Origin: a phage
Reading direction: 5' to 3' (one strand)
Sequence record: OZ335964.1
DNA length: 64,000 nt
Under the pieces are notes generated by a model that ran no database searches, was not told the origin of the DNA, and saw nothing but the letters and a program-made list of their open reading frames with translations. Of this stretch, positions 1-64,000 are shown in pieces. How positions within the stretch are numbered: the first letter of the stretch is position 1; every line of letters begins with the position of its first letter. The position numbers were made by a program, and so were the translations under genes.

Positions 1-2817
<2,817 letters not shown>

Positions 2818-2851
2818 ATACGATAATGCATAAAAAGATGAGGAAATTCTA

Positions 2852-4852
2852 ATGACTCTATTATCACCGGGTTTCGAAACGAAAGAAACTACTCTCTCCA
2901 CTACCATTGTGCAATCTGCGACTGGTCGCGCTGCACTGGTGGGTAAATTCCAATGGGGTCCAGCTTTCCAGATTGTTCAAGTGACTAATGAAGTTGAATT
3001 AGTTAATAAATTTGGTCAGCCGGACAGCAACACCGCAGATTATTTTATGAGTGGTGCTAACTTCCTCCAGTATGGTAACGATCTCCGTGTTGTTCGTGTA
3101 CTGAATACAGAGAAAGCTAAAAACGCAACTACCCTCGCGGACAACGTAGAATTTAATATTACTAATGAAGGTTCCAACTATAAAGTTGGTGATCAGATTA
3201 AAGTAAAATATAACCGCACAGAAGTAGAAACGGCTGGTAAAGTAACTAAAGTTGATGCGGAAGGTAAAATTAAGGGCGTATTCATTCCTACTGGCAAGAT
3301 CATTGCTCTCGCTAAATCTGTAGGAGTTTATCCTAATCTGGCAGGGTTTACCGTTGAAATTACTTCCAGCACAGGTAACTCCAATGGTGCAATGACGCTG
3401 GCAAGCGTTGTTACTGATTCCGGTCTTCTGTTAACTGATCTGGAAACTTCCCGCGATAAAATCACTAACCAGACCTTCTTGAATAAACTCAAGAAATATG
3501 ATATGCCGTCTGTAAGTGCTATCTATGCTGGTGAAATTGGCAACTCGTTAGAAGTTGAAATCCTGGCGCGTAGTGCATTTACTGGAACTGCACCGAATCT
3601 GACTATGTACCCTTACGGCGGCGAGCGTACCGCAGCACGCAACCTTGTACCTTATGGTCCACAGACTGATGATCAGTATGCTATCATTGTTCGTCGCGAT
3701 GGTGTTGTGGTAGAATCCTTTGTATTGTCTACCCAGAAAGGAGATAAAGACGTTTACGGCAATTCCATCTATATGGATGATTTCTTTGCCCGTGGTGCTA
3801 GCCAATACATCTACGCAACGTCTCACGGTTGGGTAAAAGGCTTTAGTGGTATCATTTCTCTTGCAGGTGGTGTTTCTGCTAACGAAGCAAGCACAGGTCA
3901 TGACGGTCAGAATGATCCGTTTATCGGTGCTATGATGAAAGGCTGGGATCTGTTTGCTGAACGCGAATCTATCCACGTAAACCTGTTGATTGCTGGTGCA
4001 TGTGCTGGTGAGGCTGATACTTTCTCTACAGTCCAGAAATACGCTGTTTCCATCGGTGATGAGCGTCAGGATTGTTTGGTAATGATTTCTCCGCCGCGTA
4101 GCACTGTTGTTAACATTCCGGTAACTACCGCAGTAGACAATCTGATCAACTGGCGCGAAGGTAAAGATAACTATTCTGAAAACAACATGAATATCAATAC
4201 CACCTACGCAGTTATTGACGGTAACTACAAATATCAATATGACAAGTACAACGATGTAAACCGTTGGATTCCTCTGGCTGCCGATATTGCTGGCTTGTGT
4301 GCTCGTACAGATGCAGTTTCCCAACCGTGGATGAGTCCGGCAGGTTATAACCGAGGTCAGATCCTGAACGTGGTTAAACTAGCAATTGAGCCTCGTAAAG
4401 CACATCGTGATCGTCTGTATCAATGCGCCATTAACCCGATCATTGGTGCGGGTGGTGAAGGATTTGTGCTGCTGGGCGATAAGACTGCTACAACTGTTCC
4501 GAGTCCGTTTGATCGCATTAACGTTCGTCGTTTGTTCAACATGCTGAAAAAGAATATCGGTGATTCAAGCAAATACAAACTGTTTGAAAACAACGATAAC
4601 TTCACTCGTGCATCTTTCCGCATGGAAGTTTCGCAGTATCTGAACACGATCCGCTCGTTGGGTGGCATCTATGATTTCCGCGTACAGTGTGACACCACAA
4701 ACAACACCGCAGACGTGATTGACCGTAATGAGTTCGTGGCTAGCATGTTCATCAAACCTGCTAAATCCATCAATTACATTATGTTGAACTTCACGGCTGT
4801 TGCAACTGGTGCTGACTTCGACGAAATCATCGGTCCAGCTAATCAGGCGTAA
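2852..4852 (+). CDS. 18: Tail sheath protein (T4 gp18-like)
   Basis: 666-aa ORF directly after gene 17, size and position match T4 gp18; RBS GAGGAAA upstream. Confidence 0.9.
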   Translation: MTLLSPGFETKETTLSTTIVQSATGRAALVGKFQWGPAFQIVQVTNEVELVNKFGQPDSNTADYFMSGANFLQYGNDLRVVRVLNTEKAKNATTLADNVEFNITNEGSNYKVGDQIKVKYNRTEVETAGKVTKVDAEGKIKGVFIPTGKIIALAKSVGVYPNLAGFTVEITSSTGNSNGAMTLASVVTDSGLLLTDLETSRDKITNQTFLNKLKKYDMPSVSAIYAGEIGNSLEVEILARSAFTGTAPNLTMYPYGGERTAARNLVPYGPQTDDQYAIIVRRDGVVVESFVLSTQKGDKDVYGNSIYMDDFFARGASQYIYATSHGWVKGFSGIISLAGGVSANEASTGHDGQNDPFIGAMMKGWDLFAERESIHVNLLIAGACAGEADTFSTVQKYAVSIGDERQDCLVMISPPRSTVVNIPVTTAVDNLINWREGKDNYSENNMNINTTYAVIDGNYKYQYDKYNDVNRWIPLAADIAGLCARTDAVSQPWMSPAGYNRGQILNVVKLAIEPRKAHRDRLYQCAINPIIGAGGEGFVLLGDKTATTVPSPFDRINVRRLFNMLKKNIGDSSKYKLFENNDNFTRASFRMEVSQYLNTIRSLGGIYDFRVQCDTTNNTADVIDRNEFVASMFIKPAKSINYIMLNFTAVATGADFDEIIGPANQA

Positions 4853-4879
4853 TATAGCACACGAGAAAAGTTAAATCAA

Positions 4880-4897
4880 GCGGGGATTATTCCCCGC
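4880..4897 (+). other. Conserved GC stem-loop GCGGGGATTATTCCCCGC (copy 1, between genes 18 and 19)
   Basis: 7-bp G/C stem with TTAT loop, not followed by a U-tract; identical copy at 5424. Confidence 0.6.
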
Positions 4898-4916
4898 TCT
4901 ACTAAGGAATACTATT

Positions 4917-5411
4917 ATGGCACTTGATTTAAACGACATTACACGCGGCTTTGAATCAGGCGATTTTGCTCGTCCTAACCTGTTTGAAGTCGAGATCCCT
5001 TATCTGGGTCAAAACTTTAAGCTGATGTGTAAAGCTGCTACCGTTCCGGCTGCTACCGTAGAAAAAATTGCGGTCGGCTTCCAAAACCGTAAAATTAATA
5101 TTGCTGGCGACCGTGTATACGACGACTGGACGATTACGGTATTCAACGACGACGCACACAAGATCCGTGATGCTATTGTCGCGTGGAACGCCCAGACACA
5201 CGGTACTGGTTCTCAGATCACTGGTTCTACTCCTGCACAGTATAAGAAACAAGCGGTAGTTCGTCAACTTAACCGCAACACCGAAGCAACCAGCGAAAAA
5301 ACGCTTTACGGTATTTTCCCGCTTAATGTCGGTGAAGTTACTCTCGATTGGGATCAAAACAACGAAGTTGAAACCTTCGAGGTTACTTTCGCTATCGATT
5401 GGGTAGAATAA
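4917..5411 (+). CDS. 19: Tail tube protein (T4 gp19-like)
   Basis: 164-aa ORF in gp19 position and of gp19 size. Confidence 0.88.
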   Translation: MALDLNDITRGFESGDFARPNLFEVEIPYLGQNFKLMCKAATVPAATVEKIAVGFQNRKINIAGDRVYDDWTITVFNDDAHKIRDAIVAWNAQTHGTGSQITGSTPAQYKKQAVVRQLNRNTEATSEKTLYGIFPLNVGEVTLDWDQNNEVETFEVTFAIDWVE

Positions 5412-5423
5412 ATATATTATCAC

Positions 5424-5441
5424 GCGGGGATTATTCCCCGC
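5424..5441 (+). other. Conserved GC stem-loop GCGGGGATTATTCCCCGC (copy 2, between genes 19 and 20)
   Basis: Identical 18-nt hairpin to the copy at 4880. Confidence 0.6.
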
Positions 5442-5467
5442 TTAATATCTCCCAATCGAGGTGAATA

Positions 5468-7033
5468 ATGTTTAATAGATTAAAGATGCTTGCGCGTTGG
5501 GCGGATTTCGACAACGACAAATACGAAGAACAAATTAAAGCAAAAGCGGAATCTATCGCTGCACCAAATAACAGTGATGGTGCTACTGAAGTAGAAATAA
5601 ACGATAATACCCCCGCTAGTGCATGGAACTCTCTAACACAACAATTTTACAGCACCGACCAGAAGATTAGCAATACTAAACAGCTAATTAACACCTACCG
5701 TGGATTAATGAATAACCATGAAGTAGAAAACGCCGTTCAGAATATTGTTAATGATGCGATTGTATTCGAGGAAGGGCACGATGTTGTATCTCTGAATCTG
5801 GAATCTACCGGATTTAGTGAATCTGTTAAAGAGCGTATTCACGAAGAATTTAAAGATCTCTTAAACACTATCCAGTTTGATAAACGCGGTCAGGATATGT
5901 TCCGGCGCTGGTATGTTGATTCCCGCATTTTCTTCCATAAAATCATCGGAAAGAATCCGAAAGATGGAATTGTGGAATTACGACAACTCGATCCGCGTAA
6001 TCTGGAATATGTTCGCGAGATTATCACAGAAGATACACCGGAAGGTAAAATTTATAAAGCAACGAAAGAATATTTCATTTACACGGTAGGAAGTGGTTCT
6101 TATTGCGCGGGTGGTCAAGTATTCTCTCCGAATAGTCGCGTTAAAATCCCACGTAGCGCCATCACATATGCGCATAGCGGCTTGATGGATTGCGACGATA
6201 AATATATCATTGGTTATTTGCATCGGGCGGTTAAACCTGCTAACCAGCTTAAATTGCTGGAAGATGCTATGGTCGTTTTCCGTATTACCCGCGCACCTGA
6301 ACGTAGGGTATTTTTTATCGATACCGGAAACATGAACAACCGCAAGGCTGCGCAGCACATGAACTCAGTGGCACAGTCTTTTAAAAACCGCGTTGTTTAT
6401 GATGCGTCTACGGGTAAATTGAAGAATCAGCAAGCCAATATTTCTATGACCGAGGATTATTGGTTACAGCGTCGTGATGGTAAGGCTATTACCGATGTAA
6501 CTACATTACCAGGCGCATCCGGTATGAGTGATATCGATGATGTTCGCTACTTTAACCGTAAACTTTATGAAGCGTTGCGCGTGCCACTGTCACGTAGTAA
6601 TCTCTCAGAAGCAAATATGGTTATTGGCGGTGACGGTAATGAAATTACCCGCGATGAGCTAGAATTTTCTAAATTCATTCGTACTCTACAGACTCAATTT
6701 TCGGAAGTCCTGCGCGATCCTCTTAAATACAATCTGATTCTCAAAAAAGTTATCACAGAAGACGATTGGGATCGTGAAATAAATAATATCAAGGTTGTTT
6801 TCCATCGGGACTCTTATTATACAGAAGTTAAAGACGCGGAAATTTTAGAACGTCGAATCAACCTGATCGAACGTATCGCCCCTTACATTGGTAAATATTT
6901 CTCTAACCAGACAGTAATGCGCGATATTCTGAAATATACCGATGACCAGATGGACACCGAGAAGAAACAGATCGAAGAAGAAGCGAACGATCCGCGCTTT
7001 AAACAAACTCCCGATGAAATAGAGGATTTTTAA
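5468..7033 (+). CDS. 20: Portal vertex protein (T4 gp20-like)
   Basis: 521-aa ORF in gp20 position and of gp20 size. Confidence 0.9.
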   Translation: MFNRLKMLARWADFDNDKYEEQIKAKAESIAAPNNSDGATEVEINDNTPASAWNSLTQQFYSTDQKISNTKQLINTYRGLMNNHEVENAVQNIVNDAIVFEEGHDVVSLNLESTGFSESVKERIHEEFKDLLNTIQFDKRGQDMFRRWYVDSRIFFHKIIGKNPKDGIVELRQLDPRNLEYVREIITEDTPEGKIYKATKEYFIYTVGSGSYCAGGQVFSPNSRVKIPRSAITYAHSGLMDCDDKYIIGYLHRAVKPANQLKLLEDAMVVFRITRAPERRVFFIDTGNMNNRKAAQHMNSVAQSFKNRVVYDASTGKLKNQQANISMTEDYWLQRRDGKAITDVTTLPGASGMSDIDDVRYFNRKLYEALRVPLSRSNLSEANMVIGGDGNEITRDELEFSKFIRTLQTQFSEVLRDPLKYNLILKKVITEDDWDREINNIKVVFHRDSYYTEVKDAEILERRINLIERIAPYIGKYFSNQTVMRDILKYTDDQMDTEKKQIEEEANDPRFKQTPDEIEDF

Positions 7034-7252
7034 ATGGAAAAATTTATCGAAGCAATTAAAACCCGCGATCTAACGCTGATCGAAAAAGAATTTGATAAGA
7101 TCATGGAGGCTAAAAAAGCCCAGATCATCGAATCCCAGCGTGTAGAAATCGCTTCCAGCGTCATGATCGAAGGTGAAGAAGAAAAAGATCATGACGATGA
7201 TGAAGACGAGGAAGAAGATCACGAAGACGACGAAAAAGACGAAGAAGAATAA
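7034..7252 (+). CDS. 67: Prohead core protein (gp67-like)
   Basis: 72-aa ORF with poly-acidic C-terminus (DDDEDEEEDHEDDEKDEEE), between 20 and 21 as in T4. Confidence 0.7.
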   Translation: MEKFIEAIKTRDLTLIEKEFDKIMEAKKAQIIESQRVEIASSVMIEGEEEKDHDDDEDEEEDHEDDEKDEEE

Positions 7253-7264
7253 CAGGAAGCCAAC

Positions 7265-7672
7265 ATGATTAAAGATTTTACTCCTAAAGCCGAATTAGAA
7301 ACATTTCTACCGGAAGCACGGGAAAAGCTCGACATGTTGGCTATGTTTGAGTCAGAAGAACTGTTGAAAATCGTTGAGGGTATTTCCGCAGATGAGCCAG
7401 AATTAGCGGTTGCAATGCTGTCTATTATCGACGGAATTACTGTAAACGAGGCAATGGTAAAACATGTTAATGCCCGTGGTGAAGTCGCCCGTAAAAAAGA
7501 CCGTAAAACCCGCGAGCGTAATGCATACATGACTACTGGCTTAAGCAAGGCTAAACGCCGTCAGATTGCCCGTCGCGCGGCTAAAACAAAACGCGCTAAT
7601 CCATCTATCGAACGTCACGCAGAACGCAAGCGCAAAAAAGCAATGCGTAAGCGTAAGGCGCTAGGATTATAA
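7265..7672 (+). CDS. 68: Prohead core protein (gp68-like)
   Basis: 135-aa ORF with strongly basic C-terminus, in gp68 position. Confidence 0.65.
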   Translation: MIKDFTPKAELETFLPEAREKLDMLAMFESEELLKIVEGISADEPELAVAMLSIIDGITVNEAMVKHVNARGEVARKKDRKTRERNAYMTTGLSKAKRRQIARRAAKTKRANPSIERHAERKRKKAMRKRKALGL

Positions 7673-7683
7673 CAGGAAACAAC

Positions 7684-8379
7684 ATGGAAAAGAACGAATT
7701 ACTGATCGAACAATGGGGCGCTCCTTGTGCTCGCGGTAGTTCGTCATTGCTTGAATCATTTGATGATAAGACTACAGGAAATCTCTATATTCAAGGGATT
7801 TTCCTGCAAGCCGAAACAGTAAACCGTAATAAACGCTGGTATCCACGCGCGGTACTGGAAAAAGCGGTTACTAAATACATTCATGAACAAGTTGAGACAC
7901 ATCAAGCTCTGGGCGAACTGAATCATCCAGCAAGGGCAACACCAGATCCATCTAATGCTTGCATCATAATTGAAAAATTGTGGTGGGAAGGTAATAACGT
8001 TATGGGTAAAGCTCGCGTTATTGAAGGTGATAAAGGGGTCGGTGATAAACTCGCTGCATTGATTCGCGCTGGCTGGATTCCTGGCGTTTCCTCCCGTGGA
8101 TTGGGTCGTTTGAAAGATTCTGGACGCGGTTACAATATTGTACAGGAAGGTTTTGTGTTAACGGTTGGTGTCGATGTTGTTTGGGGTCCAAGTGCTCCTG
8201 ATGCGTGGGTCAAACCAGTGGTTGAATCAGAAGATATTGATTATAGCGTCTCAGACGCACCAGAAATCGATAAATTCGAAAAAACGATTAACCCTACACC
8301 CTCACAAGAAAACATCGTAGAATCGAATAATAACGCGTTTATGGCGTTGGCAGAGGCGCTATCTAAACGATATAAATAA
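7684..8379 (+). CDS. 21: Prohead core protease (gp21-like)
   Basis: 231-aa ORF in gp21 position and size range. Confidence 0.85.
   Translation: MEKNELLIEQWGAPCARGSSSLLESFDDKTTGNLYIQGIFLQAETVNRNKRWYPRAVLEKAVTKYIHEQVETHQALGELNHPARATPDPSNACIIIEKLWWEGNNVMGKARVIEGDKGVGDKLAALIRAGWIPGVSSRGLGRLKDSGRGYNIVQEGFVLTVGVDVVWGPSAPDAWVKPVVESEDIDYSVSDAPEIDKFEKTINPTPSQENIVESNNNAFMALAEALSKRYK
8371..8378 (+). promoter_or_regulatory. T4-type late promoter TATAAATA (gene 22)
   Basis: Exact TATAAATA about 30 nt upstream of the gene 22 start. Confidence 0.6.
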
Positions 8380-8409
8380 TATTACGTTATCAACAAGAAG
8401 GTTATAACC

Positions 8410-9204
8410 ATGCTTAAAGAAATGCTGCTCGAAGAAGCAAAACAGATCACCGTCGATGTTGCTCTCGATGATCTGTTTGAATCCGTCGAACTGTCGCCGG
8501 AAGTAAAAGAAAACTTTGGTACTATCTACGCTCAAGCGGTAAAAGCTAATGCAGTTGCACTGGCAGAAAGCCACATTGAAAAAATTGCCGCTAAAGCCGA
8601 TGAACTGGTAGAATCAAAGGTAGAAGAAGCTCGCACCGAAATCGAAGCTAAACTCTACGAAGATGCAGATAAATTCCTGAATCATCTGGGCGCTAAATGG
8701 CTGGCTGAAAATAAAGAAGCTGTTACCCGTAATATTAAAGCGGATCTGTGCGAATCCCTGATTGGTTCCCTGAAAGATGTTTTCGTTACTCACAATGTTG
8801 TAGTACCGGAAGAATCTGTAGACGTTGTTGCGGAACTGGACGAAGCACTGAAAGAAGAAAAAGAGAAAACCGCTGAACTCTTTGACGCTAAACTGACTCT
8901 GGAAAGCGAAATTCGCGGCATGAAGCGTGAGCAAGCTATTACTGAAAGCACTCGTGATCTGTCCGATACCCAGAAAGAAAAAGTTACCGCGCTGATCGAA
9001 GGTCTGGAATATAGCGAAACCTTTGATAAGAAATTGACTGCAATTGTTGAGATGGTTGCCAAGAAAGAAGAAAAACCAACTCACATTGAAGAATCACTAA
9101 ATACTGATGCCGACAAGCTGAATGTTATTGTTGAAGCTGTCGAAGAATCAGAGAAAAAAGCAACTGTAGATACTGGCGTTTCTCGCTACCTGAATTATCT
9201 CTAA
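8410..9204 (+). CDS. 22: Prohead core scaffold protein (gp22-like)
   Basis: 264-aa acidic, helical protein; TATAAATA late promoter upstream; synteny. Confidence 0.8.
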   Translation: MLKEMLLEEAKQITVDVALDDLFESVELSPEVKENFGTIYAQAVKANAVALAESHIEKIAAKADELVESKVEEARTEIEAKLYEDADKFLNHLGAKWLAENKEAVTRNIKADLCESLIGSLKDVFVTHNVVVPEESVDVVAELDEALKEEKEKTAELFDAKLTLESEIRGMKREQAITESTRDLSDTQKEKVTALIEGLEYSETFDKKLTAIVEMVAKKEEKPTHIEESLNTDADKLNVIVEAVEESEKKATVDTGVSRYLNYL

Positions 9205-9221
9205 TATAATTCGATCTACTT

Positions 9222-9229
9222 TATAAATA
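9222..9229 (+). promoter_or_regulatory. T4-type late promoter TATAAATA (gene 23)
   Basis: Exact TATAAATA about 33 nt upstream of the gene 23 start. Confidence 0.65.
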
Positions 9230-9261
9230 CTTTAGGTTAACAACAAACAAGGTTTAAAAAC

Positions 9262-10848
9262 ATGAAAACTACCAAAGAACTGATGGAAAAATGGTCTCCG
9301 CTGCTGGAAAACGAAAAACTGCCGGAGATTGCAACCGCATCTAAACAGAAACTGGTTGCTAAAATTCTGGAATCTCAGGAAGCAGATTTTGCAGTAGATC
9401 CGATTTATAAAGATGAGAAAGTAGTAGAAGCGTTTGGTGGCTTTATCACCGAAGCAGAAGTTGCTGGCGACCACGGTTACGATGCTTCCAAAATTGCCGC
9501 AGGTCAGACTACTGGTGCAATCACCAACGTAGGTCCGGCTGTTATCGGTATGGTTCGCCGTGCTATTCCTAACCTGATCGCATTTGATATTTGTGGCGTT
9601 CAGCCGATGAGCACCCCGACTAGCCAGATCTTCGCAATCCGTTCCGTATATGGTGGCGATCCTCTGAAAGCTGGTGCTAAAGAAGCATTCCATCCGATGT
9701 ATTCCCCGGATGCGTTCCATAGCTCTCTAGCTGCTAAAGGTGCAACCGCTGCTAACCCGGTAGGTACTGCATTCGCTAAACTGACTATGAATACTGCAAT
9801 CAATGAAGGTGATATTGTTCATCACACCTTTGCAGAAACTGGTATTGCATATCTGCAAAACGTAAACGGTCAGGCTGTCACCCCGTCTAAACAGGGTCAG
9901 GAATCTGACGACGAAGCAGTAATGAAACTGATCGAAGAAGGCAAACTGGCTGAAATCGCTTTCGGTATGGCTACTTCCATCGCGGAACTGCAAGAAGGCT
10001 TTAACGGTTCCCAGAATAACCCGTGGAACGAAATGTCAATGCGTATTGACAAACAGGTTGTTGAAGCGAAATCTCGCCAACTGAAAGCCCGTTATTCTAT
10101 CGAAGTTGCGCAGGATCTGCGTGCTGTACACGGTATGGACGCTGACGCCGAATTGAATGCTATCCTGGCTAACGAAGTTCTGCTGGAAATCAACCGTGAA
10201 ATCGTTGACGTAATCAACTTTACCGCTCAGGTTGGTAAGACTGGCATGACTCAGACCGTTGGTTCTAAAGCTGGTGTATTCGATCTGCAAGATCCGATTG
10301 ATACCCGTGGTGCTCGTTGGGCTGGTGAATCCTTCAAATCTCTGATCTACCAGATTGACAAAGAAGCTGCTGAAATCGCTCGTCAGACTGGTCGCGGTGC
10401 TGGTAACTTCATTATCGCTTCCCGTAACGTTGTAAACATTCTGGCTTCTGCTGATCAGGGTATTAGCGTAGCAATGCAGGGCGCTGCTCGTGGTCTGAAT
10501 ACCGACACCACTAAAGCTGTTTTCGCTGGTGTTCTGGCTGGTAAGTATAAAGTATTCATCGACCAGTATGCTCGTCAGGACTACTTCACCGTAGGTTACA
10601 AAGGCGACAACGAAATGGATGCTGGTATCTACTACGCACCGTATGTTGCTCTGACTCCGCTGCGTGCAACTGATCCGCAGTCTTTCCACCCGGTTCTGGG
10701 CTTCAAGACTCGTTACGGTATCGGTATTAACCCGTTTGCTGATAGCAAGTCTCAGTCTCCGAGTGCTCGTATCACTTCCGGTATGTTGAGCAAAGAAAGC
10801 GTAGGTAAAAACGCTTACTTCCGCCGCGTATGGGTGAAAGGTTGCTAA
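9262..10848 (+). CDS. 23: Major capsid protein (gp23-like)
   Basis: 528-aa ORF; TATAAATA late promoter at 9222; strong terminator downstream; paralogous to the gp24-like ORF at 16443. Confidence 0.93.
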   Translation: MKTTKELMEKWSPLLENEKLPEIATASKQKLVAKILESQEADFAVDPIYKDEKVVEAFGGFITEAEVAGDHGYDASKIAAGQTTGAITNVGPAVIGMVRRAIPNLIAFDICGVQPMSTPTSQIFAIRSVYGGDPLKAGAKEAFHPMYSPDAFHSSLAAKGATAANPVGTAFAKLTMNTAINEGDIVHHTFAETGIAYLQNVNGQAVTPSKQGQESDDEAVMKLIEEGKLAEIAFGMATSIAELQEGFNGSQNNPWNEMSMRIDKQVVEAKSRQLKARYSIEVAQDLRAVHGMDADAELNAILANEVLLEINREIVDVINFTAQVGKTGMTQTVGSKAGVFDLQDPIDTRGARWAGESFKSLIYQIDKEAAEIARQTGRGAGNFIIASRNVVNILASADQGISVAMQGAARGLNTDTTKAVFAGVLAGKYKVFIDQYARQDYFTVGYKGDNEMDAGIYYAPYVALTPLRATDPQSFHPVLGFKTRYGIGINPFADSKSQSPSARITSGMLSKESVGKNAYFRRVWVKGC

Positions 10849-10929
10849 TCCACTTTAATTAATCCGGTCGGGTGCAATGCCCGACTTATATGTAAACTTG
10901 ATAGTGTAGTTACTAAAAGTTTTCTTTAA

Positions 10930-10960
10930 GGGAGATCCGAAAGGGTCTCCCTTTTCTTTT
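10930..10960 (+). terminator. Rho-independent terminator after gene 23
   Basis: GGGAGATCC-GAAA-GGGTCTCCC hairpin followed by TTTTCTTTT. Confidence 0.75.
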
Positions 10961-10976
10961 GTCTAAAATAACACAT

Positions 10977-10984
10977 TATAAATA
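10977..10984 (+). promoter_or_regulatory. T4-type late promoter TATAAATA (island genes)
   Basis: Exact TATAAATA after the gene 23 terminator, about 40 nt upstream of ORF 11022. Confidence 0.6.
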
Positions 10985-11021
10985 AGATTGCAAGCCTATA
11001 TTCTAAGGGGAGCGAAAATAG

Positions 11022-11330
11022 ATGCACACACTTATAAAGACCAAAACTCCCGCCGTGTCTGCACCAATTAGCTGCATTCATAGTACCCATATGACGGTAC
11101 AAATGACAGTTGAAAGTGCTGTACAAGGGCAAAAAGTTGTCGCAGAGGCTGTTTTAGAAGGTTCTCTCGATGGCAAAGGTTGGTTCACTATTTCAGAATT
11201 GAAAGCTGATGGTAATGAATATGCAACTGATGGTGGAGCGTTTGAAACATTATGGTCATTTATTCGGGCTAAGGTAAAATCATTATCCAATGGTTCTACC
11301 GTAAATGTGTATCTTGCGAAACGGGGGTAA
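11022..11330 (+). CDS. Hypothetical protein, first gene of the 23/24 island
   Basis: 102-aa ORF with RBS AGGGGA, about 40 nt downstream of a TATAAATA late promoter. Confidence 0.5.
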   Translation: MHTLIKTKTPAVSAPISCIHSTHMTVQMTVESAVQGQKVVAEAVLEGSLDGKGWFTISELKADGNEYATDGGAFETLWSFIRAKVKSLSNGSTVNVYLAKRG

Positions 11331-11333
11331 TGC

Positions 11334-13052
11334 ATGAAGCTAAATCCAGATGCGGTTATTAATGCTGGTTCTGTTGGCGGTGGCACTGGTTCCGGCGGTG
11401 GTGGTATTCAGATCGGAACTAATGTACCATGCGGAATTAAAAATACTCATCGTTTCGAAAATGAAGCTGAACGAGACGCATATTTTACCACTAAATTTGC
11501 GGAATTGGATCGCCTAAAAACAATTATTGTTTGCGGTGGTAAACTTCAATTGTGGACAGGTGCGACCGCCGCATCGCCTTATGATAATACCAAATGGGTC
11601 GATATGACCTGGGTAATTCAAGGCGAACAGGGTACTACTGGTGAAAAAGGCGAGAATGGACGAGGTATTGCCAGAATTGAAGCGCAAATCTCTGATGATG
11701 ATCGCGAATGGAAACTAGAAATTACCTACTCAGATTCTACCACAGAAACATTAACTTTCCCTGTACCTGATGTGTTAGCTAATGTTGCGCAACGTCTTAC
11801 TGCATTAGAGGTAAGATGGACAGCAACTGGTCAGCCAGTTAATAACCTTGATGCGACTGTAGATCAGGGTCGTTATCCGGTTGGAGATAACACATACGGT
11901 AAGCCACCAATGATGGCAAATAAGGGGTCTGCTGATGTATATGTCATTGAGGGTAGCATTATTCAAGTGGTTCGTTCTATTGACGGTGGCGTGTACTCTC
12001 GTATCCGACACAACGGTCATTGGAGCGAGTGGGTCTCACAAAGTGGCGGTGGAAATGGTAGCGGTGGAGGCTTGACGGGTGATCAAGAAGCTATGTTAAC
12101 TAGCTTAGTTAATCGTCTACCGGAAATTTCACCAAATACACGCGATCTTAACACTCTACAGAAGCAAGGTCGTTTCTGTTATGATGAACGTACTACAAAC
12201 CGCCCTAATGGTACTCAGGTACACGGGTCGGTAGATGTTCATGCTTGCAAAGATCATGTATTACAAATCGCAACCAGTCTCGATGGTGTCATGTCACATC
12301 GCGCACTGGACAAAGCAAACGGTACATGGTCTGATTGGTTGCAGATAAGCGATCATACTGGTGGGGCTACGATTTACGCGTTTCCTAGAGTTTCTAGTGT
12401 ATTCACCACTTCGCAAAACTTGATTGAAGTCACAAAACCGGGCGCTGGATTCTTTTATATTCCGTGGAAATATGTTATTCATGATAACTATGGATGCACT
12501 CCACAGATCCAACACCCAGACCGTCAACAAGATGCGGATCATTGGTGGGTATGCCCGAAATCCGGTAGCTATGACATGGAATTATTGCTTGATATGAGTT
12601 TTATCAAGACACAAGCAACTATTCCGGTTCTTGCTGCTGTAACGGCATGGCACAGGAAAGCAGACGGAAGCGAGACAGAAGCCGCACGTTATCAAATCCC
12701 GTTTGATGTTACCCAGAAAAACCAGAAAACAAGATCCGCTAAACTCCGCATTAATAATTTGCCATCCGGCGAGATGATCCGCTGGCAGGTAAAACTCAGT
12801 GGTTATAGCTGGAGCGAAACTGATAACCCAGACGTAGCATTTGCACCCTTCCGCACTATGCTGATGGTCGATGAAGCAGAATACGACACAGCAAAACGAA
12901 TTGGTGCTCTTGCGTTCAATACATGGGCTAACTTCCATGCGAAAAAAGGTTTTGCTGCCGCTGTAAGTGAGGACGAAAATCAGAAAGCACGTCTTAACGC
13001 CGTTAAATGGGGTGCTGTCATTGAATCCGTCCAAGCTCAGTCACAACCATAA
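11334..13052 (+). CDS. Gly-rich protein with short collagen-like G-X-Y run; possible fibre or decoration protein
   Basis: 572-aa ORF; poly-Gly segments (GSVGGGTGSGGGGIQ, SGGGNGSGGG) and GEQGTTGEKGENGRG; RBS GGGGG. Confidence 0.6.
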   Translation: MKLNPDAVINAGSVGGGTGSGGGGIQIGTNVPCGIKNTHRFENEAERDAYFTTKFAELDRLKTIIVCGGKLQLWTGATAASPYDNTKWVDMTWVIQGEQGTTGEKGENGRGIARIEAQISDDDREWKLEITYSDSTTETLTFPVPDVLANVAQRLTALEVRWTATGQPVNNLDATVDQGRYPVGDNTYGKPPMMANKGSADVYVIEGSIIQVVRSIDGGVYSRIRHNGHWSEWVSQSGGGNGSGGGLTGDQEAMLTSLVNRLPEISPNTRDLNTLQKQGRFCYDERTTNRPNGTQVHGSVDVHACKDHVLQIATSLDGVMSHRALDKANGTWSDWLQISDHTGGATIYAFPRVSSVFTTSQNLIEVTKPGAGFFYIPWKYVIHDNYGCTPQIQHPDRQQDADHWWVCPKSGSYDMELLLDMSFIKTQATIPVLAAVTAWHRKADGSETEAARYQIPFDVTQKNQKTRSAKLRINNLPSGEMIRWQVKLSGYSWSETDNPDVAFAPFRTMLMVDEAEYDTAKRIGALAFNTWANFHAKKGFAAAVSEDENQKARLNAVKWGAVIESVQAQSQP

Positions 13053-13330
13053 TGGGGGTGTATAGGGTTATAGCTGGAGCGAAACTGATAACCCAGACGT
13101 AGCATTTGCACCCTTCCGCACTATGCTGATGGTCGATGAAGCAGAATACGACACAGCAAAACGAATTGGTGCTCTTGCGTTCAATACATGGGCTAACTTC
13201 CATGCGAAAAAAGGTTTTGCTGCCGCTGTAAGTGAGGACGAAAATCAGAAAGCACGTCTTAACGCCGTTAAATGGGGTGCTGTCATTGAATCCGTCCAAG
13301 CTCAGTCACAACCATAATGGGGGTGTATAG
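12801..13330. repeat. Perfect tandem duplication, 2 x 265 bp (12801-13065 and 13066-13330)
   Basis: Second unit repeats the last 84 codons, stop codon and 13-nt 3' flank of the 572-aa gene; identical translations appear twice in the ORF track on both strands. Confidence 0.85.
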
Positions 13331-14253
13331 TGGAACATACAGGAAAAAGGTTGCTAGATCTTAGAAATGGTTTTAATCAGGGTGAAATCACAGAAATCAC
13401 TGGTATGCCAGCTAGTGCTCTCATGGAGGCAGACGTAAGCCGCATATCTAATCAAATCAACACCGAACTAATTGATCCGGTGATTGATTTTGTTATTGCT
13501 TGCGATGAAGTTATCGCAAATGCAGCCGAGGATGCTTTAAACAAAGCCGATAGCGCCGAGAGTATGGCAGAAGTCGCAGACCGAACGGCAGGTCAATCTA
13601 TGAGCAAGGCAACCGATGCTCTAGACAAAGCGACGACCGCAGAATCGGAAGCAGGGCGAGCGCATGATCGCTTAGACAAGTTGAACATTCCACAAATCCC
13701 GAACTTAGACGGGCACACATGGAATTGGCTACCACGTTCTTTCGATAGCGTGTCTATTCAGTTGGGAAGCGGTATCACATTAGTTGATCCAGTGAACGGC
13801 AAGCCTCACATTACATGGACACCAATTAGACAGAACTACGAGACAGGAAGATATTACATCGAGGGTCGTTTTGAAGCCAGATTTAAAGTAATGTTAATGG
13901 ACTGGATTCAACAATCATCCGGTGGTCATATTTTCTATCTAGGTGGTGGTCAAAGTCTGGCATCATTTAACGGACGCGTGTCACTGGTGAATATCTCGAA
14001 TGATATAATGAAGCCGACTAATATACAAGTCAACGCATACACCGCCAAAGATACTCAAGTTATTTTCGGTGCGTGTGCTGATGCGGCAATTTCAACATCA
14101 AGGGAAGTTAAACTAGCTTTCATGGTTGATACTGGAACAGATAAATTTGACCGATATAATGATCCTGTATATGTTGATTTGGTAATGACATTCCAACGCG
14201 ACGGGGAAGGAAATTTCGGATTCGGAAATCTTTTCCCAAGCCTAAATCCTTGA
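13330..14253 (+). CDS. Fibrous protein with N-terminal domain shared with the next ORF; GTG start
   Basis: 307-aa ORF; N-terminus (ALMEADVSRISNQINTELIDPVIDFVIACD) is paralogous to the 621-aa ORF; Ala/Asp-rich helical segment then a globular C-terminal part. Confidence 0.6.
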   Translation: MEHTGKRLLDLRNGFNQGEITEITGMPASALMEADVSRISNQINTELIDPVIDFVIACDEVIANAAEDALNKADSAESMAEVADRTAGQSMSKATDALDKATTAESEAGRAHDRLDKLNIPQIPNLDGHTWNWLPRSFDSVSIQLGSGITLVDPVNGKPHITWTPIRQNYETGRYYIEGRFEARFKVMLMDWIQQSSGGHIFYLGGGQSLASFNGRVSLVNISNDIMKPTNIQVNAYTAKDTQVIFGACADAAISTSREVKLAFMVDTGTDKFDRYNDPVYVDLVMTFQRDGEGNFGFGNLFPSLNP

Positions 14254-14311
14254 TCCTATTTGTCGGGGAGAAATCCCCGACAACGTTTTCTAATATCAAC
14301 GAGGATATGAT

Positions 14312-16177
14312 ATGTTAAGAAACCGTGCAATCAAGTCAACCCCTAATTTCATTCAAGGGGATATGGGAAATATTACCTCAAGAGATAATCATGCATTAAT
14401 GGAGCATGATATTCCAACAATCTCTGACACAATTAACAGGGATCTAATTACACCAGTAATTGATTTTATCAACGAATGCGATAATATTCTACTCGATGGA
14501 ATAGGGACGGTCGCAGATACTGTTGATATTATCGAACGGAAAGCTGATAATGCAACCGAAATTTCTAATTACGCCAGTGAAAAAGCTATCGAGGCATTGG
14601 CAAAATCAAAAGAAAGTTTGACGAAAGCGGAAGAAGCAAACACGGTAGCAAATAGTGTTGCTGGTGATGCGCAAACAGCATTAACTAAAGCTAATGAGGC
14701 TAAAACGCTAACAGACAGTCTTAAAACAAAAGTTGATGGTTATGACACCAGAATCACAGAAATTGATTCTAAGGCAACTACAGCGAAATCTGACGCGTCT
14801 TTAGCAAAAGATAAGGCTGATGCACTGGAAACAACGGTCAATAGCGAGAAAACTAAACTGACAGCATTGACTACTAAGGTCGATACTCTAGAAGGTGATA
14901 TTATCAATGCTGTGGATCTGGCTGAACAAGCAAAGAATAAAGCAGATTCAGTAGAAACACAAGCCATTAATAACACCACAGAGATTACCGCTTTAAAAGG
15001 CCGTGTATCAACTGTAGAGACACAATCAGCAGAAGCCAATAGACTGGCTACCCAAGCCGATAAAAATGCGTCTACGGCGCTCTCAGACGTTTCTACGTTA
15101 TCTTCAAAGGTTGATGATGTTAAGGCTACAGCCGACGCAGCAAGCGCAAGCGTGGCGGGATTAACTCAGGATATCGGAGAAGTGCGGACACTGACAGAAA
15201 CAGCCACGACAAACATCACAACTCTTTCCGGTAAAGTTGATACCATAAAGACAACCGCAGATACAAACAAGACCAATATTGAAGCATTAACCACTCAGGT
15301 TAATGAACACACAACTAAGATCGGAGAGTTGGAAACTGGTGTATCTAACGTTAATGGTGAACTTACCACGGTCAAAGGATCGCTAACCACGGTTCAGGAA
15401 ACCGCAGCTAATGCACTTCAAAAGGCCACCAGCGCAGAAACAAAGGCAGGTAATGTAGAGACACTAATTAATAGTCTTACACCGCGTGTGGACGCGTTAG
15501 AAGGCGATTTAGGTACATTAGAGAGCACTGTTGCTGATTTATCTCCTAAAGTGACAGCAGCAACCGAAAAAGCGACTATGGCATTCAACAAAGCAACTGC
15601 CTTAGAGCAAAAAACGGAATCGATGGAAACAGAAATCGAAGATGTTCGCCTCGATGCTGGGACCGCGATGGCAGAAGCGACACAAGCTAATAGTGAGATC
15701 GCCACGTTAAAAACTAAAGTCGGTGAACTGGAAAGCGATGTTGACACAGCCGATACAATCGCAAATGAAGCATTAGCAGTTGCACAAAGGGCGGATACTA
15801 ATGCAAATACAGCCAATACAAATCTTGCAACGATAACACCAATCGTGGAAAGATTGAATGGTGCATTTGTCGGTATGATTCGAATCAGATACAAGGAAAC
15901 TCGAACTATAACGAAAGCTGGCGGTAACACTCGTCGTAAGTTGATAATCCCACAAGTTCGAAAAGGTGATATGGCATTTGCGGCATTTTTAAACGTACCA
16001 GATAAACGAGATAGTATTCTGTTTAACTGTATGATTCCTGTCGACGGCGAAGTTCACATGGCAATAAAAAATCTGCATACCGCCGCATTAGATTTTAACG
16101 ATTGGGTTCAAATATTGGTATTCCAGACAAGTACGGGTAATCCTATTGTTGACCCAGAAACAAGCCTAACAAACTAA
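14312..16177 (+). CDS. Long coiled-coil fibre-like protein with distinct C-terminal domain
   Basis: 621-aa ORF; about 450 aa of low-complexity T/A/E/K-rich helical sequence; N-terminus (ALMEHDIPTISDTINRDLITPVIDFINECD) paralogous to the 307-aa ORF. Confidence 0.65.
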   Translation: MLRNRAIKSTPNFIQGDMGNITSRDNHALMEHDIPTISDTINRDLITPVIDFINECDNILLDGIGTVADTVDIIERKADNATEISNYASEKAIEALAKSKESLTKAEEANTVANSVAGDAQTALTKANEAKTLTDSLKTKVDGYDTRITEIDSKATTAKSDASLAKDKADALETTVNSEKTKLTALTTKVDTLEGDIINAVDLAEQAKNKADSVETQAINNTTEITALKGRVSTVETQSAEANRLATQADKNASTALSDVSTLSSKVDDVKATADAASASVAGLTQDIGEVRTLTETATTNITTLSGKVDTIKTTADTNKTNIEALTTQVNEHTTKIGELETGVSNVNGELTTVKGSLTTVQETAANALQKATSAETKAGNVETLINSLTPRVDALEGDLGTLESTVADLSPKVTAATEKATMAFNKATALEQKTESMETEIEDVRLDAGTAMAEATQANSEIATLKTKVGELESDVDTADTIANEALAVAQRADTNANTANTNLATITPIVERLNGAFVGMIRIRYKETRTITKAGGNTRRKLIIPQVRKGDMAFAAFLNVPDKRDSILFNCMIPVDGEVHMAIKNLHTAALDFNDWVQILVFQTSTGNPIVDPETSLTN

Positions 16178-16206
16178 TTAATTTCATCAACTATAGGGGA
16201 ATTAAC

Positions 16207-16359
16207 ATGAGCAAGAAAAAAGATAGCTATGTTCAAATTACCAAGAAACAGTATGATGAATTAATGTTAGCGGTGGCCTATGCCATAATGCGATCTGATT
16301 TGGCGATCCAGCAAATCGAAAAGACAAATAAAAGTCTTGAGAATGTAGCAGCAAATTAA
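16207..16359 (+). CDS. Small hypothetical protein (50 aa), below the ORF-track size cutoff
   Basis: ATG with RBS AGGGGA; ends just before the terminator at 16366. Confidence 0.3.
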   Translation: MSKKKDSYVQITKKQYDELMLAVAYAIMRSDLAIQQIEKTNKSLENVAAN

Positions 16360-16365
16360 TTTTTT

Positions 16366-16397
16366 GGGGAATCCTTAACGGGATTCCCCTTTCTTTT
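16366..16397 (+). terminator. Rho-independent terminator closing the 23/24 island
   Basis: GGGGAATCC-TTAAC-GGGATTCCCC hairpin followed by TTTCTTTT. Confidence 0.7.
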
Positions 16398-16404
16398 ATA
16401 AATA
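16397..16404 (+). promoter_or_regulatory. T4-type late promoter TATAAATA (gene 24)
   Basis: Exact TATAAATA overlapping the end of the terminator T-tract, about 40 nt upstream of gene 24. Confidence 0.6.
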
Positions 16405-16442
16405 CAACCATATCCATCAATAAAAATACAGGATTCATAAAC

Positions 16443-17684
16443 ATGGCACAGATTTTCAATGAACTGTTAAAGGAATCGACTTCCTCAGTAGCAAACCAGA
16501 CAGCAAGACCACAATTATTGGCACTTACCCGCGCGGTTAACAACCTGATTTTCTCCGATCTGGTGGCAATTCAGCCAACAAATCAGCCTATTTGTGCATT
16601 ATTCGGACTTCGTTATGTTAACCGTGATGGTCAAATGACTTATCGTACCGCAGGAACGTATGGTGGTGCGGCTGGTAATCGTGATGTTTTTGAAGATTTT
16701 CAGAAAGATAAAGAATATCAGGTCGGTGATCATTTCAAATTTGATAATGTTGTATATGAAGTGATTACAGAAGGTGCAGTAGGACAGGATATTTCTACCG
16801 AAGAAGAAGCGATCTTTAAGGGAGTAGTGTCAAATAAAATTCGTTTCTTTAGTGATTATGCACCTACTGAATATTTCGAAGATGCAAACACTGAAATTTC
16901 TACTACCGATTTTGATTTTGAAAAATGGCAAGTTAATGTCGGATCTCGTAAACTGAAAACAGAATTTACGACCGAATTGATGCAAGATCTGGAAGCAAAC
17001 CAGATGAACTCTGAAAATACCGTTTTGGATCTTCTTGCTACCGTTGCATCCGAAGAAATCAATAAAGATATTATCCAGAAACTGATTACGGTATCAACTC
17101 GTTATAAAGTTAAGAGCATTACACCTGATGGCGTTCTTTCACTGGTTAACGTTCAGGACGCACCAGCACAAGCGCGTGAACTTTATCGCTATGCATGTGA
17201 AATGAGTAATCAAATGCTTCGCACTTCGTCTTTCGGTGGTACTTATGTTCTTGCATCTTCTCGTGTTGTTGGCCTCCTGCAAGCTAGTGGCTGGATGGAA
17301 GAAACTGACAATGCACTAAGTGAAGGTCGTTTACGTTGTGGTTTAGAAGTTTATGCGGACACTGTAACCCCGTTTGATTATATGATCGTTGGTTGTAAGC
17401 ATATGGTCGGTGATATGGAGAGCGTAGGTTCTCTGTTTTACTCCCCATATACAGAATCAGACGGAGCGGGTGCATATAAGAGCATCATCGATCCTAATAG
17501 CTTCAACCATAAAGTAGCGATTATGAATAGATATGCGCTTTCTGTCAACCCATACACAACCAAAGCTGATCAAGAAAACAACCAAGTAATCAAGGGTGAC
17601 GAGTGGGGCAAACTTGCCGGACGTTCAGAAATGTCCTACATGCTGGGTATCGAACTACCACCTCTTGAGATTGACAACGCTTAA
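16443..17684 (+). CDS. 24: Capsid vertex protein (gp24-like)
   Basis: 413-aa ORF, paralog of gp23 as in T4; TATAAATA at 16397. Confidence 0.9.
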   Translation: MAQIFNELLKESTSSVANQTARPQLLALTRAVNNLIFSDLVAIQPTNQPICALFGLRYVNRDGQMTYRTAGTYGGAAGNRDVFEDFQKDKEYQVGDHFKFDNVVYEVITEGAVGQDISTEEEAIFKGVVSNKIRFFSDYAPTEYFEDANTEISTTDFDFEKWQVNVGSRKLKTEFTTELMQDLEANQMNSENTVLDLLATVASEEINKDIIQKLITVSTRYKVKSITPDGVLSLVNVQDAPAQARELYRYACEMSNQMLRTSSFGGTYVLASSRVVGLLQASGWMEETDNALSEGRLRCGLEVYADTVTPFDYMIVGCKHMVGDMESVGSLFYSPYTESDGAGAYKSIIDPNSFNHKVAIMNRYALSVNPYTTKADQENNQVIKGDEWGKLAGRSEMSYMLGIELPPLEIDNA

Positions 17685-18272
17685 CTAAATATCTAACCAA
17701 GACAAATCAGATCCGCCCAAGATTTTTTCGACGGCGGATCTATTTTCTTGATGATATAAGTTAAAACATGGTATCCCATGTCTACGGGCAACATAAACAG
17801 CAATTCGAGTCCCGCCAGAAACAATCCCATTAACTTCTTTCGCCCAAAATAACACACAATCTACAGGATCATCAAGTGTCTCACCTAAGACTTGAGCAAC
17901 ATTTCTAGAAAACAGATTTTGCATGTATAACGGTATAGAACGAGGATTATCATAAACGTGTTCTAATTCATCCATCGCCAGATTTTTTTGTTCTAAGGTT
18001 TGCCATGCAATCACATCATGACCGTTATGCTTGTGGTCATAAAACTTCCAATTTGGAATGAAAATTTTTCTATAATCTGGATCGTAATACTTCATGAAAG
18101 CATTGTCCATACCGTAAGCCCCTCCAGAATGCGCTACAACGCGATTTTCTGACAATACCCTCCCAATGGTACTAGCCATTATCAAAATGTCGCTAGGCGC
18201 TTTTCTAGAGCCGATTAAAGCACATCTACGAAGTGGTTTTACGCCAAATAGATCTTGTAACTGGTCAAACAT
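17685..18272 (-). CDS. DprA/Smf-like (SLOG superfamily) Rossmann-fold protein
   Basis: 195 aa; motifs LIGSRKAP, HSGGAYGMD, LFSRNVAQVLG, SGGTRIAVYVARRHGIPCF resemble DprA signatures; RBS GGAGGAAA. Confidence 0.5.
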   Translation of the reverse strand: MFDQLQDLFGVKPLRRCALIGSRKAPSDILIMASTIGRVLSENRVVAHSGGAYGMDNAFMKYYDPDYRKIFIPNWKFYDHKHNGHDVIAWQTLEQKNLAMDELEHVYDNPRSIPLYMQNLFSRNVAQVLGETLDDPVDCVLFWAKEVNGIVSGGTRIAVYVARRHGIPCFNLYHQENRSAVEKILGGSDLSWLDI

Positions 18273-18424
18273 AATATTTCCTCCATAGAAAGCAATATCA
18301 TACTACAAGTTAATAACAAATACAAGTATCCGCGTAGCGGAAGCGAGCACAGCGAGCAATAAAACACTTCTAGCAATTGACTAATAAATGCTCGAAACAA
18401 ATTTTTATTATTCTATAAGATAAG

Positions 18425-18599
18425 TCTTCGTTTTGATCATAATTTAATCATACATGTAAAAACTACACAAAAGGATATCGCTTCGCGAACTCCTACGGAG
18501 TATAACATTTGTGTTACAATATGTATTGATTAATAATTAATCAAAGATACATTTTCTATGTTCTAAAGATCTTTCTTCGTTTTGATCATAATTTAATCA
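18425..18599. repeat. Two copies of a 26-bp direct repeat (TCTTCGTTTTGATCATAATTTAATCA) in an AT-rich intergenic region
   Basis: Exact copies at 18425-18450 and 18574-18599, 149 bp apart, inside the 413-bp noncoding region upstream of the DprA-like gene. Confidence 0.7.
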
Positions 18600-18652
18600 A
18601 ACGGTATTAATATTGTCCATATGTAAACTAAAATTATGCTAATAGCAGATAC

Positions 18653-18677
18653 AAAAAAGCCGCCCAGAAGGACGGCT
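18653..18677 (-). terminator. Terminator after ORF 18686
   Basis: Minus strand GC-rich hairpin followed by TTTTTT. Confidence 0.5.
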
Positions 18678-18685
18678 AATGTTAA

Positions 18686-19123
18686 TTATTTGTTGATAAC
18701 GATCTGATTTCGGCGAATGGTAACATTACTCTTAGAGATGATCAGATCATCCGGCACTACGTTAGTTTTGTATGGCTGGAAGCGAACAAGCATCTGATTG
18801 CGTTTAGACCCTTCCTTAATCTTGATTTCCATCTGGATATTGTTGCCTACGTGAGCAACCGCAATTTCACCTTTATTATCATAGACCCACTTGCTGGTAA
18901 CGTCGCCAGCGAAAGCCTTAATAACTTGCAATGCTTCGTCGTATGCGGTAGAACTGTGAACGTTCAGAAGACCAGCCGTTGCCAGACGTGAGCAAGTGAT
19001 CGCCGGAGACTGCCAAACATCAACATTAATTTGCTCAATCAGAGTAACACCGCCCTGATCAACTGCTTTGAATGCTTCGAACATTGCTTTTTTCATTGCT
19101 ACGTGGTTTTTACGGAATTTCAT
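18686..19123 (-). CDS. Hypothetical protein
   Basis: 145-aa ORF followed by a rho-independent terminator. Confidence 0.5.
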   Translation of the reverse strand: MKFRKNHVAMKKAMFEAFKAVDQGGVTLIEQINVDVWQSPAITCSRLATAGLLNVHSSTAYDEALQVIKAFAGDVTSKWVYDNKGEIAVAHVGNNIQMEIKIKEGSKRNQMLVRFQPYKTNVVPDDLIISKSNVTIRRNQIVINK

Positions 19124-19169
19124 AATTAGTCACCTCTATTGATTAGTTATTCATAATATTAATTACAAA

Positions 19170-19445
19170 TCAGGACATTGCCCGTTTGAATGCGTCCATT
19201 ATAACAGTGTTATTTGGCTTGTCAACACGTTTTTGAACTTTATTTTTAAATTTTTTGTTGATGTGGTGTTTACGATAAACAACCTTTTCACGGTTGGCGT
19301 AAGCCTCGCGTGCATCTTTTACCATCAACCATGCTTTAGCGGCATCTTGTCCGCTGATCCCGCCAATCTTCTTAGCAATATCAACAAAATTAAGACCGTG
19401 GTCTTCGCGTAGCATGTAAACCATTAACGCAGTTTTCTTGTCCAT
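19170..19445 (-). CDS. Hypothetical protein, possible HTH (start chosen at MDKK)
   Basis: ORF-track frame 19170..19553; internal ATG at 19445 has a G-rich RBS and overlaps the stop of the upstream small ORF. Confidence 0.4.
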   Translation of the reverse strand: MDKKTALMVYMLREDHGLNFVDIAKKIGGISGQDAAKAWLMVKDAREAYANREKVVYRKHHINKKFKNKVQKRVDKPNNTVIMDAFKRAMS

Positions 19446-19642
19446 CACTTCGCCCCATTGACGATTAACAGTATAGTGATCAGTACCGGAAACTGGATCA
19501 TGACAGTACCAAAAAACCGGATAAACGCATTTTCTGATTTCCATACATGACATGCGACTAGCTGATAGACCATTGTTGCAACCAAAGCCAGAAAATACAT
19601 CTCGATTGGTGTTTCTTTGATCAATCGTACAATCTCATTCAT
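19445..19642 (-). CDS. Small hydrophobic (membrane) protein
   Basis: 65-aa ORF with RBS GAGGTG; mostly hydrophobic residues. Confidence 0.4.
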   Translation of the reverse strand: MNEIVRLIKETPIEMYFLALVATMVYQLVACHVWKSENAFIRFFGTVMIQFPVLITILLIVNGAK

Positions 19643-19795
19643 ACTTCACCTCATACATTCATAAACACAACAACGAATAGGACAGTAACAGTTATTAAAG
19701 CCATTTTCAACCCCATATTCATAATATTTTCCTCATAGGGTAACGCCCTGTTGATGTGTGCCATTATAAGCCAATAAATCGCGCTGTCAAGCATA

Positions 19796-19824
19796 AAAAC
19801 AAAAAAGCCACCCCGAAGGATGGC
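19796..19824 (-). terminator. Terminator after the shorter hoc-like gene
   Basis: Minus strand GC hairpin (GCCATCC-TTCG-GGGTGGC) followed by a T-run. Confidence 0.6.
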
Positions 19825-19836
19825 TGATAAGTTTCA

Positions 19837-21072
19837 TTAAGCAGGAGGCGTTTCACGAATGCGTAGCATCTTCTCTAAGATCTCTCGATCCAGTCGGTGT
19901 AATTCGCTTGCGTTATACATAAATCCGTTTCGTGATTCCATACAGATGCAATCACCAAATTTTTCTTCCGCTGCCGCGATAGTCTCGATATCGTGTGCGT
20001 ATCGGCTATCTTCATAGACAGCACGATCCCTCCAGTCTTGCCCTTTCTCGTTGAACTTCACGATCTCATCAAATACCCACCATCCAATGTAGATAAATGA
20101 CGTATTACGCCACGGAATCGGGTGTACATAACGTAACATACTATGAAGAGATTCAACCACTTCTACGGCGCAATGAGAGCTTCCTTTGTCCTCGATCAGT
20201 ACATCGTTTTTATTCAGCGTCTGATAGAGTTCAGCAACACACCAGAAATTAGCGGTGTCATCGGTGGTTGCGGCGTCTTTGTGTAGGTATCCATTAGGCA
20301 TAATAACGAATCCTTCAATGGCTTCTCCTTCCTCACTACCGATCAGTGTAGGTGCGGACTGCCCTTCACGTTGCAAATACCATTTTTGCTTAACTTTAAG
20401 CGGTGGCATAGATGCAGGAACATTACCAACGGTAACTCCCATAACACGATAAGGTAGTGTGAGTTCTTTACCCAATACAACCGTTTTTTCTAGCGGGAGA
20501 TCTTCAACTACAGACAAAGCGATAGACACCAGATCAATTGCTGCGGAGTCCATCGACGCTTCCGATTCGCCCCATACTTTAACCTTGTATTCGCCGTTCT
20601 TGTCATCGGTAAAGTTAGGGATAATAAGCGTATCTGTATTATTGCCTAAGTCTACGCCATTGTGCTCCCATTTGAAATTAAGGGTATAGTTATTTGCGGG
20701 AGATTGCCCGGTGGAGTATGCTACCGTTGCCACTATTCCGGTTTGTTCGTCATGCGGAACGTATTGAGAATGTTTATCAAGTTTGACAACCAATTCCGCT
20801 TCGGTCATCTTGAATACGTTAGATTCTACTACTTCTTGTGTGTCTGTGTCGGTTACTGTAACTTTATAGTTGCCAGCATTTGCAGACGTTGCACCAGTTA
20901 TTTTAATTGTTTTTGTTGTTTCCTGCAACGGCTGATCGTTATGCGACCATGCATATGTTACGTTTTGTGGTACTGGATCGCTGCCAACTGCTTCAATAGT
21001 AGCTGAAACGTTGAAAGTATCACCAGCCAGGAAACAACGACGGTTTGATTTTACTGTAACTGTGAATGCCAT
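19837..21072 (-). CDS. hoc: Hoc-like Ig-domain capsid decoration protein (shorter paralog)
   Basis: Ig-like repeats plus C-terminal YVHPIPWRNTSF...ESRNGF module shared with the upstream paralog; start set at MAFTVT (RBS GGAG) after the upstream terminator. Confidence 0.7.
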   Translation of the reverse strand: MAFTVTVKSNRRCFLAGDTFNVSATIEAVGSDPVPQNVTYAWSHNDQPLQETTKTIKITGATSANAGNYKVTVTDTDTQEVVESNVFKMTEAELVVKLDKHSQYVPHDEQTGIVATVAYSTGQSPANNYTLNFKWEHNGVDLGNNTDTLIIPNFTDDKNGEYKVKVWGESEASMDSAAIDLVSIALSVVEDLPLEKTVVLGKELTLPYRVMGVTVGNVPASMPPLKVKQKWYLQREGQSAPTLIGSEEGEAIEGFVIMPNGYLHKDAATTDDTANFWCVAELYQTLNKNDVLIEDKGSSHCAVEVVESLHSMLRYVHPIPWRNTSFIYIGWWVFDEIVKFNEKGQDWRDRAVYEDSRYAHDIETIAAAEEKFGDCICMESRNGFMYNASELHRLDREILEKMLRIRETPPA

Positions 21073-21087
21073 AATAGCCCACTCCAT

Positions 21088-21113
21088 GAAAAAAGATCGC
21101 CCCGAAGGGCGAC
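21088..21113 (-). terminator. Terminator between the two hoc-like genes
   Basis: Minus strand: GTCGCCC-TTCG-GGGCGA then TTTTTT. Confidence 0.65.
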
Positions 21114-21121
21114 CATATTGA

Positions 21122-23665
21122 TTAAAATAGTTGTGTACCATCAACCAGATAACCATTACGTGATTCGAGTACATGGGTATTGCTATAGTGGTGCAGCGAT
21201 GCCGCAATCGTCTCGATCTCGTCTGGATAACGGGTATGCGCGTAATCTTCCAGCCAGTTTAACCCCTCGGCATTGCAGCGATCAATTTCATCGAGTACCC
21301 AATACCCCTGATACTGGAAAGAAGTTCGACGCCACGGAATCGGGTGTACATATCGTTTAAGTTGCGCGGTAGTGAATACCACTTTAACTTTTTCGGTATG
21401 TGCAACATGACCTGTGTCATCTTTAATCTCTGCGTAGTAAGTCGCCTGGTGATTTTGTTTGCTGATCTGGTCTTTCGGGATCGTCAATACACGGTTGGTA
21501 GCACCTTGTATCTCTGTATCTCGTCCATTTTGGATCTTATGCCACTGCCACGCTACCGCTTTAGTATCATCAACATGTTCCGCATGTGCTTCTAACCGAA
21601 TATCCTGATTCTGGCCTTCTTTTGCCACAACATCGACCGGATGTTTCATGATATTGATGTTAGTATGCGGTGACATAGTGATTTCGGCTGCATTCGTTTC
21701 TAGCGTCCGCTCTGCCGCTTTAATTTCTGCGGTATAACGTCCAACGTCAGACGGTTTTGCGTGTTCAATGACCAACACCTCGGAATTTGCGCCGGGGATC
21801 GGTTTACCGTCCTTTTTCCATTGGTAGGATGGTTTAACCCCGATTGTATTGGTTGCTTGAGCGTGAAGCATAACCCTTTCGTTGTAATTTGCGTGCGTGC
21901 TTTGTGGATGCGTGACAATCTGTAGATCGTTCGGGACAATCGTCGGATCGTCAGTTACCAATACCCGCACGGCCTCGGACATTTTAGACACTCGATGTTC
22001 ACCGAATCCCGCAGATACACGACATGTATACACGCCAGTAGATGATAACTGTGCGTGTTCTTCGCCGTATACATTACGTTGCTCTACCCCCATAGGAAAC
22101 AGGTCTTCTCCGTCTTTAAACCAACGATACCGCACGGGTAGCGCATCATTGGAAGTCGCGGTGATAGTCAGCGCCCATTGTCCACCTGAACGAACACTAA
22201 CGGCTTTTGGTTGCACATCAATATTGATGTTAGCGCGGGAGTTGTCTACTGTCACCTGAACTTCATTTGATTCTTTGGTGATTCGGTGGTTTTGAATCCC
22301 CATAGAAACAATACATTTATAAGTTCCCTCATCTGCTTTAGTAATGGCAGAAAAATGCAGTGCAGTTGACGTTTTACCCGGCAACAATTCGCCGTTTTTA
22401 TACCACTGATAATCGAGTTTATAATGTTCATAGTCGGTTGTTGCTTGACAAATCAGTGATTGTGCTGAACTCACGCGAACATTATTGATTGTCTGTGGTT
22501 GTTGGGTGATCGTAATGGTAGGAGCAGCACCGACAAGCAAACTTGCTTCCTGAGTGTCTACGGTCCGGTTTTCTCCATAAGTGATTATGGCCTTATATTT
22601 CGCCTGATTAAGATCCTGTGTTGCTGGAATGATGTGCAATTCCTTATTAGTTTCCCCTACAATCGGTTTAAACTCTTGATCGCCATCTTTCTTGATATAC
22701 CACTGAATTTTAACAGGTGAATAGTTTGTTGCATAATCAACTTTAAACAAAGCGAGAGCACCAGCACCTACGTTAATTGTTAACGGTTCTTGTGTCACTC
22801 GAAAGAATGCGCGATCATCAACAACTACTTTACAATCTTTAGAATATACGGTAGTATCAGCTTGACGAACTTCCAAACGCCAGATACCAGCGTCTTTTTT
22901 CGTTACGTTAGGGATGATCATAGCAGACCCGTTTTGTTCTGGGACCATTCTGCCATTATGAATCCACACATATTCAATTCGACGGGTAGCATCATCCGAA
23001 GTTACAGCAACTTCTAGATCCAGTCGCCCATCTTCCGGTACATGAACTTCCGGCGCATATTGCTCATTGAGATGAATAACCGGAGCATCTTTATTTTGTT
23101 CAACTACCACCGGACTGATCCAATAGAATGACCGTGCATCATCTTCTACAAAAACTTTGCAAGTATAGTTGCCAAAGTCTTCATAACTAACGCGGTCAAC
23201 ATGCACAGAGATATTATCAGGAGTTTTATCACCTGATAGCTGTACATGGTTGCGATACCAAATATAAGCCGCTCGATGATTTTCTTCAATAAACGGGGTA
23301 GCGAAAATATCCAAAGATTCGCCTAATCGCTTGTAAATGTAAGTTGGTGATTGATCGTGTGGTGCGATAAAAATACGTCGCTCGACCAGAATTGGCTTTA
23401 TATCCACATATTCCATTGGATTTTCTGCCAATTTAACACGCGCGGTGTAAGTACCGAATTGATTTGCATCCATCTCGGCAATATACAGAGATTGATCCAC
23501 ATCCGATACTTGATCCGCTGGTACACTTTGTCCGTTTAGCTTCCATTCTACAATATAGTCTTTAAAATCTGCTGTGCTAACTACAACTTTAAGTAAGAGT
23601 TCACGGCCTACAGAAGCATAAACCGGACCCATAGTTTGATGCAATACATTGATTTTATTAGACAT
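21122..23665 (-). CDS. hoc: Giant Hoc-like protein with multiple Ig-like domains
   Basis: 847 aa; repeated beta-rich Ig-like units (e.g. GTYTARV, GNYTCKV, GTYKCIVS, GVYTCRVS, GRYTAEIK); C-terminal YVHPIPWRRTSFQYQGYW...ESRNGY capsid-binding-like module; hoc position after gene 24. Confidence 0.75.
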   Translation of the reverse strand: MSNKINVLHQTMGPVYASVGRELLLKVVVSTADFKDYIVEWKLNGQSVPADQVSDVDQSLYIAEMDANQFGTYTARVKLAENPMEYVDIKPILVERRIFIAPHDQSPTYIYKRLGESLDIFATPFIEENHRAAYIWYRNHVQLSGDKTPDNISVHVDRVSYEDFGNYTCKVFVEDDARSFYWISPVVVEQNKDAPVIHLNEQYAPEVHVPEDGRLDLEVAVTSDDATRRIEYVWIHNGRMVPEQNGSAMIIPNVTKKDAGIWRLEVRQADTTVYSKDCKVVVDDRAFFRVTQEPLTINVGAGALALFKVDYATNYSPVKIQWYIKKDGDQEFKPIVGETNKELHIIPATQDLNQAKYKAIITYGENRTVDTQEASLLVGAAPTITITQQPQTINNVRVSSAQSLICQATTDYEHYKLDYQWYKNGELLPGKTSTALHFSAITKADEGTYKCIVSMGIQNHRITKESNEVQVTVDNSRANINIDVQPKAVSVRSGGQWALTITATSNDALPVRYRWFKDGEDLFPMGVEQRNVYGEEHAQLSSTGVYTCRVSAGFGEHRVSKMSEAVRVLVTDDPTIVPNDLQIVTHPQSTHANYNERVMLHAQATNTIGVKPSYQWKKDGKPIPGANSEVLVIEHAKPSDVGRYTAEIKAAERTLETNAAEITMSPHTNINIMKHPVDVVAKEGQNQDIRLEAHAEHVDDTKAVAWQWHKIQNGRDTEIQGATNRVLTIPKDQISKQNHQATYYAEIKDDTGHVAHTEKVKVVFTTAQLKRYVHPIPWRRTSFQYQGYWVLDEIDRCNAEGLNWLEDYAHTRYPDEIETIAASLHHYSNTHVLESRNGYLVDGTQLF

Positions 23666-23743
23666 TTGCTATCCTCTTTTTAATTGCATAACGGAACTAC
23701 AATTAAAATCATAACAAATGCTTCACTTCTTACTAACAAGTAT

Positions 23744-24445
23744 TTACTTGAGAGTATGGAATTGACTATGTTTAGTTTCTCGTACCTTGACAGACCCATC
23801 ACGCTTGATATAATAGATCAACGATTTCAAAGTATCGTGTACATACGCGTGCGGGAAACGTTCTGGGTGTGCTTTCCAATCTGGGGTATTCTGAATCCAG
23901 TCGAAAATCCACCACGGAAGGCAATAATAACCGCGACCGCCACCGATCAGATTAATGGTTGGACGGAAGTTAGTTAGGTCAATCATATCATTGGTAACAT
24001 CTGCGCGGTGTTCTGCTTCGTCAGAGAAAATGTCAGCTACCGGAGTTTCTACAACTTCCGGTGTCGGTTCATGCTTGACTTCCTCTACGGTTTCATTTAC
24101 AATCGGTTTCTCTTCGATGATTTCTGTTTCCGGTTCTTTCATAGCTTCAACCAGAGACGGATCAACTTCATCGAATACTACTTTATCTTCTGCGGTATCT
24201 GCTGCAACAATCAGATCGGTGATACTGGTTCCTTCGGTAGCGTTATCAGCTTCCATTTCTGTTGCTAGTTTATTGAGTTCTGATTCTACGTTGGTGATCA
24301 TGGTTTCCAGTGACCAAGTTTTCTTCACCTTAATGTCAAACTGTTTAGCGTAATCAGCTAATTCATTTTTAGCTGTCTTTTGTGCTTCTTTATCGTCGGA
24401 CGCCGCAATAGAGCGGAGTTCTTCGAAATATTCTTTATCAAACAT
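23744..24445 (-). CDS. Acidic protein in the inh position (Inh-like, by synteny only)
   Basis: 233-aa ORF between hoc and uvsW. Confidence 0.4.
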   Translation of the reverse strand: MFDKEYFEELRSIAASDDKEAQKTAKNELADYAKQFDIKVKKTWSLETMITNVESELNKLATEMEADNATEGTSITDLIVAADTAEDKVVFDEVDPSLVEAMKEPETEIIEEKPIVNETVEEVKHEPTPEVVETPVADIFSDEAEHRADVTNDMIDLTNFRPTINLIGGGRGYYCLPWWIFDWIQNTPDWKAHPERFPHAYVHDTLKSLIYYIKRDGSVKVRETKHSQFHTLK

Positions 24446-24471
24446 GTTATTCTCCTAAATGGGGGTGTTTG

Positions 24472-24479
24472 TATAAATA
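24472..24479 (+). promoter_or_regulatory. T4-type late promoter TATAAATA (uvsW)
   Basis: Exact TATAAATA about 40 nt upstream of the uvsW start. Confidence 0.55.
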
Positions 24480-24518
24480 TCGGTATACTGTATTTATTAT
24501 AACGTGAGGCTATTTGCG

Positions 24519-26021
24519 ATGCACGATATTAAGATTCATTTTATCAATTATTCCCATGTACAGATTGAATGTAGCGATTCAATCTTGATGGAGATGCGGG
24601 AATACTTTAGTTTTGAAGTCGAGGGCGCACAATTTCAAAAACGTGTGCGTTATGGTGGATGGGATGGGCGTATTCGTCTGTTAGACTATAACGGAAAATT
24701 ACCAATTGGCCTAACTAAAACCGTTGGAATCTTTGCTAAAAATATGGGCTATTCTGTTTGGGTAGATCCTCGCTTATTCGAAAAAGAACAAGTTACAGAA
24801 GAAGAAATTACAAAATGGTGTAATGACCTAGAATTATATTCCGGTGCTAATAGAATTACCCCGCATTGGTATCAATCAAAAGCAGTATTTGAAGGTATTC
24901 ATCATAAACGTAGAATGTTAGTTCTTCCCACGTCTGCTGGTAAATCTGCTATTGCTTGTATGTTGTCTCGTTGGTACTTAGAAAACTACGAGGGTAAGGT
25001 GCTGATCATTGTCCCGACGACCTCGCTTGTTCTCCAGATGCGTGATGATTTCGTAGATTATCGCCAGTTTCCTTATGAGGCAATTCATACTATCATGAGT
25101 GGAACTAGTAAACACGTAGGGGATCGCCTGATCGTTGTAAGTACATGGCAATCTGCATGTAAACAACCTCGTGAGTGGTTCCAACAATTCGGGATGGTTA
25201 TTGTTGACGAATGTCACAAGGCCACTGCTAAAAACCTGCTAAACATCGTTACTGATATGGATCATTGCCAATTTAAGATCGGCATGACTGGTTCCCCTCG
25301 TGACGGGAAAGCTAACATGATGCAGTATGTCGGGCTTTTCGGTGATATTTCTAAGATCGTGAGTATTGACCGCCTGATGGAAGAAGGTCAAGTGACAAAA
25401 CTGAAAATTAACTGTCTTTTCCTTCGTTATACCGATGAGGAATGTAGCGCGGTTAAGGGGCGAGAATATGCGGAAGAGATCAAGTATATTACATCTAACC
25501 CACGACGAAATAAGTTTGCTTGCAATTTGGCGCTAAAACTCGCTAAGAAGGGCGAAAACGTATTCCTGATGTTCCGCAATACTAAGCACGGAAAACTTAT
25601 GTATGATGCGTTACAGAAGGTACACGACAAGGTTTATTATATTGACGGTGGAGTCAAGACAGAAGAACGTGATGAATTTAAGAAATTAGCGGAAGGGGAA
25701 ACAGGGATCATTTGCGTTGCATCCTATGGTGTGTTCTCTACTGGTGTTTCCATCAAGAACTTGCATCATGTTATTTTCGGGCATCCAGTTAAAGAATCAA
25801 CCATTGTTAGACAGAGTATCGGTCGTGCATTGCGTAAACATGGTTCTAAAGACATTGCGACGGTCTGGGATCTTATCGATCATTTGGCAGTAAAGACAAA
25901 GAGCAAGAATGCAAAGAAACAATTCAGCCATCTGAATTACGCTCTTAAACACGCGTTAGAACGCATTAAGATTTATAACGCTGACCGTTTTGAGTATGTC
26001 ACCAAAACTATTGAGATTTAA
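24519..26021 (+). CDS. uvsW: UvsW DNA/RNA helicase
   Basis: Aligns with T4 UvsW from MHDIKIHF; helicase motifs PTSAGKS, VIVDECHKA, ASYGVFSTGVS; TATAAATA late promoter upstream. Confidence 0.9.
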   Translation: MHDIKIHFINYSHVQIECSDSILMEMREYFSFEVEGAQFQKRVRYGGWDGRIRLLDYNGKLPIGLTKTVGIFAKNMGYSVWVDPRLFEKEQVTEEEITKWCNDLELYSGANRITPHWYQSKAVFEGIHHKRRMLVLPTSAGKSAIACMLSRWYLENYEGKVLIIVPTTSLVLQMRDDFVDYRQFPYEAIHTIMSGTSKHVGDRLIVVSTWQSACKQPREWFQQFGMVIVDECHKATAKNLLNIVTDMDHCQFKIGMTGSPRDGKANMMQYVGLFGDISKIVSIDRLMEEGQVTKLKINCLFLRYTDEECSAVKGREYAEEIKYITSNPRRNKFACNLALKLAKKGENVFLMFRNTKHGKLMYDALQKVHDKVYYIDGGVKTEERDEFKKLAEGETGIICVASYGVFSTGVSIKNLHHVIFGHPVKESTIVRQSIGRALRKHGSKDIATVWDLIDHLAVKTKSKNAKKQFSHLNYALKHALERIKIYNADRFEYVTKTIEI

Positions 26022-26066
26022 TAAATAGGGGGGTATATGCCCCTTTATTTGACGGAGATTAAAAGA

Positions 26067-26306
26067 ATGTGTATTAGTTTTAAAAGATTTCTGGTGGAGG
26101 CCGCAATTGATGGCTTCATGAATAAAATCTATTCCTGTAATACTCTTGATGGATTGGATGAACTGGAAGGATATTACGAGAAGCGTAAAAAAGAGACTGA
26201 GCTTAAACCTGCTGATGATATCTCTATTCGTGATGCTATCGCCGGACGACGTAAACAACTGGAAGCAGAGAACGAGCCAGAAGAGGAGCCGGAAGAAGAA
26301 TTTTAA
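26067..26306 (+). CDS. UvsW.1-like small acidic protein (by position)
   Basis: Start chosen at MCISFKRF (RBS GGAG); acidic C-terminus. Confidence 0.45.
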   Translation: MCISFKRFLVEAAIDGFMNKIYSCNTLDGLDELEGYYEKRKKETELKPADDISIRDAIAGRRKQLEAENEPEEEPEEEF

Positions 26307-26313
26307 TATATAT

Positions 26314-26338
26314 AAAAAAGCCCCATCAATGATGGGGC
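26314..26338 (-). terminator. Terminator downstream of the uvsY operon
   Basis: Minus strand GCCCCATC-ATTG-ATGGGGC followed by TTTTTT. Confidence 0.55.
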
Positions 26339-26377
26339 AAACAAAACCAATTTAAAATCGGTTATCAACAAATATTT

Positions 26378-26554
26378 TACAAAAGCAACATAGTGCTTTC
26401 TACCAGTTGTTCTTGTTCTTCTGCATCCGATTCATTCAGATGATTCTGGCTGGCAATTTCAGCACAATAGCCAGAGTGAACAACATGGTCGTTTACTTTA
26501 ATCCCTAAAGCGGGTTCTACTGGTGTTTTGCACACCGGACAAATACAGGTCATA
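26378..26554 (-). CDS. Small Cys-rich protein (58 aa), below track cutoff
   Basis: MTCICPVCKT...HSGYC; RBS GGAGG; upstream of uvsY region. Confidence 0.35.
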
Positions 26555-26574
26555 AACTTTCCTCCTACCTTTAT

Positions 26575-26982
26575 TTATCGTCCAGATTCTAGCATACGCA
26601 ACTCTATAGCATTCTTGATCGCGAATCCTCGTGATTTGATTATATCAAGAGCCTTGCCAGCAAAATCCATAACCATTTGATAATAAGCAATTTTTGTATC
26701 AATTGGTAGGATCTCGTCGTCTGCCGTCATAACTACTTTCAATTCGGTTGAAGAGTATTCAACTCGACACCACTCATCGCTACGGTTAGTATAAAAATCA
26801 AGTTTATTCTTAACCGCTTTCTTTTTCTTTGCTTCCAGCGCAATGATCTCGCGCTTTGCTTCACTATACACACGAAGCCATTTAGAGTAAACTACAGGGT
26901 TGTTAAGTGCTTCCCATTGCAGCTTAGTAGCATCGATCTTCACATCTGCGTCAAGCTGGTCTTTTAGTTCATTCAGATCCAT
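26575..26982 (-). CDS. uvsY: UvsY recombination mediator
   Basis: Aligns with T4 UvsY (KLQWEA, YSKWL, KSRGFAIK); start set at MDLNELK with RBS GAGG. Confidence 0.85.
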   Translation of the reverse strand: MDLNELKDQLDADVKIDATKLQWEALNNPVVYSKWLRVYSEAKREIIALEAKKKKAVKNKLDFYTNRSDEWCRVEYSSTELKVVMTADDEILPIDTKIAYYQMVMDFAGKALDIIKSRGFAIKNAIELRMLESGR

Positions 26983-26997
26983 AATAAAATACCTCAA

Positions 26998-27384
26998 TCA
27001 CTTAGACAATCTTACTTTGAGTTGTTCTAACTCATCTGGATTATCTATAACGGAAAAGTAAACAGTAACAATAATAGAGTTCTCATCATACTGCGGAGTA
27101 ACGTCTACGTCAAGTCTTTTTACGCGTGGTTCGTAATTCCTGATCGCCTCGTTAATGTTCTTAGACAGGGTATCCACTGTCAGTGGGTTGATGTTCTCAA
27201 ACAGTGCTCGGTTTAAGTCGCACCCAAAGTTGGGATCGAACGGGCGAGACCCCTTAGTGGTTGTGATGATCAGTAATAAGGAATCTTTAACCGCTTTAAT
27301 CCCTGTATTCTTCTTTAAATCGTTGTTCCATGCTCGCTTAAACTCTAGGTTTAAGTCAGTGTACATCTGGTTAACTGTTGTCAT
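26998..27384 (-). CDS. 25: Baseplate wedge protein gp25
   Basis: Aligns with T4 gp25 (ITTTKGSRPFDPNFGCDL, NYEPRV, FSVIDNPDE). Confidence 0.88.
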   Translation of the reverse strand: MTTVNQMYTDLNLEFKRAWNNDLKKNTGIKAVKDSLLLIITTTKGSRPFDPNFGCDLNRALFENINPLTVDTLSKNINEAIRNYEPRVKRLDVDVTPQYDENSIIVTVYFSVIDNPDELEQLKVRLSK

Positions 27385-27391
27385 AACTACC

Positions 27392-28030
27392 TCAAAGGAT
27401 CGTTAGAAATTCATTAAGACCCCTGATCGAATGAATACCGGACTCCCCACACTCACATTTGATCGGTACTGCCAGTGTGATTTGTGGACCTGTCAATTCA
27501 TCGATGATAGTCTCTACGTGTTCTGTTGTCAACATGCTTAGTATGGTGTCGAAGTCTTGCTCGTTTAGGTCATTAATATCAAATTCCTGATTATCTATGA
27601 CAATATAATCAATACAAGCAATTACCATCTGCATGATATCGTCATCTTCTGTAAAACGCGGAGGACGGAATTTAATTTTAACCCCTCCTAAATCTAACAG
27701 ATATGGTTCTGTGTCTGGGATCTGTGTCCGTTCAACGTTAAGATTGTATTCTTTCTCTTTGTTACATACTCCACACACCCACGTAGATTTGAAATTTTCT
27801 TTTGCTAGGCTATGACACCATAGCATAAGGAATAGATATTCAGCCTCGCACTTCTCTAGCTCTAATGCGTTAATTCCTGTACATTCATTGATAATGTCTA
27901 ATACCGCTTCCTTAAGACGTCCAGTGCTCTTATATTCTACTAATTTTTGAAATTCTTCATAGGTGAATGCTCTAGCGGTGATCGTCTTATCACCTAACTT
28001 GATCTTGAAAATATGTTGCATAGTATACAC
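27392..28030 (-). CDS. 26: Baseplate hub protein gp26-like
   Basis: 212-aa ORF divergent from 51, as in T4. Confidence 0.7.
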   Translation of the reverse strand: MYTMQHIFKIKLGDKTITARAFTYEEFQKLVEYKSTGRLKEAVLDIINECTGINALELEKCEAEYLFLMLWCHSLAKENFKSTWVCGVCNKEKEYNLNVERTQIPDTEPYLLDLGGVKIKFRPPRFTEDDDIMQMVIACIDYIVIDNQEFDINDLNEQDFDTILSMLTTEHVETIIDELTGPQITLAVPIKCECGESGIHSIRGLNEFLTIL

Positions 28031-28056
28031 CTCTTATGATACATAGAAATTATTTA

Positions 28057-28064
28057 GTATTTTA
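28057..28064 (+). promoter_or_regulatory. T4-type late promoter TATAAATA (gene 51)
   Basis: Exact TATAAATA about 25 nt upstream of the gene 51 start, in the 26/51 divergent region. Confidence 0.55.
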
Positions 28065-28089
28065 TAAATACCCGAAAGGGGGGTGTATT

Positions 28090-28863
28090 ATGAATGTTAT
28101 ACGAATTAAAATGCCAGATGGCGGGGCTAAACGTTTTAAGCCATTCACTGTAAAAGATTATCGTGATTTTCTTTTAGTTTCTGCTGATATGAAGGGCAAT
28201 CCATCGGAGGAACAATTGATTCTAGATGAATTGTTGGAGGAATTATACCCTGATGTGGACCCGATATTCCGAGAATATATTTTCCTGAACGTTTTTACTA
28301 GCTCAATAGGTAAAACAAAATTACCACTTTCTTTTAAGTGTCCAACCTGTGGTAAGGAAAAACGAATACTGTTAAACCTTGCGGTTCCAGCACTACATCC
28401 AATAGTCCTAGAAACGGCTGGGCTTAAAATTAAATTTAAGTATGTGAAACCATCAACCGACTACGCAAAAACGTTTCTAGAAGCGATTGAGAGCGTTTCT
28501 GACGGTGATAATGAGTATGCATGGACCGAATTGTCAGAGGAAGTGCGCGATCAGGTTATAGATTCTATATCCTTCGCAGAATTTGAAACAGTAGTAAAGA
28601 AAATGCACACCATTTTGATTGAACAGAAGATCAAATGCTGCGATACACACGAATTAAGATACACCGATTTACTAGGGCTTTATAAGCTACTTCTGAATCC
28701 AGATGAAATTTTTACTTTTTATAGGATCTCGCATTTACTTGTAAAAAATAACTACTCATTTGGTGATCTGATGAATATGATCATGGTCGAAAGGAATATA
28801 GCATTGGCGCTAGTTGAAAAGGACGTTAAGGAGGCTAATAATGCAAAGACCCGGATTTCCTAA
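28090..28863 (+). CDS. 51: Baseplate hub assembly protein gp51-like
   Basis: Start at MNVIRIK with RBS GGGGGG; TATAAATA at 28057. Confidence 0.7.
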   Translation: MNVIRIKMPDGGAKRFKPFTVKDYRDFLLVSADMKGNPSEEQLILDELLEELYPDVDPIFREYIFLNVFTSSIGKTKLPLSFKCPTCGKEKRILLNLAVPALHPIVLETAGLKIKFKYVKPSTDYAKTFLEAIESVSDGDNEYAWTELSEEVRDQVIDSISFAEFETVVKKMHTILIEQKIKCCDTHELRYTDLLGLYKLLLNPDEIFTFYRISHLLVKNNYSFGDLMNMIMVERNIALALVEKDVKEANNAKTRIS

Positions 28864-29950
28864 TGTCTCCATAAAGCTATATCAGGATTATGAGGCATTT
28901 TCAGAAAACAGATTTGTTGAGTTAGGTGCTACGTTCATTACTATGACTCTTCGTGATTCCTTACGCGGAATTAATGAGGGGCTATTGCAGATCTATGATT
29001 CCAAAGCCCTACATACAAAATTGACAGGAACAGAGATAATACAAATTTCACTATCAACGGCTAATACTGAACAAGTATTCAACCGTGTATATGGTATCGC
29101 TCATAGTAACGTAACCGTTGATGCTAAGGGTGATAATATCATAACATTCCAGTTGAAAAGCTATCATGAAACATTGAATCGAAAATTTTCTCGCGCCACT
29201 GACACTAACGCGGTTAATAACGTTACAAGTATGATTGATGCCATTTATAAGGATGTTCCATTGTGGAAGCCTAAAATTACTGGCGTAAACGTTTTTATTC
29301 CTAAGTGTCCGTGGGTAAGTACCATCAATGACTATTTTGAATATATCCGCACGCATGGTCAAAGCGTAGATAATGAATCATTTGTCTATTGCTGGGAAGA
29401 TTTCGACGGGATCAAGATCACCGATCACAAGTTGTTAATGGAAAGTGATCCGATTCCTGCCATCGTCACAGAGCCGACCTTGATGGGGCAATTTATGGAT
29501 ATGAGTAATTATTTGATGGTTTTCAACTTTGAATGGGATACTAAGAGTAACGCGGTTACGAAAAATTCATTCAATAACGTTACTTACACTACCATAGACT
29601 TCATCACAAAACAGTATAATAAAATCATTGTTGGTGATGGGGATAATATAGCACACTTCGCGCATGGTGGCGCTTATGGTAATCTGACATATAAAAACGC
29701 ATATCTCGAAGGAACTAAACTAGCAACTTTTGGACAATATGACTCATATGCTAGCGCGGTATGTCATGGTAATTTCTCGTTACGTCCGGCACAAAAACTT
29801 AGATTCTTTGATGCCAAACAGCAAATTAGAACAGATTTTATTGTTGATGAAATTGTCCATGAAATATGCCGTGAACAATCGCTAACACACATTCACATGT
29901 TTAGTCATAGCGAGATTTTGAAAGACGTTACATTTGAAGGTAAAATATGA
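28841..29950 (+). CDS. 27: Baseplate hub protein gp27
   Basis: Start MQRPGFPNVSIKLYQDY aligns with the T4 gp27 N-terminus; RBS AAGGAGG. Confidence 0.85.
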   Translation: MQRPGFPNVSIKLYQDYEAFSENRFVELGATFITMTLRDSLRGINEGLLQIYDSKALHTKLTGTEIIQISLSTANTEQVFNRVYGIAHSNVTVDAKGDNIITFQLKSYHETLNRKFSRATDTNAVNNVTSMIDAIYKDVPLWKPKITGVNVFIPKCPWVSTINDYFEYIRTHGQSVDNESFVYCWEDFDGIKITDHKLLMESDPIPAIVTEPTLMGQFMDMSNYLMVFNFEWDTKSNAVTKNSFNNVTYTTIDFITKQYNKIIVGDGDNIAHFAHGGAYGNLTYKNAYLEGTKLATFGQYDSYASAVCHGNFSLRPAQKLRFFDAKQQIRTDFIVDEIVHEICREQSLTHIHMFSHSEILKDVTFEGKI

Positions 29951-30468
29951 TGACTGATACTAAACCATCTTTAAAATTTGTCGTTCCTGTCAAGAATATC
30001 ACCGTTAACGGCAAACAAATCAAGATCCCCAAAATGGGGATCAAACAGCATAGACTATTAAAAGATGTTCGAAGCTGTGATGAGACTTTAAAAATTCTAC
30101 TTGATTCTATTCATCCGGGATTGAATGCGGCAGAAGCAGAATTTGTCATGCTTCATATATGCGCCTTTAATGGCAAGTGTCTAGAAGAAAAGGATGGCTT
30201 GCGACTGGATGATGTTTATATTTGTACGGAATCGGAGTTTGAATTTAATGGCGATAAATTCAAGTTTAACGCGCCTATGCTCTCTTCTGAATATACACAT
30301 GATGATGCAAATTTCCTAAGCAATCACTATCACGATCCTAGTGTAGACTTTCATAAATTCCCTGCGTTTATTATGAATTGGGCTACAGGATTAAGAAAAA
30401 CCGTTGCCTTAGATACTCCAGAAGGTACTATCTATGGTGGCATTAACATATTGGATCGCCTATCATGA
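29947..30468 (+). CDS. 28: Baseplate hub protein gp28-like
   Basis: 173-aa ORF translationally coupled to 27 and 29. Confidence 0.7.
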   Translation: MMTDTKPSLKFVVPVKNITVNGKQIKIPKMGIKQHRLLKDVRSCDETLKILLDSIHPGLNAAEAEFVMLHICAFNGKCLEEKDGLRLDDVYICTESEFEFNGDKFKFNAPMLSSEYTHDDANFLSNHYHDPSVDFHKFPAFIMNWATGLRKTVALDTPEGTIYGGINILDRLS

Positions 30469-32141
30469 ATGACGCATTAACATCATTTCGCGGAATGCGT
30501 AAAGACGCAGAAAATAATCCGCTTGATAAATTGGACAAATTAGATAAGCTGGATTCTATTGATAATCTTCAAGCTGCCAGTGAATTGGTAGCAGAGACAG
30601 TAGAACAAAAATCTAATGAAGTTATTGGAGCGGTGGAGGATAACACCGCTGCTAACGAATTGACGGCAGAGAATACCCAATCTACCGCCAGCAATACCCA
30701 AAAATCTTATGAGGAATTACAAAAACTGAATGATTTCTCTTCTCAAATGAACGAGAAATTACGCGGTTTTGGGATCATGATGGAACGCCGATTCAGTGTC
30801 GTTTCTAAGATCACCAGTGGCCTAGACGCAATTGAAAAGGCCATTAAGGACGAAAAACAGCCGGAACAGACTATGCCATCTCCTCAACCAGTTTTGCCTA
30901 CTGTACCGGAACAGCAAAATAACAATAACTATCCTACGTTACCTAAGAAACCTAAAGACGATAAGAAAAATAAAGATAAGAATAGCGACCATGACAATAA
31001 TATGCAAATGCTAATAAAAGTGGTTCGCGGTGGATTTAAAGAGACAGTCGGTGTAACAAACAAGATATTCTCTATGCTGTTCAAAATGACAGTGACCGCA
31101 TTGCTTGAAGTTGCTAAATGGGGTGCTATTCTTCTGGGGATCGTTGTTGCTGTTGATACTCTAATGATTCATTTTAGACACTGGAGCACATTATTTGACA
31201 AGAATTTCAAAGAATTTAAAGACAAGGCGGGTGATTGGGGACCTACGCTAGATAAAATTTTTAGTTCTGTTGAAAGTATACAAAACTATTGGGAAAATAA
31301 AGAATATGGTGAGCTTGTAGCTGAGCTTGTAACTGGTTTAACTGATGTATTGATAGATGCATTTTTTCAGCTTGACCGGATAATAACTAAAGGTCTTGCG
31401 TCAGTCCTTCGTTCTATTCCCGGTATGGGATCATTAGCGGATACTTTAGAGTATGGTGCATTGAAACAAGCACAATCTCGCAGTGGCATTAAAATGGATG
31501 ACCGAGAAAAAGCATTATATGCTCGTATGTCGAAAGAAGAAGATATTAAGAAAGGTATGCAGACTAAAGCAAAACTAGCAAATCAACAATATAGTGATGT
31601 TGCTAGTATGCAGGTTGAGCCTATTTTAACTAAACAAGAAACCTATGAAATTAATAGGATGAAAGAACTAAAAACTGTTAGTGATGATGCTTACAGAAAG
31701 AGCAGTGATATTACGGTTGATATCGAGGGTGATATGGTTAAAAATATCTCTATGTTAAAGACTGTGAAGCCAGGAACTCGACCGGATAAATTGTCTGTTC
31801 TTGATAAAGATGTTAACGAACATCGTAAAGCATTGGATAATCCAGATTTGCTTTCTACCGATAAGCAGAAAATTAAAGATCTTCTTGACCAATATGATCA
31901 GATTCGCGCGTCTAAAAATGTTCCTACTGTAACTCCGCCTCCGCCTGATGATACAGATACCGCAAAGCAAGCGAAATCAATAGAGCAAGGGCAATTGCAG
32001 AATATTAGAAACGATAATACGGTTACTAATACTGCTAACGTTGCCAATACGCAGATCTATAACAATAATAGGACAGTGCAGATAACTAGACCTCAAACTA
32101 ATACACCTTCTCCTGGACTATTACAAAAAGGAATAGTTTAA
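30465..32141 (+). CDS. 29: Baseplate hub / tail length determinator gp29-like
   Basis: 558-aa ORF with internal hydrophobic segment, in gp29 position. Confidence 0.75.
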   Translation: MNDALTSFRGMRKDAENNPLDKLDKLDKLDSIDNLQAASELVAETVEQKSNEVIGAVEDNTAANELTAENTQSTASNTQKSYEELQKLNDFSSQMNEKLRGFGIMMERRFSVVSKITSGLDAIEKAIKDEKQPEQTMPSPQPVLPTVPEQQNNNNYPTLPKKPKDDKKNKDKNSDHDNNMQMLIKVVRGGFKETVGVTNKIFSMLFKMTVTALLEVAKWGAILLGIVVAVDTLMIHFRHWSTLFDKNFKEFKDKAGDWGPTLDKIFSSVESIQNYWENKEYGELVAELVTGLTDVLIDAFFQLDRIITKGLASVLRSIPGMGSLADTLEYGALKQAQSRSGIKMDDREKALYARMSKEEDIKKGMQTKAKLANQQYSDVASMQVEPILTKQETYEINRMKELKTVSDDAYRKSSDITVDIEGDMVKNISMLKTVKPGTRPDKLSVLDKDVNEHRKALDNPDLLSTDKQKIKDLLDQYDQIRASKNVPTVTPPPPDDTDTAKQAKSIEQGQLQNIRNDNTVTNTANVANTQIYNNNRTVQITRPQTNTPSPGLLQKGIV

Positions 32142-32142
32142 T

Positions 32143-33189
32143 ATGAAAATTCAAATTTTGGATGATGCTAAAGATACTATTAATCGGGGTATCAAAGCAT
32201 CTGCTGGGTTTACTAAAAAACCAGATAATACAACATTAACCGCACAATTTCCGTCTGAACGAGCTAGCGGTAATGATACTTCTGGTATATACATAAATGA
32301 CCTTTATAATAACGGCTTGTTGTTTACTGCCTATGATTATAAAGAGCGTGTTACCGGTTCTCTTCGAAATTTCAGAAACGAACATAGTACATTGCGTGGA
32401 TTTGGTGCACAAGGAAAGATAAGCGACAAGGAATTTTATCAAACATCTTTTGATCGCGAGGCTGTTGCTAATATCCTACTTCCTCGTAGTCAATCCGATG
32501 TTGACTCGGTGAGTCATAAGTTTAATGATGTGGGTGAATCTCTCGTTACACGTGGTGGTGGCACTATTTCTGGTGCGTTGTCTGCTATGGCATCAACCGC
32601 CGTATTTGGTGGTTTGGAGAGTTTAACGGGTGGTTATCTTGCCGATAAAAACGAACAGATTTATAATACCGCTCGTAGCATGTATGCTGGCGCAGATCCT
32701 AGAACTAAAAACTATGTTTGGCACTTAACACCACGTAGTATTGAAGACCTGCGCAATATATTGATTATCTATGAAACTTTTGTAGAATTGTCTTATGGTT
32801 CCAGCGGTATTTCTAGCACAGCAAAGCAATTAAAAGCGGAAGTTGATGCATGGTATAAAAAGACAATTCTTTCTAAGACGGTTCCAGAAGGAGCGGATAC
32901 TTCCGGTACTTTGTTTGAGGGCATAACAGACTTTTTGACCAACGTGACCACGGTATCGAATCCGACTATATGGATGATCTCTAACTTTGGTAAACGTTCT
33001 GCTTATGAAGGTCGTAGCGACGTTTTCGGTCCAGCGCAAATTACTAACGTAAGGCTTGACAAATCACCAGACGGTAAATTTGGTGGTTTGGCTATTTCTC
33101 CTAACTTGCCTAGTACCTTCGTTCTGGAAGTATCGTTCAGGGAGATTCTTACTCTTTCTCGCGGTACTGTGTTTGGGAGTTCATTATAA
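32143..33189 (+). CDS. 48: Baseplate tail-tube cap gp48-like
   Basis: 348-aa ORF in gp48 position and size range. Confidence 0.8.
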   Translation: MKIQILDDAKDTINRGIKASAGFTKKPDNTTLTAQFPSERASGNDTSGIYINDLYNNGLLFTAYDYKERVTGSLRNFRNEHSTLRGFGAQGKISDKEFYQTSFDREAVANILLPRSQSDVDSVSHKFNDVGESLVTRGGGTISGALSAMASTAVFGGLESLTGGYLADKNEQIYNTARSMYAGADPRTKNYVWHLTPRSIEDLRNILIIYETFVELSYGSSGISSTAKQLKAEVDAWYKKTILSKTVPEGADTSGTLFEGITDFLTNVTTVSNPTIWMISNFGKRSAYEGRSDVFGPAQITNVRLDKSPDGKFGGLAISPNLPSTFVLEVSFREILTLSRGTVFGSSL

Positions 33190-34118
33190 TGTTTGATTTA
33201 AAAGATTTCAACGAACAAGCCGCAAATCTTGATTTTCAGCGTTCTAATCTATTTTCGGTGGCATTTGCCACCGTTCCTAGTAGCAAGACACAGCAAATTT
33301 TAGAAAATTTTGGTGGTGCTATTCATGATATTATACCAGGTAAATTAAATGATTATTTTGGTATCACAGAGGGTGATTATACCGATGCTGTAAAAAATTT
33401 GGCTATACATGGAGTGCGCAGAGCCGTTACATCGTCAGGTGTCAAAAAGTATCTTTTGGGTGCAATGTCATCCCGTGTAGTTCAATCTCTTTTGGGGCAA
33501 TTTGAAGTTGGTACATATGTCATGGATTGGTTCAACATGGCATATAAGACAAGCGGTTTGATGGTATATGCTGTTAAGGTTCCAGAAAACCGATTGAGTT
33601 ATGAAATGGACAGAAACCACAATGCGCCTAACATTAGAATTACTGGACGTGATTATGACCCGTTGATTCTTAGCTTTAGAATGGACGCTAGCGCGTCTAA
33701 TTACAGGGCGATGCAGGATTGGGTTAACTCTGTAGAAGACCCCGTTACAGGGCTTCGTGCGCTTCCTGTAGACGTTGAAGCAGATATTCAAGTTAACCTA
33801 CATAATCGCATGGGTGTACCTCACACTATCATGATGTTTAATGGTTGTGTTCCTGTTGGGGTTAGTGCACCTGAGTTGAGTTATGAAAACAACAACGAGA
33901 TCACTACATTCGACGTGACGTTTGCTTATAGGACAATGCAAGTTGGTGCTGTTGGTGAGCAAGCCGCTAGAGAATGGATTGAAGATAAGGCCATAAACCT
34001 TATTCAAAATACTATAGGTGAGGGTAAAACAGGTTCATTAACTTCTGCTGGTAGTGCATTATCTAGATTGCAGGGTGTTGGTGGTAGGGTAGTTAATACT
34101 ATCACTAGATTATTTTAA
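33189..34118 (+). CDS. 54: Baseplate tail-tube initiator gp54-like
   Basis: 309-aa ORF in gp54 position; bidirectional terminator follows. Confidence 0.8.
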   Translation: MFDLKDFNEQAANLDFQRSNLFSVAFATVPSSKTQQILENFGGAIHDIIPGKLNDYFGITEGDYTDAVKNLAIHGVRRAVTSSGVKKYLLGAMSSRVVQSLLGQFEVGTYVMDWFNMAYKTSGLMVYAVKVPENRLSYEMDRNHNAPNIRITGRDYDPLILSFRMDASASNYRAMQDWVNSVEDPVTGLRALPVDVEADIQVNLHNRMGVPHTIMMFNGCVPVGVSAPELSYENNNEITTFDVTFAYRTMQVGAVGEQAAREWIEDKAINLIQNTIGEGKTGSLTSAGSALSRLQGVGGRVVNTITRLF

Positions 34119-34121
34119 TAC

Positions 34122-34148
34122 AAAAAGGGGGCAAATGCCCCCTTTTTT
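34122..34148. terminator. Bidirectional terminator between gene 54 and the convergent lipoprotein gene
   Basis: AAAAA-GGGGGC-AAAT-GCCCCC-TTTTTT. Confidence 0.75.
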
Positions 34149-34653
34149 AATTTAGCAGATCTTCACACTGTTTACGCAGTTTATGACGATATTCTTTAGA
34201 TTGCAGTAGTTGTACTTTTTCATAATCCCCTATTTCATATGCATTTGAGAGATCATCCTGATATGCTGCCTCTGTACCAATTCGGCAAATGTCGTATTGA
34301 CGGGCTTTTTTCAAATCTAATTGTTCTCTCTCAAATTCTTTTCTTCGTTTTTCTTCTCGCTCTTGATACTTTTTATTTTGATATTCGATGTTGCTCTTAA
34401 TCTCTGCAATTCGTTGCTGTGCTTCTTGTGGCAATCCTACACGCAAAGCGGCTTCATCTTTTTTCTGTAACAGGTCGATAACACAGTATTCTGGTTCTTG
34501 ATAAGTCTGATTACCATGTGGATGGTAGTACCAACGAGCGCAATGTTCTTCGATTGACTGTATAGAAGCCGTAGCCGTTCGATAGTCTTTAATATTAGCA
34601 CAACCAGTTAACATGAATACAGCCGCAAGTCCGATTGGTTTAATCATTTTCAT
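34147..34653 (-). CDS. Predicted lipoprotein
   Basis: Signal peptide with lipobox (AAVFMLTGC); charged helical remainder; translationally coupled to the upstream ART-like gene. Confidence 0.55.
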   Translation of the reverse strand: MKMIKPIGLAAVFMLTGCANIKDYRTATASIQSIEEHCARWYYHPHGNQTYQEPEYCVIDLLQKKDEAALRVGLPQEAQQRIAEIKSNIEYQNKKYQEREEKRRKEFEREQLDLKKARQYDICRIGTEAAYQDDLSNAYEIGDYEKVQLLQSKEYRHKLRKQCEDLLN

Positions 34654-35474
34654 TTAGTCACCTCACCGAAAATTGTAAATTGTCTACGATTCTCATCGCC
34701 GAAAGATTCTACTACGTCGTTTACCTTTATGCAAGTCCCGCGCGGTAAAATTACTTCACATTCGCAAGGATTCCATGCAATTGACCCAACAACAAAACCT
34801 TTATGATCTTTTACGTCAATTACCCATGATACATTACAAGAATGTTGCATCTTTCCGGTCATTGATTCATATCGATTCTCACAATAAAGGCTAGTGCTAT
34901 TTGAAAGCCAGCCTCCAAAGATGATCGGTGTCATGCTGGTCGACACAAAGTTTTTAAAGGTAAATTCCTTATCTTCAATAATACGCTCTATTGTCTGAAT
35001 GTCAAGATGTTGACCGCGATAAAGAGTACCGTTTAACTTTTCGGTTTTATCCATGACACAATCCATCAAATCGACGATCTCTGATATCTCATCGGTCATG
35101 TCTTCTTCCCCTAAGAGAGCACCATTTACCCATTCGTATTGTTCAGACACATAATCACAGATTGCATTATATTCTGCTGGGGTTATGTTGTTATGTTTGT
35201 AATGTTTGAACACATTATCTCCAAAGTCTTCAGAGTGTACTTCATACATCACATTAATGATTTTCTTGACAAATCCATAATCTTGTGTCTCGCGCTCAAG
35301 GAAGCGGATAACATTCACGTAATCATCAAAGTTAATCTGATCGCTGATCATCTCAGTGATCATGTAACCATTAATCCCCTCAATGTCATATGTTTCAATA
35401 TAATTGTCCATACGTTCCATCATTGATTCGCGTGATTCTTCCGAAAGACGAAAATCCTGTAATTTCTTGAACAT
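34650..35474 (-). CDS. Alt-like ADP-ribosyltransferase paralog
   Basis: R-S-E triad context: LYRGQ, FVSTSM, CECEVILPRG, parallel to the motifs in the alt-like ORF. Confidence 0.6.
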   Translation of the reverse strand: MFKKLQDFRLSEESRESMMERMDNYIETYDIEGINGYMITEMISDQINFDDYVNVIRFLERETQDYGFVKKIINVMYEVHSEDFGDNVFKHYKHNNITPAEYNAICDYVSEQYEWVNGALLGEEDMTDEISEIVDLMDCVMDKTEKLNGTLYRGQHLDIQTIERIIEDKEFTFKNFVSTSMTPIIFGGWLSNSTSLYCENRYESMTGKMQHSCNVSWVIDVKDHKGFVVGSIAWNPCECEVILPRGTCIKVNDVVESFGDENRRQFTIFGEVTK

Positions 35475-35552
35475 TTTAAACCTCCCATATAACAGAAAAC
35501 GGGGCTAGTATAAAACTAGTCCCCGTTTGAGTCAACCATTATTTCTTAAAAA

Positions 35553-37604
35553 TTACATTTTAAATTTATCTGGCATAGCGTCTACAGATACCAGATCAGC
35601 GATAAGCTGACGTAGAGTTGCCTTATCTGCTTTCTTACGTTCGGTTTTAGCTTCGGTAATAAAGCTGGAGAAAGACAGGTCAGAAGCAGGTTTAACAACA
35701 CCTTCACGGATGAATGCATCACCGTCCGCGATCATCTCGCCAGATTCTTGTAATGCTGCCAGTTCATTTTTGTTCATAATATGTGCCTCAATGTAATAAG
35801 TTTCTTGTGAATCCGTCGATGCCGTAGCACGAGTTACCGTATCAAAGGATAACACAACACCGCGAGGAAGTAAAATCTCGCATTCTTTGTAAGCAAATGC
35901 TTTGTTACCTACTGGCAATACAGGGATGTTTTCCGCGCCAGCAATGGAGAAAGCAACATTAGCGCCACCTTCACCGCGAGATCCAGCCATAGAATCTACA
36001 CCAGCAACGGCACTAGCCACGTTTGCATTCCAGCCACCAAAAATGTTAGGTGCAAGGGAAGTGCTCACATAGTTTTTAAAGTAAAACGCTTTTTGCTTAC
36101 GTGCAGTTTCCCACATTTGAGACCGGAAGTCCATACCACGATACAGAATAGTACCAGGATCAAGTTTAACGCCATAGTTAGAGAAGGCATTATCCAGTGC
36201 ATCGCACATCTTGACCAATTCTTCTGGATCTGCGATGCCTTCAAACTCTTCCAGCTTACGGTCGGTTAGGAAGTTGTTCATATTGATGTATGCTGCATCG
36301 GCATATTCGCTCAACACAAAACCTTCCGCGCCAGGCAGATCAAGATCAATATCTGCCATCATTTCACCCATGTTGCTAGCAATTGCTTCAAACATACCGG
36401 AAGCAACATTACGTAGGGCATCGGTTTTAATCTGGGTGATATGACTACGCAGCATTTCAGCTTTTACATCTGCTGGCATAGACTGGTCTACTCGATCCAT
36501 TGCCAGTGCGGTGATCTTGTTTTCGAATACTTCCTCGCTCATGATTTCTTTTAAGCGTTTGATTGATGCTGCGATAACTTCCGCAGACAACGGATCATAT
36601 TGATCCTGAACTTTTACCAGTTCACTTACTGCGTATTTTGCATCGGCTTCGCTTTCAAAAATAGTACGCATGAAACCATAGCGAGTGATAATATCACTTG
36701 TCCAGTCATTCAGAGAACGGGCGGTTGAACGTTCTAAGGCTTGACGATCAATCAGAGTATTAAACTGTTTCTTAGGTTCGGCTTCGGTGATATCTTCTTC
36801 CGGTTTAAGATTAATTTTTTCTGGATGATTCACATAGTCGCTGTTATAGGTCGCTTGAGTTTTCAGCATTTCTTCTTTAGTCAAACGAGACTTAGCCGCT
36901 ACACGTTGTTCTGCTTCCGCGTTTCGTTCTTCTTCTGATGCAAGGCTAGCCGCATACGCTTCATCTTTAGTCAGAGATTCACCAGTAGCTTTAGATACCC
37001 AGCGATCACCTAAATCACTTTCTACTTTAGTGAACAGGGAATCATCAAGTTTAATCCCTTTAATCTTATCAATCGACATCCCGCGACGCTTGACAACAAC
37101 TAAAGCGATCTTTTTGCTGGTCATTACTTCCTGCTGGAATACTTCAAACTTAGGAGTACGACGCACCAAACGCTCTATAACGCGCTTAACCAGTTCGGTC
37201 TTACCTTTCATGCGGGATACGTTAAAACGGAACATAACAGCGTCTAATTGCGCTTTACGGGCTGTTTCCATAACCACATCAAAAGCACTTGCCATAACTG
37301 CAATCGGGTTATCGCCTAGACCATTTTTAAGCTGTACAATACGACCGCTTTTGTTCATCTCGCACAGTACAACATGTGCGGTCTTGTCACCCATACGAAT
37401 GATTTTAGGTGTTTTGTTGGTGAAGTTACAAAGACGGACAATCACATCTTTATCGCGTGTCTGTACTGCAAAAAGCTGTTTAGGGTTCTGCTTAGGCTTT
37501 AAGCACTGTACCGGAGCAATACTACCAAAGTTTTCTTCCTCTTCCGTCAACAGCCATTTCTCGAAAGATTCAATCATTAGATCGTCGATTTCTAAGTTAA
37601 ACAT
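35553..37604 (-). CDS. alt: Alt ADP-ribosyltransferase (internal head protein)
   Basis: 683 aa, T4 Alt-sized; C-terminal ART motifs ILYRGMD, YVSTSL, ECEILLPRG; position after gene 54. Confidence 0.8.
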   Translation of the reverse strand: MFNLEIDDLMIESFEKWLLTEEEENFGSIAPVQCLKPKQNPKQLFAVQTRDKDVIVRLCNFTNKTPKIIRMGDKTAHVVLCEMNKSGRIVQLKNGLGDNPIAVMASAFDVVMETARKAQLDAVMFRFNVSRMKGKTELVKRVIERLVRRTPKFEVFQQEVMTSKKIALVVVKRRGMSIDKIKGIKLDDSLFTKVESDLGDRWVSKATGESLTKDEAYAASLASEEERNAEAEQRVAAKSRLTKEEMLKTQATYNSDYVNHPEKINLKPEEDITEAEPKKQFNTLIDRQALERSTARSLNDWTSDIITRYGFMRTIFESEADAKYAVSELVKVQDQYDPLSAEVIAASIKRLKEIMSEEVFENKITALAMDRVDQSMPADVKAEMLRSHITQIKTDALRNVASGMFEAIASNMGEMMADIDLDLPGAEGFVLSEYADAAYINMNNFLTDRKLEEFEGIADPEELVKMCDALDNAFSNYGVKLDPGTILYRGMDFRSQMWETARKQKAFYFKNYVSTSLAPNIFGGWNANVASAVAGVDSMAGSRGEGGANVAFSIAGAENIPVLPVGNKAFAYKECEILLPRGVVLSFDTVTRATASTDSQETYYIEAHIMNKNELAALQESGEMIADGDAFIREGVVKPASDLSFSSFITEAKTERKKADKATLRQLIADLVSVDAMPDKFKM

Positions 37605-37645
37605 TTTATATCCTCTAGTTGATAACCTATAAACCTATATTTATG

Positions 37646-37672
37646 AAAAAAGGGGCTTAACGCCCCCTTTTT
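37646..37672. terminator. Bidirectional-type terminator upstream of alt
   Basis: AAAAAA-GGGGC-TTAAC-GCCCC-CTTTTT. Confidence 0.65.
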
Positions 37673-37673
37673 A

Positions 37674-37886
37674 TTATAATGCACCATCAAGCAATTGCTC
37701 TAAGGTGTATCCTGAATAGTCTTTTTCAATCAGGATATATTTTCCTACTCGTTTAATCCAGCCACGCATTTCAACGTATTCTGCGTAGTTGATAGTGCGA
37801 GTTGTTCCATCTTCTAGCAAAGCAGTACCGATTTCGTTAATGCGGTCATAAGTTACGTCGGTGATGATGATTTCGATGTTAGCCAT
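37674..37886 (-). CDS. Hypothetical protein
   Basis: 70-aa ORF behind a conserved early promoter cassette. Confidence 0.5.
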   Translation of the reverse strand: MANIEIIITDVTYDRINEIGTALLEDGTTRTINYAEYVEMRGWIKRVGKYILIEKDYSGYTLEQLLDGAL

Positions 37887-37921
37887 TTGATACTCCTTAG
37901 TAGTTCGTTTCGGTATGTGTG

Positions 37922-37950
37922 CATTATAGGGGATCGATGATCCCCTGTCA
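37922..37950 (-). promoter_or_regulatory. Early sigma70-like promoter cassette (TTGACA-N17-TATAAT) with palindromic spacer
   Basis: Minus strand: AAAAAGTTGTTGACA GGGGATCATCGATCCCC TATAAT, then conserved leader ACCGAAACGAAC and RBS before ORF 37886. Confidence 0.6.
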
Positions 37951-37958
37951 ACAACTTT

Positions 37959-38477
37959 TTAGTTATTTTTTAATTGCTCATCTTGCAATAAAGCAATCAC
38001 ATGCTGGCGATGTTCTTCCGACTGAGGCACACCGAAAAAGTTTGTTTTGTAGAAATACTCTAATCGGTCTTCTCGTGTGCTCTCTTCCATCATGATCGCG
38101 GGTAGTCCGAGATTTCGGAAACGTCGCTTTTCTGCTGGCGTAAAATCGCTGTAATACAGCATAGAATCATCATTACCAGCAATGCTAAACTCATCCTTCA
38201 TGAAAGAGAATATTGCGTTTAAACGCTGTTTACCGTCCACGATTTCGATCTCATAGCGAGAGCCATCATCAATCTTAGCCATTGCGATAGCACCAACCGG
38301 AAAATCATTAATCAGGTTTTCGATAAACATACGTTTGTTTTCTGTGTCCCATACTAAAGGACGCTGATAATCTGGGTTCATGTTGATAAAGCCATCTTCT
38401 AGCCATGCTTCATAGACAGATATGACAAAGTTTTTAGTATTGGTATAGTAACGGCGTTTAGGCGTTAAACGGTTCAT
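37959..38477 (-). CDS. DUF262 / ParB-like domain protein
   Basis: Motifs PDYQRPLVW and IVDGKQRLNAI match the DUF262 (GmrSD N-terminal) signature; start set at MNRLT with RBS AGGAGA. Confidence 0.5.
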   Translation of the reverse strand: MNRLTPKRRYYTNTKNFVISVYEAWLEDGFINMNPDYQRPLVWDTENKRMFIENLINDFPVGAIAMAKIDDGSRYEIEIVDGKQRLNAIFSFMKDEFSIAGNDDSMLYYSDFTPAEKRRFRNLGLPAIMMEESTREDRLEYFYKTNFFGVPQSEEHRQHVIALLQDEQLKNN

Positions 38478-38478
38478 G

Positions 38479-38811
38479 TTATAGTCTCCTGAATGGATCA
38501 TCACGTAAATCAATATCTTTTAAGAACTCATCCCATGAATGGCGGATATTGTTCTTAATTCTCCAGATAAGCGCAGGGATTGAACGCTCTCCCATCTGGA
38601 AGTAAGGATCATATGATCCGTATGCCCAATATGCTACTACAATTCCACAATCAGCGCAATAGTATTCTATTTCACTTGCTGGCGACCAAAGTCCATCAAT
38701 ATGATCGGTGATCTTGCTTTCGATGTTATGGCTATGGCAATCAGGGCAACGGATGCAATGACCTTGTTTATCGTAATTTGACGTTAGCGAATACTTAAAC
38801 AATCTCATCAT
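38479..38811 (-). CDS. Zinc-ribbon protein
   Basis: CIRCPDC...C..C..YYCADC cysteine pairs; translationally coupled between the MTase-like and DUF262-like genes. Confidence 0.45.
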   Translation of the reverse strand: MMRLFKYSLTSNYDKQGHCIRCPDCHSHNIESKITDHIDGLWSPASEIEYYCADCGIVVAYWAYGSYDPYFQMGERSIPALIWRIKNNIRHSWDEFLKDIDLRDDPFRRL

Positions 38812-39572
38812 AGATCCTTATTGGCTTCAAATACTGCCTTTGCGAATCCTCGCGGGGTAAGTGACCTGATAGTCTTTGTTCTGGTTCCTTTCCCGCCTAG
38901 CTTAGAATGCTGTTTACTGTACCCTTTCTCAATCGGCAACGGTTTCTTTTCTGGCATTATAAAGCCTTGTCCGGTCCATAAGCAAGTCTTTTTCGGGTAC
39001 ATATCACGGGCGGCAATATACTCAGGAAACGTAGGATGTATATCATCTTCCGGCAAATAACCGCCATATTCCCACGGGTGGAACATGTAATCAGGCTTAC
39101 GCCACATGCTAGAGATAACGCTTACAGGATTCTCTATCATGTAGGGAACTCCTAGCCATTCACCCAAATAAGCTGTTATTTTAGCTGCCCGTACATCATG
39201 AACTTGAATTAATGGTCCTTGCTCTCGTTTCTTTCGTTCAAAGTGTGCAGCGCCACTAACAGCTAAATTTGAACAGCTAGGAAACGCAAAGATCATATCC
39301 GGTTTGCCCCATTCAAGATCCATCGCCCTTTCCAACCAATCCAGATCTATCCATGAATTAACATAAGTTAAATTTGGGTGTTCAAATCGAGTGTTATACT
39401 TTTTATATGTTCCATGATCGGCATCATCAGCATTAAAGCAGATCACTTTATGACCTGCTTTAGCCCATTCTAGACCCATAATACCGGACCCATCGAATGT
39501 ACAAAATATAAGTTTACTTTCCGTGGTTTTCATGATAGCCATACTCTCTTTCTGCTTTGGTTCTAACTGCAA
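38808..39572 (-). CDS. SAM-dependent methyltransferase-like protein, possibly DNA cytosine-C5 type
   Basis: Motifs FDGSGIMG (motif I-like), FPSCSNLAVSG (PC-like), MIENP (ENV-like); true start probably an internal Met because of overlap with the upstream HNH gene. Confidence 0.4.
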   Translation of the reverse strand: MQLEPKQKESMAIMKTTESKLIFCTFDGSGIMGLEWAKAGHKVICFNADDADHGTYKKYNTRFEHPNLTYVNSWIDLDWLERAMDLEWGKPDMIFAFPSCSNLAVSGAAHFERKKREQGPLIQVHDVRAAKITAYLGEWLGVPYMIENPVSVISSMWRKPDYMFHPWEYGGYLPEDDIHPTFPEYIAARDMYPKKTCLWTGQGFIMPEKKPLPIEKGYSKQHSKLGGKGTRTKTIRSLTPRGFAKAVFEANKDL

Positions 39573-40050
39573 CGGCTTCTTCTAGTGTGTCGAAACACCC
39601 TAGATATTTTCTATCACCGCGTCGACCGCCGCCAATTCTAACTACCCATTTATTGTATTTGTTTTTATGTATTCCACTATGTCCGCTTGTATTCTTTTTA
39701 GACTTTGTTTGATTTCTCATGTTGTCGCGGTGTAGTTTAAGTTCAAAGTTAACCGCTCTATTATCTGTCTTAATGTGATTAATATGATCTACTTCATATC
39801 CTTCTGGTATAGGTCCATTGTGGATAATATAACATACTCGATGAACTTTGTAGTTAATAATTTTACCGTCAATTTTTATTGACGATTCAAGATAACGTCC
39901 ACCACTTCCTAGTGACCCGACCTCCTTTCCAGCCCATGCAGCATTCCATTGTTTTATTCTTGATGGGTGTATATCTGTTCTCTCCTTCCATGTAAGGATA
40001 CCAGTGTCAGGATCATAATTAAAGTATTTCTTCCAGTCTATATTGTTCAC
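39514..40050 (-). CDS. HNH homing endonuclease with AP2 DNA-binding domain
   Basis: HNH core (YEVDHINHIKTDNRAVN) and AP2-like region (KWVVRIGGGRRGDRKYLGCFDTLEEAVAVR). Confidence 0.75.
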   Translation of the reverse strand: MNNIDWKKYFNYDPDTGILTWKERTDIHPSRIKQWNAAWAGKEVGSLGSGGRYLESSIKIDGKIINYKVHRVCYIIHNGPIPEGYEVDHINHIKTDNRAVNFELKLHRDNMRNQTKSKKNTSGHSGIHKNKYNKWVVRIGGGRRGDRKYLGCFDTLEEAVAVRTKAEREYGYHENHGK

Positions 40051-40298
40051 GCTGCCCCCATTGGTTTGATAGTAACAGAATCTAAAAGACCTTTGTTAGC
40101 CAGTTCGCGGCAAGTTTTCAGATCCGTAACTTCCCAGCCAGCCGCAATCAGGTTATCAATCAGGCTGTTAGCAACTTCTTCGCTCATGAAAGAGCACTGT
40201 TTGCCGATGGTGTAGCGTACACGCTGTAATTTCAGTTTACGGAAGCCTTTAACGTTCAGGTCTTTAGCGATTTTCTTTGCGGTTTCGATGTTAGCCAT
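40047..40298 (-). CDS. Hypothetical protein
   Basis: 83-aa ORF directly downstream of an early promoter cassette. Confidence 0.5.
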   Translation of the reverse strand: MANIETAKKIAKDLNVKGFRKLKLQRVRYTIGKQCSFMSEEVANSLIDNLIAAGWEVTDLKTCRELANKGLLDSVTIKPMGAA

Positions 40299-40338
40299 TG
40301 TTTGATTCTCCTAAGTGGTATCTCGTCTTGATGTTTGT

Positions 40339-40368
40339 ATTGTAGGGGATCTCCCGATCCCCTGTCAA
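40339..40368 (-). promoter_or_regulatory. Early promoter cassette (TTGACA-N18-TACAAT), palindromic spacer
   Basis: Spacer GGGGATCGGGAGATCCC; conserved leader and RBS AGGAGA before ORF 40298. Confidence 0.55.
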
Positions 40369-40381
40369 CAACTTTTTTAGA

Positions 40382-40855
40382 TTATTTGCACCAAATTCGA
40401 ATTATTTCGTCTCGTTCAAATTTCTGCCAGATTACTCGGTCACCCGCTGCCATGATACTGACAAATCCAGTTGTGTTTCCTGTGTACTTGCTTTTAGTCT
40501 CGGCATCATATTCAAAGAATGGTGCTTTAAGATCGCTAAACTCATCTTTTCCCACAAACTTCATAACATGACGATGCGCGTAATATTCGCTTCTTAGTGT
40601 TGTTGTGATAGTTCCGTCATTATTTGATTTCAGATGTAATTCTGCATCTTCATAAAGACTTGCATCTCGTTGTTTACTTTCAATACCGTCGTTATATGTT
40701 GATTTCGTTGCACTCCAACATTGATAAGTTTTATCAACATTTTCGATCTTTTCCTGTGTCATATCAAAAAGCGGTGCAACCTTTTTCTTAGCCGCGTGTG
40801 CTACGTTGGTCATGGACAGTGCTGCAACAACCACAATAGCAATAATCTTCTTCAT
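40382..40855 (-). CDS. Secreted/periplasmic protein
   Basis: N-terminal signal peptide (MKKIIAIVVVAALSMTNVAHA); RBS AAGGAGA. Confidence 0.55.
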   Translation of the reverse strand: MKKIIAIVVVAALSMTNVAHAAKKKVAPLFDMTQEKIENVDKTYQCWSATKSTYNDGIESKQRDASLYEDAELHLKSNNDGTITTTLRSEYYAHRHVMKFVGKDEFSDLKAPFFEYDAETKSKYTGNTTGFVSIMAAGDRVIWQKFERDEIIRIWCK

Positions 40856-40919
40856 AGTATTCTCCTTTTGTTTTGTGTTGGGAGTATCTTAGCGACACTC
40901 CCGTTATTTTTCAAATCTT

Positions 40920-41201
40920 TTATTCGTGATTAGTTTCGATGTTATACATTTTGCACCAGTTCAGCCAATCGCCCAGATCTTGATAGTTGATGCTTTTATC
41001 TGCTGCCATCGTTTTGGTCTTGATACCCATATGTGCGTTATGAGTAAGCATTTTTACAGTGAACTCAATTTTATCGCCTTTAGCTTTAACATCAACCAGT
41101 TTGGTCCACTGGCTACCAGCGCCGCGAATGTTCATACCAACGATGTTTCCGATGTATGCTTCTTTGTTTTTCAGGATTTCGGTTGCTTTGATGAATTTCA
41201 T
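40920..41201 (-). CDS. Hypothetical protein
   Basis: 93-aa ORF behind an early promoter cassette. Confidence 0.5.
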   Translation of the reverse strand: MKFIKATEILKNKEAYIGNIVGMNIRGAGSQWTKLVDVKAKGDKIEFTVKMLTHNAHMGIKTKTMAADKSINYQDLGDWLNWCKMYNIETNHE

Positions 41202-41234
41202 TTTTGATTCTCCAGTTCGTTTCGGTATGGGTGT

Positions 41235-41263
41235 ATTATGCTATGTTCTTACTTTGGTGTCAA
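41235..41263 (-). promoter_or_regulatory. Early promoter cassette (TTGACA-N17-CATAAT)
   Basis: Upstream AAAAAGTTG UP-like tract, conserved leader CCGAAACGAAC, RBS GGAGAA before ORF 41201. Confidence 0.55.
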
Positions 41264-41270
41264 CAACTTT

Positions 41271-41540
41271 TTAGATATTTTCAGAAATAAATTTTAAAAC
41301 TTGACGTAAATGTTTCTCATCTTTGATAGTCGCCGGAAGTTCTTCTTTTACTTCCTGTGCAAGATAGATATTTCCGTTCCAAGTGAAAGATCCGTCTTCG
41401 TTTACGCGATAGCTGAACATCCACTCGCAATCATTTTCGATTTCATATACACACAGAAGGGTGTAATCGTTAAAGCTATTGATTTCAAGGTCGAAGCCGT
41501 GACGTTTTGCAAAGTTGGTAGTGGTTTTAGTCAGTGCCAT
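41271..41540 (-). CDS. Hypothetical protein
   Basis: 89-aa ORF behind an early promoter cassette. Confidence 0.5.
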   Translation of the reverse strand: MALTKTTTNFAKRHGFDLEINSFNDYTLLCVYEIENDCEWMFSYRVNEDGSFTWNGNIYLAQEVKEELPATIKDEKHLRQVLKFISENI

Positions 41541-41580
41541 TGTTTGATTCTCCTAAGTGGTATCTCGTTTCGATGGGTGT

Positions 41581-41609
41581 ATTATGCTATACACAGGATC
41601 TGGTGTCAA
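41581..41609 (-). promoter_or_regulatory. Early promoter cassette (TTGACA-N17-CATAAT)
   Basis: Conserved leader CATCGAAACGAGATAC and RBS AGGAGA before ORF 41540; sits just downstream of a terminator. Confidence 0.55.
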
Positions 41610-41634
41610 TGCCTTTTTTAAAAATTTTGGCAAT

Positions 41635-41658
41635 AAAAAAGCCGACACTAAGGTCGGC
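41635..41658 (-). terminator. Terminator after ORF 41667, immediately followed by a promoter cassette
   Basis: Minus strand GCCGAC-CTTAGT-GTCGGC followed by TTTTTT. Confidence 0.6.
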
Positions 41659-41666
41659 TAATAAAA

Positions 41667-41975
41667 TCAACGAGATAGATAATCGTTTTGCGCGATCTGG
41701 TCGGCGTATGCTGGTGTTATGTCAATCGCCAACACTTTAACGCGTGCTTTCTTGCGACCTGGGTTTTCTCGTAACCAGTGCTCATGACCGTGCACATTTT
41801 TATATTTTGATGCGGTTTCGAAGGTACGGATCGGACCTGGATAATCTGCGTAAAGGATCTCTAGGTCTTCGGTGATGTAAAAATATACATCATAATTACT
41901 GTTCTCTAGTTTAAGCAGAGAATTGCGAAATTGTGGTAAATTCTCGCGGGTAAATTCAACTACAAGATTTTTCAT
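41667..41975 (-). CDS. HxHW-motif small protein, family member 1
   Basis: YDVYFYITED...HGHEHW...VKVLAIDI; start set at MKNLVVEF (RBS GAGGA after the terminator). Confidence 0.5.
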   Translation of the reverse strand: MKNLVVEFTRENLPQFRNSLLKLENSNYDVYFYITEDLEILYADYPGPIRTFETASKYKNVHGHEHWLRENPGRKKARVKVLAIDITPAYADQIAQNDYLSR

Positions 41976-42000
41976 AGTGATATCCTCATTCAGATAGATT

Positions 42001-42019
42001 AAAAGGGGCTTAATGCCCC
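42001..42019 (-). terminator. Terminator after ORF 42025
   Basis: Minus strand GGGGC-ATTAA-GCCCC followed by TTTT. Confidence 0.55.
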
Positions 42020-42024
42020 CTATA

Positions 42025-42312
42025 TTAAAACAGTCCTTCCTGTACACCGTAGTAGAGTTCATCGCTGATAATTTCATTAATGCGACGGTGTGCATATTCC
42101 TGATTTGCGAAGTTGTCAGCAAGTTCTACTTTAGTTTCGCCGTCATGAGTCCATTTAGTGATAACTTTACCATCTGCAAATTTGAAGTTGAACTCTTTAG
42201 CTACCGCATCGCGTACCAGACATGCAAACTTGTTGTTGCGGATTGCATTATCGGTTTCGTGTGCAGCGTGAGCAAATTTGTTAACTTTCAGAGTGATAGT
42301 AATGTATGCCAT
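42025..42312 (-). CDS. Hypothetical protein
   Basis: 95-aa ORF behind an early promoter cassette. Confidence 0.5.
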   Translation of the reverse strand: MAYITITLKVNKFAHAAHETDNAIRNNKFACLVRDAVAKEFNFKFADGKVITKWTHDGETKVELADNFANQEYAHRRINEIISDELYYGVQEGLF

Positions 42313-42358
42313 AATTTGATTCTCCTAGTTAGAAAGTGTATCTCGTTTCGATGGGTGT

Positions 42359-42387
42359 ATTATGCTATACACCCGATCCGGTGTCAA
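42359..42387 (-). promoter_or_regulatory. Early promoter cassette (TTGACA-N17-CATAAT), palindromic ACACCGGATCGGGTGT
   Basis: Conserved leader CATCGAAACGAGATAC and RBS AGGAGA before ORF 42312. Confidence 0.55.
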
Positions 42388-42394
42388 CAACTTT

Positions 42395-42673
42395 TTATAA
42401 AATAATTTTTTGATATTTTTCTATGATGTTCGTGTAATTCACATCAACCGCTATCACCGTTGCTTCGAATCCACCGTTTAGCCAATGGCTATGGTCATGA
42501 TCGTGAAAGAAACCAAGACCAGTGCGAAGACCTTCTTTATATTCGGCGCGTACATTTAGAGAATCGTCGATAAACAGATAAAACCATGAATTTTTACTAG
42601 GATTGATGATACAACCTTTCAGATTAGGGAGAATATCACGACTAAGAATAAACTTATCACCTACTTTGAACAT
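42395..42673 (-). CDS. HxHW-motif small protein, family member 2
   Basis: WFYLFIDD...HDHDHSHW...TVIAVDV; start set at MFKV (RBS GAGGA). Confidence 0.5.
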   Translation of the reverse strand: MFKVGDKFILSRDILPNLKGCIINPSKNSWFYLFIDDSLNVRAEYKEGLRTGLGFFHDHDHSHWLNGGFEATVIAVDVNYTNIIEKYQKIIL

Positions 42674-42677
42674 AATA

Positions 42678-42998
42678 TTAGTCCTCACTTATAAGGTCAA
42701 ACCAATTGTTTTTCGCATAATGCTTAATGCGTGCTTGATCTGCTTCCGCTGGTGATAGATTCCATGCAACCACTACAACTTCTGACGCATCGTCATCCGT
42801 TTCTGATACCCAATGATTGTGATTCATACAGTTATTTGCGATCGAGTGAGCAAATGATTTCATCACTGGAGACGTATAATCATAGTAACGGATTTTCAGA
42901 TTTTCATCAACGTACAAATAGATCGTATAAGGTTTATATTCAGTAACCAGTAACAGACAGTTACGCAATTCTGGGAAAATATTTTTAGTTAATTTCAT
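42678..42998 (-). CDS. HxHW-motif small protein, family member 3
   Basis: YTIYLYVDEN...NHNHW...EVVVVAW. Confidence 0.5.
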   Translation of the reverse strand: MKLTKNIFPELRNCLLLVTEYKPYTIYLYVDENLKIRYYDYTSPVMKSFAHSIANNCMNHNHWVSETDDDASEVVVVAWNLSPAEADQARIKHYAKNNWFDLISED

Positions 42999-43200
42999 AT
43001 TCTAGTTCTCCGTAATATACGGTAATCCATTTTTCTTCATACTTTGTATCTTTCCAACACACAATCCCGTTTACTGTGCAATCTTTGGAATTGACGAATG
43101 ATTCATATTGTTCTGCATCTTCCATCATTGCATGAGCGGTCTTTTCATCGAATATATCGCAGATCGCTTTATATGCTCGATAATCTTTAAATTTGCTCAT
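42985..43200 (-). CDS. Small protein, paralog of the next ORF
   Basis: MSKFKDYRAYKAI...MMEDAEQ...GIVCWKDT; start set at MSKF. Confidence 0.45.
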   Translation of the reverse strand: MSKFKDYRAYKAICDIFDEKTAHAMMEDAEQYESFVNSKDCTVNGIVCWKDTKYEEKWITVYYGELEYEIN

Positions 43201-43202
43201 AA

Positions 43203-43412
43203 TTAAGACCACTCAAGAGTTTTTGAAAACACATCTATCCATTGTTGAGTATATGCGGTTTCTTTCCATGATACAATACCAGTCGAATAATGGTTTTTGT
43301 TTCCAGAAAAGGACGGGCATTTTGATGCATCTTCCATCATCTTTTCGGCGAACTCCGCGTCATATACCCGCAGGATCTGTTGATATGCTTTATAATCTTT
43401 AAATTTGCTCAT
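43203..43412 (-). CDS. Small protein, paralog of the previous ORF
   Basis: MSKFKDYKAYQQI...MMEDASK...GIVSWKET. Confidence 0.45.
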   Translation of the reverse strand: MSKFKDYKAYQQILRVYDAEFAEKMMEDASKCPSFSGNKNHYSTGIVSWKETAYTQQWIDVFSKTLEWS

Positions 43413-43677
43413 AATTGTTAACTACCTTATCAGCTTCTTTTATTGTTTTTACATCAACTGCGATAATCCGTAAAGGTTCGTCGAAGGTCCACCAATGATC
43501 GTGAATATCGGCTTGTGATTTATCACCAAAGGAATCACGAATATCATTTTTACATTTATAGCTAATGTGACCTTCATAGTCAACATAAAGGTAATTATCG
43601 AAAATCGGCGTTTTTAAGATCATACCGAAAAATCTTTCTTTGTGTGTCTTATCCAGTGTTGCAGTAATTCGCATCAT
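43399..43677 (-). CDS. HxHW-motif small protein, family member 4
   Basis: DNYLYVDYEG...IHDHWW...LRIIAVDV. Confidence 0.5.
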   Translation of the reverse strand: MMRITATLDKTHKERFFGMILKTPIFDNYLYVDYEGHISYKCKNDIRDSFGDKSQADIHDHWWTFDEPLRIIAVDVKTIKEADKVVNNYEQI

Positions 43678-43689
43678 AATATATTCCTC

Positions 43690-43869
43690 TTAGAAAGGGA
43701 TGGTCATTTCTTGAGCTTGTACATTCTCGTTAGGATTAAACTTCATCCAACCGATATTGTCTACCAGCATATGTACATTTTTATCATATCCTACGTGAGT
43801 AGTCAACACTAAATGTGCTTTACCTTCAACGATGATTTCCATGTACTTCTGAACTTCGATAGCTTTCAT
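43690..43869 (-). CDS. Small hypothetical protein (59 aa), below track cutoff
   Basis: ATG immediately downstream of an early promoter cassette and its RBS GGAGAA. Confidence 0.4.
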   Translation of the reverse strand: MKAIEVQKYMEIIVEGKAHLVLTTHVGYDKNVHMLVDNIGWMKFNPNENVQAQEMTIPF

Positions 43870-43902
43870 TTTTGATTCTCCGTTTGTTGTCTTGATGGGA
43901 GT

Positions 43903-43931
43903 ATCTTACTACTCCCTTTAATCATTGTCAA
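43903..43931 (-). promoter_or_regulatory. Early promoter cassette (TTGACA-N17-TAAGAT) with GGGAGTA/TACTCCC palindrome
   Basis: Conserved leader and RBS before small ORF 43869. Confidence 0.5.
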
Positions 43932-43934
43932 CTA

Positions 43935-44102
43935 TTATTTGTTAATTTCTGGTGCGTTGCTCGGATAGTAACCTTCTTTAACACCTAGATATTTTGCAAC
44001 CATTCCGGGGATCTTCTGTGCTACTACGATATCGAATTTCAGGTAGTCTTCACCGTGGTTTGCTACAATGTATGCTTCGCATTCTGCTTTAGTCTGGAAC
44101 AT
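43935..44102 (-). CDS. Small hypothetical protein (start set at MFQTK)
   Basis: The longer track ORF would run into the promoter cassette; internal ATG has RBS AGGAGA. Confidence 0.4.
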   Translation of the reverse strand: MFQTKAECEAYIVANHGEDYLKFDIVVAQKIPGMVAKYLGVKEGYYPSNAPEINK

Positions 44103-44135
44103 TTTTATTCTCCTATATCTCGTTGGTATGTGTGC

Positions 44136-44164
44136 ATTATAGGGGATCACCGATCCCCTGTCAA
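44136..44164 (-). promoter_or_regulatory. Early promoter cassette (TTGACA-N17-TATAAT), palindromic spacer GGGGATCGGTGATCCCC
   Basis: Conserved leader ACCAACGAGATA and RBS AGGAGA before ORF 44102. Confidence 0.6.
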
Positions 44165-44169
44165 CAACT

Positions 44170-44463
44170 TTATAATGCTTTATATGCGTATTTCATAAAT
44201 TTGTCTGCCACTTCATTGGCATGTTCAGATTCTACGCCTGATTCGAGAACAATAGCTAGGTCGGTTTCGTCATTCCCGCCGTACCAATGATTTGATGTTC
44301 GATTTTTTTCAATTGGAAATTGGTCACTTTTATCTGTGCGACAAAATACATCTAAATGCTCGTCGATGTAAAAGATCCAATCCTCATAAAGAATAACGGT
44401 ATTAGCCAGATTTTTATTACCTTCAACGAAAGGTTCGGCTACAAACAAATTAGTATGTTCCAT
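44170..44463 (-). CDS. HxHW-motif small protein, family member 5 (divergent)
   Basis: WIFYIDEH...SNHW...LAIVLE. Confidence 0.45.
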   Translation of the reverse strand: MEHTNLFVAEPFVEGNKNLANTVILYEDWIFYIDEHLDVFCRTDKSDQFPIEKNRTSNHWYGGNDETDLAIVLESGVESEHANEVADKFMKYAYKAL

Positions 44464-44520
44464 AGTATTTTCCTCAATTTGTGGGAGAGTATTGCCCCTC
44501 CCGATGATTGTTATATTATA

Positions 44521-44841
44521 TCACACAAAATGGCGTGTCAATGCTTCTTTTGCGGTTCCGCTAAGACTTTCGATCTCGCCTGGCATAACATCAACTGCCA
44601 GAACTTCTACAACATCCTCTGATCCTAACCAGTGAGTATGACCTTTGTAGAACTTGATAACCAGACTACCTTCCTCGTCCCATTTAACGCTATCGCTAGC
44701 CCACCACACATCACCGTCGATAAAGTTGATGTAAAGCACACTACGCCACATTGAATTAATTACTTTCAATACTGCGCCTTTCATCTCTTCCACGGTGTGG
44801 TCTTCCATTTTGAAGACCTCACCTACCTGAACTTTTGCCAT
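44521..44841 (-). CDS. HxHW-motif small protein, family member 6
   Basis: VLYINFIDGD...GHTHW...VVEVLAVDV. Confidence 0.5.
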   Translation of the reverse strand: MAKVQVGEVFKMEDHTVEEMKGAVLKVINSMWRSVLYINFIDGDVWWASDSVKWDEEGSLVIKFYKGHTHWLGSEDVVEVLAVDVMPGEIESLSGTAKEALTRHFV

Positions 44842-44858
44842 TTAGTCACCTCTCTTTA

Positions 44859-45038
44859 TTACATAACAATCACGCCAGCCGTTGAAAGTTGATGTTTCAA
44901 CTGAGCATTTTCTGCTACTGTCAAATCAATGATTTCTTGTGACGCTGCAATCATATAACCATTGGTGATATTGTTTTGCATCAGTTCAATGGTTTCTTCG
45001 TTGTAGCGGATTTTAGCGATGATTTCGTTGAAGTTCAT
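44859..45038 (-). CDS. Small hypothetical protein (59 aa), below track cutoff
   Basis: ATG directly after a promoter cassette and RBS AGGAGA. Confidence 0.4.
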   Translation of the reverse strand: MNFNEIIAKIRYNEETIELMQNNITNGYMIAASQEIIDLTVAENAQLKHQLSTAGVIVM

Positions 45039-45072
45039 GTTTGATTCTCCTAGTTCGTTTCGGTATGTGTGT

Positions 45073-45101
45073 AGTATAGGGGATCACCGATCCCCTGTCA
45101 A
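45073..45101 (-). promoter_or_regulatory. Early promoter cassette (TTGACA-N17-TATACT), palindromic spacer GGGGATCGGTGATCCCC
   Basis: Conserved leader ACCGAAACGAAC and RBS AGGAGA before small ORF 45038. Confidence 0.6.
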
Positions 45102-45114
45102 CAACTTTTTTGAA

Positions 45115-45591
45115 TTATTTTTCTTGATGCTCGCGCTCGTACTTTTCGAAATAAAATTCTACTGGCTGGTCGTGGATTGACAGTAAGCCAAAGCGTTTAG
45201 CCGCTCGCAACCCCATATTGCGCTGAATGTACTTCTGGAAGTTCTCGCGTATACACTTACGCCAGTATTCTAAGCCCATACAGCTTTTATAAAGATTGCA
45301 TTGCACACACGCCGGATTCATGTTATCAAGTATATCATGCTCCGGTTTATGCATTCCTACAACCTTATACTTCCACGATCCATCATCATTACGGGCAATT
45401 CGTCCATTTTCATCATAGACTACTTTTGAGCGTCGTAATACTGGTTTGATGTGGTCTGCGTGCCAGCGATCCCCTAGTTCCTCGCCACAATAGGCACAAT
45501 GTCCACCATATTTCATTTTCAGGATCTGGCGTTGCTCTTTCTTTGACAATTTTTTAGGTTTAGGGGCTTTCGCCCCTTCATTATCACACAT
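45115..45591 (-). CDS. HNH endonuclease family protein
   Basis: CAYCGEELG...HADHIKP...NMNPACVQCN; translationally coupled to the ligase gene. Confidence 0.6.
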   Translation of the reverse strand: MCDNEGAKAPKPKKLSKKEQRQILKMKYGGHCAYCGEELGDRWHADHIKPVLRRSKVVYDENGRIARNDDGSWKYKVVGMHKPEHDILDNMNPACVQCNLYKSCMGLEYWRKCIRENFQKYIQRNMGLRAAKRFGLLSIHDQPVEFYFEKYEREHQEK

Positions 45592-47086
45592 CGAATACCT
45601 CTTTTACTGTATTTGCAGTGGTCTTGTCGTAGCGAATACGTTTGATGATCGGGAGAAATAAAGAGAACTCCGGTTCATCTTCTTTACGTGATTTGCTGCG
45701 GATATACCCGTTGCATGTCATCTCAATGACTTTTCCAATCAGGTTATGACGGTCAGCCCATAACATTTCTCGGTCAAGTTCATTTCGACGATCGAACGGA
45801 ATTACACGTTCGATACCATCATCACCTTTTTCGGTTGTAGTGTCGGTTAATCCCGATCCGGTGTTAGTCATCATTCGTCCACACGCACTACGGACAGTAA
45901 AACCGCCTACCTTATTGGGGTCTTTACTATGCGGATATACATCAACAATTTCCGCGTCGAAGTCAATCACTTCTTTAAATTTAACCTGATCTTTACTACG
46001 GCGATCTTCAAATACACCATGCAGATTTTTAAGGATAATACCTTCTAAGCCCATGTTTACATAGCGATGATATACTTCGCGAGCTTCATCGATATTGTTA
46101 ACTACAGTATTTTCGATTATCTGAACACGAGGATCGTTAAGTTCTTCAACAATCTGTTTTAGTTCTTCGAATCGATCTTTATATTGCTTCGTTGCTTTCT
46201 CGTTTCCGTAATACACATCACGGTCGATAACATCCCAGACAGTGTAAACAATACATTGGGCTTCTTCTTTTGGAATAGTTCCTTTCAGTGATTTGTTGAG
46301 GATACCATTTCCGGTCTGACGATCTGCAACAACGGATTCTTTTACTGCTTCCGCTACTGGCGTTAATGGTATTTCCTCTTCTTCAAATATCCATGACAGA
46401 GTACCATCATAAACGCTCTCAACGAAGTTCTGCGCTGGTGTTTGCGAAAGGGTAGGCATATATACCAATTCGCCATCTAGAACAATTCCACGGCCTCGTA
46501 GACGCTCTAAAACAGAAAACAAATCATCCAGCCCCTGGTAGGTATTACCTGAACGGGTATATATTGCTAATGTTTCCCCGTCAATATCAGCCATACCACG
46601 AGCGCCATCACTTTTAAGTTGTGCATATGCCGGATATTTGATATTAGCAATAGCCTTATCAGAATATGACGATGCAAGGTGGCATGGTTGCTGGGGGATC
46701 AGTTTCTTCCATACCTTGTTTGAAGTGGTAGCGGAACAACCGCATTCCAGATCACGATTCAGGACCATCATTGCAACTTTAGCATCATCTTCTGACAAGC
46801 AAGTCAGAGTATCGGTAACTAGCTGTAATGCTGCATTACCAGTTACTTGACGCGTGGCAAGTTTATTTTTAAAGACCTGCAATGCACCGGATAAAGACAA
46901 TACAGACGAATAGCGCGATGGTTTATCGTATTTCTTTACGCCAAACGTAACCTGTTTGCAATATGCCAGATAAAAGCATTCTTTCAGCGTTTCATTGCTT
47001 GCAGATTCTTTCAGGATCTTTTCTTTCAGCGATGTTTTGTCGGTCGCTGCAAGCTGGTTAATGATATTAAGAATTGACATTTTCAC
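45584..47086 (-). CDS. 30: ATP-dependent DNA ligase (gp30)
   Basis: Aligns with T4 DNA ligase: TGNAA, MMVLNRDLECG, YAQLKSDGARG (adenylation lysine motif), EGIILKN, GGF. Confidence 0.9.
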   Translation of the reverse strand: MKMSILNIINQLAATDKTSLKEKILKESASNETLKECFYLAYCKQVTFGVKKYDKPSRYSSVLSLSGALQVFKNKLATRQVTGNAALQLVTDTLTCLSEDDAKVAMMVLNRDLECGCSATTSNKVWKKLIPQQPCHLASSYSDKAIANIKYPAYAQLKSDGARGMADIDGETLAIYTRSGNTYQGLDDLFSVLERLRGRGIVLDGELVYMPTLSQTPAQNFVESVYDGTLSWIFEEEEIPLTPVAEAVKESVVADRQTGNGILNKSLKGTIPKEEAQCIVYTVWDVIDRDVYYGNEKATKQYKDRFEELKQIVEELNDPRVQIIENTVVNNIDEAREVYHRYVNMGLEGIILKNLHGVFEDRRSKDQVKFKEVIDFDAEIVDVYPHSKDPNKVGGFTVRSACGRMMTNTGSGLTDTTTEKGDDGIERVIPFDRRNELDREMLWADRHNLIGKVIEMTCNGYIRSKSRKEDEPEFSLFLPIIKRIRYDKTTANTVKEVFDV

Positions 47087-47546
47087 CTCGTTTTGTTAAA
47101 CGTTCACGAATATCATTGAGGATACTACAAAATTCCGATTCGGTCAATATGGTCTTTAACGGATCAGTTCCACCTATGCTATGACGCAATTTCTTATTTC
47201 CGGTAGCGAGTAATGCTTTACAAAATTCTGGGTTATTCCGTGCCATCGTAACAAATGCCAGATGCACCAGTCTGTAATAATGCTCACTCATTCTATGAAT
47301 CGGGCGACCCTGAAAATATAGCATGTGATTCTCTATCTTTTCAGCCCTTCCGGTTCTTTTTGCTTTGCCACCGTGCATCAAAAAGATTTCTCTTTGTCTC
47401 TGAGGGTTCTTAAATCTTAGCCCCTGTAAAAATCCTTCTGTGCTGTTAATATCGCAACCAAATAGACGGAATGGTCTTTTATTGAAATTACTCAATTCAC
47501 CCGATGGATAAGGTCCACCCGCATAGATATCAATTTCAGAAGTCAT
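47067..47546 (-). CDS. NADAR / YbiA-like (DUF1768) domain protein
   Basis: Aligns with E. coli YbiA: SGELSNFN / GDFSNFA, STEGF / SEHYF, QREIFLMHGGKAKRTGR / REEIRRV..AARMGR, ALLATGNKKLRHS / LLATAPAKLVEH. Confidence 0.65.
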   Translation of the reverse strand: MTSEIDIYAGGPYPSGELSNFNKRPFRLFGCDINSTEGFLQGLRFKNPQRQREIFLMHGGKAKRTGRAEKIENHMLYFQGRPIHRMSEHYYRLVHLAFVTMARNNPEFCKALLATGNKKLRHSIGGTDPLKTILTESEFCSILNDIRERLTKRGENVNS

Positions 47547-47700
47547 TGAAACTAATCTCGCTAATCATAGAGAACGGATCATAATCGTCATGAGGAATAT
47601 CGATAGTAATCGAATGAGGATTTACCCATACACCAAACTGGTCTTCTTCGGTGAATACTTCGGTATGGATTTCGTGGATGTTTACATTCATAGTTTTCAT
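47536..47700 (-). CDS. Small hypothetical protein (54 aa), below track cutoff
   Basis: ATG at 47700; stop overlaps the start of the NADAR-like gene. Confidence 0.35.
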   Translation of the reverse strand: MKTMNVNIHEIHTEVFTEEDQFGVWVNPHSITIDIPHDDYDPFSMISEISFNDF

Positions 47701-47782
47701 AATAAAATTCCTTAATAATCAATAACTTACAAAATCATATAGCCAAAATATAGGCGGGATTATTTCCCGCCGTTTAAAATCA

Positions 47783-48106
47783 TTAACCGTAAACTACCAC
47801 AATATTCTGTTTGTGCGTTACAGTCCATTTCAGGTCGATCTCTTCTTCCTTCTTAACGCCGTTAATAACGTCTGGATGAGGAACTTTATTCATCTTGCCA
47901 TGTGGCAGTAGAACAATTTTACCCAGCAATTCTTTATCTACAGTTTCACCAATATCAATAATCTTACCTACCAGCGGAATCTCGCCCATAGTGCGCTTTT
48001 GCTCAATAATGATCCCCATAGAGCTTTTTACTTCGGTCCCTGCGCTTTCTGCTTTAGCTTCGATAATTACATAATCACCAAGTGCTTTAGGAGTTTTAAC
48101 GGTCAT
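47783..48106 (-). CDS. 31: Co-chaperonin gp31 (GroES-like)
   Basis: 107 aa; aligns with T4 gp31 (GDYVIIEA, VPHP); position next to 30. Confidence 0.8.
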   Translation of the reverse strand: MTVKTPKALGDYVIIEAKAESAGTEVKSSMGIIIEQKRTMGEIPLVGKIIDIGETVDKELLGKIVLLPHGKMNKVPHPDVINGVKKEEEIDLKWTVTHKQNIVVVYG

Positions 48107-48147
48107 AATTTTATTACCTCTTCAAATCAATACAGTTTAATGATGAA

Positions 48148-48468
48148 TTATTTATAAATTTCGACGATCTGCGCTGGAGTCAGCCCGTCTACATTAATCA
48201 GACTATCAAGCCCAAAACTACGGAAACCTTCAACTGCAATTTCATATACTGGCAAAGATGTTTCTGATTCTTTACGCGGTTTTTCAACATTCGGAACTAA
48301 CCACTTTTCGTATGTTTCAAACGGCATCAGTGCCGGATCTCTCGTAGCGATCATCTCGCGGACAGTACCATCTTTCTTAGTAAACTGCAAAGAGTGAGTA
48401 CCGACCGAAAACATTTTCTTTAGTGCTTCACGAAGTGCGATATTATCAATTTGTTCGGTCATTATCAA
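48148..48468 (-). CDS. Hypothetical protein
   Basis: 106-aa ORF between cd and 31. Confidence 0.5.
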   Translation of the reverse strand: MIMTEQIDNIALREALKKMFSVGTHSLQFTKKDGTVREMIATRDPALMPFETYEKWLVPNVEKPRKESETSLPVYEIAVEGFRSFGLDSLINVDGLTPAQIVEIYK

Positions 48469-48961
48469 TACCCTTCAAATCAGTCAATAATGCTTTTGGA
48501 ATACGCGTGATCGTAATATCTGCATTATTAAGAATATCAGCCCAATCACGCCCACCATTTCGATCATATGTGTCGCAATAGTATAGATGTTTAATTCCAC
48601 TGTTTGCAATTGCTTTAGCGCAATCTGGACACGGTGAAGCAGTACACCACATACTAGCACCTTCAATCGATACACCGCTACGGGCAGCAAACAAAATAGC
48701 ATTTAATTCAGCATGGATCTCGTTTTTCTGTGACCATGCACTATGTTCTGGTCGTTTTTCTGGGATCATTTTGCCGTCATCATCCAGCCAACCGCTTTTA
48801 TGTGCATGACAGCTACAATTTACTTGCCCTGCTGGAGTGCCGTTAAATCCAGTAGAAATGATTCGCCCGTCTTTTTCAATTAGTGCGCCTACCTTCCACG
48901 AAACGCATTTAGAGTTCTTTGCGATTAGATAGGCGATCTGCATGTAAGTTTGTGACAACAT
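48446..48961 (-). CDS. cd: dCMP deaminase
   Basis: Zinc-binding motifs HAELNAI and PCPDCAKAI. Confidence 0.88.
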   Translation of the reverse strand: MLSQTYMQIAYLIAKNSKCVSWKVGALIEKDGRIISTGFNGTPAGQVNCSCHAHKSGWLDDDGKMIPEKRPEHSAWSQKNEIHAELNAILFAARSGVSIEGASMWCTASPCPDCAKAIANSGIKHLYYCDTYDRNGGRDWADILNNADITITRIPKALLTDLKGIDNDRTN

Positions 48962-48982
48962 AATATAATCCTCACATATTAA

Positions 48983-49186
48983 TTAACCGTATACGCGAAA
49001 GTATTCTACTGTTCCGTCGCTATACTGTTTTACATTGAATGTATTCACGCCATGATCATTGCTCATAATGACATATACACTGCGACGCTCATCACCAAAC
49101 GGGTTAACTGGTGCGGGTTCAATTTCAACATTAAAACCACGTTTAGCAAGTGCTTCGCCTAATTGCTTGAGTTTATCGGTAAACAT
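48983..49186 (-). CDS. Hypothetical small protein
   Basis: 67-aa ORF between pseT and cd. Confidence 0.4.
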   Translation of the reverse strand: MFTDKLKQLGEALAKRGFNVEIEPAPVNPFGDERRSVYVIMSNDHGVNTFNVKQYSDGTVEYFRVYG

Positions 49187-50064
49187 TAAAAGTCTCCGTA
49201 GTTAACCTGAAAACATTCTACACCAATTGAGCGGTACATGTCAACCACTTGATCACGGTCGTCTACTGCCAAAACAACATGATAACGCGGTGCAATTTCA
49301 GAGAAGAAAATCTCTTTCTTCACTTCATGGTCAGGACGACGATCATTAGTTTCGCGCTGGAAGTGATCACTAGGTTCAATACCTTGTTCACGCAACCATT
49401 GCAGCGTATCTTCCTCGCAAACATCCTCACGTCCTGAGCACGTAATGATACGATAGCCATTATCACGATACAGTTTAAGCATTTCGATCACTTGCGGACG
49501 CGGTTTATCTTCTTTGACCTTTGTCCAGTCAAACGGATGACGACCGCCCTTATCCGCTAATGTTCCATCAATATCAAAGATCACTGCCTTCGGCAGCATT
49601 GTATTCGGTTTGTATACTTCTTGACCCATATATTCCTGCATCAGATAAAATTGGTTACGCAAATGAGAAAGTGGAATTGCTTTCTCGCCGCGATAGAAAT
49701 TACGTTTCTTTAGTGTCTCAAATGATTCATTGAACACTTGTTCAGTATACACCGCGTTAAATTCTTTTGCAAGTTCTTTGTAGAATACACGATGTTTTTC
49801 TTTCAGGTTGGTATCGGAGATAATGATACTCAATCCGCGTGATAGAGTCTCACGAGCAATCATTCTCTGAATAGACTCTACCAGCTTTTCTTTTTCCTTA
49901 GTATACTTGTATTTCAAAAGTGAGTCAACACCAAACAACATAAGACGAAGATCATCGCGATTCACATTACGATAATTACTAAACCGTTTACATGTTTCCA
50001 TAGCCCATGTAGTTTTACCAGACCCAGAACAACCAACGGTTAAAATCACTTCACATTTCGGCAT
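49186..50064 (-). CDS. pseT: Polynucleotide 5'-kinase / 3'-phosphatase
   Basis: Walker A GCSGSGKTT plus HAD phosphatase motif DIDGTLAD; start set at MPKCEV. Confidence 0.85.
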   Translation of the reverse strand: MPKCEVILTVGCSGSGKTTWAMETCKRFSNYRNVNRDDLRLMLFGVDSLLKYKYTKEKEKLVESIQRMIARETLSRGLSIIISDTNLKEKHRVFYKELAKEFNAVYTEQVFNESFETLKKRNFYRGEKAIPLSHLRNQFYLMQEYMGQEVYKPNTMLPKAVIFDIDGTLADKGGRHPFDWTKVKEDKPRPQVIEMLKLYRDNGYRIITCSGREDVCEEDTLQWLREQGIEPSDHFQRETNDRRPDHEVKKEIFFSEIAPRYHVVLAVDDRDQVVDMYRSIGVECFQVNYGDF

Positions 50065-50516
50065 TATTTCTCCTTCGGTTTGCACCGTTCCTCATTAAGT
50101 TCTTTGCGATAATAACACATGATCAACTTACTTTCAAGTGTATATCTCTTAATATCAGCCAACCAAACTCTAAATTTTTGGGAGTCCTCCCACGACATAG
50201 AAACTCTAGGTTTACCGTCTATTGTATCCACTTTCAGGTTAATGTCAACTTTTTCTATTGGTGCTGGTAGTGGAGGATGTAATTTCGGTTCCTGTGAATA
50301 ATGGTCCATTGTACACGAAGAAAGAGCAAATACAATAGGCACAGCGAAGACATGGATTATGGCGGTCTGAAAATTCTTATGTGCTTTCTTAAACATCCAG
50401 TGTATCACGAAAATTGAAAACACCATAAGGATAATAATGCTTGCACCTATCCCCAGATAATCAACCAGATTAAAATTGTTTATCTGCTCTTGCGTAGGCA
50501 ATATTTCTATGCTCAT
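50064..50516 (-). CDS. Membrane protein
   Basis: Two hydrophobic helices at the N-terminus. Confidence 0.5.
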   Translation of the reverse strand: MSIEILPTQEQINNFNLVDYLGIGASIIILMVFSIFVIHWMFKKAHKNFQTAIIHVFAVPIVFALSSCTMDHYSQEPKLHPPLPAPIEKVDINLKVDTIDGKPRVSMSWEDSQKFRVWLADIKRYTLESKLIMCYYRKELNEERCKPKEK

Positions 50517-50848
50517 TTAGTAGCCTCCTTTAATTCTTCGGTAAACTCCTTAAATGAATCATTAAGCTGTTTCTCTACCAACTTGGGTTTTTGTGCTACT
50601 ACATAGCCTCGTGTAGCGTCTTTCATTGCTTTGTTTTGTTCTTCTGCAAACTTAGTTCTTATTCCGTACATCTCCTTTTGTAGTGAGTCTACGACCTTCA
50701 TCTTTTCATCTGTCTTTTTCTTATACTCTGTAAATTCCTGATTCAGACGATCTACCTCCTTTTTATTTTCCCACCACATATTGCCACCTACCCCCAGCAA
50801 TACAGATATGATAACAATGTATATCAGCTTTGACATATTACCCCCCAA
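50513..50848 (-). CDS. Membrane-anchored protein
   Basis: N-terminal hydrophobic helix then charged coiled region. Confidence 0.5.
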   Translation of the reverse strand: MGGNMSKLIYIVIISVLLGVGGNMWWENKKEVDRLNQEFTEYKKKTDEKMKVVDSLQKEMYGIRTKFAEEQNKAMKDATRGYVVAQKPKLVEKQLNDSFKEFTEELKEATK

Positions 50849-50881
50849 CGACGAAAGGCGGGGAACTAGCCCCGCTTATTA

Positions 50882-52051
50882 TTACCAATCAATCTTATCA
50901 GCCGGAATTAGTTTCTTATAATTCCGTAGATAGTAAGTTTTCATTGAAGCCAGAATACGGTCATAATCAAGACCATCAAATGCAATCATCAGACACATGA
51001 AAATATATGCTTGTGCATCACCATGTTTACGTGATTCGATAGTCGCATTGGATGCATATGTCTTTCTGTCTTCTCCAGCGTGTGCGTTATAAAATTCTGT
51101 TGCTGTCGTGAAGGCATTGCGAAGAATAGACCTGAATGCTTCCTCGAATAGCTCGATTCGTTCCAGTGCTTCCGGTTCTCCTTCATATGCAGCACGCAAA
51201 TCATCGGTTTCGCTTTCTACGACATAGTAGATCAGGTTATTAGGAAACATCGATGTGTTTTTAATGTTGTGCACACCAATATACCATTCACTCTTCACTT
51301 TGAACATTTGACCGTCTTTAGTGCGTGCAACAATTCCTTCGATACCTTCTGCGGTCCGAACTTCATCAAGAATATTGCTAAAACGCGCTGAATCAACCTG
51401 TAACGCATTTACCAGATGAGGACGTAGGATTGCGTCAGCAAATAGCATTTGATGCGGTACGTACTCTCCTGTGACGTTATGGCGTACATTCAGAAGTGTT
51501 AGCGACGGTTCAGAATATTCTACAACAATTCGGTTGCTGGGTGCTGTATATTCAAAGTTGAAAGTATAATCAGACCCAATATCGGCGATCTTAGCGCGTA
51601 GATCCGCATACTTCTCTGAATACAGAAGACCGTTTGCTCTCTCTGCCTGGCTTGAGTACAAGGCCGCTTTAGACTTCAACTGAACATAGCCGTTATCAAT
51701 GTATGTGCTTACTAGACTACCGTCCATTTTGTCCATGACCATTTCCACATCTTCCGGCTTAAAGCGAGCGCGATCATTCTCACCTAAATTAAAAAACTTC
51801 TCCATAGGACGAGATGCAATGCGGACAGGTCGGTCTTTATCATCGATTTCAAACATGATCCCGCGACACTCTAACGCATCTGGTTTATTCCACATTTCCG
51901 GTTTGCTCAAGTACAGATAACTAAAAATGCGCATACGGGTTTGCATTGCCGTAATTTCATCTTTGTAATAGAACGTATCAGATCCGTCACATAGTGCCAT
52001 CAGATTTTTGAACAATGCTAAAACTTTTTTGTTGTTTTCTTTTGTTGACAT
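50882..52051 (-). CDS. rnlA: RNA ligase 1
   Basis: Nucleotidyltransferase motif KMDGSL; T4 RnlA-sized; synteny with pseT and denA. Confidence 0.8.
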   Translation of the reverse strand: MSTKENNKKVLALFKNLMALCDGSDTFYYKDEITAMQTRMRIFSYLYLSKPEMWNKPDALECRGIMFEIDDKDRPVRIASRPMEKFFNLGENDRARFKPEDVEMVMDKMDGSLVSTYIDNGYVQLKSKAALYSSQAERANGLLYSEKYADLRAKIADIGSDYTFNFEYTAPSNRIVVEYSEPSLTLLNVRHNVTGEYVPHQMLFADAILRPHLVNALQVDSARFSNILDEVRTAEGIEGIVARTKDGQMFKVKSEWYIGVHNIKNTSMFPNNLIYYVVESETDDLRAAYEGEPEALERIELFEEAFRSILRNAFTTATEFYNAHAGEDRKTYASNATIESRKHGDAQAYIFMCLMIAFDGLDYDRILASMKTYYLRNYKKLIPADKIDW

Positions 52052-52448
52052 AATTTGTGTTCCATTCTGGTTTAAATTTGGTGATCAAAACAGGTTCTTC
52101 GATATCGGCAGTGCTTATAATATCTTTACCCGTTGGATTCTCGATGTACAACTCAAAGCATTGGCGGTAATAGAATGTTACTGTCTTACCTTCCTCTAGC
52201 GCCTTATGAATATTCTTACTCTTGCGAGTATCCGCTGTTGGTGTTTGTCTGTTAATGCTCGTCCGGTAATAATTGATCCGCTTTCTGAGATTAACAGTCT
52301 GACCAATATATACCAGTTCATCATCAACCACAATAGCGTAAAGAACATTTAAACGGTTCTTCTGAGGCGGTAGAATCACATCACCATCTTTACACTCTAA
52401 ACATGAATATTTAACGAATCCATAGTTTTCTATTAGCTCATTAATCAT
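51987..52448 (-). CDS. denA: Endonuclease II (GIY-YIG)
   Basis: Aligns with T4 DenA: NVLYAIVVDDELVYIGQTVNLRKRINYYRT. Confidence 0.8.
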   Translation of the reverse strand: MINELIENYGFVKYSCLECKDGDVILPPQKNRLNVLYAIVVDDELVYIGQTVNLRKRINYYRTSINRQTPTADTRKSKNIHKALEEGKTVTFYYRQCFELYIENPTGKDIISTADIEEPVLITKFKPEWNTNYVNKRKQQKSFSIVQKSDGTM

Positions 52449-52498
52449 TATCCTTTCCTCACGTCACAACAAAGGCGGGATTTCTCCCGCCCACCTTA

Positions 52499-52897
52499 TT
52501 AACTTTCCAGAATATCGCGAGCTTCGTTACGCTCCTTGATGATTTTCAGGACAAATTCCAGTTTTTCTTTGTTCAGTGTTCCGTTTTCCATTGCTTCTTT
52601 GACGGTAAACACTCCGCCACCTTGCCCGTATACAGTGACAGTGATTTCACCTAACATCGTGGTATGAAAACCGCCAATTTTCGGTGATTCGAAAGAAACA
52701 ATCACCTCACGGATAGTATTGCCATCGTTGATTTCTTCCAGCGTAATATCGCTTTTGTAAGCGGTTGCTTTAACCATACGGATCAGCATAGTCTGATCTG
52801 GGGAGATGGTCATTTTGTCCATTGCATGTTGCAATGCAGCGTAACCGAAAACTTTAACGAAGTCCAGAACGTCTTTGCGAGTTTGAAATTTAATCAT
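52499..52897 (-). CDS. Hypothetical protein
   Basis: 132-aa ORF behind an early promoter cassette. Confidence 0.5.
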   Translation of the reverse strand: MIKFQTRKDVLDFVKVFGYAALQHAMDKMTISPDQTMLIRMVKATAYKSDITLEEINDGNTIREVIVSFESPKIGGFHTTMLGEITVTVYGQGGGVFTVKEAMENGTLNKEKLEFVLKIIKERNEARDILES

Positions 52898-52938
52898 CTT
52901 GATACTCCTTAGTAAGTTAGTTTCGTTTCGATGGGGGT

Positions 52939-52967
52939 ATCTTACTACCCCCGTTTCAGGCTGTCAA
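52939..52967 (-). promoter_or_regulatory. Early promoter cassette (TTGACA-N17-TAAGAT) with GGGGGTA/TACCCCC palindrome
   Basis: Conserved leader CATCGAAACGAAAC and RBS AAGGAG before ORF 52897. Confidence 0.55.
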
Positions 52968-53186
52968 CTACTTTTTAATGACAAGTTCGAATTTTGCTAC
53001 CTTACGTCCTCGTTTATTGAAAGCAACCCACGGACGGTTTTCAATGTAGAACAATTCTTCGCCAATAATGAATACTGGCTGATTGTAAAGGCGACCCATC
53101 AGGTCACGCTGGCGAATGGTAGTAGATTCGTATACTTCGCCTACTACAAAGTGTTTGCTGATAGAGTCGGTGCAAGTAAATTTCAT
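52968..53186 (-). CDS. Hypothetical protein
   Basis: 72-aa ORF behind an early promoter cassette. Confidence 0.45.
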   Translation of the reverse strand: MKFTCTDSISKHFVVGEVYESTTIRQRDLMGRLYNQPVFIIGEELFYIENRPWVAFNKRGRKVAKFELVIKK

Positions 53187-53219
53187 TTTGATTCTCCTGT
53201 GTTTCGTTTCGATGGGGGT

Positions 53220-53248
53220 ATCTTACTACCCCCGCTATTCAGTGTCAA
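53220..53248 (-). promoter_or_regulatory. Early promoter cassette (TTGACA-N17-TAAGAT) with GGGGGTA/TACCCCC palindrome
   Basis: Near-identical to the 52939 copy; RBS AGGAGA before ORF 53186. Confidence 0.55.
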
Positions 53249-53255
53249 CTACTTT

Positions 53256-53474
53256 TTACTTGTTGTATTCATTCCACCATTGAGTGAGCTTATCAATTAT
53301 TTTTGTGTTTCTATCCAACTTATCCCACCGTTTTCGAGGGTTTATCAACCGGAATAGGTAAGGTGTACTTGTTAAGTGAACTCTGTCAATATAGTGATTG
53401 ATGTACTGTTTTTCAATTCTAAGTTTCATCTTTTTACGATGAAAATATGCAATGACTTGTTCTTCTGTTTCCAT
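53256..53474 (-). CDS. Hypothetical protein
   Basis: 72-aa ORF behind an early promoter cassette. Confidence 0.45.
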   Translation of the reverse strand: METEEQVIAYFHRKKMKLRIEKQYINHYIDRVHLTSTPYLFRLINPRKRWDKLDRNTKIIDKLTQWWNEYNK

Positions 53475-53498
53475 ATGTTCCTCCGTTTCGATGTGCGT

Positions 53499-53527
53499 AT
53501 TATGCTATGGCAAGATCTGATTGTCAA
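53499..53527 (-). promoter_or_regulatory. Early promoter cassette (TTGACA-N17-CATAAT)
   Basis: Conserved leader CATCGAAACGGAGG before ORF 53474; directly downstream of a terminator. Confidence 0.5.
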
Positions 53528-53538
53528 CACCCAATAAC

Positions 53539-53562
53539 AAAAAAGTCGCCACTATGGGCGAC
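53539..53562 (-). terminator. Terminator after the HAD-like gene
   Basis: Minus strand GTCGCC-CATAGT-GGCGAC followed by TTTTTT. Confidence 0.6.
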
Positions 53563-53574
53563 TTTGAACAAACA

Positions 53575-54051
53575 TTAATCATGACCGTGATTTGCAATAT
53601 CCGCTCGCGTCTTATCTTTGTGATTTCCTACGTCAAAGACACGATAACCATTTTCACGCAAAACTTTAATCACTTCTGGGTTATCTTCGAATACCCCCAC
53701 TACTCCATCTTTATCAAAGGATTTAATTACCTCTAATTTGATGTGATAGTCTTTACGGGAATCGGTACGTCCTCTCATAAAGATTTTATCAAAACATACA
53801 CCGTTAGAAATTAACCAATCAATTGTTTCCATGTAAGCATGTGAACTTCGTCCGGTGAGGATGTAAATCAAATGCCCGTTGTCGGAAAGAGCATTGATAA
53901 CACGGATTACATCGTAAATGGGGGAATCTCCCCCACATGCCTTGTTATATTCGATCCATGACTCGACTTTATCAAGATTTTCGGTTGGCATCTTTGCTAG
54001 TCGATGTGTTGGATCTGTGATCGTAAAATCTAAATCGACAAAATATATCAT
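53575..54051 (-). CDS. HAD-superfamily phosphatase-like protein
   Basis: N-terminal DxD motif (FVDLDFTITD) and ILTGR; translationally coupled to nrdB. Confidence 0.5.
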   Translation of the reverse strand: MIYFVDLDFTITDPTHRLAKMPTENLDKVESWIEYNKACGGDSPIYDVIRVINALSDNGHLIYILTGRSSHAYMETIDWLISNGVCFDKIFMRGRTDSRKDYHIKLEVIKSFDKDGVVGVFEDNPEVIKVLRENGYRVFDVGNHKDKTRADIANHGHD

Positions 54052-55208
54052 AGATATTTCCCGAATCGGTTGTAGTCATCGTCTGTTAAATCGGTATTAA
54101 CCTGAGACACCAGATACATAATCTCTACTTCCTGCGCTGCATTCTGCACTTCGTCAGAGTTTAACCACTTACGCATCCACGGTAAAGGATGACGACGAAC
54201 ACTAAACGGGCTTTTCAGTCCGGCAGCACGCATACGGGAATCTGCCAGGTATTCTACATAGGTTTTCAGAATTTCCGGTGACAGGTTAGGAATTGCCCCC
54301 ATTGCGAATAGGTGGTCTACCCATTCTTTTTCTTGCTCGACAACATCCAGAAAGATTTTCGTTGCTTCGTCTTCAAGTTCTTCCGCAATCTGTTTCCACT
54401 CATCACCATCAGCCCCCGTTTGCCATTGACGAATAATGTATTGTGTGCCTTTTAAGTGAAGTTGTTCATCACGCGCAATAAATTTCATGATCTTCGCGTT
54501 ACCTTCCAGTAAACCACGTTCGGCAAAGCTGAAAGTACATGCAAAGGACACATAAAAACGGATTGCTTCCAAAGCATTGACGCAGTGTGCACACAGATAA
54601 ATCGAAGCCATCAGATCTCGTTTTGTATCTTCAAAAAATCTTCTTGCATCATCTAATGCTGTCGGGTCGTCTCGTTCTTCCCAATAGCGGAGATCTTCTT
54701 TTGCGTTCTCATACTTACGAATCCAATAGAGAACATCATCATAATATTGCCCGATAGATTCCGCTCGCTTCATGATAGCAGGGTTATCGATGATCTGGTC
54801 AAACTCACTAGCCGGATCAATAAAACAGTTACGCATAATGTGAGTATAACTGCGGCTATGAATCGTTTCGCTGAATGTCCATGTTTGCAACCATGTATCA
54901 AGAGTCGGATCAGATACAATTGGACCAAATGCTGCGGACGGTGCGCGACCTTGAATAGAATCAAGTAATGTCTGATACTTCAAGTTTTCGGTAAAGAAAC
55001 GCTTTTCAACGTCACCCATATTAAGATATTGAATGCGGTCAGTTGCAAGCGAGATCTCTTCTGGACGCCAGAAAAATGACAATTGCTTTTCGATCAGTTC
55101 TTCAAATACTTGATGACGCTGAATATCATAGCGAGCGATACCCAACCCACTACCCAGAAACATCGGTTCGTTCATAATATCAACATGTTCGCGGTTAAAT
55201 ACGCTCAT
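54048..55208 (-). CDS. nrdB: Ribonucleotide reductase small subunit
   Basis: Class Ia R2 features (FSETIHSRSYTHI, acidic C-terminal tail); continuous ORF, no intron. Confidence 0.9.
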   Translation of the reverse strand: MSVFNREHVDIMNEPMFLGSGLGIARYDIQRHQVFEELIEKQLSFFWRPEEISLATDRIQYLNMGDVEKRFFTENLKYQTLLDSIQGRAPSAAFGPIVSDPTLDTWLQTWTFSETIHSRSYTHIMRNCFIDPASEFDQIIDNPAIMKRAESIGQYYDDVLYWIRKYENAKEDLRYWEERDDPTALDDARRFFEDTKRDLMASIYLCAHCVNALEAIRFYVSFACTFSFAERGLLEGNAKIMKFIARDEQLHLKGTQYIIRQWQTGADGDEWKQIAEELEDEATKIFLDVVEQEKEWVDHLFAMGAIPNLSPEILKTYVEYLADSRMRAAGLKSPFSVRRHPLPWMRKWLNSDEVQNAAQEVEIMYLVSQVNTDLTDDDYNRFGKYL

Positions 55209-55223
55209 TAATTCACCTCACTA

Positions 55224-55391
55224 TCACTTTTTAACACAAAAGAACTTAGTATTTCTGTTTATTTCGTTATCCTGTTGCAATTCCTGCACGGCTTCAAAAC
55301 AACTTTGATGTGATGAAAACTCCACGCTGGTAACAGTTCCTTTATTATATGAGCCTACGCTAACGGAAAGCAATAACCATATTGTAGCCAT
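55224..55391 (-). CDS. Small protein with N-terminal hydrophobic helix (55 aa)
   Basis: MATIWLLLSV...; paralog of the next ORF; below track cutoff. Confidence 0.35.
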   Translation of the reverse strand: MATIWLLLSVSVGSYNKGTVTSVEFSSHQSCFEAVQELQQDNEINRNTKFFCVKK

Positions 55392-55564
55392 TAGTTCACC
55401 TTCTGCTTTTCAACACAGTACAGATTCATAAAGCGTTTATTGTCTTCGCGGATAATCTCGCGAGCTTTAACGCAATCCTGCTTTGTTGCAAATTCAATAC
55501 TTGACATGTTTCCGTAATTATACATTGAATTGCTGATTGCAATCAATAACCATACAGTAGCCAT
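55391..55564 (-). CDS. Small protein with N-terminal hydrophobic helix (57 aa)
   Basis: MATVWLLIAI...; paralog of the previous ORF; TAATG junctions on both sides. Confidence 0.35.
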   Translation of the reverse strand: MATVWLLIAISNSMYNYGNMSSIEFATKQDCVKAREIIREDNKRFMNLYCVEKQKVN

Positions 55565-55731
55565 TATTCGACAACCTCAAAGCATTTATCATCAGGAAGA
55601 ATAGCCCATTCTACGCCGTATTCATCCTCAACGTAGTAGCAAGTCCCATCATGTCGAGCATCATATACATCACCGACAACAAAGCTATCGGCTAGTTCAA
55701 AATCTACAGCAACACATTTTAATTTGGTCAT
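55564..55731 (-). CDS. Small hypothetical protein (start set at MTKLK)
   Basis: RBS GAGGA; the longer track ORF would overlap the promoter cassette. Confidence 0.4.
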   Translation of the reverse strand: MTKLKCVAVDFELADSFVVGDVYDARHDGTCYYVEDEYGVEWAILPDDKCFEVVE

Positions 55732-55762
55732 AATAAAATCCTCACTTGTTTTTGATGGTTGT

Positions 55763-55791
55763 ATTATAGCGGGGATTTCTCCCCGCGTCAA
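55763..55791 (-). promoter_or_regulatory. Promoter-like element (TTGACG-N17-TATAAT) with GCGGGGA/TCCCCGC palindromic spacer
   Basis: Between nrdA stop and small ORF 55731. Confidence 0.45.
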
Positions 55792-55800
55792 CACTTATTT

Positions 55801-58044
55801 TTACAGTTTGCAAGATGAACATTCGCTAGCGTCTTCCGTACCATCAGCACCATCACGCACGTTAGCGTAATACAGTGTCTTGAGGCCGTAATATTGAGCA
55901 AATAACATATCATCTAATACATCAGCAATATCGACTTTACCAGTCTTATAAGTGCTTGGATCATAGGATGTATTGGAACTAATCGCCTGGTCGACAAACT
56001 TCTGCATAATAGCTGCCAGTGTCAGATAAGGCTTGTTACCTTTCTTGATCAGTGTCCAAAGCAAGTCAATAACATCAGCATTATTCTCTACGTTCGGAAT
56101 AACCTGATTAAATTGCCCTTCTTTCGATCCTTTAACCGATACAATCCCGCGAGGCGGTTCAATACCGTTTGTGCTGTTAGACACCTGAGAAGACGACTCA
56201 CAAGGCATCAGCGCCGAAAGCGTACTGTTACGAATGCCATATTTTTTCAGGTCTTCGCGCAGTTCTTCCCAATCCATCTCATACACCGGGTCAACCAGTT
56301 CATCTACTGTCTTTTTGTACCAGTCGATAGGCAGTTCACCGCGACCATAACGTGTTTCGTGCATCAGTTCGCAAGCACCCTTCTCTTTAGCCAGTTGCAC
56401 ACTAGCCTTAATCAGAGCATATTGCAAGCGTTCAAACGTTTTATGCGTAAACTCGTTGGCGTCTTCATATGTGAAGAAATTATCCGCCAGATATGATGCA
56501 AAGTTAGTCACACCAACACCCAGAGAGCGACGTTTTTTTGCTGTCAGAGCTTGTTCTACGGGATAATCCTGGTAATCTAACAAGTTGTCAAGTGCACGCA
56601 CCATAACCATAGCAATGCGTTCTACTTCTTCCATGTTTTCGATATCGAAATTACCTAAAACATATGCTGCCAAAGTACATAGGCTGATCTCTGAATCATC
56701 ACGCCCCATTGGTTTAGTAGGCAGTGCAATTTCGCAACACAGGTTAGATTGTTTAATCGGTGCTACATTGCGAATAAACGCCCCGTGATTGTTCATGTTG
56801 TCTGTGAACGCTGGATAGATTCGACCAGTGTTAAAACGTTCAATTGCCACCGCTAAAAACAGGTCTTCGGCTTTAACACGAGTTTTACGAACACTCGGAT
56901 CTTTTTCCAGTTTTTCGTAAAGCTGGCGGAAACCTTCCTCATCTCGGAAGTACAGATCCCACAACAAGCCACCTGCAACATCTGGACTAAACAGAGTAAT
57001 GTAATCCCGTTTAAGGAATCGCTCTACCATCAGGTTATTAATCTGTACGCCGTAATCAAGATGGCGAATGCGGTTATCTTCTACCCCTTTGTTGTTCTTC
57101 AACACAATAAGACTTTCAAACTCTAAATGCCACATTGGGTAATAGAGAGTCGCCGCCCCGCCACGAATACCGCCTTGTGAGCATGACTTAACGGCAGTCT
57201 GAAAATGTTTCCAGAATGGGATAACGCCAGTATGACGAACTTCACCATGCCCGATCTTAGATCCTTCCGCGCGAATCATGCCAGCGTTGATACCGATGCC
57301 AGCACGCTTACTAATATACTTGATGATTGCATTTGCTGTTTCGTTGATGCCCTGCAATGAGTCATCAGATTCGATCACCACACACGAACTAAATTGGCGT
57401 GTTGGAGTACGCACACCAGCCATAATCGGAGTAGGAAGAGAAATTTGCTTATTAGCAACAGCATTATAAAAATCAATCACATGTTCAAGTCGATTTTCTG
57501 TCTCTTCTTGATGTAAACACATACCGATCAGCATATACGCAAATTGCGGTGTTTCGATGATTTTCTTAGTGCTGCGATCCTGAACAAGATATTTCTCTTT
57601 TAATTGCATCGCACCAGCATAGGTCATTTTAAAATCAAGTTTATGATCGATGAATTTCTCCAGATATTCCACTTCTTCACGGGAATACTTTTGCAGAATT
57701 TCGCGATCATATTTTCCGGTTGCAATATTACGCTCAATATGGCTGTAAAAATCAATCGGTTGGAATTGACCGTATACTGATTTACGAAGCGCGAACATTG
57801 CAAGGTTACTTGCTACATATTGATAATCAGGTGTTTCTACAGTAATGTTGTCTGCGGCGACCTTAATCAATACTTTCTGGATATCGTTGGTAGACATACC
57901 TTCTGTCAGAAGTGGTTCAACCATATCAAACAATTCATATGGATCAACGTTATGACCTTCGGCTGCCGCTTCCAGAATTTTCATTACTTTTTCTTTTTCA
58001 AACGGAACAGTCAGACCGGAAGACTTAACAACATTTTTAATCAT
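55801..58044 (-). CDS. nrdA: Ribonucleotide reductase large subunit
   Basis: 747 aa; ATP-cone N-terminus, active-site NLCCEI, C-terminal CSSC-type redox tail. Confidence 0.92.
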   Translation of the reverse strand: MIKNVVKSSGLTVPFEKEKVMKILEAAAEGHNVDPYELFDMVEPLLTEGMSTNDIQKVLIKVAADNITVETPDYQYVASNLAMFALRKSVYGQFQPIDFYSHIERNIATGKYDREILQKYSREEVEYLEKFIDHKLDFKMTYAGAMQLKEKYLVQDRSTKKIIETPQFAYMLIGMCLHQEETENRLEHVIDFYNAVANKQISLPTPIMAGVRTPTRQFSSCVVIESDDSLQGINETANAIIKYISKRAGIGINAGMIRAEGSKIGHGEVRHTGVIPFWKHFQTAVKSCSQGGIRGGAATLYYPMWHLEFESLIVLKNNKGVEDNRIRHLDYGVQINNLMVERFLKRDYITLFSPDVAGGLLWDLYFRDEEGFRQLYEKLEKDPSVRKTRVKAEDLFLAVAIERFNTGRIYPAFTDNMNNHGAFIRNVAPIKQSNLCCEIALPTKPMGRDDSEISLCTLAAYVLGNFDIENMEEVERIAMVMVRALDNLLDYQDYPVEQALTAKKRRSLGVGVTNFASYLADNFFTYEDANEFTHKTFERLQYALIKASVQLAKEKGACELMHETRYGRGELPIDWYKKTVDELVDPVYEMDWEELREDLKKYGIRNSTLSALMPCESSSQVSNSTNGIEPPRGIVSVKGSKEGQFNQVIPNVENNADVIDLLWTLIKKGNKPYLTLAAIMQKFVDQAISSNTSYDPSTYKTGKVDIADVLDDMLFAQYYGLKTLYYANVRDGADGTEDASECSSCKL

Positions 58045-58113
58045 ATTACCTCACTTCATATTTTAGCAGGAACAAGTTTATCCTCCATATTGGGGGCTTT
58101 CGCCCCCCTTTGT

Positions 58114-59346
58114 TTATACTGCCATTTGAGCGGTGATTGCTGGATGGCTTTGATAGTTGTGAATTTTAAAGTCTTTCGGAGTCTTTGTCAATACCTCATC
58201 TAATGATTTAAATTCCGGCAACTCAATTGTTGGTTTATCAAACGGAACACGGCTTAACTGTTCCATAACTTGATCAAAATGGTTTTTGTAAATGTGAGTA
58301 TCTCCACCAGAGAAAATCAGTTCTCCTACCTCAAGATCACACATTTTCGCTATGATGTGAGTTAACAGCGCATAGCTGGCAACATTAAAGGGCAAGCCCA
58401 AAAAGCTGTCTACGCTTCGCTGAAACCACATACAAGACAGTTTACCTTCATTGACATAGAATTGTACGAACGGATGACATACACCCAATACAGCATTATG
58501 TGTTCCTTGTACGTTCCATGAGTCAATGATGATACGTCGATCCGTTGGATTGTTTTTAATTTGTTCAATCACGTTTTGTAACTGGTCTTCCCAAATCTTC
58601 GGGCGATAGACATATTCTTCATCGTCTTTAGTGCTCGATGTGTCTACGTCCATACTAGCAAAGATCGTGGTATCTGGCGCTAAAATATCCCCGCCCAGAT
58701 AATCACTATCAAGCAGATAACCGAAATAACCATCATCTACCCATTCCTGGAATCCCCACAAGCAATATGCATCATTAACAAAATTAGATTGAGTCTTCCA
58801 GTGGTCTGCTACTAAGAATAGATTATATTCAGAATCAAACTCTTCATAACGCATACCACGCCAGATGGCACATAAACGGTCTTCTGTTTCATTGGTTGGC
58901 GTAAAGTCTTCTACCCACGGGTGCTTAAATGTATGTGTATATTTGCTCTTAACGCGCTTAATTTTGATTTCACCGTGTGGATGAATCGGTTTGCGTCGCC
59001 AAGCCATACCATACATATTGCCGACATTATAACCATTGAATCGCAAAGGATTCTTTTCTTTCATATCAAGACAGTTGCCGCGCCAAATGTCGAAGGCTTC
59101 TTCGTCAAACTTACCGCGTGTAATTTCCTGTAAGCGACGGCGGTCAAGTGATCCCTCCATAAACCATAGCAACTCGCCAATTACAGAGGCTGTAGCCATC
59201 TTTTTAGTGGTCAGTAAGGGGAAACCCTTGCTTAAATCGATTCGCATCTCTGCGCCGAATTTAGAGAGCGTACCTACCCCCGTGCGGTCTTCACGAGGCC
59301 AGCCATTATCAAGAACATCACGCAACAGTTTCAAATATTCTTTCAT
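58114..59346 (-). CDS. td: Thymidylate synthase with a large in-frame insertion
   Basis: Aligns with ThyA at both ends (DRTGVGT, LLWF, RRIIIDSWNV, CHPFVQFYVNEGKLSC, FLGLPFNVASYALLTHI, GGDTHIY); about 130 extra residues between them; no intron. Confidence 0.88.
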   Translation of the reverse strand: MKEYLKLLRDVLDNGWPREDRTGVGTLSKFGAEMRIDLSKGFPLLTTKKMATASVIGELLWFMEGSLDRRRLQEITRGKFDEEAFDIWRGNCLDMKEKNPLRFNGYNVGNMYGMAWRRKPIHPHGEIKIKRVKSKYTHTFKHPWVEDFTPTNETEDRLCAIWRGMRYEEFDSEYNLFLVADHWKTQSNFVNDAYCLWGFQEWVDDGYFGYLLDSDYLGGDILAPDTTIFASMDVDTSSTKDDEEYVYRPKIWEDQLQNVIEQIKNNPTDRRIIIDSWNVQGTHNAVLGVCHPFVQFYVNEGKLSCMWFQRSVDSFLGLPFNVASYALLTHIIAKMCDLEVGELIFSGGDTHIYKNHFDQVMEQLSRVPFDKPTIELPEFKSLDEVLTKTPKDFKIHNYQSHPAITAQMAV

Positions 59347-59587
59347 CCCACTTCACCTTTTTCTTATTGATTGCTTTCTTACGCAGTTTTGCTACTGTCT
59401 CGTCAATATCGATAAAGACAACGCCCGGATCGAATACAGTAACAGGTCTTGAAATGTCGCTATTTTCCTGTACTGGAAGCCATGACGCTTTAGCTTCATC
59501 ATAGAGATATTGTAAACCGTAATAATCTACGGCTACTGCGTAGTTTTCACTGGTAGCTGACCATAATTGAATAATGGTTATTTTCAT
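59318..59587 (-). CDS. Hypothetical protein (start set at MKIT)
   Basis: ORF between frd and td. Confidence 0.45.
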   Translation of the reverse strand: MKITIIQLWSATSENYAVAVDYYGLQYLYDEAKASWLPVQENSDISRPVTVFDPGVVFIDIDETVAKLRKKAINKKKVKWDERIFETVA

Positions 59588-59680
59588 TATTGTTCCCGTC
59601 CGCAATGTAAACACCGACTACCAGCAAACATCAAAGATTCACCACAATGTTTGCACTCATAATCTGTCAGAATTTTCATG

Positions 59681-60250
59681 TTACACCTTCTTACGTTCTA
59701 AAATTTGTTCGCTGATCAGGTAATCATCAAGGAAGTAATTATGTTCTTCTTTTGTTGCAAAGTCAAAATATAATTCCTGAATCATTTCCTTAGAGATACC
59801 AACATCATATTCAAATGGATCGTTGATTCCTGAACGTTGAACATACGTTAACACAATACGATCCGCAAAGTCAACCGCTTTTTCAATCAGGGAAGGTCCA
59901 CCGATAACACTTACCAAACCTTGCGTTTTCTCTAGGGCTTTTAACAGATCCTTCAATTCAATTCCAGTGTACACATCAGGTTGGTCGCCGTTTTTTGTTT
60001 TCGGTTCTGGCTTGCTGGTATCGGTGCTAACAACCACATTCAAGCGCCCCCAAAGTGCTTTAGGCAGACTTTCAAAGGTATTACGTCCCATTACTACCGC
60101 AGCAAAATCAACCTCACCAATGGTGCGGATTTTAAAGTTCTCCATATCTTTTTTGATTGGACGACCCCACGGTAAACCGCCTTTAAAACCAAAAGCCCAA
60201 TTTTCATCCGACATTTTAGTGTCACCAATCGCAAATACACATTGAATCAT
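59681..60250 (-). CDS. frd: Dihydrofolate reductase
   Basis: DHFR N-terminal motif (GLPWGRPIKKDMENFK); start set at MIQCVFA with RBS AGGAGA. Confidence 0.85.
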   Translation of the reverse strand: MIQCVFAIGDTKMSDENWAFGFKGGLPWGRPIKKDMENFKIRTIGEVDFAAVVMGRNTFESLPKALWGRLNVVVSTDTSKPEPKTKNGDQPDVYTGIELKDLLKALEKTQGLVSVIGGPSLIEKAVDFADRIVLTYVQRSGINDPFEYDVGISKEMIQELYFDFATKEEHNYFLDDYLISEQILERKKV

Positions 60251-60264
60251 AATATAATCTCCTG

Positions 60265-60594
60265 TCAAATCAATTTAAAGAAGTTTTCGTTTACATTTTC
60301 TTCGGTGATTGCTGTCTTAAATTCAGCTTCATCATCAGGCGAAACATAATAGCGTTCGGAATAATCACGCCACATTTTCAGTAAGCTAACACCAACATTA
60401 ACACCATTTTCCCAGAAACGGAATACAATTTTATGTGCGGTGTAACGGTAATCACTTTGAATCAAGCTACCATCCCCGCGACGAGATTCATAAACCGTAA
60501 TACATTCACGATTAGCGGCTTTAATGCATTCTTCAATAGTTCCACACGAGACAATTTCGGTTGATTCGTCTACGATTTTTTCTACTGTCCACAT
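60265..60594 (-). CDS. Hypothetical protein
   Basis: 109-aa ORF behind an early promoter cassette. Confidence 0.5.
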   Translation of the reverse strand: MWTVEKIVDESTEIVSCGTIEECIKAANRECITVYESRRGDGSLIQSDYRYTAHKIVFRFWENGVNVGVSLLKMWRDYSERYYVSPDDEAEFKTAITEENVNENFFKLI

Positions 60595-60625
60595 AATATA
60601 ATCCTCTCTTTGTTTCTATGTTTGT

Positions 60626-60653
60626 ATTATACATCATCTGTGTTCGGCGTCAA
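60626..60653 (-). promoter_or_regulatory. Promoter-like element (TTGACG-N16-TATAAT)
   Basis: Upstream of ORF 60594 with RBS GAGAGGA. Confidence 0.4.
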
Positions 60654-60979
60654 CCTTTTTGTTCCATGAAAAGCGGTGCTGTTTCTTCTTTCAGTTTAAT
60701 AACTAGCGCGGAAACTTCATCAAGAAAATCTTTTTCCATATGAGCAAGCATTGATTTAGAATCTTTGATGACTTTCAAAGAATATTCACTTAGATTTCCT
60801 TTTCCTAACAATAATGCGGGATACACACTATGTGGGATCTCGATTTCATGATATTCACTCATAGTATAATATTTGTGAATTTTTAAATCTATATTTCTTC
60901 GTTGTACGTCTACATCAGCAATGACATACAGAAGTTCGATTTTATCACTTTTCTGGGAAAGGGTAGCATTCAAAAACAT
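60650..60979 (-). CDS. Hypothetical protein
   Basis: 109-aa ORF behind an early promoter cassette. Confidence 0.5.
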   Translation of the reverse strand: MFLNATLSQKSDKIELLYVIADVDVQRRNIDLKIHKYYTMSEYHEIEIPHSVYPALLLGKGNLSEYSLKVIKDSKSMLAHMEKDFLDEVSALVIKLKEETAPLFMEQKG

Positions 60980-61008
60980 TGTTAATCCTCCGTTGTTTCG
61001 ATGAGTTC

Positions 61009-61036
61009 ATTATACATTACCTCGCCAACATGTCAA
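61009..61036 (-). promoter_or_regulatory. Early promoter cassette (TTGACA-N16-TATAAT)
   Basis: Conserved leader CATCGAAACAACGGAGG before ORF 60979; directly downstream of the gene 32 terminator. Confidence 0.5.
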
Positions 61037-61063
61037 CACCTTTTTCATAAATTTTTAGGCAAT

Positions 61064-61087
61064 AAAAAAGCCTCCCCGAAGGGAGGC
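61064..61087 (-). terminator. Terminator after gene 32
   Basis: Minus strand GCCTCCC-TTCG-GGGAGGC followed by TTTTTT. Confidence 0.7.
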
Positions 61088-61098
61088 TGTAAAATTCA

Positions 61099-62073
61099 TT
61101 ACATCGCTAACAGAGAGTCCAGGTCATCCAGATCAGAAGCGGAGGAAGTACCGCCACCCAGGTCCAGAGATGCCATCAGATCATCAGCGGAAGAATCTGA
61201 CGCCGTGCTAGCTGCGTTAATACCAACTACAGTGCTAGCTGCGGTAATACCAGAATCGAATGCATTTAAAGCAGCGTCAAAATCGTCAAGCTGGCTGTTA
61301 ATCGCTGCCGCAGCACTGGAAGCCGCAGCACCAGCTACCATAGAAACGCCCATAGTTTTCTTAAATTTGGTTTCCAGTTCATCGAACGGTTTAAACTGGC
61401 TAGGCGCTACAATCTCTCCCAGGTCAACCATGTTTTCCATCAGATATTTCTGATATGCTTCGTCTTCAATTTTCGGAAGCTGTGATTGCTGCATGAAACG
61501 AGAATCATCATAGTTCTGGTGTTTATCAACCTTCTTAGCTTTCAGGAGGAAGTTAGCACCGGAGAACACACAAGTTACATCGACCGGAACTTCGCCCATA
61601 TCGGTATTCACGTTCACCATTGCAACGATCTTATCATAAATTTTCTGACCGAAGCGGAATTTGAATACCTTACCTTCATTTTCTGGTGCTTGAGGATCTT
61701 TCAGTACCAGAATATTTGCGTAGTAAGAGGCTTTACGCTTAATCAGTTGCCATTCGGTTTTGTCGGTATTGTACAGGTCTTTTTCGTTAATATATTTGCA
61801 CACAGGGCAAGAATCAAAATCACCGTGGGTGCTGGAGCAGTTTTCCCAATACCATTTTCCATTAACTTTGAAGGAATGGTTTACCAGTTTCACAATCGGC
61901 AGACCGTCTTCTGTCTTAGACGGCAGGAAGCGAATCAGGGCTTCACCGTTACCTGCTGCATCAGTCTTAATCTTCCACTCTTTCGGGTCTTCTTTGGAGA
62001 AACCGTTGCCACCTTTCAGTGCGGCCAGTTGAGCTTGCAGTTTGGAGCTATCTTGACGACGAAACATGTTCAT
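61099..62073 (-). CDS. 32: Single-stranded DNA-binding protein gp32
   Basis: Aligns with T4 gp32 (LIRFLPSK, NGKWYWENCSSTHGDFDSCPVC, NILVLKDPQAPENEGKVFKFRFG, acidic Ser/Asp-rich C-terminus). Confidence 0.92.
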   Translation of the reverse strand: MNMFRRQDSSKLQAQLAALKGGNGFSKEDPKEWKIKTDAAGNGEALIRFLPSKTEDGLPIVKLVNHSFKVNGKWYWENCSSTHGDFDSCPVCKYINEKDLYNTDKTEWQLIKRKASYYANILVLKDPQAPENEGKVFKFRFGQKIYDKIVAMVNVNTDMGEVPVDVTCVFSGANFLLKAKKVDKHQNYDDSRFMQQSQLPKIEDEAYQKYLMENMVDLGEIVAPSQFKPFDELETKFKKTMGVSMVAGAAASSAAAAINSQLDDFDAALNAFDSGITAASTVVGINAASTASDSSADDLMASLDLGGGTSSASDLDDLDSLLAM

Positions 62074-62133
62074 AATTATACCTCTTTATACATTAACTAT
62101 TGATTAATTTACGTTTTATACTATATCAGATAC

Positions 62134-62730
62134 TTAATTGCTTGTCAATACTTTATCAATTATATCTAACAGTTTTGGCTTTCTATTTTCAAATTCTAAC
62201 ATCTCTTCGGGAGAAATGTCAACTACTTCTGTTTTGTTGAAAAAGTTTGGGTCTATAGCATCAGCAACAAAGTTTCTCGCAAGTGCTGCCGCTTTCTCAT
62301 GAACATATATTCCCAAATATATCAACTTCTTTCTTTCGACCTGAATATTGGCAACATATTTACCATCTCGTTTATAAAGACTAACACCGATATATTCAGA
62401 CGATCGACCTTTCTGTTTACCCATATTTCTTGAGTTTTGTTGCTCGTTCGCATCTCTCAAGTTTTCAATCCTATTATCTGTTATAATTCGGTTAACATGG
62501 TCAACGTATTTTGGCATGTATCCATGATGCATAAAGAAAATTATTCTATGCTCTTTATGATGTTTACCATCGATACACACCAATCTGTATCCATGACTAG
62601 GATTAACTCCACCCGCTCTAGATCCGACTTTATGCTTTCTGTTTGTCGATATCTTGCGAATCAGCTTACCGTTATCATATTTAAAGAGTTCATGACAACG
62701 AGCATACAATTCAGGATCATATGTTTTCAC
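62134..62730 (-). CDS. HNH homing endonuclease with AP2 domain
   Basis: HNH core (YVDHVNRIITDNRIENL) and AP2-like (YIGVSLYKRDGKYVANIQ...YLGIYVHEKAA); sits in the 32/59 intergenic slot. Confidence 0.7.
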   Translation of the reverse strand: MKTYDPELYARCHELFKYDNGKLIRKISTNRKHKVGSRAGGVNPSHGYRLVCIDGKHHKEHRIIFFMHHGYMPKYVDHVNRIITDNRIENLRDANEQQNSRNMGKQKGRSSEYIGVSLYKRDGKYVANIQVERKKLIYLGIYVHEKAAALARNFVADAIDPNFFNKTEVVDISPEEMLEFENRKPKLLDIIDKVLTSN

Positions 62731-63394
62731 CTTTTAACCTCGATATTTCTTTACACTCTTTAACTACTTTAACAAATAATGCTCTTGCTTTTGCGGCGTC
62801 AATAACAAGTAGTTTCTTGTACGCCTTCATTTTAACACTATAAGTTTGCCAAATCAAGTCTTTGGCTACCTTGTCGTGTTCGTCGATTATATTTAGAAAG
62901 CTATCTAACAACATAAACGACTCAAACGATATAATCCGATTTTGCAGTAGTTTAAAGATACCGCTAGTTTCGGTTGCGGGATTGTATGTAATTAGCTCTT
63001 TAAGAGTAACCCCGCGTTTCTCGGAGAAGTATACCAGACTTTTAATGTCATCGTCAAATCTTGTTGCTGCATCAGTGATCTTACCGATATACTCCATGTA
63101 AAATCCGTATGCGTCAACATCAGTGATTTCGCCTACCCATGCATCGGTATTAGCTACCAGATTGCTTAGGAATAGGAAGTATAATTCTCTTAGATTGTAC
63201 TTTTCCGCTAATTTCGCGAAATAATACTTATCTCTGCGTTTATTGAATGCGGCATCAGATAACCGCATCCTCCAATTGTATTTTACGCAATCGTAACGCC
63301 CGTTCATATGAGCTTTCATCATGCAATATAACATATACACAGATTTAGCATTAATTCGCATATCTGGATCTGGAGGAAGACGGTTTCTGATCAT
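62717..63394 (-). CDS. 59: Helicase loader gp59
   Basis: Aligns with T4 gp59 (KSVYMLYCMMKAHMNGRYD, KYNW, LVANTDAW, IISFESFMLLDSFLNIIDEHD). Confidence 0.88.
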   Translation of the reverse strand: MIRNRLPPDPDMRINAKSVYMLYCMMKAHMNGRYDCVKYNWRMRLSDAAFNKRRDKYYFAKLAEKYNLRELYFLFLSNLVANTDAWVGEITDVDAYGFYMEYIGKITDAATRFDDDIKSLVYFSEKRGVTLKELITYNPATETSGIFKLLQNRIISFESFMLLDSFLNIIDEHDKVAKDLIWQTYSVKMKAYKKLLVIDAAKARALFVKVVKECKEISRLKGENI

Positions 63395-63403
63395 ACATAC
63401 CCC

Positions 63404-63673
63404 TTAAATATCGAGAGTGTTGGTCGGTTCGTCGATCACTCCCTTCCTGAGCGTTCTATTTACTATACATTCTTGTGTGATCTTGTCAATAATGGACACC
63501 GGAATATATTTCTGATAGTGACCATATTCTATAGAGTTTTCCTCTACAAACTGCGTTGTCGCTTCAAGATAGGTCAATCCCTCTTCAACAACTAGTTTTT
63601 CGATTGCAAGACCGTTTGCTGTTTTGTTCGCGGCTTTTACCGCATGTTCATTAAGCATTGAACACCCGATCAT
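63404..63673 (-). CDS. 33: Small protein in the gp33 position (late transcription accessory factor, by synteny only)
   Basis: 89-aa ORF between 59 and dsbA. Confidence 0.4.
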   Translation of the reverse strand: MIGCSMLNEHAVKAANKTANGLAIEKLVVEEGLTYLEATTQFVEENSIEYGHYQKYIPVSIIDKITQECIVNRTLRKGVIDEPTNTLDI

Positions 63674-63926
63674 AGAGTTCTACTGCTTCGTCGCGTTCTG
63701 CTTCGAAGGTTTCGCGCTGTTGTTGGTGATACAGTTTAAACAGAATGCCCCACATTTTACCGTCTACGCCTAATTCTTCTTTAGCACGCTGCTTTATCTC
63801 TTTGATCTTATCGCCGTATGCTTCTTGAATGGTTTTCTGATCGCTGGCTTCTTTAATCAGTTGTGCCAGGGTATTTCCGTGCACTGCTTCGTCAAATACT
63901 ACTTTTTCTTTTTTCTGTTCAGTCAT
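63651..63926 (-). CDS. dsbA: dsDNA-binding protein DsbA
   Basis: Aligns with T4 DsbA (FDEAVHG, FIKEASD, RAKEELGVDGKMW, FEAE, ELYD.VF). Confidence 0.85.
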   Translation of the reverse strand: MTEQKKEKVVFDEAVHGNTLAQLIKEASDQKTIQEAYGDKIKEIKQRAKEELGVDGKMWGILFKLYHQQQRETFEAERDEAVELYDRVFNA

Positions 63927-63947
63927 AATATTAACCCTCTTTAGTCA

Positions 63948-64000
63948 TTAATTGAAAACCACGTTCAGCTTTTGAGATTTCGCTAGGACGTAAATCGTCA
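63948..64000 (-). CDS. Partial CDS, 3' end of a gene in the rnh position (truncated by window edge)
   Basis: Open frame entering from beyond 64000 with a stop near 63948; synteny only; frame not certain. Confidence 0.25.
   Translation of the reverse strand, partial: TIYVLAKSQKLNVVFN

Follow-up and report, generated by a model that had tools for sequence, protein, structure and literature searches.

The distal part of the tail fibre of R-type pyocins and P2-like phages (PA0620; PDB 6cl6, 6cu2, 6cxb) is among the closest described systems to a set of genes found between two capsid genes of a T4-like phage. Other comparators are the vertex spike P5 of phage PRD1, the BclA hairs of the Bacillus exosporium and C1q, which join a collagen stalk to a C1q/TNF head, and T4 fibritin (Wac) and fibres of the T7 gp17 type, in which a trimeric alpha-helical coiled coil lies between an N-terminal docking domain and a small C-terminal one. 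Neighbouring adhesin genes, two of them with a common docking module and with exchangeable distal parts, are found in phages CBA120 (TSP1-4) and G7C (gp63.1 and gp66). Hoc and the head fibres (phi29 gp8.5, the filaments of phages 7-7-1 and phiCbK) are dispensable, late and capsid-adjacent, with weak adherence to surfaces as the proposed role.

The 64,000-nt stretch of phage DNA analysed here (the window; sequence record OZ335964.1) recalls each of these systems in its interval 10849-16442, which is the exact gap between the gp23 and gp24 genes of an RB49-like (T4-type) Krischvirus. Shigella phage JK32 is 99% identical to the window's phage across this interval. The module encoded there most likely supplies virion fibres or adhesins that the phage can do without, and the interval is read as one late operon for an optional set of virion-surface fibres, with the head or its vertices as the favoured site (probability roughly 0.55). 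Searches of the literature on Krischvirus capsids, JK32, UPWr_E1, SSG23 and T4-like head fibres yielded nothing on the module genes, those on the virion proteomes of RB49 or 44RR2.8t nothing that bears on them, and neither proteomics nor cryo-EM turned up for a Krischvirus with the module. In its EM description, JK32 has an ordinary T4-like morphology, and head fibres go unmentioned.

A late gene cluster between capsid genes 23 and 24

The locus and its flanking genes comprise the following features.

9262-10848: gp23 gene (Pfam Gp23, E 1.6e-118)
10928..10953, + strand: terminator-like hairpin 3' of gp23, with an 11-bp stem and a T-rich tail
10977..10984, + strand: T4-type late promoter TATAAATA, the sole exact motif for the whole operon
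11022..11330, + strand: 102-aa small putative partner protein (phrog_16217, E 3e-20)
11334..13052, + strand: 572-aa putative fibre protein (sequence, homolog alignment, predicted structure)
12801..13330, + strand: perfect 2 x 265-nt tandem duplication (12801-13065 and 13066-13330)
13330..14253, + strand: 307-aa putative short fibre, GTG start
14260..14283, + strand: GC-rich hairpin (weak T tail) between the 307 and 621 genes, bordering the variable slot
14312..16177, + strand: 621-aa putative long fibre, in the variable cassette slot
16207..16359, + strand: 50-aa ORF, RB49ORF162w (phrog_16600, E 9e-19)
16366..16389, + strand: terminator-like hairpin at the operon end
16397-16404: gp24 late promoter, directly after that hairpin
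16443-17684: gp24 gene (Pfam, E 1.2e-88)
19837-23665: Hoc paralogs

An initial annotation, made from the sequence alone, had placed four ORFs of 102, 572, 307 and 621 aa between gp23 and gp24. All were located, on the + strand; its count overlooked the 50-aa ORF, which is the fifth member of the operon and is retained in all Krischvirus, module-less genomes included. The ORFs had also been described as driven by late promoters. A late promoter is indeed present at 10977, but it serves all of them, and the individual ORFs have none of their own. The terminators said to bound the set are the hairpins at 10928-10953, also kept in the G2248/G37-3 annotation, and at 16366-16389, and a third lies at 14260-14283. 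Because one late promoter, close-packed genes and terminators on both sides coincide, the five ORFs are read as a single late operon, whose expression is presumed from a promoter known as a sequence motif. As in T4-type late units, the motif lies about 40-50 nt 5' of the start and a hairpin closes the unit; the distance from TATAAATA to the ATG is 45 nt for the 102-aa ORF, compared with 40 nt for gp23 and 46 nt for gp24.

No informative family was found for any ORF in Pfam, PHROGs, NCBIfam, PADLOC or PDB sequences, where all family matches reflect either coiled-coil bias or PHROGs that have no assigned function. Homology to a known non-structural family, which the initial annotation had named as grounds for giving up a fibre interpretation, did not emerge from the databases for any protein, and a fibre or adhesin architecture is present in all three large proteins.

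Architecture of the encoded proteins

Structure models were obtained for monomers at moderate confidence (mean pLDDT 72.5 and 61.6), with poorly predicted N-terminal regions, the parts of greatest weight for attachment. The 572-aa protein is divided as follows.

aa 1-96: conserved N-terminal region, including a Gly linker
11622..11666, + strand, aa 97-111: collagen-like G-X-Y run GEQGTTGEKGENGRG
aa 112-143: small beta domain
11838..12350, + strand: two tandem knob domains like those in R-type pyocin tail fibres (knob 1, about aa 169-237; knob 2, about aa 271-339)
12381..12878, + strand, about aa 350-515: C1q/TNF-like jelly-roll head, with approximate borders taken from the model
after the head domain: C-terminal extension

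The N-terminal 96 residues open with an MKLNPxAVI peptide followed by the flexible Gly linker. This part is the best-conserved segment of the 572 family (0.72 vs 0.44-0.63); when sought elsewhere it was found in the same phages alone, and a search for paralogy between the 572- and 307-aa proteins gave none. The protein had been called Gly-rich, which its Gly share of merely 9.4% does not bear out, while the collagen-like run also reported is present. Among 20 homologs, G97, G100, G103 and G109 of this run are invariant and G106 nearly so, though five in-register glycines are too short alone to name a collagen domain. The ~70-aa fold and motif of pyocin and phage tail-fibre knobs occur twice in tandem within the protein, and the predicted head is a ten-strand jelly-roll superimposable on C1q/TNF ligands.

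Compared with the R-type pyocin fibre, the 572-aa protein has this jelly-roll as its distal domain where the pyocin has a foot, its N-terminal half is unrelated, the collagen-like run is added, and the gene, part of a head operon, has no gene for a tail-fibre assembly chaperone next to it. It differs from P5, BclA and C1q in that its run has just five triplets, knobs are intercalated and the sequence is unrelated; attachment at a vertex is hypothetical.

The 265-nt duplication begins within the 572 gene, and its second copy, which repeats the last 84 codons, appears to be gene debris without function. In the assembled sequence the spacer that separates the 572 and 307 genes thereby grows from 12 to 277 nt; JK32 has no such duplication.

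The 307- and 621-aa proteins are organised in parallel.

307-aa protein: anchor, aa 15-60; Ala-zipper coiled coil, about aa 61-118; beta-sandwich tip, about aa 136-295
621-aa protein: anchor, aa 13-60; coiled coil of ~440 residues, about aa 62-510; orphan C-terminal domain of ~105 aa

Their N-terminal parts are paralogous, as first noticed (BLASTP, 37% identity over 116 aa, E 3e-14), while their C-termini are unrelated by BLASTP. The suggested design of a constant anchor with swapped distal parts extends to relatives, which put proteins of 230, 454 and 982 aa on the same anchor. Outside the module the anchor was detected neither by tblastn in 50,697 phage records nor by HMMER across all 1.84 billion representatives. 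In the 307 family the N-terminal part is again the best-conserved segment (0.81 vs 0.62-0.73); the protein gives Alanine_zipper matches and ends in a conserved FGFGxLFPxLNP tail. The C-terminal domain of the 621-aa protein was sought elsewhere and found in the same phages alone.

Heptad periodicity extends over aa 100-500 of the 621-aa protein. Its JK32 annotation as tropomyosin reflects a match to PF00261 (48.5 bits, cut-off 38.6), yet the same region is matched by 26 other unrelated coiled-coil families, including SMC, Rad50, the Lpp Ala-zipper, crescentin and JetC, a sign of heptad bias that makes the name inadvisable; tropomyosin, SMC and JetC readings were set aside as heptad composition. 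In PADLOC, the sole defence or counter-defence matches (JetC, LmuB and DruC) fall within this coil and none outside it. Identity with fibritin was likewise rejected, since a BLASTP comparison with JK32 Wac left the N-terminus unmatched and the foldon motif is missing; the matches obtained (E 6e-5) cover the coiled-coil region alone. The anchor, dissimilar to the N-terminal domain of JK32 Wac, is an orphan of the module, and the window's phage has a separate wac gene elsewhere. Compared with the CBA120 and G7C adhesins, the module tips are apparently non-enzymatic and the genomic location is another. To our knowledge, the module proteins also have no gp10-like or known adaptor domains of the kind present in those phages, none having appeared in Pfam and PHROG scans.

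The 102-aa protein belongs to an orphan family with members of ~95-110 aa (43 clusters among 5.8e9 proteins) and has no Pfam or PDB match. Aeromonas phages 31 and 44RR2.8t have a syntenic homolog in the gp23/gp24 gap, and remote homologs adjoin terminase genes. In Pseudomonas myoviruses the homolog sits 3' of lysis genes and is followed by enzymes, an SGNH esterase among them, and by collagen-like proteins that seem to carry Sec signal peptides, a gene set unlike a head module. The 102-aa protein is a candidate adaptor or socket for the 572-aa fibre encoded by the neighbouring gene.

Distribution and ancestry of the module

The module is carried by six of 50,697 phage records, and by six of the ~60 listed Krischvirus records. 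In RB49, G37-3, G2494 and Makalu_001, whose collinear background is 94-97% identical, remains of the 572 gene (aa 397-447) and of the 307 gene (aa 260-307), both frame-shifted, persist at the same site, and the left and right junctions of the module are conserved in RB49-type genomes. Gene order in module-bearing relatives is 102-570-309, 102-569-299-230, 102-572-307-621 or 98-560-454-982-382; in Aeromonas phage 31 it is 95-288. A head-gene block houses the module in two T4-like genera. Metagenomic T4-like contigs have diverged forms (38-57% identity) at the same site. The one variable position is the slot behind the 307-type gene; it holds nothing (G2248), or proteins of 230, 621, or 982 and 382 aa, and is proposed to be a cassette site at which fibres of differing length and tip are swapped.

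Upstream of gene 24, T4 has segD alone, as the initial annotation had stated. Its word 'inserted' holds relative to T4 and fails within the genus, where genome comparison indicates that the 102/572/307 core is ancestral and was deleted in RB49-type genomes. That the entire island is instead a mobile cassette recently introduced by horizontal transfer into the 23/24 gap is very improbable. The absence of the island from T4 and RB49 and its scarcity in Krischvirus would suit such a history, as would the 621 gene, which recurs in JK32 alone among the 50,697 phage records searched, is poorer in GC (0.38-0.40 vs 0.45-0.47) and has a hairpin just upstream. The deletion scars, however, refute a recent insertion of the core, and the conserved junctions, the divergent versions at the same site and the synteny of the 102-aa gene in Aeromonas phages argue in the same direction. 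Nor were an integrase, a homing endonuclease or flanking repeats found in the interval when its ORFs, repeats and Pfam matches were inspected. The 621 cassette alone may be a later gain.

Possible function and place on the virion

In the arrangement that we infer, including trimer state, incorporation into the virion, attachment site and ligands, three copies of the 572-aa protein would associate by way of the short collagen-like segment and the C1q/TNF-type head into a fibre that has two pyocin-like knobs and ends in a binding head. The N-terminal 96 residues of the protein would attach it to the particle, with the 102-aa protein as the probable link. The 307- and 621-aa proteins would form trimeric coiled-coil fibres, with coils of roughly 10 nm and 65 nm, that dock by the common 45-residue N-terminal module and bear different tips. 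Such fibres may add reversible contacts to molecules on host or environmental surfaces, with effects on adsorption, host range or retention; they would be non-essential, which would account for their deletion in most relatives.

The capsid-operon position, the synteny in Aeromonas phages and a co-distributed second Hoc paralog indirectly favour the head as their site. Across the 50,697 records, the six that bear the module coincide exactly with those that have a second Hoc paralog, of 847 aa; RB49 has deleted the gene for it down to the last 36 codons. The two loci are ~5 kb apart, and SSG23 and Makalu_001 are 93.8% identical in the intervening 5 kb and 95.6% and 97.2% identical in the flanks; the co-occurrence may be mere linkage, with both loci moving as one recombination block. 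Searches of Pfam and PHROG gave no Ig or Hoc match for the five module proteins. Compared with Hoc, these are devoid of Ig and capsid-binding domains, are predicted to form trimeric fibres where Hoc is monomeric, and are known from their genes.

Virion fibres could also be auxiliary tail or whisker-like structures of the neck, collar or baseplate, the head-operon position being incidental, which is a less probable arrangement. The closest structural relatives are all of tail type (the R-pyocin fibre, AP22 gp53, PSA gp15, lactococcal RBPs and a cyanophage short tail fibre), and among structural neighbours from viruses, most of the named ones are tail fibre, minor tail or BppU proteins. The 621-aa protein resembles fibritin in its N-terminal anchor, long segmented coiled coil and small C-terminal domain, and weak PHROG matches to tail-fibre families fall within its coil. 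Somewhat more doubtful is a role off the particle, either as late products that are released at lysis and bind debris, matrix or neighbouring cells, or in intracellular assembly. It would accord with the viability of phages without the module and with the post-lysis gene set of Pseudomonas phages, whose signal-peptide-bearing collagen-like proteins could not enter particles assembled in the cytoplasm. The module proteins of the window, in contrast, have sequences without signal peptides, the late promoter and its spacing match those of the capsid genes, and conserved N-terminal docking with exchangeable distal parts is a hallmark of particle-mounted fibres.

A bolder and rather unlikely extension of the head-fibre reading is that wild Krischvirus particles are 'hairy': the 572-, 307- and 621-aa proteins would be capsid fibres that form an adhesion system together with the long Hoc and its eight Ig domains, and RB49 and most isolates would have lost all of it through three separate deletions. 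Flexible N-terminal tails and the 102-aa adaptor might then hold the fibres on the pentameric vertices formed by gp24, an arrangement for which the trimeric spikes on the pentons of adenovirus and PRD1 provide a model. If true, this would add a new class of head fibre and a new docking module to the T4-like phages, and a tag-and-socket attachment that they share with unrelated Pseudomonas phages.

T4-like phages are the best-studied tailed viruses, and the module has hitherto been annotated as 'hypothetical' or, misleadingly, as 'tropomyosin-like'. The partners of the orphan 45-residue anchor and of the 102-aa protein could define a new attachment principle. If the products are virion fibres, the therapeutically used phages SSG23, UPWr_E1 and JK32 would carry extra determinants of host range or retention, and the slot after the 307-type gene would be a natural site for engineered cassettes. 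RB49, the reference strain of the genus, is by its genome a deletion derivative with neither the module nor the second Hoc, so a picture of the particle surface drawn from RB49 may understate that of the natural phage.

A late operon between genes 23 and 24

The genes for the major capsid protein gp23 and the vertex protein gp24 abut 10849-16442 exactly, in agreement with the initial annotation, which had placed an island between them; in T4 this gap holds segD as its sole gene. All four ORFs claimed for the interval are present, together with a fifth, of 50 aa, that had been overlooked. The region is 99.2% identical to that of JK32, a Shigella phage of the genus Krischvirus (RB49-like relatives of T4).

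Features of the module and its surroundings
9262-10848, gp23 major capsid gene (strong Pfam Gp23 match)
10928-10953, terminator-like hairpin
11022-11330, 102-aa ORF
11334-13052, 572-aa ORF
13330-14253, 307-aa ORF (GTG start)
14260-14283, weaker hairpin
14312-16177, 621-aa ORF
16207-16359, 50-aa ORF
16366-16389, terminator-like hairpin
16443-17684, gp24 vertex gene (strong Pfam Gp23 match)
19837-21075 (-), Hoc paralog, ~412 aa
21122-23665 (-), long Hoc paralog, 847 aa, ~eight Ig-like domains

The hairpins at both ends match the terminators that had been proposed to bound the set. The ORFs had also been described as late-promoter-driven; a late promoter is present, but just one exact motif (10977) exists for the whole set. 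It lies 45 nt ahead of the first ATG, the corresponding spacings being 40 nt for gp23 and 46 nt for gp24. Since intergenic gaps are only 3-58 nt, leaving a duplication out of account, the module is read as one operon. This duplication, also missed initially, is a perfect 2 x 265-nt tandem repeat at 12801-13330 that copies the 3' end of the 572-aa gene (its final 84 codons) plus spacer, leaves a duplicate ORF of 64 codons at 13123-13317 and puts an extra 265 nt between the 307-aa gene and the gene before it. Only one copy exists in JK32, and the repeat is either a very recent event or an assembly artefact.

Adjoining gp24 on the opposite strand, 17685-18272 (-) encodes a 195-aa protein with a weak DprA (DNA_processg_A) match, which is kept in RB49 (ORF164c) and in SSG23, the annotation of the latter calling it DprA-like. 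The large terminase ORF, 1-2817 (+), is 938 aa long; the T4 enzyme has about 610 aa. Its Terminase_6N match starts only at residue 496, a LAGLIDADG_3 match covers 365-422, and the sequence suggests an intein or homing-endonuclease insertion. The JK32 large terminase is annotated as two overlapping CDS.

Predicted architecture of the encoded proteins

The N-terminal paralogy claimed for the 307- and 621-aa proteins is significant (37% identity over 116 aa, E 3e-14), and their C-terminal domains are indeed unrelated. In the 621-aa protein, the heptad pattern is strong between about aa 100 and 500 and predicts a coiled coil ~65 nm long (at 0.148 nm per residue), ending in an orphan domain of ~105 aa. 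Coiled-coil fibres of this type are known from fibritin or T7 gp17. Matches of the 621-aa protein to tropomyosin, SMC, Rad50, Lpp and JetC reflect heptad composition only, and sequence comparison sets the module proteins outside the fibritin and Hoc families and gives no good ground for placing them in the tropomyosin family; none of the sequence libraries searched gives them a name. The Krischvirus fibritin itself (589 aa; 15184-16953 in the JK32 locus, L007) carries an additional C-terminal domain of ~120 aa beyond its foldon-like motif, GYHYLRKHGEWVQV, and this whisker tip may carry a binding domain too.

The collagen-like G-X-Y run reported in the 572-aa protein has glycines conserved in 20 homologs, but it is short (aa 97-111). 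A monomer prediction based on an alignment of these 20 homologs (mean pLDDT 61.6, 80-90 in the C-terminal domain) places a small beta domain after 111 disordered residues, then two similar ~70-residue domains with short helices between them and a C-terminal beta domain. In the model, the knobs resemble those of pyocin or P2-type fibres, and the head would be of the C1q/TNF type known from PRD1 P5 and BclA, its borders being drawn from pLDDT and the secondary-structure profile. The most conserved segments are aa 1-96 in the 572 family (0.72) and aa 15-60 in the 307 family (0.81), as expected if the N-terminal parts dock on a conserved partner.

The 102-aa family comprises 43 clusters, all of ~95-112 aa, and has no relative in Pfam or PDB. 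Aeromonas phages 31 and 44RR2.8t likewise have a homolog in the gp23-gp24 gap, with a 288-aa fibre-like protein encoded next. The homolog of Pseudomonas Orisa-like myoviruses lies 3' of the lysis genes, ahead of an SGNH esterase, small proteins and collagen-like proteins, and two more distant homologs adjoin terminase genes, one of them followed by a protein that reads as deacetylase-like. The protein encoded directly after the small one starts with a similar short peptide (MKLNPDAVI, MILNPKAVL, MELGVGAF, MEVGKGAF, MDTGKGAF) and then a Gly/Ser linker; a tag-and-socket pairing of the small protein with the adjacent fibre is possible. In the Pseudomonas-phage sets the product of the third or fourth gene bears an apparent Sec signal peptide (10074-10994 in Orisa01, 8782-10059 in L011, 8012-9010 in L015), and the Orisa01 protein also has collagen-like G-X-Y repeats. 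Such a signal would be unusual on a virion protein, a hint that in these phages the set may serve more than structural ends.

Distribution and loss of the module

The 572-aa gene occurs in 6 of 50,697 phage records, all Krischvirus (JK32, G2248, Brandy, UPWr_E1, SSG23, SFHK24). The 307 family numbers 16 clusters among 5.8 billion proteins, and the anchor shared by the 307- and 621-aa proteins is confined to the module type in a full HMMER scan of 1.84 billion representatives. Divergent modules occupy the same site in three metagenomic T4-like contigs.

Divergent modules (protein lengths, aa)
L010, 100-561-304-43
L013, 102-569-299-230-52
L006, 98-560-454-982-382

The shared anchor recurs in the 230-, 454- and 982-aa proteins, whose coils differ in length, so the position after the 307-type gene is a variable cassette slot, filled in JK32 and the window by the 621 gene.

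The module had been taken for an insertion. In RB49, G37-3, G2494 and Makalu_001, the sole ORF in the gap is the 50-aa one, yet parts of two further genes survive there in different frames, the 572 gene (aa 397-447) and the 307 gene (aa 260-307), between conserved junctions at the 102-aa ORF ATG (left) and the 50-aa ORF (right). Around the deletions, SSG23 runs collinear with Makalu_001 at 94-97% identity. The genus thus had the module ancestrally, the RB49 type being a deletion derivative, and recent arrival of the module core is essentially excluded. PHROG 20809 is a relic ORF annotated as a gene, and some databases likewise list G2494_00165 and EcMakalu001_160. In the type phage RB49, relics of the long Hoc and of these two genes lie at 3464-3571 (L018, RB49 AY343333) and 6777-7080 (L003).

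Proposed siting of the putative fibres

The tandem Hoc paralogs have only the C-terminal capsid-binding domain in common (45% over 89 aa). Among the 50,697 records, full-length long Hoc is found in exactly the six module-bearing ones and in no other Krischvirus; it also occurs in L010 and L013. In RB49 it is reduced to its last 36 codons (annotated RB49p168.2), and with the module relics this means that capsid-adjacent late accessory genes disappeared from the lineage in three pieces. A common capsid-surface role would fit such joint loss, an argument that is suggestive rather than decisive because only ~5 kb separates the loci, which may be passed on together as one block. A mosaic genome is indicated by the long Hoc of the window, which shares only 77% identity with its JK32 counterpart against 99% for the module.

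The favoured reading, at a probability of roughly 0.55, is that the proteins are accessory fibres borne on the virion, with the head preferred as their site. Mounting at the neck or tail is unlikely, and late proteins acting outside the virion are less likely still. Every domain type in the module proteins is already known, the shared anchor, the 102-aa partner and the 621 tip being orphans; no description of a fibre module inside a T4-like head operon turned up in the literature searched. On the favoured reading, the module products would form a late-expressed, dispensable set, predicted to be trimeric (the models themselves are monomeric and of moderate confidence) and mounted on the particle via conserved N-terminal modules. 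The 102-aa protein would probably join the 572-aa fibre to the particle, a single docking site would serve both the 307 and the 621 fibre, and the distal domains would touch cell-surface or environmental molecules reversibly.

Follow-up and report, generated by a model that had tools for sequence, protein, structure and literature searches.

Origin of a perfect duplication in a phage late operon

Does the 265-nt sequence that stands twice between two late genes of a phage genome (sequence record OZ335964.1) belong to that phage, or was it left behind when the record was assembled and finished? The stretch of DNA analysed, hereafter referred to as the window, comprises 64,000 nt and was assigned to a Krischvirus (RB49-like T-even phage, Straboviridae). 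The duplication lies between a gene encoding a 572-aa protein and a gene encoding a 307-aa protein, and its junction, its content, its distribution among relatives and the start point of the record together make a finishing artefact its probable origin.

Extent and boundaries of the repeat

Two units on the plus strand, 12801..13065 and 13066..13330, were delimited by TRF (period 265, score 1060; 265 nt x 2.0 copies, 100% identity). Direct string comparison and a separate repeat search returned the same two identical units, which bears out the identity claimed in the first-pass annotation. There are exactly two copies, directly adjacent and in head-to-tail orientation. A k-mer scan of the 64-kb window revealed no other perfect direct repeat exceeding 35 nt, and chance is therefore excluded. 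The match cannot be extended in register at either end: T12800, preceding unit 1, stands against G13065, the last base of the unit, and T13331, following unit 2, stands against the G with which the unit begins. Since the flanking bases differ on both sides, the unit boundaries are unambiguous and the junction microhomology is 0 nt.

The only sequence that single-copy genomes would not have is the novel junction GGGTGTATAG/GGTTATAGCTGG (13065/13066; 13056..13077, plus strand). The 31-mer centred on this point reads ...GGGGGTGTATAG/GGTTATAGCTGGAGC..., and GGGTGTATAGGGTTATAGCTGG is an example of a k-mer that spans it.

Two pairs of short matches were considered as candidate microhomologies and rejected: (i) an AGTGG pair (12798 and 13329), which is 1 nt off register and predicts a 266-nt period and the junction TATAGTGGTTATAG, neither of which was seen, and (ii) a TATAG pair (12804 and 13061), which predicts a 257-nt period and another junction, and is coincidental.

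Content of the repeated unit

Codon 490 of the 572-aa ORF marks, in phase 0, the start of unit 1, which is composed of 83 sense codons (490-572), the TAA stop codon (13050-13052), a 12-nt spacer (TGGGGGTGTATA) and a single G; the last base of unit 2, its exact copy, is the G of the GTG start codon of the 307-aa gene. It had been proposed that the unit copies the last 84 codons and ends at the GTG start of the next gene. The C-terminus and the stop codon are indeed included, but the number 84 is reached only if the stop is counted, and the unit does end at that start codon but takes in its first base (G13330) instead of finishing just before it. The further proposal that GGGGGTG, and with it the ribosome-binding site of the next gene, lies inside the unit was correct. 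This Shine-Dalgarno-like motif is present on the plus strand at 13319-13325, where it would serve the GTG at 13330 and where a G-run is conserved in relatives, and at 13054-13060, where, as read from the sequence, the orphan copy has no start codon at a usable distance.

Unit 2 is non-coding as placed, since it lies downstream of the stop codon of the 572-aa gene. It contains a 64-codon remnant ORF (13123..13317, plus strand) in frame with the copied C-terminus, which is probably not translated, its ATG having no Shine-Dalgarno sequence. A late promoter, a terminator and members of known RNA families were sought in the unit and none was found, and its predicted RNA fold is not unusual (z = -0.8). 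The unit holds no whole gene, and in the AlphaFold model of the 572-aa protein its start falls midway through a predicted beta-sandwich domain and does not coincide with a domain boundary. With no whole gene, promoter, known RNA family or special fold present, nothing suggests selection for the unit. Reading frames and promoters are unaffected by the second copy, and the stop-to-start distance alone changes, from 12 to 277 nt.

Genomic setting

The genes gp23 (major capsid, 9262-10848) and gp24 (vertex, 16443-17684) enclose the region of the duplication. The motif TATAAATA of T4-type late promoters was found on the plus strand at 9222, 10977 (10977..10984) and 16397, and terminator-like hairpins at 10928-10953, 14260-14283 (plus strand, following the 307-aa gene) and 16366-16389. 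The late operon thus delimited consists of the promoter at 10977, a 102-aa gene, the 572-aa gene (11334..13052, plus strand), the 307-aa gene (GTG start, 13330..14253, plus strand) and a hairpin, with the duplication between the latter two genes, both of which are intact.

Elsewhere in the window (37901-53264), families of 58-76-nt repeats occur between genes; on the minus strand they comprise GTTGACA, 17 nt (often the palindrome GGGGATC..GATCCCC) and TATAAT. Judged by these motifs, they look like a T4-type early sigma-70 promoter family with a hairpin-forming spacer.

The region between gp23 and gp24 (11022-16359), encoding proteins of 102, 572, 307, 621 and 50 aa, is an insert present in few Krischvirus genomes only, and the description of the 572-aa gene as an island gene was thus confirmed. 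Megablast matched the island in four phage records only, and no match was obtained in Escherichia coli genomes or plasmids. A protein search yielded about 20 homologue clusters, mostly from Logan and ENA contigs, and the 307-aa family co-occurs with the island. The exact 572-aa, 307-aa, 621-aa and gp23 proteins had no record in Logan, ENA and NCBI look-ups. The 621-aa protein is almost wholly coiled coil, and its gene is missing from some relatives, e.g. phage Brandy and locus L005. The island proteins may be accessory head or tail fibres.

Predicted products of the flanking genes

Searches of Pfam, PHROG and PDB sequences assigned no function to the 572-aa and 307-aa proteins, the former having no Pfam or PDB sequence match at all. 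The AlphaFold model of the 572-aa protein has a mean pLDDT of 63.8, with most blocks in residues 110-530 at 70-90. A fold search with this model, the only informative one of the searches for function, matched the baseplate receptor-binding chains of phi812 (E = 1e-9) and the R1 pyocin fibre (E = 1e-7), together with many jelly rolls of the TNF/C1q type and a short-tail-fibre domain from a cyanophage; glycine runs and a collagen-like GxY stretch are seen in the consensus of its family. By these models and matches the protein resembles phage fibre or receptor-binding proteins, and "fibre" is a reasonable guess for its gene.

Within this gene, TRF detected an imperfect 21-nt tandem repeat (11365-11404; 1.9 copies, 78% matches), encoding a glycine-rich run near the N-terminus and likewise present in Shigella phage JK32. 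The homologue of the gene is split in Brandy (L002 5001-5753 and 5747-6730; range 5001-6730) and in locus L007 (3001-4714; 467 aa and 92 aa). Frameshifts, errors in sequencing or the decay of an accessory gene could account for the split.

For the 307-aa protein, the model (pLDDT 74.9) shows a long helix spanning residues 30-117 and, after it, a C-terminal beta-sandwich, and the fold search gave no significant structural match. The label of fibre gene that had been attached to this downstream gene is therefore not established, the fibre-like protein being that encoded upstream.

Copy number and colinearity in related phages

Seven relatives were compared: Shigella phage JK32 (MK962753), Brandy, one IMG/VR contig and four Logan/ENA contigs. 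When the unit was searched by blastn and every retrieved locus was run through TRF, each of the seven proved to carry a single unit; the stop-to-start gap is 12-24 nt, with a G-run conserved at the Shine-Dalgarno position. In JK32 the two genes are separated by 12 nt, and its single copy (L001 7468-7732), internal to the genome (103.2-103.4 kb of 176 kb), is identical to unit 1. Once one unit is removed, the locus is colinear with JK32 over both genes, with 12 substitutions in 2655 nt (99.5% identity), none of them within the unit, and no indel. The 44-mer across the junction 13065/13066 had no match in viral, metagenome and genome collections, and the native 32-mer spanning stop, Shine-Dalgarno motif and GTG had none in viral, metagenome or genome contigs. 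A literature search for duplication in Krischvirus or JK32 returned nothing relevant.

A mosaic or recombination boundary at the duplication was considered as well. Megablast homology to Brandy, SSG23 and SFHK24 ends near the end of the 572-aa gene, which had suggested a module junction. This was rejected, as the site lies in the middle of a 12.6-kb tract (~7.2-19.8 kb) that is 97-100% identical to JK32, and the 307-aa gene is conserved downstream, being kept in Brandy, SSG23 and SFHK24 at 57-79% protein identity.

Similarity of the window to JK32 is otherwise sharply mosaic. Overall identity across the first 25 kb is 92.8%, and the 97-100% tract gives way to 52-77% identity at ~19.8-22.2 kb, where JK32 has its Hoc-type head decoration genes. 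Within the high-identity tract, indels of more than 1 nt are limited to the 265-nt repeat and a 21-nt in-frame difference in length (15289-15588) inside the 621-aa gene, whose product has 614 aa in JK32.

These comparisons bear on the proposal that the repeat is a recombination-prone site whose expansion and contraction would regulate the downstream gene. Such a copy-number switch would tune translation of the 307-aa protein or give rise to a C-terminal piece of the 572-aa protein; in a related form, the second unit would be a real, maintained and recombination-labile 265-nt spacer that uncouples two fibre-like virion-surface genes, acting as a reversible, population-level switch of the 572-aa/307-aa ratio. 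The ribosome-binding site of the 307-aa gene does lie inside the repeat, so that copy number would shift its distance to the upstream stop codon and hence the coupling, and the products of the neighbouring genes resemble virion-surface or fibre-type proteins, among which variation can be adaptive. Copy number is nevertheless invariant, at one, in all seven relatives, JK32 at 99.5% identity included. The unit offers no promoter, known RNA element, complete gene or special RNA structure, its remnant ORF lacks a Shine-Dalgarno sequence, it begins inside a predicted domain, and the 265 nt directly upstream of the GTG are unaltered by the duplication. With the 12-24 nt gap maintained throughout and the junction found in no other assembly, we regard the copy-number switch as very improbable, and the maintained spacer as equally so. 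The comparison with related phages that the first-pass annotation had called for thus speaks against expansion and contraction and fits an artefact.

Record start and genome ends

The first base of the window is the A of the ATG of the terL ORF (938 aa; 1..2817, plus strand), and its counterpart in the alignment with JK32 is the base at which the terL CDS starts (90076). In JK32 the terS CDS ends 3 nt inside terL, overlapping the terL ATG, so that opening a record of this type at that position cuts terS. A circularly permuted phage that packages by headful has no genome end at the terL ATG. The coincidence of window base 1 with this codon therefore shows that the record was re-oriented (rotated) after assembly.

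The terL ORF has a further peculiarity. In Pfam, LAGLIDADG_3 covers residues 365-422, and not until residue 496 does the N-terminal domain of T4-type terminases begin, an arrangement which suggests that the ORF carries an in-frame intein with a homing endonuclease. Positions 493-1791 have no alignment to JK32, whose terL annotation comprises two CDSs and a different insertion.

The genome organisation also bears on whether the two copies could mark the physical ends of the genome, as direct terminal repeats, or form a packaging or replication signal. Some phage genomes, as is generally known, end in direct repeats of a few hundred bases. Here, the copies are adjacent to each other, inside a late operon and overlapping coding sequence, and the one copy in JK32 occupies the corresponding internal site. 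Krischvirus and T-even phages, moreover, package by headful with circular permutation (PMC9391042; PMC8785237). This explanation has, in our judgement, next to no probability.

An assembly leftover or a recent duplication

We consider it likely that the 265-nt duplication is a finishing artefact of assembly followed by re-orientation. A circularly permuted T-even genome assembles as a circle, and a linear contig running slightly over one lap of that circle would carry the same 265 nt at both ends. Were such a contig rotated to a chosen gene without trimming, its ends would be fused internally, giving two perfect copies in tandem that are joined at an arbitrary point, without homology. The original, untrimmed contig ends would then have met at 13065/13066, and the real phage would carry one unit and the 12-nt stop-to-start junction seen in JK32.

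This origin is favoured because (i) the repeat is perfect, exists in exactly two copies and is confined to this record; (ii) the locus minus one unit is colinear with JK32, all seven relatives are single-copy and the junction 44-mer is absent elsewhere; (iii) microhomology is lacking at the junction, unlike in genuine T4 events, which show 2-10 bp; (iv) the record starts at the terL ATG, i.e., it was rotated; and (v) the unit contains neither a whole gene nor a promoter. Regarding the third point, 0 nt is the likeliest outcome for an arbitrary contig end (probability 9/16), which fits an artefact but is not exclusive to it.

Three observations count against an artefact. The common de Bruijn assemblers leave an end overlap equal to the k-mer size, e.g., 55-127 in SPAdes and 141 in MEGAHIT; 265 nt is not a usual overlap of this kind, so that an artefact implies an overlap-layout, long-read or commercial assembler. 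Secondly, both genes remain intact because the unit spans their boundary, a position that selection would allow; for genes of this size, by our own estimate, about 15-40% of random 265-nt units would leave both intact by chance. Thirdly, T-even phages are subject to tandem duplication.

The second of these observations also favours a genuine duplication, which would be very recent, unstable, and neutral or mildly harmful, having been fixed in the sequenced clone by a plaque-purification bottleneck. It would have arisen by illegitimate, homology-independent joining or by template switching during the recombination-dependent replication of T-even phages, and would be lost quickly through homologous recombination between the 265-nt copies. 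T-even phages recombine at a very high rate, as Anderson and Roth (1977, cited in PMC9391042) are reported to have found. The perfect identity of the copies is consistent with a very young event, the immediate signals of both flanking genes are preserved, and T4 readily generates tandem segmental amplifications (PMC9391042).

A duplication of this kind would also have a plausible phenotype. The conserved 12-24 nt gap with its G-rich, Shine-Dalgarno-like run fits translational coupling of the two genes, which would be broken by a stop-to-GTG distance of 277 nt instead of 12. Partition-function calculations gave a mean unpaired probability from the Shine-Dalgarno motif to the start codon of 0.63 with the upstream RNA kept open, as a terminating ribosome would do. 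The corresponding values were 0.24 for naked mRNA with one copy and 0.17 for the duplicated arrangement with unit 2 untranslated. Spacing and predicted RNA accessibility thus suggest that the 572-aa and 307-aa genes are coupled, and that the duplication, if real, would abolish coupling and lower the yield of the 307-aa protein, a mildly negative effect.

Against a genuine event stands the junction. In T4, segmental amplifications and deletions verified by experiment are flanked by homologies of 2-10 bp, typically 6-10, one copy of which stays at the junction (PMC9391042), compared with 0 nt here; the AGTGG pair, 1 nt off register, predicts a junction that was not observed. As the unit lacks a complete gene, amplifying it offers no obvious selective advantage; the duplication is seen in no other assembly, and at T-even recombination rates a perfect 265-nt repeat should segregate within a few growth cycles, which makes a clean two-copy consensus unexpected. 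We therefore hold a genuine recent duplication to be possible but rather unlikely. Thus, of the three explanations put forward in the first-pass annotation, the artefact is favoured, a very recent event keeps some probability, and the evidence speaks against regulation by expansion and contraction.

If the duplication is an artefact, the practical effects are slight though real: the deposited genome is 265 bp too long, its 277-nt intergenic gap and remnant ORF are spurious, and the record needs correction. If it is real, it represents a fresh case of the tandem duplications that T-even phages constantly generate, unusual only in having no junction microhomology, and would lend itself well, as a natural experiment, to testing whether two late genes are translationally coupled. 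Until it is checked against reads, its biological interest is low. A rule for genome scans follows: where a tandem repeat consists of two perfect copies, the record begins exactly at terL, dnaA or repA, and near-identical relatives lack the repeat, an assembly leftover should be presumed until reads show otherwise.

Comparison with known systems

Three known systems may be set beside this locus. The first is the untrimmed contig-end overlap of a circular or circularly permuted assembly, moved inside the record by re-orientation, in which a contig is "extended to more than 100% of the genome"; it shares with the present case the perfect identity, the two copies, the homology-free junction, the absence from relatives and the rotated record, and differs in the overlap length, 265 nt being no standard k-mer size. 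Translationally coupled gene pairs of phage late operons, in which the stop codon precedes the next start by a few nucleotides, resemble the native arrangement in JK32 and the other relatives, with its 12-24 nt stop-to-start gap and G-rich, Shine-Dalgarno-like run; by spacing and predicted RNA accessibility these genes may be coupled too. The amplifications described in T4, namely those of dmd-tifA, the Hp17 amplification of genes 16-18 and the rII rearrangements (PMC9391042 and references therein), share the head-to-tail tandem arrangement and the highly recombining T-even-type genome. They involve, however, 2-10 bp of microhomology and whole genes under selection, often in many copies and with compensating deletions, in contrast to the duplication described here, which has 0 nt of microhomology and consists of two copies of a 3' gene fragment with a 12-nt spacer.

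Follow-up and report, generated by a model that had tools for sequence, protein, structure and literature searches.

A stand-alone SLOG-fold protein of a Krischvirus belongs to a large phage family nearest to the DprA domain

The minus-strand gene next to gene 24 in a 64,000-nucleotide stretch of phage DNA (OZ335964.1; the window) encodes a stand-alone SLOG-fold (Rossmann-like) domain that belongs to phrog_768, a large family of phages and mobile elements and the SLOG clade nearest to the DprA domain by sequence and structure. Judged by its sequence, the protein has kept the G-S-R loop, the L-x-x-R-N helix and the SGG and GGT loops of the DprA pocket. Gene neighbors and fusions elsewhere in the family point to RNA-ligase and ADP-ribose-removal pathways, not to classical recombination, and our preferred reading, to which we give a probability of only about 0.4, is that the protein may serve, by binding nucleotides or single strands, as an accessory module in nucleic-acid repair and in counter-defense by de-ADP-ribosylation and not as a loader of RecA or UvsX. 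The name "DprA-like" implies a role in recombination that the comparative evidence does not support, and the pairing with RNA ligase 2 and the links to ADP-ribose removal provide two leads on the function of phrog_768.

Locus and family

The window is a Krischvirus, a T4 relative of the RB49/JSE type. The ORF called in the original prediction is real and lies on the minus strand, with its ATG at 18272-18270 (Table 1). Its neighbors are gene 24, with which it is convergent with zero intergenic bases, and the gene for a 145-aa protein that has no Pfam match. A terminator-like hairpin sits just past the upstream gene (18686-19123), suggesting that the SLOG gene is transcribed separately, and the 413-bp spacer presumably holds its own promoter. 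A promoter scan of the spacer returned no convincing consensus and a result no better than that for shuffled sequence, and comparison of the spacer with known RNA families gave a match to SorY only, at chance level (21 bits vs a gathering score of 111).

Table 1. Features of the SLOG gene, its product and its locus in the window
Feature	Position	Strand	Size or basis
SLOG-fold CDS, single domain (phrog_768, "DprA-like")	17685..18272	-	195 aa
Shine-Dalgarno GGAGG, 7 nt 5' of the SLOG ATG	18280..18284	-	Read from sequence
AT-rich noncoding spacer, 30% GC; rnlB position in related T4-like phages	18273..18685		413 bp
Small GC hairpin TCCGC-TAC-GCGGA, ~57 nt 5' of the start codon	18329..18341	-	Hairpin scan and sequence
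Terminator-like hairpin, 8-bp stem (6 GC pairs) then TTTTTTG	18658..18677	-	Terminator scan
Gene 24, capsid vertex protein, locus context only	16443..17684	+	Pfam Gp23 family E 1e-88; JSE annotation
Predicted pocket residues of the SLOG protein	G21-S22-R23; S49-G50-G51-A52-x-G54-x-D56; L120-x-x-R123-N124-x-x-Q127; G153-G154-T155		

The window protein belongs to phrog_768 over its full length, matching the PHROG profile far beyond chance (E 2e-60, 204.6 bits, residues 15-187 on profile positions 4-181 of 191), and the family profile matches DprA crystal structures with an E value of 1e-5. It has the three-layer Rossmann-like fold of the SLOG superfamily, as found in DprA, LOG, YpsA, MoCo-carrier and ThsA-SLOG proteins, together with the glycine-rich or polar nucleotide-contacting loops that follow strands 1 and 2 and precede the last helices. 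DprA is the best match in both structure and sequence, and LOG enzymes and the ThsA SLOG domain are also among the structural matches. Because the phrog_768 and DprA profile matches are both significant, the assignment to the DprA/Smf-like SLOG proteins that had been made from the bare sequence stands. The annotation is already public and the gene is not new: Escherichia phage UPWr_E1 encodes a 100% identical protein, and both the JSE RefSeq entry YP_002922241.1 and PHROGs use the label "DprA-like DNA recombination-mediator protein". This label derives from weak similarity to DprA and should be treated as structural only; the literature search found no biochemical or genetic study of any phrog_768 member.

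Members of the family occur in some 1,340 phage genomes and at hundreds of bacterial loci, and together they form over 4,000 sequence clusters. Homologs were found by tblastn in 1,343 phage records. A word-indexed protein search gave 6 close relatives only and was superseded by a full HMM scan, in which 1.84 billion cluster representatives yielded 4,315 relatives (2,731 with E ≤ 1e-10). Loci were gathered by tblastn for annotated phages and with a 12-sequence sub-alignment for bacterial genomes, a locus search with the narrow alignment A1 having produced only 6 viral loci, and the conservation figures given below come from 136 family members.

DprA-type motifs and pocket

The four motifs quoted in the original prediction are all present, with GSRKAP at residue 21, SGGAYGMD at 49, FSRN at 121 and SGGTRIA at 152. 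The segments G21-S-R23, S49-G-G-A-x-G54-x-D56 and G153-G-T155 are invariant or at least 90% conserved (n = 136); residues D56, R123 and T155 are invariant across the family, G21, R23 and N124 each occur in at least 90% of the 136 members (N124 in 131/136), and L120 occurs in 111/136. The DprA domain is defined by the motifs G-S/T/A-R and F/L/Y-x-x-R-N/D (Wang et al. 2014, PMC3950713), and the window protein has both, the first as G21-S22-R23 in the loop that follows core strand 1 and the second as L120-F121-S122-R123-N124 in the pocket helix. In DprA, ssDNA is bound by R52, F140, R143 and N144 (Wang et al. 2014, PMC3950713), and the counterpart residues form a small basic pocket that accommodates one flipped-out ssDNA base and the neighboring backbone phosphates. 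The window protein itself is not basic, with a pI of 6.4 vs a family median of 8.5, making strong nucleic-acid binding less to be expected of it. A search of the protein for the RNA-ligase motif KxDG, whose absence had been correctly noted, and for the LOG motif PGGxGTxxE found neither; the LOG motif site reads SGGTRIAVY, with A158, an invariant-type alanine, at the glutamate position. The invariant D56 and T155 could be catalytic.

The similarity does not make the protein a bona fide DprA. Its score against PF02481 is 22.3 bits vs a cut-off of 29.6, over residues 15-60 only, and against TIGR00732 it is 14.4 vs a cut-off of 191.15, the DprA domain being ~205 residues long; 95 of the 136 relatives match PF02481, all of them weakly (best E 8e-7). 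The accessory parts that most DprA proteins have, namely an N-terminal SAM domain and a C-terminal winged helix/DML1 domain, are missing, as are the N-terminal strands of the extended Rossmann fold, and the protein has no other Pfam domain.

Partner genes across the family

In 428 phage records the SLOG gene directly follows rnlB, adjacent and co-oriented. Five pairs were read: in four lineages the two coding sequences share 1-22 nt, and in PM2 a 9-nt gap separates them. The pair occurs at two genomic positions, beside gene 24 and, in Slopekvirus, elsewhere. In PM2, S16-like and Marfavirus phages, rnlB occupies the position of the window spacer, in tandem with the SLOG gene. The gene had been described as lying where T4 carries rnlB, and this is borne out insofar as the window is without Rnl2, but related phages carry both rnlB and the SLOG gene at this place; the notion that it replaces rnlB is therefore misleading, since in the closest relatives the SLOG gene is the downstream partner of rnlB. 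The nearest non-Krischvirus relatives of the window protein (41-46% identity) are the Rnl2-linked versions. Genes that directly follow rnlB, with an overlap or a gap of a few nucleotides at most, make up the Rnl2-linked subgroup of phrog_768, and the window gene falls outside it. Searches by tblastn with four Rnl2 proteins found no Rnl2 similarity or rnlB remnant in the spacer or the rest of the window, and in the complete genome of Krischvirus Cognac the one place matching the rnlB-SLOG pair is the SLOG part. We infer that the Krischviruses lost the ligase and retained the SLOG gene. No established biological role is known for RNA ligase 2. Two neighboring genes in Aeromonas phages, encoding a 479-aa protein in AS-gz and a 376-aa protein in phiAS5, were considered as NAMPT or Rnl2 and are neither, having no Pfam match.

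A different set of partners is seen in more distant members of the family, including those at bacterial loci, where NADAR, Macro or DUF4326 domains are fused to the SLOG domain or encoded within 5 kb of it in 16 of 39 dereplicated loci. These neighbors were found with purpose-built NADAR, Macro, DUF4326 and PhoH HMM profiles, blastp clustering having given few shared clusters. The fusions of the family include five with NADAR (P0017, P0019, P0047, P0125 and P0148), two with DUF4326 (P0137 and L027), a Macro-SLOG-NADAR triple fusion (L077) and one case with RecJ (P0138); P0017 and P0019 are giant proteins with three different SLOG domains and NADAR in a string. Genes for PhoH-like ATPases adjoin the SLOG gene in several loci. 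The gene order in Pakpunavirus is Prs-NAMPT-Macro-x-x-SLOG, and NAD+ salvage genes (NAMPT, Prs and Nudix) lie 1-3 kb from the SLOG gene in Slopekvirus, Pakpunavirus and Menderavirus. Some of these neighborhoods, for example those with NAMPT 1-3 kb away, may be incidental, because phage accessory genes cluster anyway.

NADAR and Macro domains have recently been shown to strip ADP-ribose from DNA and RNA bases in phage-host conflict. Thymidine ADP-ribosylation is reversed by DarG-type Macro domains. On ssDNA and RNA, base ADP-ribosylation is undone by NADAR, and DarTG1 is countered by the T4 protein gp30.3 (AdfN) (PMC11543638, PMC11833690, PMC11825919). An AdfN-type NADAR gene, a gp30.3 homolog, is encoded at 47067-47546 of the window, and a Pnkp gene is also present away from the SLOG locus.

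Candidate roles and comparison with known systems

In the reading that we prefer, the SLOG module would recognize a damaged, nicked or ADP-ribose-bearing nucleotide and would assist or regulate nucleic-acid repair or clean-up enzymes under host counterattack. Its partner enzymes across the family would be RNA ligase 2, adjacent in the closest relatives, and NADAR, Macro, DUF4326 and RecJ, fused or adjacent, and the Krischvirus version would act as a separate protein whose ligase partner is gone; as the window phage has neither a fused partner nor Rnl2, the argument from partners applies to it indirectly. Such a substrate-recognition or catalytic partner would connect RNA repair, DarTG-type ADP-ribosylation defenses and phage counter-defense. 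A more specific mechanism, which we consider unlikely, would make the SLOG module a hitherto unrecognized factor of phage RNA/DNA repair that acts on nucleic acids: it would capture, in single-stranded DNA or RNA, a nucleotide that is flipped out, ADP-ribosylated or damaged in another way, and would then either hand it on to Rnl2, NADAR, Macro or RecJ or itself cleave the base-ribose bond. Were this so, T4-type RNA ligase 2 would gain a long-missing physiological partner and pathway, and a third protein class, after Macro and NADAR, would be added to those reversing nucleic-acid ADP-ribosylation. Base-ribose cleavage of an ADP-ribosylated base would amount to LOG-type chemistry applied to nucleic acid.

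Two functional options had been put forward originally, a recombination accessory factor and a binder of nucleotide-derived signals, and on comparative grounds the second is the better fit to the recurrent NADAR, Macro and DUF4326 fusions and neighbors, with the recombination accessory role the less likely. The small-molecule version of the second option, which we regard as somewhat doubtful, is an enzyme or sponge acting on a free nucleotide or an NAD+-derived immune signal; by cleaving its N-glycosidic bond or by sequestering it, the protein would blunt Thoeris-like or other NAD-based defenses. Candidate ligands are AMP, ADP-ribose, cyclic ADP-ribose isomers and ADPr-1''-phosphate. Among the structural matches are LOG enzymes, which hydrolyze the N-glycosidic bonds of nucleotides, and the SLOG domain of ThsA, a binder of 3'cADPR, and the invariance of D56, R123 and T155 also speaks for this reading. 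A role of this kind was predicted for viral SLOGs from Macro, NADAR and DUF4326 fusions, which are reproduced here for phrog_768, by Iyer et al. (2022, PMC9503650), the group that was first to analyze viral SLOG domains, who favor soluble ADP-ribose derivatives over nucleic acids as the ligands or substrates, which counts against our preferred reading. The proximity of NAMPT, Prs and Nudix genes is in line with this, as are the resemblance of P0017 and P0019, with their multiple SLOG domains and NADAR, to anti-signal polyvalent proteins, and the case of PhiDruSM1 ORF83, a predicted AMP binder of another family (YAcAr) that is needed for plating on AVAST type III. However, the glutamate-containing LOG motif is replaced as described above, the conserved motifs are those of the non-catalytic DprA, the Rnl2 pairing and the RecJ fusion are left unexplained, and the literature searched holds no such signal sponge or hydrolase from phrog_768. 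If true, one more anti-signaling family would be gained.

That the protein is a recombination mediator, binding phage ssDNA and, in the manner of bacterial DprA, loading UvsX or the RecA of the host, and so aiding recombination-dependent replication or repair, appears quite unlikely, even though DprA is the top match, both of its ssDNA-binding motifs are conserved and the public annotations carry the mediator name. An ssDNA-binding role was suggested for phage DprA/Smf copies by Iyer et al. (2021, PMC7824862), the SLOG gene of OLIVR5 adjoins a DNA polymerase gene, and RdgC is found near the SLOG gene in three bacterial loci. On the other side, the protein scores below the curated DprA thresholds, it has no SAM or C-terminal domain, its DprA domain is truncated at the N-terminus, and the window phage has a mediator of its own, the T4 protein UvsY, as well as the UvsW helicase. 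In no sampled lineage is the SLOG gene beside uvsX, uvsY or recA, the recurrent partners being RNA ligase and ADP-ribose hydrolases. Other authors found ORF83 to be without DprA dimer or RecA-interface residues, which is only suggestive here because ORF83 belongs to a different family. Highly improbable, finally, is an orphan DprA-like antitoxin of the ShosTA/PsyrTA type that would neutralize a phosphoribosyltransferase toxin when the host system fires. AdfN provides a precedent for orphan antitoxin-like counter-defense, ShosA is a DprA-like antitoxin that binds ssDNA and RecA (PMC12961424), and PADLOC gives weak matches to PsyrA (E 4e-5) and ShosA (E 3.6e-4), but these span residues 15-61 only, a generic 45-residue motif region, and the family profile is much closer to canonical DprA (E 1e-5) than to ShosA (E 1.8). 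The SAM domain and extra C-terminal helix that ShosA requires for stability and dimerization are absent from the window protein, and ShosA does not bind ShosT directly, so that simple mimicry has no obvious mechanism.

Compared with bacterial DprA/Smf (PF02481; 3MAJ, 4LJK/4LJR and 3UQZ), only the first ~45-60 residues of the window protein align, from roughly residue 36-45 of DprA onward; the protein is without the ~35 residues with which the DprA domain opens and without the SAM and winged-helix domains, and the phage gene has RNA ligase 2 or ADP-ribose hydrolases as its partners, not competence or recombination genes. The ShosA and PsyrA antitoxins differ in their SAM domain, extra C-terminal helix, toxin partner and RecA binding; the similarity of the window protein to them is confined to the first motif region, with neither a full-length match nor an adjacent PRTase toxin gene. 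In comparison with the LOG phosphoribohydrolases (PF03641) and the ThsA SLOG domain, the window protein shows 10-17% identity, is without PGGxGTxxE and has no SIR2 or TIR partner; none of the family matches PF03641 in Pfam. The profile check against DUF2493/YAcAr and YpsA that had been suggested gave no Pfam match: 0/136 members match YAcAr/DUF2493 (PF10686), the hhalign probability to the phage YAcAr protein CAjan gp82 is 3%, and YpsA (DUF1273) yields neither a Pfam match nor close similarity in structure and sequence. Foldseek against BFVD gives a TM of ~0.4 to YAcAr proteins vs 0.6-0.8 inside the family of the SLOG gene. The papers checked on Thoeris or N4-like anti-signaling hotspots are unrelated to phrog_768.

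PhiDruSM1 ORF83, the sole phage SLOG with a genetic phenotype found in the literature searched, is, like the window protein, a small stand-alone phage SLOG that was once annotated "Smf/DprA", and it also has DUF4326-fused relatives; its knock-out loses plating on AVAST type III. It was rejected as a member of the same family, its CAjan ortholog being a YAcAr protein (E 2e-18) with a LOG-like PGGAGTMD; in the same check, phage 9g had no homolog in the 10-56.7 kb region searched. A further parallel is the NAD+/ADP-ribose conflict network in which Iyer, Burroughs, Anantharaman and Aravind (2022, PMC9503650) place viral SLOGs. In that work, these are treated collectively as YpsA-like and are predicted to degrade or sense soluble ADPr signals, and its passages that concern RNA ligase, Rnl2 or DprA contain no RNA ligase 2 pairing and no DprA-type ssDNA motifs. 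The viral SLOGs described there and phrog_768 nevertheless share the same Macro, NADAR, DUF4326 and NAD salvage partners, and both are biased to larger phages.

The SLOG gene and its pairing with rnlB

The window derives from a T4-related phage of the RB49/JSE-like type, a Krischvirus; over bases 16400-19600 it shares 98.6% identity with Shigella phage JK32 and ~90% with JSE and roughly 50 further records. The original prediction of a DprA/Smf-like SLOG gene gave its boundaries exactly; the gene lies on the minus strand behind a GGAGG ribosome-binding site 7 nt upstream of the ATG, and its product contains all four DprA-like motifs that had been quoted, at residues 21, 49, 121, and 152, and is devoid of the ligase motif KxDG. 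Not a single base separates it from the convergent gene 24 (junction 17684/17685), there is no terminator between the back-to-back ends, and the counterparts in phage PM2 overlap by 14 nt; the convergent transcripts must therefore overlap.

The gene had also been placed where T4 carries rnlB, which encodes RNA ligase 2 (Rnl2). This holds insofar as Rnl2 was not found anywhere in the window, but the rnlB position is filled by a 413-bp spacer of 30% GC, and the SLOG gene is no replacement. Judged by gene order it is a conserved downstream partner of rnlB, which is a useful addition to the prediction. Five T4-like lineages, namely Gelderlandvirus (S16-like), Marfavirus, Mosugukvirus PM2, Muldoonvirus SP1, and the Jiaodavirus-type Klebsiella phages, share the order hoc - 24.3 - x - rnlB - SLOG followed by convergent gene 24. 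Slopekvirus and Entb_46, an unclassified Enterobacter phage, carry the pair at another site, with NAMPT 1.3 kb downstream. The rnlB and SLOG reading frames share 22, 11, 1, and 11 nt in four lineages, and 9 nt separate them in PM2, a layout expected for translational coupling. A tblastn search with concatenated Rnl2 and SLOG sequences, in which a pair was counted when one place covered at least 80% of the query, found both genes adjacent on one strand in 428 phage records, compared with 1,343 records for SLOG and 1,414 for Rnl2, and the nearest non-Krischvirus relatives of the window protein (41-46% identity) are Rnl2-linked. Each gene also occurs without the other, rnlB in T4, T2, T6, RB3, and JS98-type phages and SLOG in Krischviruses; the complete genome of Krischvirus Cognac gave a single match to the query, to its SLOG part, and none to its Rnl2 part. 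No paper tying rnlB to a DprA-like gene was found in the literature searched. Serratia phage SP1 has additional annotated ORFs separating the ligase and SLOG genes, and its ligase gene is annotated "with possible intron"; this locus is a variant of the pair, possibly carrying a mobile insertion.

The AT-rich spacer that precedes the SLOG gene holds an exact 25-nt direct repeat, GATTAAATTATGATCAAAACGAAGA, whose copies lie 149 bp apart, with no further copy in the window (0 expected by chance) and no Rfam match for the region. Because a TTTACAT-like element precedes each copy, the two may be duplicated early-promoter cassettes.

From gp23 to gp24 the window measures ~5.6 kb vs ~0.64 kb in JSE. 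The extra DNA (within 10846-16442) encodes at least two alanine-zipper/coiled-coil proteins of 307 and 621 aa with related N-termini, and could represent a fibre or decoration module that was inserted here; a 52-aa JSE ORF matches the C-terminal 47 residues of the 307-aa protein at 64% identity and looks like a remnant. JSE has a single hoc (404 aa), whereas the window has two Hoc-like ORFs whose C-terminal ends are alike (YVHPIPWR-TSF...), the shorter being 55% identical to JSE Hoc and the longer matching its C-terminal part only, so that the pair looks, from these similarities, like a duplicated and expanded head-decoration gene.

Coordinates of features in the window and at comparison loci
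Feature	Location	Strand	Remarks
gp23	9262-10845		
Coiled-coil/alanine-zipper ORF	13330-14253	+	307 aa
Coiled-coil/alanine-zipper ORF	14312-16177	+	621 aa
Gene 24	16443-17684	+	Pfam Gp23 family, E 1e-88; convergent with SLOG gene
SLOG gene	17685-18272	-	195 aa
25-nt repeat, two copies	18425-18449; 18574-18598	-	
Hoc-like Ig-domain ORF	19837-21207	-	456 aa
Hoc-like Ig-domain ORF	21122-23665	-	847 aa
ATP-dependent DNA ligase (gp30)	45584-47086	-	
gp30.3/AdfN-type NADAR homologue	47067-47546	-	Pfam Phage_30_3, E 2e-38; directly beside DNA ligase
Pnkp (kinase + HAD phosphatase)	49186-50085	-	2 kb from gp30.3 homologue/DNA ligase
SP1 RNA ligase locus	L021 1001-3564		Serratia phage
SLOG-DUF4326 fusion	L027 4869-6314		Novimethylophilus
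Macro-SLOG-NADAR triple fusion	L077 4482-6134		Bacterial MAG
CAjan gp82	L103 35867-36259		YAcAr/DUF2493 SLOG protein, E 2e-18

Family assignment and predicted fold

The SLOG/DprA-like family call was right, as PHROG phrog_768 ("DprA-like") matches nearly the whole protein (E 2e-60) and the family profile reaches DprA crystal structures at E ~1e-5, and LOG, MoCo-carrier, and ShosA at E 0.16-1.9 only. The thresholds of the curated DprA models are missed, with 22.3 bits vs a cut-off of 29.6 for Pfam PF02481, which covers residues 15-60 only, and 14.4 vs 191 for TIGR00732. A complete HMM search of 1.84 billion cluster representatives yielded 4,315 relatives, most of which are 160-220 aa long and stand alone. 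When 136 of these are aligned, G50, D56, R123, G153, G154, and T155 are invariant and G21, R23, P26, S49, A52, G54, P73, N124, Q127, G130, A158, A162, and N171 are at least 90% conserved, and the window protein keeps every one. In one-by-one Pfam scans of the 136 proteins, 95 matched DprA weakly and 18 matched LDcluster4 weakly, and none matched YpsA, LOG, or YAcAr/DUF2493.

AlphaFold models of the window protein (pLDDT 83.7; then, built on the 136-sequence alignment, pLDDT 96.3 and pTM 0.91) make the SLOG fold certain at the level of prediction, with DprA only narrowly the nearest clade. Among BFVD viral models the family forms its own tier at TM 0.6-0.8, and YAcAr/DUF2493 proteins stand apart at TM ~0.4. 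The protein and its label are already public, since Escherichia phage UPWr_E1 encodes an identical protein and the JSE RefSeq orthologue is named "DprA-like DNA recombination-mediator protein", and the family has featured in bioinformatic studies.

Genomic contexts and possible function

The 150 best-ranking representatives include five NADAR fusions, one DUF4326 fusion, and one fusion to RecJ (DHH-DHHA1-OB); two of the NADAR fusions, the metagenomic proteins P0017 and P0019 (1,475-1,488 aa), also contain YAcAr and LDcluster4 SLOG domains, with NADAR at the C terminus. Bacterial genomes encode relatives at at least 240 loci, and in the 39 that remain after dereplication NADAR is fused or within 5 kb at eight, Macro at six, and DUF4326 at six (16 in union), with PhoH-like ATPases within 5 kb at three. 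The L077 triple fusion and the L027 SLOG-DUF4326 fusion are among the 16. PhoH-like ATPases also adjoin the SLOG gene in Lahexavirus and VLCpiM5a, Pakpunavirus has the order Prs - NAMPT - Macro - x - x - SLOG, Menderavirus has Nudix and NAMPT 1.5 kb upstream, and the SLOG gene of Agrobacterium phage OLIVR5 lies beside thymidylate synthase and DNA polymerase. These associations, a further useful addition, place the whole family in settings of ADP-ribose and nucleic-acid repair, and its database name therefore probably misstates its function. P0017, P0019, and the L077 and L027 fusions are ready-made "Rosetta stone" constructs for function tests.

Our preferred reading, a tentative one (probability about 0.4), is that the SLOG domain would bind a nucleotide unit, possibly ADP-ribosylated and most plausibly carried on a single-stranded or nicked nucleic acid, and would then assist enzymes of nucleic-acid repair or clean-up. 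Such a binder would account together for the pairing with RNA ligase and the fusions to RecJ, NADAR, and Macro, the last two because these hydrolases are now known to act on modified ssDNA and RNA bases; guanine ADP-ribosylation on ssDNA and RNA is reversed by NADAR (PMC11543638, PMC11833690). A caveat for the window protein in particular is its pI of 6.4 vs a family median of 8.5. T4 gp30.3 (AdfN) counters DarTG1 (PMC11825919), and the phage of the window has a NADAR protein and the RNA-end-healing enzyme Pnkp and lacks Rnl2.

A survey of viral SLOG domains (Iyer et al. 2022, PMC9503650) notes Macro, NADAR, and DUF4326 fusions and proposes a role for the domains in degrading or sensing soluble ADP-ribose signals. 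A small-molecule hydrolase or sponge would suit the NAD-salvage genes nearby and the polyvalent proteins with several SLOG domains, but the catalytic Glu is missing and the ligase pairing would be left unexplained, making this possible though doubtful. Phage DprA/Smf copies have been suggested to be extra ssDNA-binding proteins (Iyer et al. 2021, PMC7824862); a true recombination mediator, to which DprA similarity alone points, is improbable given that the phage has its own UvsY and UvsW and that no recombinase context was found for the family. That the protein mimics the ShosA/PsyrA antitoxin is very improbable, as the PADLOC matches behind this idea are limited to a generic motif and ShosA-specific elements are absent. 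More speculatively, and we think unlikely, it could be directed at nucleic acids, as a partner or new de-ADP-ribosylase, and so explain the biology of RNA ligase 2, which if true would be considerably more interesting.

Comparison with characterized SLOG proteins

The sole phage SLOG protein with a genetic phenotype found in the literature searched is PhiDruSM1 ORF83, which is needed for plating on AVAST type III (10.1101/2024.04.14.589459) and is predicted to bind AMP (10.1101/2025.06.06.658234). Its CAjan orthologue, gp82, is a YAcAr protein unrelated to the window protein at family level; because of this match and of residues R89/N90/T112/D114, numbered identically to those reported for ORF83, its annotation as a "GTP-binding domain" is probably wrong.

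The DprA domain was defined by G-S/T/A-R and F/L/Y-x-x-R-N/D, with the signature PGGxGTxxE separating LOG from DprA, and in HpDprA residues R52, F140, R143, and N144 form a small pocket that takes one flipped-out thymine, the neighbouring phosphates being held (Wang et al. 2014, PMC3950713). The window protein has both motifs, as G21-S22-R23 and L120-F-S-R123-N124, each conserved across the family, and so retains the DprA-type pocket without the LOG motif. It differs from DprA in having neither the N-terminal part of the DprA domain nor the SAM and winged-helix domains and in scoring below the curated threshold, and for these reasons we call it a minimal SLOG domain of the DprA clade and not a DprA.

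Follow-up and report, generated by a model that had tools for sequence, protein, structure and literature searches.

The stretch of phage DNA analysed here (64,000 nucleotides of record OZ335964.1, hereafter the window) comes from a Krischvirus, an RB49-like phage of the T4 type, and carries two adjacent genes for Hoc-like proteins in the order gp24 (16443-17684), hoc-S, hoc-L, inh and uvsW (24504-26021), an order also seen at the hoc locus of Phi1, JSE and JK32. A first-pass annotation, made from the letters and their open reading frames, had proposed a tandem pair of hoc-like genes at this place, and both reading frames were indeed found there on the minus strand: hoc-S at 19837..21072 (411 aa, 46.0 kDa, pI 4.83) and hoc-L at 21122..23665 (847 aa, 95.9 kDa, pI 5.72), the latter a long Hoc paralog. 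Upstream of them on the same strand lies the gene for the prohead protease inhibitor, inh (23744..24445; phrog_1051, E 9e-71), which is annotated as such in JK32 and Phi1. Sequence, domain architecture and location, with the gene 24 region on one side and inh on the other, all support the reading of both genes as members of the Hoc family.

The reading frame of hoc-S as called mechanically (19837-21207, minus strand) has a TTG start and codes for 456 aa. The true start is the ATG at 21072, since a GGAG Shine-Dalgarno sequence lies 9 nt upstream of it and the protein so obtained (MAFTV...) and RB49 Hoc (PDB 3SHS) align from the first residue of each. Residues 1-306 match that structure with E 4.9e-89, and hoc-S is, as judged from sequence, the direct ortholog of RB49 Hoc, with three predicted Ig-like domains (nt 20155-21072, minus strand, as aligned to the RB49 Hoc crystal structure) followed by a putative capsid-binding domain and a 20-aa tail (19840-20154, minus strand); residues 289-390 of the protein match T4 Hoc 267-366 (E 4.1e-13). 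The protein is 54-58% identical to the RB49-type Hocs of JK32, SSG23, Phi1, JSE, KFS-EC and TB34 and to that of G2248, and 65% identical to that of UPWr_E1.

The hoc-L gene starts at an ATG at 23665, preceded by AGAGGA, and ends with a TAA at 21122-21124. An AlphaFold2 model of its product, read by secondary structure and pLDDT, has eight beta-sandwich domains before the C-terminal domain, and this Ig-like string (21368..23665, minus strand; AlphaFold2, Pfam and Foldseek) divides into D1 (residues ~1-96, nt 23378-23665), D2 (~97-192, 23090-23377), D3 (~193-284, 22814-23089), D4 (~285-380, 22526-22813), D5 (~381-475, 22241-22525), D6 (~476-572, 21950-22240), D7 (~573-666, 21668-21949) and D8 (~667-766, 21368-21667). 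The earlier estimate of roughly twice the usual number of Ig-like repeats was therefore right about an Ig-rich protein but too low in its count, there being eight domains against three in T4 and RB49. The whole protein matches Pfam Ig_3 (E 2e-41, 140.6 bits, cut-off 30), Ig_2 (E 6e-32, 110.2 bits, cut-off 27) and I-set (E 4e-21, 75.5 bits, cut-off 23.7); among domains scanned singly, D5 and D7 alone pass a cut-off, D1-3 and D6 match below it, D8 has a weak PKD-like match, and D4, which resembles D5 and D6 (z 9-10.6), has no Pfam match. A Foldseek search with the full model returned Robo2, contactin, an 8-Ig fragment of DSCAM and titin, which for a predicted structure confirms strings of Ig domains and nothing more. 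The eight domains are merely distantly alike, with no near-identical repeats among them (best local BLOSUM62 score 92), and a recent tandem duplication of Ig-coding repeats was rejected on this ground.

The shared capsid-binding domain

The two proteins had also been said to share a C-terminal module, and this likeness held up: residues 760-846 of hoc-L and 303-391 of hoc-S are 45% identical over 89 aa (BLASTP, E 2e-22), and the local score of the module lies 36.7 sd above shuffles. In hoc-L the putative capsid-binding domain (YVHPIPWRRTSFQYQGYWV...ESRNGYLVDGTQLF) covers residues 767-847 (21125..21367, minus strand) and is assigned by homology to T4 Hoc, residues 266-366 of which (PDB 5vf3_Z) match hoc-L 743-845 with E 1.3e-16. 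In T4 Hoc the domain spans residues ~281-376. No Pfam family for the Hoc capsid-binding domain was found, and PHROGs and PDB sequences were used in its place. Three PHROGs labelled 'Hoc-like head decoration' (phrog_1149, phrog_14282 and phrog_11091) match both proteins, the first with E 8e-51 for hoc-L and 2e-56 for hoc-S, and a profile built from the two C-terminal domains found 141 clusters of proteins with this domain. It is the best-conserved part of hoc-L, with a mean pairwise identity of 90% and with 70% of its columns invariant. Because the AlphaFold model, built on a 14-sequence alignment, is weak here (pLDDT below 50 over 767-789 and 821-847), the fold and docking of the domain are predicted from homology and not from the model.

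In T4, the Hoc residues that touch gp23* are Y293, H295, R300, W309/W310, D313 and the ESRNG loop at 355-359 (PMC10385173). Their counterparts in hoc-L are Y772, H774, R779, Y788 (for W309), W789, D792 and ESRNG at 834-838, and hoc-S keeps Y, H, R, W, W, D and ESRNG throughout. On the capsid side, the gp23 stretch equivalent to T4 G326-R344, which binds Hoc in T4, is identical at 17 of its 19 positions, including D336, P337 and R344. Since the contact residues are kept in both proteins and the gp23 stretch is so nearly the same, it is reasonable to suppose that hoc-L and hoc-S would bind the same hexamer-centre site, and hence compete for it. A single Hoc monomer contacts all six subunits of a hexamer, leaving no space for a second (PMC10385173). 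The domains nevertheless fall into two types, which are 45% identical to each other against mean identities of 90% within the L type and 80% within the S type; type-specific residues are fixed in each, and the tail, with the conserved pattern HxLDRExLExxLRIRETPPA, is found in hoc-S only.

Transcription signals, allele exchange and loss of hoc-L

Upstream of inh, at 24491..24498 on the minus strand, lies a late-promoter-like motif, AATAAATA, that matches T4 TATAAATA at 7 of 8 positions and probably marks where a late transcript of inh, hoc-L and hoc-S begins. The motif stands at the same place in JK32, Phi1, G2248 and the metagenome contig L009, with a looser TAAATA core in contig L010 (in which inh and hoc-L are 12 nt apart) and an exact TATAAATA in L011. 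A late promoter of their own was rejected for hoc-L and hoc-S: none was found directly upstream of either, there is no TATAAATA on the nearby minus strand, and sites with one mismatch are confined to the hoc-L coding sequence or to the region upstream of inh. Between the two genes lies a GC-rich hairpin (21095..21114, minus strand) whose loop is UUCG and after which comes UUUUUU. A hairpin stands here in 8/8 loci that bear hoc-L, with stems that differ yet remain complementary through compensatory changes. It is annotated in G2248 as a terminator (-18.2 kcal) and may serve to terminate transcription intrinsically, to attenuate it or to stabilise the mRNA. An intrinsic terminator, again with a UUCG loop and a U-run, follows hoc-S (19806..19825, minus strand; conserved in JK32, G2248, L009 and Phi1), and beyond it the genes that come next have a promoter with a perfect sigma-70 consensus (19790-19763). 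By these signals, inh, hoc-L and hoc-S have the look of a single late operon. In it, hoc-S could be expressed poorly in the presence of hoc-L, given the strong U-run hairpin between the genes and the lack of a recognisable hoc-S promoter.

Comparison with relatives showed that the long ORF is no peculiarity of the window. Orthologs of hoc-L of 841-847 aa, in the same gene order, occur in 13 independent protein clusters and 6 isolate genomes, and the order inh-hocL-hocS is found in JK32, SSG23, G2248 and UPWr_E1 and in four contigs from metagenomes, with identity as low as 60%. Length is held with almost no indels, and neither frameshifts nor stops were found in hoc-L in 14 aligned sequences or 8 loci. 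A sequencing fusion of two genes, which the first-pass annotation had allowed for, and any other assembly artefact are ruled out by these same-length orthologs, which stand at 60-83% identity in independent isolates and metagenome assemblies. Comparing alleles gave dN/dS values of 0.07-0.11 in hoc-L and 0.04-0.23 in hoc-S, showing that both genes are under purifying selection; as these low values go with saturated synonymous sites, the alleles are old, not fast-evolving, and positive or diversifying selection as the source of their divergence is not supported. A lone dN/dS near 1, between the hoc-S genes of Phi1 and JSE, comes from a pair with only ~3% divergence and is uninformative.

The window and JK32 are 97-100% identical over 16700-19700 and 25069-25668, and 55-80% identical over 19900-24900; synonymous sites differ by 0.65-0.68 in the hoc genes but by 0.05 in orf145 next to them. 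With 78% aa identity between window and JK32, against 97-99% for the flanking genes, inh belongs to the same divergent cassette. The hoc genes are thus old, deeply diverged alleles recombined into near-identical backbones. Compared with contig L009, identity is 88-99% for hoc-S and inh but 67-83% for hoc-L alone, a sequence pattern suggesting that hoc-L has been exchanged independently of its two neighbours.

In 53 of 59 related sequenced isolates (~90%), RB49, Phi1 and JSE among them, hoc-L has been lost through an internal deletion of ~2.3 kb. That the difference from RB49 arose by insertion was rejected: the short genomes still carry both hoc-L coding ends, fused to each other out of frame; the stem of the intergenic hairpin is missing from them. 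The right-hand deletion junction is identical in all scars, and the loss for this reason looks like a single old event plus a secondary 75-bp deletion, not repeated decay. As these isolates are viable, hoc-L is dispensable, at least on laboratory hosts. Non-essentiality, a mark of the Hoc family, was found in this way for hoc-L only.

A proposed pair of fibres on one capsid

The explanation that best covers these findings as a whole, and one that we consider probable, is that inh, hoc-L, the hairpin, hoc-S and the terminator form, in this order, a unit of late head genes encoding two Hoc-family capsid decoration fibres, one short and one long, that share the hexamer centres. Each fibre would end in the conserved domain by which, in T4, a single Hoc monomer is anchored to the centre of a gp23* hexamer. 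Both proteins would be made late and would occupy the same ~155 hexamer centres, each centre taking one molecule, so that the coat would be mixed and two-tiered, with a ratio of hoc-L to hoc-S that may be set by expression, possibly through read-through of the hairpin, and by affinity; we infer both the co-occurrence of the fibres on the virion and their competition. T4 Hoc has 4 domains and a length of 180 A, and at the ~45 A per domain that this gives, an extended hoc-L would reach ~400 A. Through the Ig strings the phage would adhere weakly and reversibly to mucus or the surfaces of cells, a role already proposed for T4 Hoc. The pair would be ancestral to the clade, with homologous recombination through conserved ends swapping hoc-L and hoc-S together or separately. 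Several observations were counted against this explanation, among them the strong hairpin before hoc-S, the weak model of the hoc-L C-terminal domain and the loss of hoc-L from most sequenced isolates. In addition, Hoc proteins are acidic, with a typical pI of about 4-5 (PMC10385173), and hoc-L, at 5.72, is less so; and the distinct lineage-specific C-terminal sequences, with the tail seen only in hoc-S, would also fit different sites or affinities.

Those same C-terminal features, a 45% identity between two types that are each conserved within themselves, type-specific fixed residues and a tail exclusive to hoc-S, would suit an arrangement in which both proteins decorate the capsid without competing, by using different sites, subsets or orientations of capsomers, or with hoc-L attached through or on hoc-S. 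Vertex-proximal hexamers of T4 do already bind Hoc differently (PMC10385173). We regard such an arrangement as unlikely, however, since all the highly conserved T4 Hoc contacts are kept in both proteins, the hexamers contain just one kind of gp23, which has a single conserved binding stretch, and one monomer contacting all six subunits leaves no room for another (PMC10385173). It is less likely still that hoc-L is dispensable baggage near loss, poorly expressed or not incorporated, with hoc-S alone decorating the head. Against this reading stand a dN/dS of 0.07-0.11 across saturated synonymous divergence, a fixed length, a 70% invariant C-terminal domain and an intact frame; the 53 viable deletion isolates speak for it, and their common right-hand junction points to one old loss in place of repeated decay. 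As for the 847-aa ORF being a fusion produced in assembly or sequencing, or a recent duplication of Ig-coding repeats, its unusual length beside T4 Hoc is all that recommends the idea, and the recurrence of the same ORF at equal length in independent sources, together with the distant relationship of its eight domains, leaves it with next to no probability.

Beyond the preferred reading of two fibres sharing hexamer centres, we tentatively suggest, at somewhat less than even odds, that Krischvirus heads are naturally two-tier, with Hocs of ~18 nm and ~40 nm; that their alleles are ancient, serotype-like and under purifying selection, reshuffled independently via conserved gene ends and the hairpin; and that the lineage dominant in collections, RB49 included, is degenerate through a single old deletion. 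If so, present pictures of the RB49-type capsid surface, RB49 being the source of a Hoc crystal structure, miss an outer layer. In T4-type phages the main surface that is exposed and immunogenic is that of the Hoc fibres, which serve as scaffolds for display and are believed to help the phage adhere to mucus and cells. For therapy and display, most cultured Krischviruses, RB49 included, would be without a surface component that metagenome relatives keep under selection, and the deep allelic divergence of the cassette bears on antigenic cross-reactivity between otherwise near-identical phages. With isolates in hand (JK32, SSG23, G2248, UPWr_E1), this E. coli/Shigella phage group offers a tractable two-Hoc system that could show whether two Hocs share a capsid, how their ratio is controlled and how fibre length affects adhesion.

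Comparison with known Hoc systems

T4 Hoc (376 aa; PDB 5vf3, 8t1x, 8t9r) and RB49 Hoc (404 aa; PDB 3SHS) have the same C-terminal domain, ESRNG loop and Y/H/R/W contacts, an N-terminal Ig string and a locus beside inh. From both, hoc-L differs in having eight Ig-like domains and not three, in being without a C-terminal tail, and in its pI of 5.7. T4 has one hoc gene, RB49 one hoc gene plus the hoc-L scar, and the phage of the window two. The nearest non-Hoc phage matches are to D5-D7, from PDB 9c2d_S (a Felixounavirus Ig-like 'tail protein', phrog_3995) and 9ncf_S ('Immunoglobulin-like domain protein'), at ~28% identity and E 1e-17 to 2e-20; these proteins are annotated tail components without the Hoc C-terminal domain, and the likeness is confined to the Ig modules.

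Also among the closest systems are the pairs of JK32, SSG23, SFHK24, Brandy, UPWr_E1 and vB_EcoM_G2248, with the same tandem layout, lengths (408-410 and 846-847 aa) and intergenic hairpin; their alleles share 67-78% (hoc-L) and 54-65% (hoc-S) protein identity with those of the window, against 97-99% in the flanks. In Shigella phage JK32 both genes (JK32_00169, JK32_00170) are labelled 'head outer capsid protein'; the annotation of the long gene in SSG23, Brandy, UPWr_E1 and G2248 goes no further than 'hypothetical protein'. In the literature on SSG23 and other Krischvirus isolates we found nothing on Hoc or virion proteomics.

Phages with two Hocs, and giant Hocs, have been known since 2023 (Fokine et al. 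2023, PMC10385173), and the basic concept is neither new nor changed by our findings. Serratia phage Muldoon has Hocs of 1174 aa (10 Ig domains) and 314 aa, and Enterobacter phage PG7 has Hocs of 233 aa and 511 aa, the second with its binding domain at the N-terminus and a lipase/acylhydrolase domain (PMC10385173). Like the window phage, they combine a long and a short protein with a common Hoc capsid-binding domain, and very long Ig strings; unlike it, they belong to other genera and have other domain counts, and for them PMC10385173 describes no deletion scars or allele exchange. New here are the hoc-L deletion scar in 53 isolates, the old, recombining hoc alleles, and the operon-like look of inh-hocL-hocS with its conserved hairpin.

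Two Hoc proteins encoded in tandem

The phage belongs to the RB49/Phi1/JSE group of T4-type phages (genus Krischvirus), whose genomes gave the sole matches to the hoc region. Its locus runs from the major capsid gene gp23 (9262-10848) through the vertex gene gp24 (16443-17684) and small ORFs to two hoc-like genes, inh (23744-24445) and uvsW. Both hoc-like ORFs were found exactly where the first-pass annotation had placed them. The long paralog, hoc-L, occupies 21122-23665 (minus strand, 847 aa), while the short one, hoc-S (411 aa), starts at an ATG at 21072, which replaces the TTG at 21207 of a mechanical ORF listing, since it has a GGAG 9 nt upstream and aligns residue 1 with that of RB49 Hoc.

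The gp23-gp24 interval also carries plus-strand ORFs at 11334-13052, 13330-14253 and 14312-16177 (572, 307 and 621 aa); no Pfam match was found for the first two, and the third, whose product is a long coiled-coil protein, has tropomyosin-like and alanine-zipper matches. Comparable ORFs (304-309 and 561-564 aa) flank gp24 in two metagenome contigs, L010 and L011. Adjoining gp24, a minus-strand ORF (17685-18272) occupies the position of rnlB in T4 and has a weak DprA/DNA_processg_A match (E 8e-5, under the Pfam cut-off); its SSG23 counterpart is annotated as a 'DprA-like DNA recombination-mediator'.

The C-terminal capsid-binding-like module noted at first pass is indeed common to both proteins (hoc-L 760-846 against hoc-S 303-391: 45% identity, E 2e-22), which are elsewhere at most distantly alike. 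The C-terminal regions of hoc-L (E 1.3e-16) and hoc-S (E 4.1e-13) each match the T4 Hoc capsid-binding domain found in capsid cryo-EM entries, and both proteins match PHROG 'Hoc-like head decoration' families. The match of hoc-S to RB49 Hoc (PDB 3SHS; E 4.9e-89 across three Ig-like domains) marks it as the ortholog.

Whole hoc-L lies far over the Pfam cut-offs for Ig_3, Ig_2 and I-set, and six of its eight Ig-like domains (D1-D8) match Ig profiles when scanned singly; D8 alone is weakly PKD-like, and D4, which has no profile match alone, resembles D5 and D6. Foldseek returned multi-Ig adhesion molecules (Robo2, contactins, a DSCAM 8-Ig fragment and titin). The domain count of hoc-L is 8+1, compared with 3+1 in T4 and RB49 Hoc, so that the many repeats first noticed are real, but the estimate of roughly twice the usual number was too low. 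These domains are distant from one another, which rules out a recent repeat expansion.

T4 Hoc contacts gp23* through Y293, H295, R300, W309, W310, D313 and the loop ESRNG at 355-359 (Fokine et al. 2023, PMC10385173). Every one of these residues is kept in hoc-S, and all but W309, replaced by Y, in hoc-L; in this phage, the Hoc-site stretch of gp23 (T4 G326-R344) is identical to that of T4 at 17 of 19 positions, including D336, P337 and R344. Since a single Hoc monomer touches all six subunits (PMC10385173), the simplest inference is that hoc-L and hoc-S would compete for the same capsid site. Their C-terminal domains keep type-specific sequences clade-wide, and a conserved 20-aa tail is found in hoc-S only, which leaves room for a different affinity or placement.

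Searching 5.8 billion protein clusters returned 13 full-length hoc-L relatives (60-83% identity, all 841-847 aa) in a nearly indel-free alignment and no identical protein, so the allele in the window is new. Intact hoc-L is present in six isolate genomes (SSG23, SFHK24, Brandy, JK32, UPWr_E1 and G2248), and these genomes, like metagenome contigs down to 60% identity, preserve the gene order inh, hoc-L, hoc-S. Together, these relatives, isolates and gene order rule out hoc-L as an artefact, including the sequencing fusion of two genes considered at first pass, given orthologs of 841-847 aa in independent genomes. Both genes are under selection (Nei-Gojobori dN/dS 0.07-0.11 for hoc-L, 0.04-0.23 for hoc-S), with conservation in hoc-L peaking in the C-terminal domain (90% mean identity) and variability in D3 and D4 (about 60%). 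A profile of both C-terminal domains matched 141 clusters among 1.84 billion representative proteins, ranging from 49 to 1473 aa (median 286), 31 of them at least 700 aa and 23 at least 847 aa; hoc-L is therefore long, yet not extreme.

Expression signals around the hoc genes

No TATAAATA was found upstream of hoc-L or hoc-S. The region upstream of inh has a conserved late-promoter-like (T/A)ATAAATA (exact in L011), the gap between inh and hoc-L is only 12 nt in L010, and we infer that inh, hoc-L and hoc-S form one late unit. The two hoc genes are separated by a GC hairpin (21095-21114) that has a UUCG loop and a U-run; 8/8 hoc-L-bearing loci have a hairpin at this position, with stems that differ yet stay complementary, and a second terminator (19806-19825) lies 3' of hoc-S. 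The proportion of long to short fibres may be governed by the intergenic hairpin.

The leader of hoc-L (23666-23720, minus strand; ATTTGTTATGATTTTAATTGTAGTTCCGTTATGCAATTAAAAAGAGGA) hardly varies between loci that diverge by 20-40% in coding sequence, is also retained in genomes with a deletion scar, and holds a short inverted repeat, AATTG...CAATT. The opposite strand of inh holds a perfect sigma-70 consensus promoter (23787-23814, plus strand; TTGACA, 16 nt, TATAAT, extended TG), which is directed at uvsW and could drive antisense or early transcription. Two more perfect 12/12 sigma-70 promoters (19763-19790 and 19198-19225, minus strand) lie past the hoc-S terminator, before small downstream genes, so the late hoc unit is directly followed on the same strand by early-type transcription units.

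Allele exchange and loss of hoc-L

Identity to JK32 is 97-100% over 16700-19700 and 95-99.5% over 25069-25668, but just 55-80% from hoc-S through hoc-L and inh into the start of uvsW. Fast evolution was set aside as the cause of this divergence, since the hoc genes have a synonymous difference of 0.65-0.68 and the adjoining orf145 one of 0.05; the hoc genes are old alleles put into a young backbone by recombination. Relative to metagenome contig L009, only hoc-L drops (67-83%, against 88-97% for hoc-S and 88-99% for inh), with breaks that fall on the intergenic hairpin and close to the hoc-L 5' end, so the two hoc genes reassort independently. The conserved hoc gene ends are the likely crossover sites, and the same pieces survive in the scars. 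Just beyond uvsW (26069-26800), the window is unalignable with JK32 (about 40-50% identity) and about 82% identical to SSG23, another mosaic junction, located in the uvsW.1/uvsY region.

In Phi1, hoc and inh are separated by the 54-aa 'ORF168.1', an out-of-frame fusion of the first 34 hoc-L codons (82% identity) to the last ~113 nt, whereas RB49, JSE, TB34 and KFS-EC keep the first ~32 nt only, with the same right-hand junction. The phage collection holds 53 scar records, 12 of them of the Phi1 type, and six records with intact hoc-L. Scar ORFs lie at 4455-4619 in the Phi1 locus (L003), 2955-3044 in that of JSE (L005) and 2832-3023 in that of TB34 (L004), and phrog_19377 and phrog_32100 ('unknown function') consist of them. 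The small 'hypothetical' hoc-inh ORFs of RB49-type phages (Phi1 ORF168.1, RB49p168.2 and similar) are out-of-frame hoc-L remnants, and their annotations denote pseudogene fragments. Because hoc-L end fragments are retained in relatives, the hoc-L/hoc-S pair is ancestral, and an old deletion of ~2.3 kb removed hoc-L from the lineage dominating culture collections, which includes RB49, the origin of the Hoc crystal structure.

Comparison with known two-Hoc phages

No paper on the Krischvirus long Hoc, the RB49 scar or allele exchange was found within an incomplete coverage of the literature; in JK32, both genes are already annotated as head outer capsid proteins. About 650 Hoc homologs have been reported (Fokine et al. 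2023, PMC10385173), with giant Hocs on record in Muldoon (1174 aa, 10 Ig domains) and two Hocs in Muldoon and PG7 (PMC10385173). The tandem genes are thus real and their first-pass interpretation sound, for a kind of system already known; in this phage, both fibres may share one capsid. Modest additions are an exact count of the domains, the layout of the operon with its hairpin, a deletion scar carried by most isolates, and ancient alleles that recombine; the pair itself represents a known two-Hoc arrangement in a new allele.
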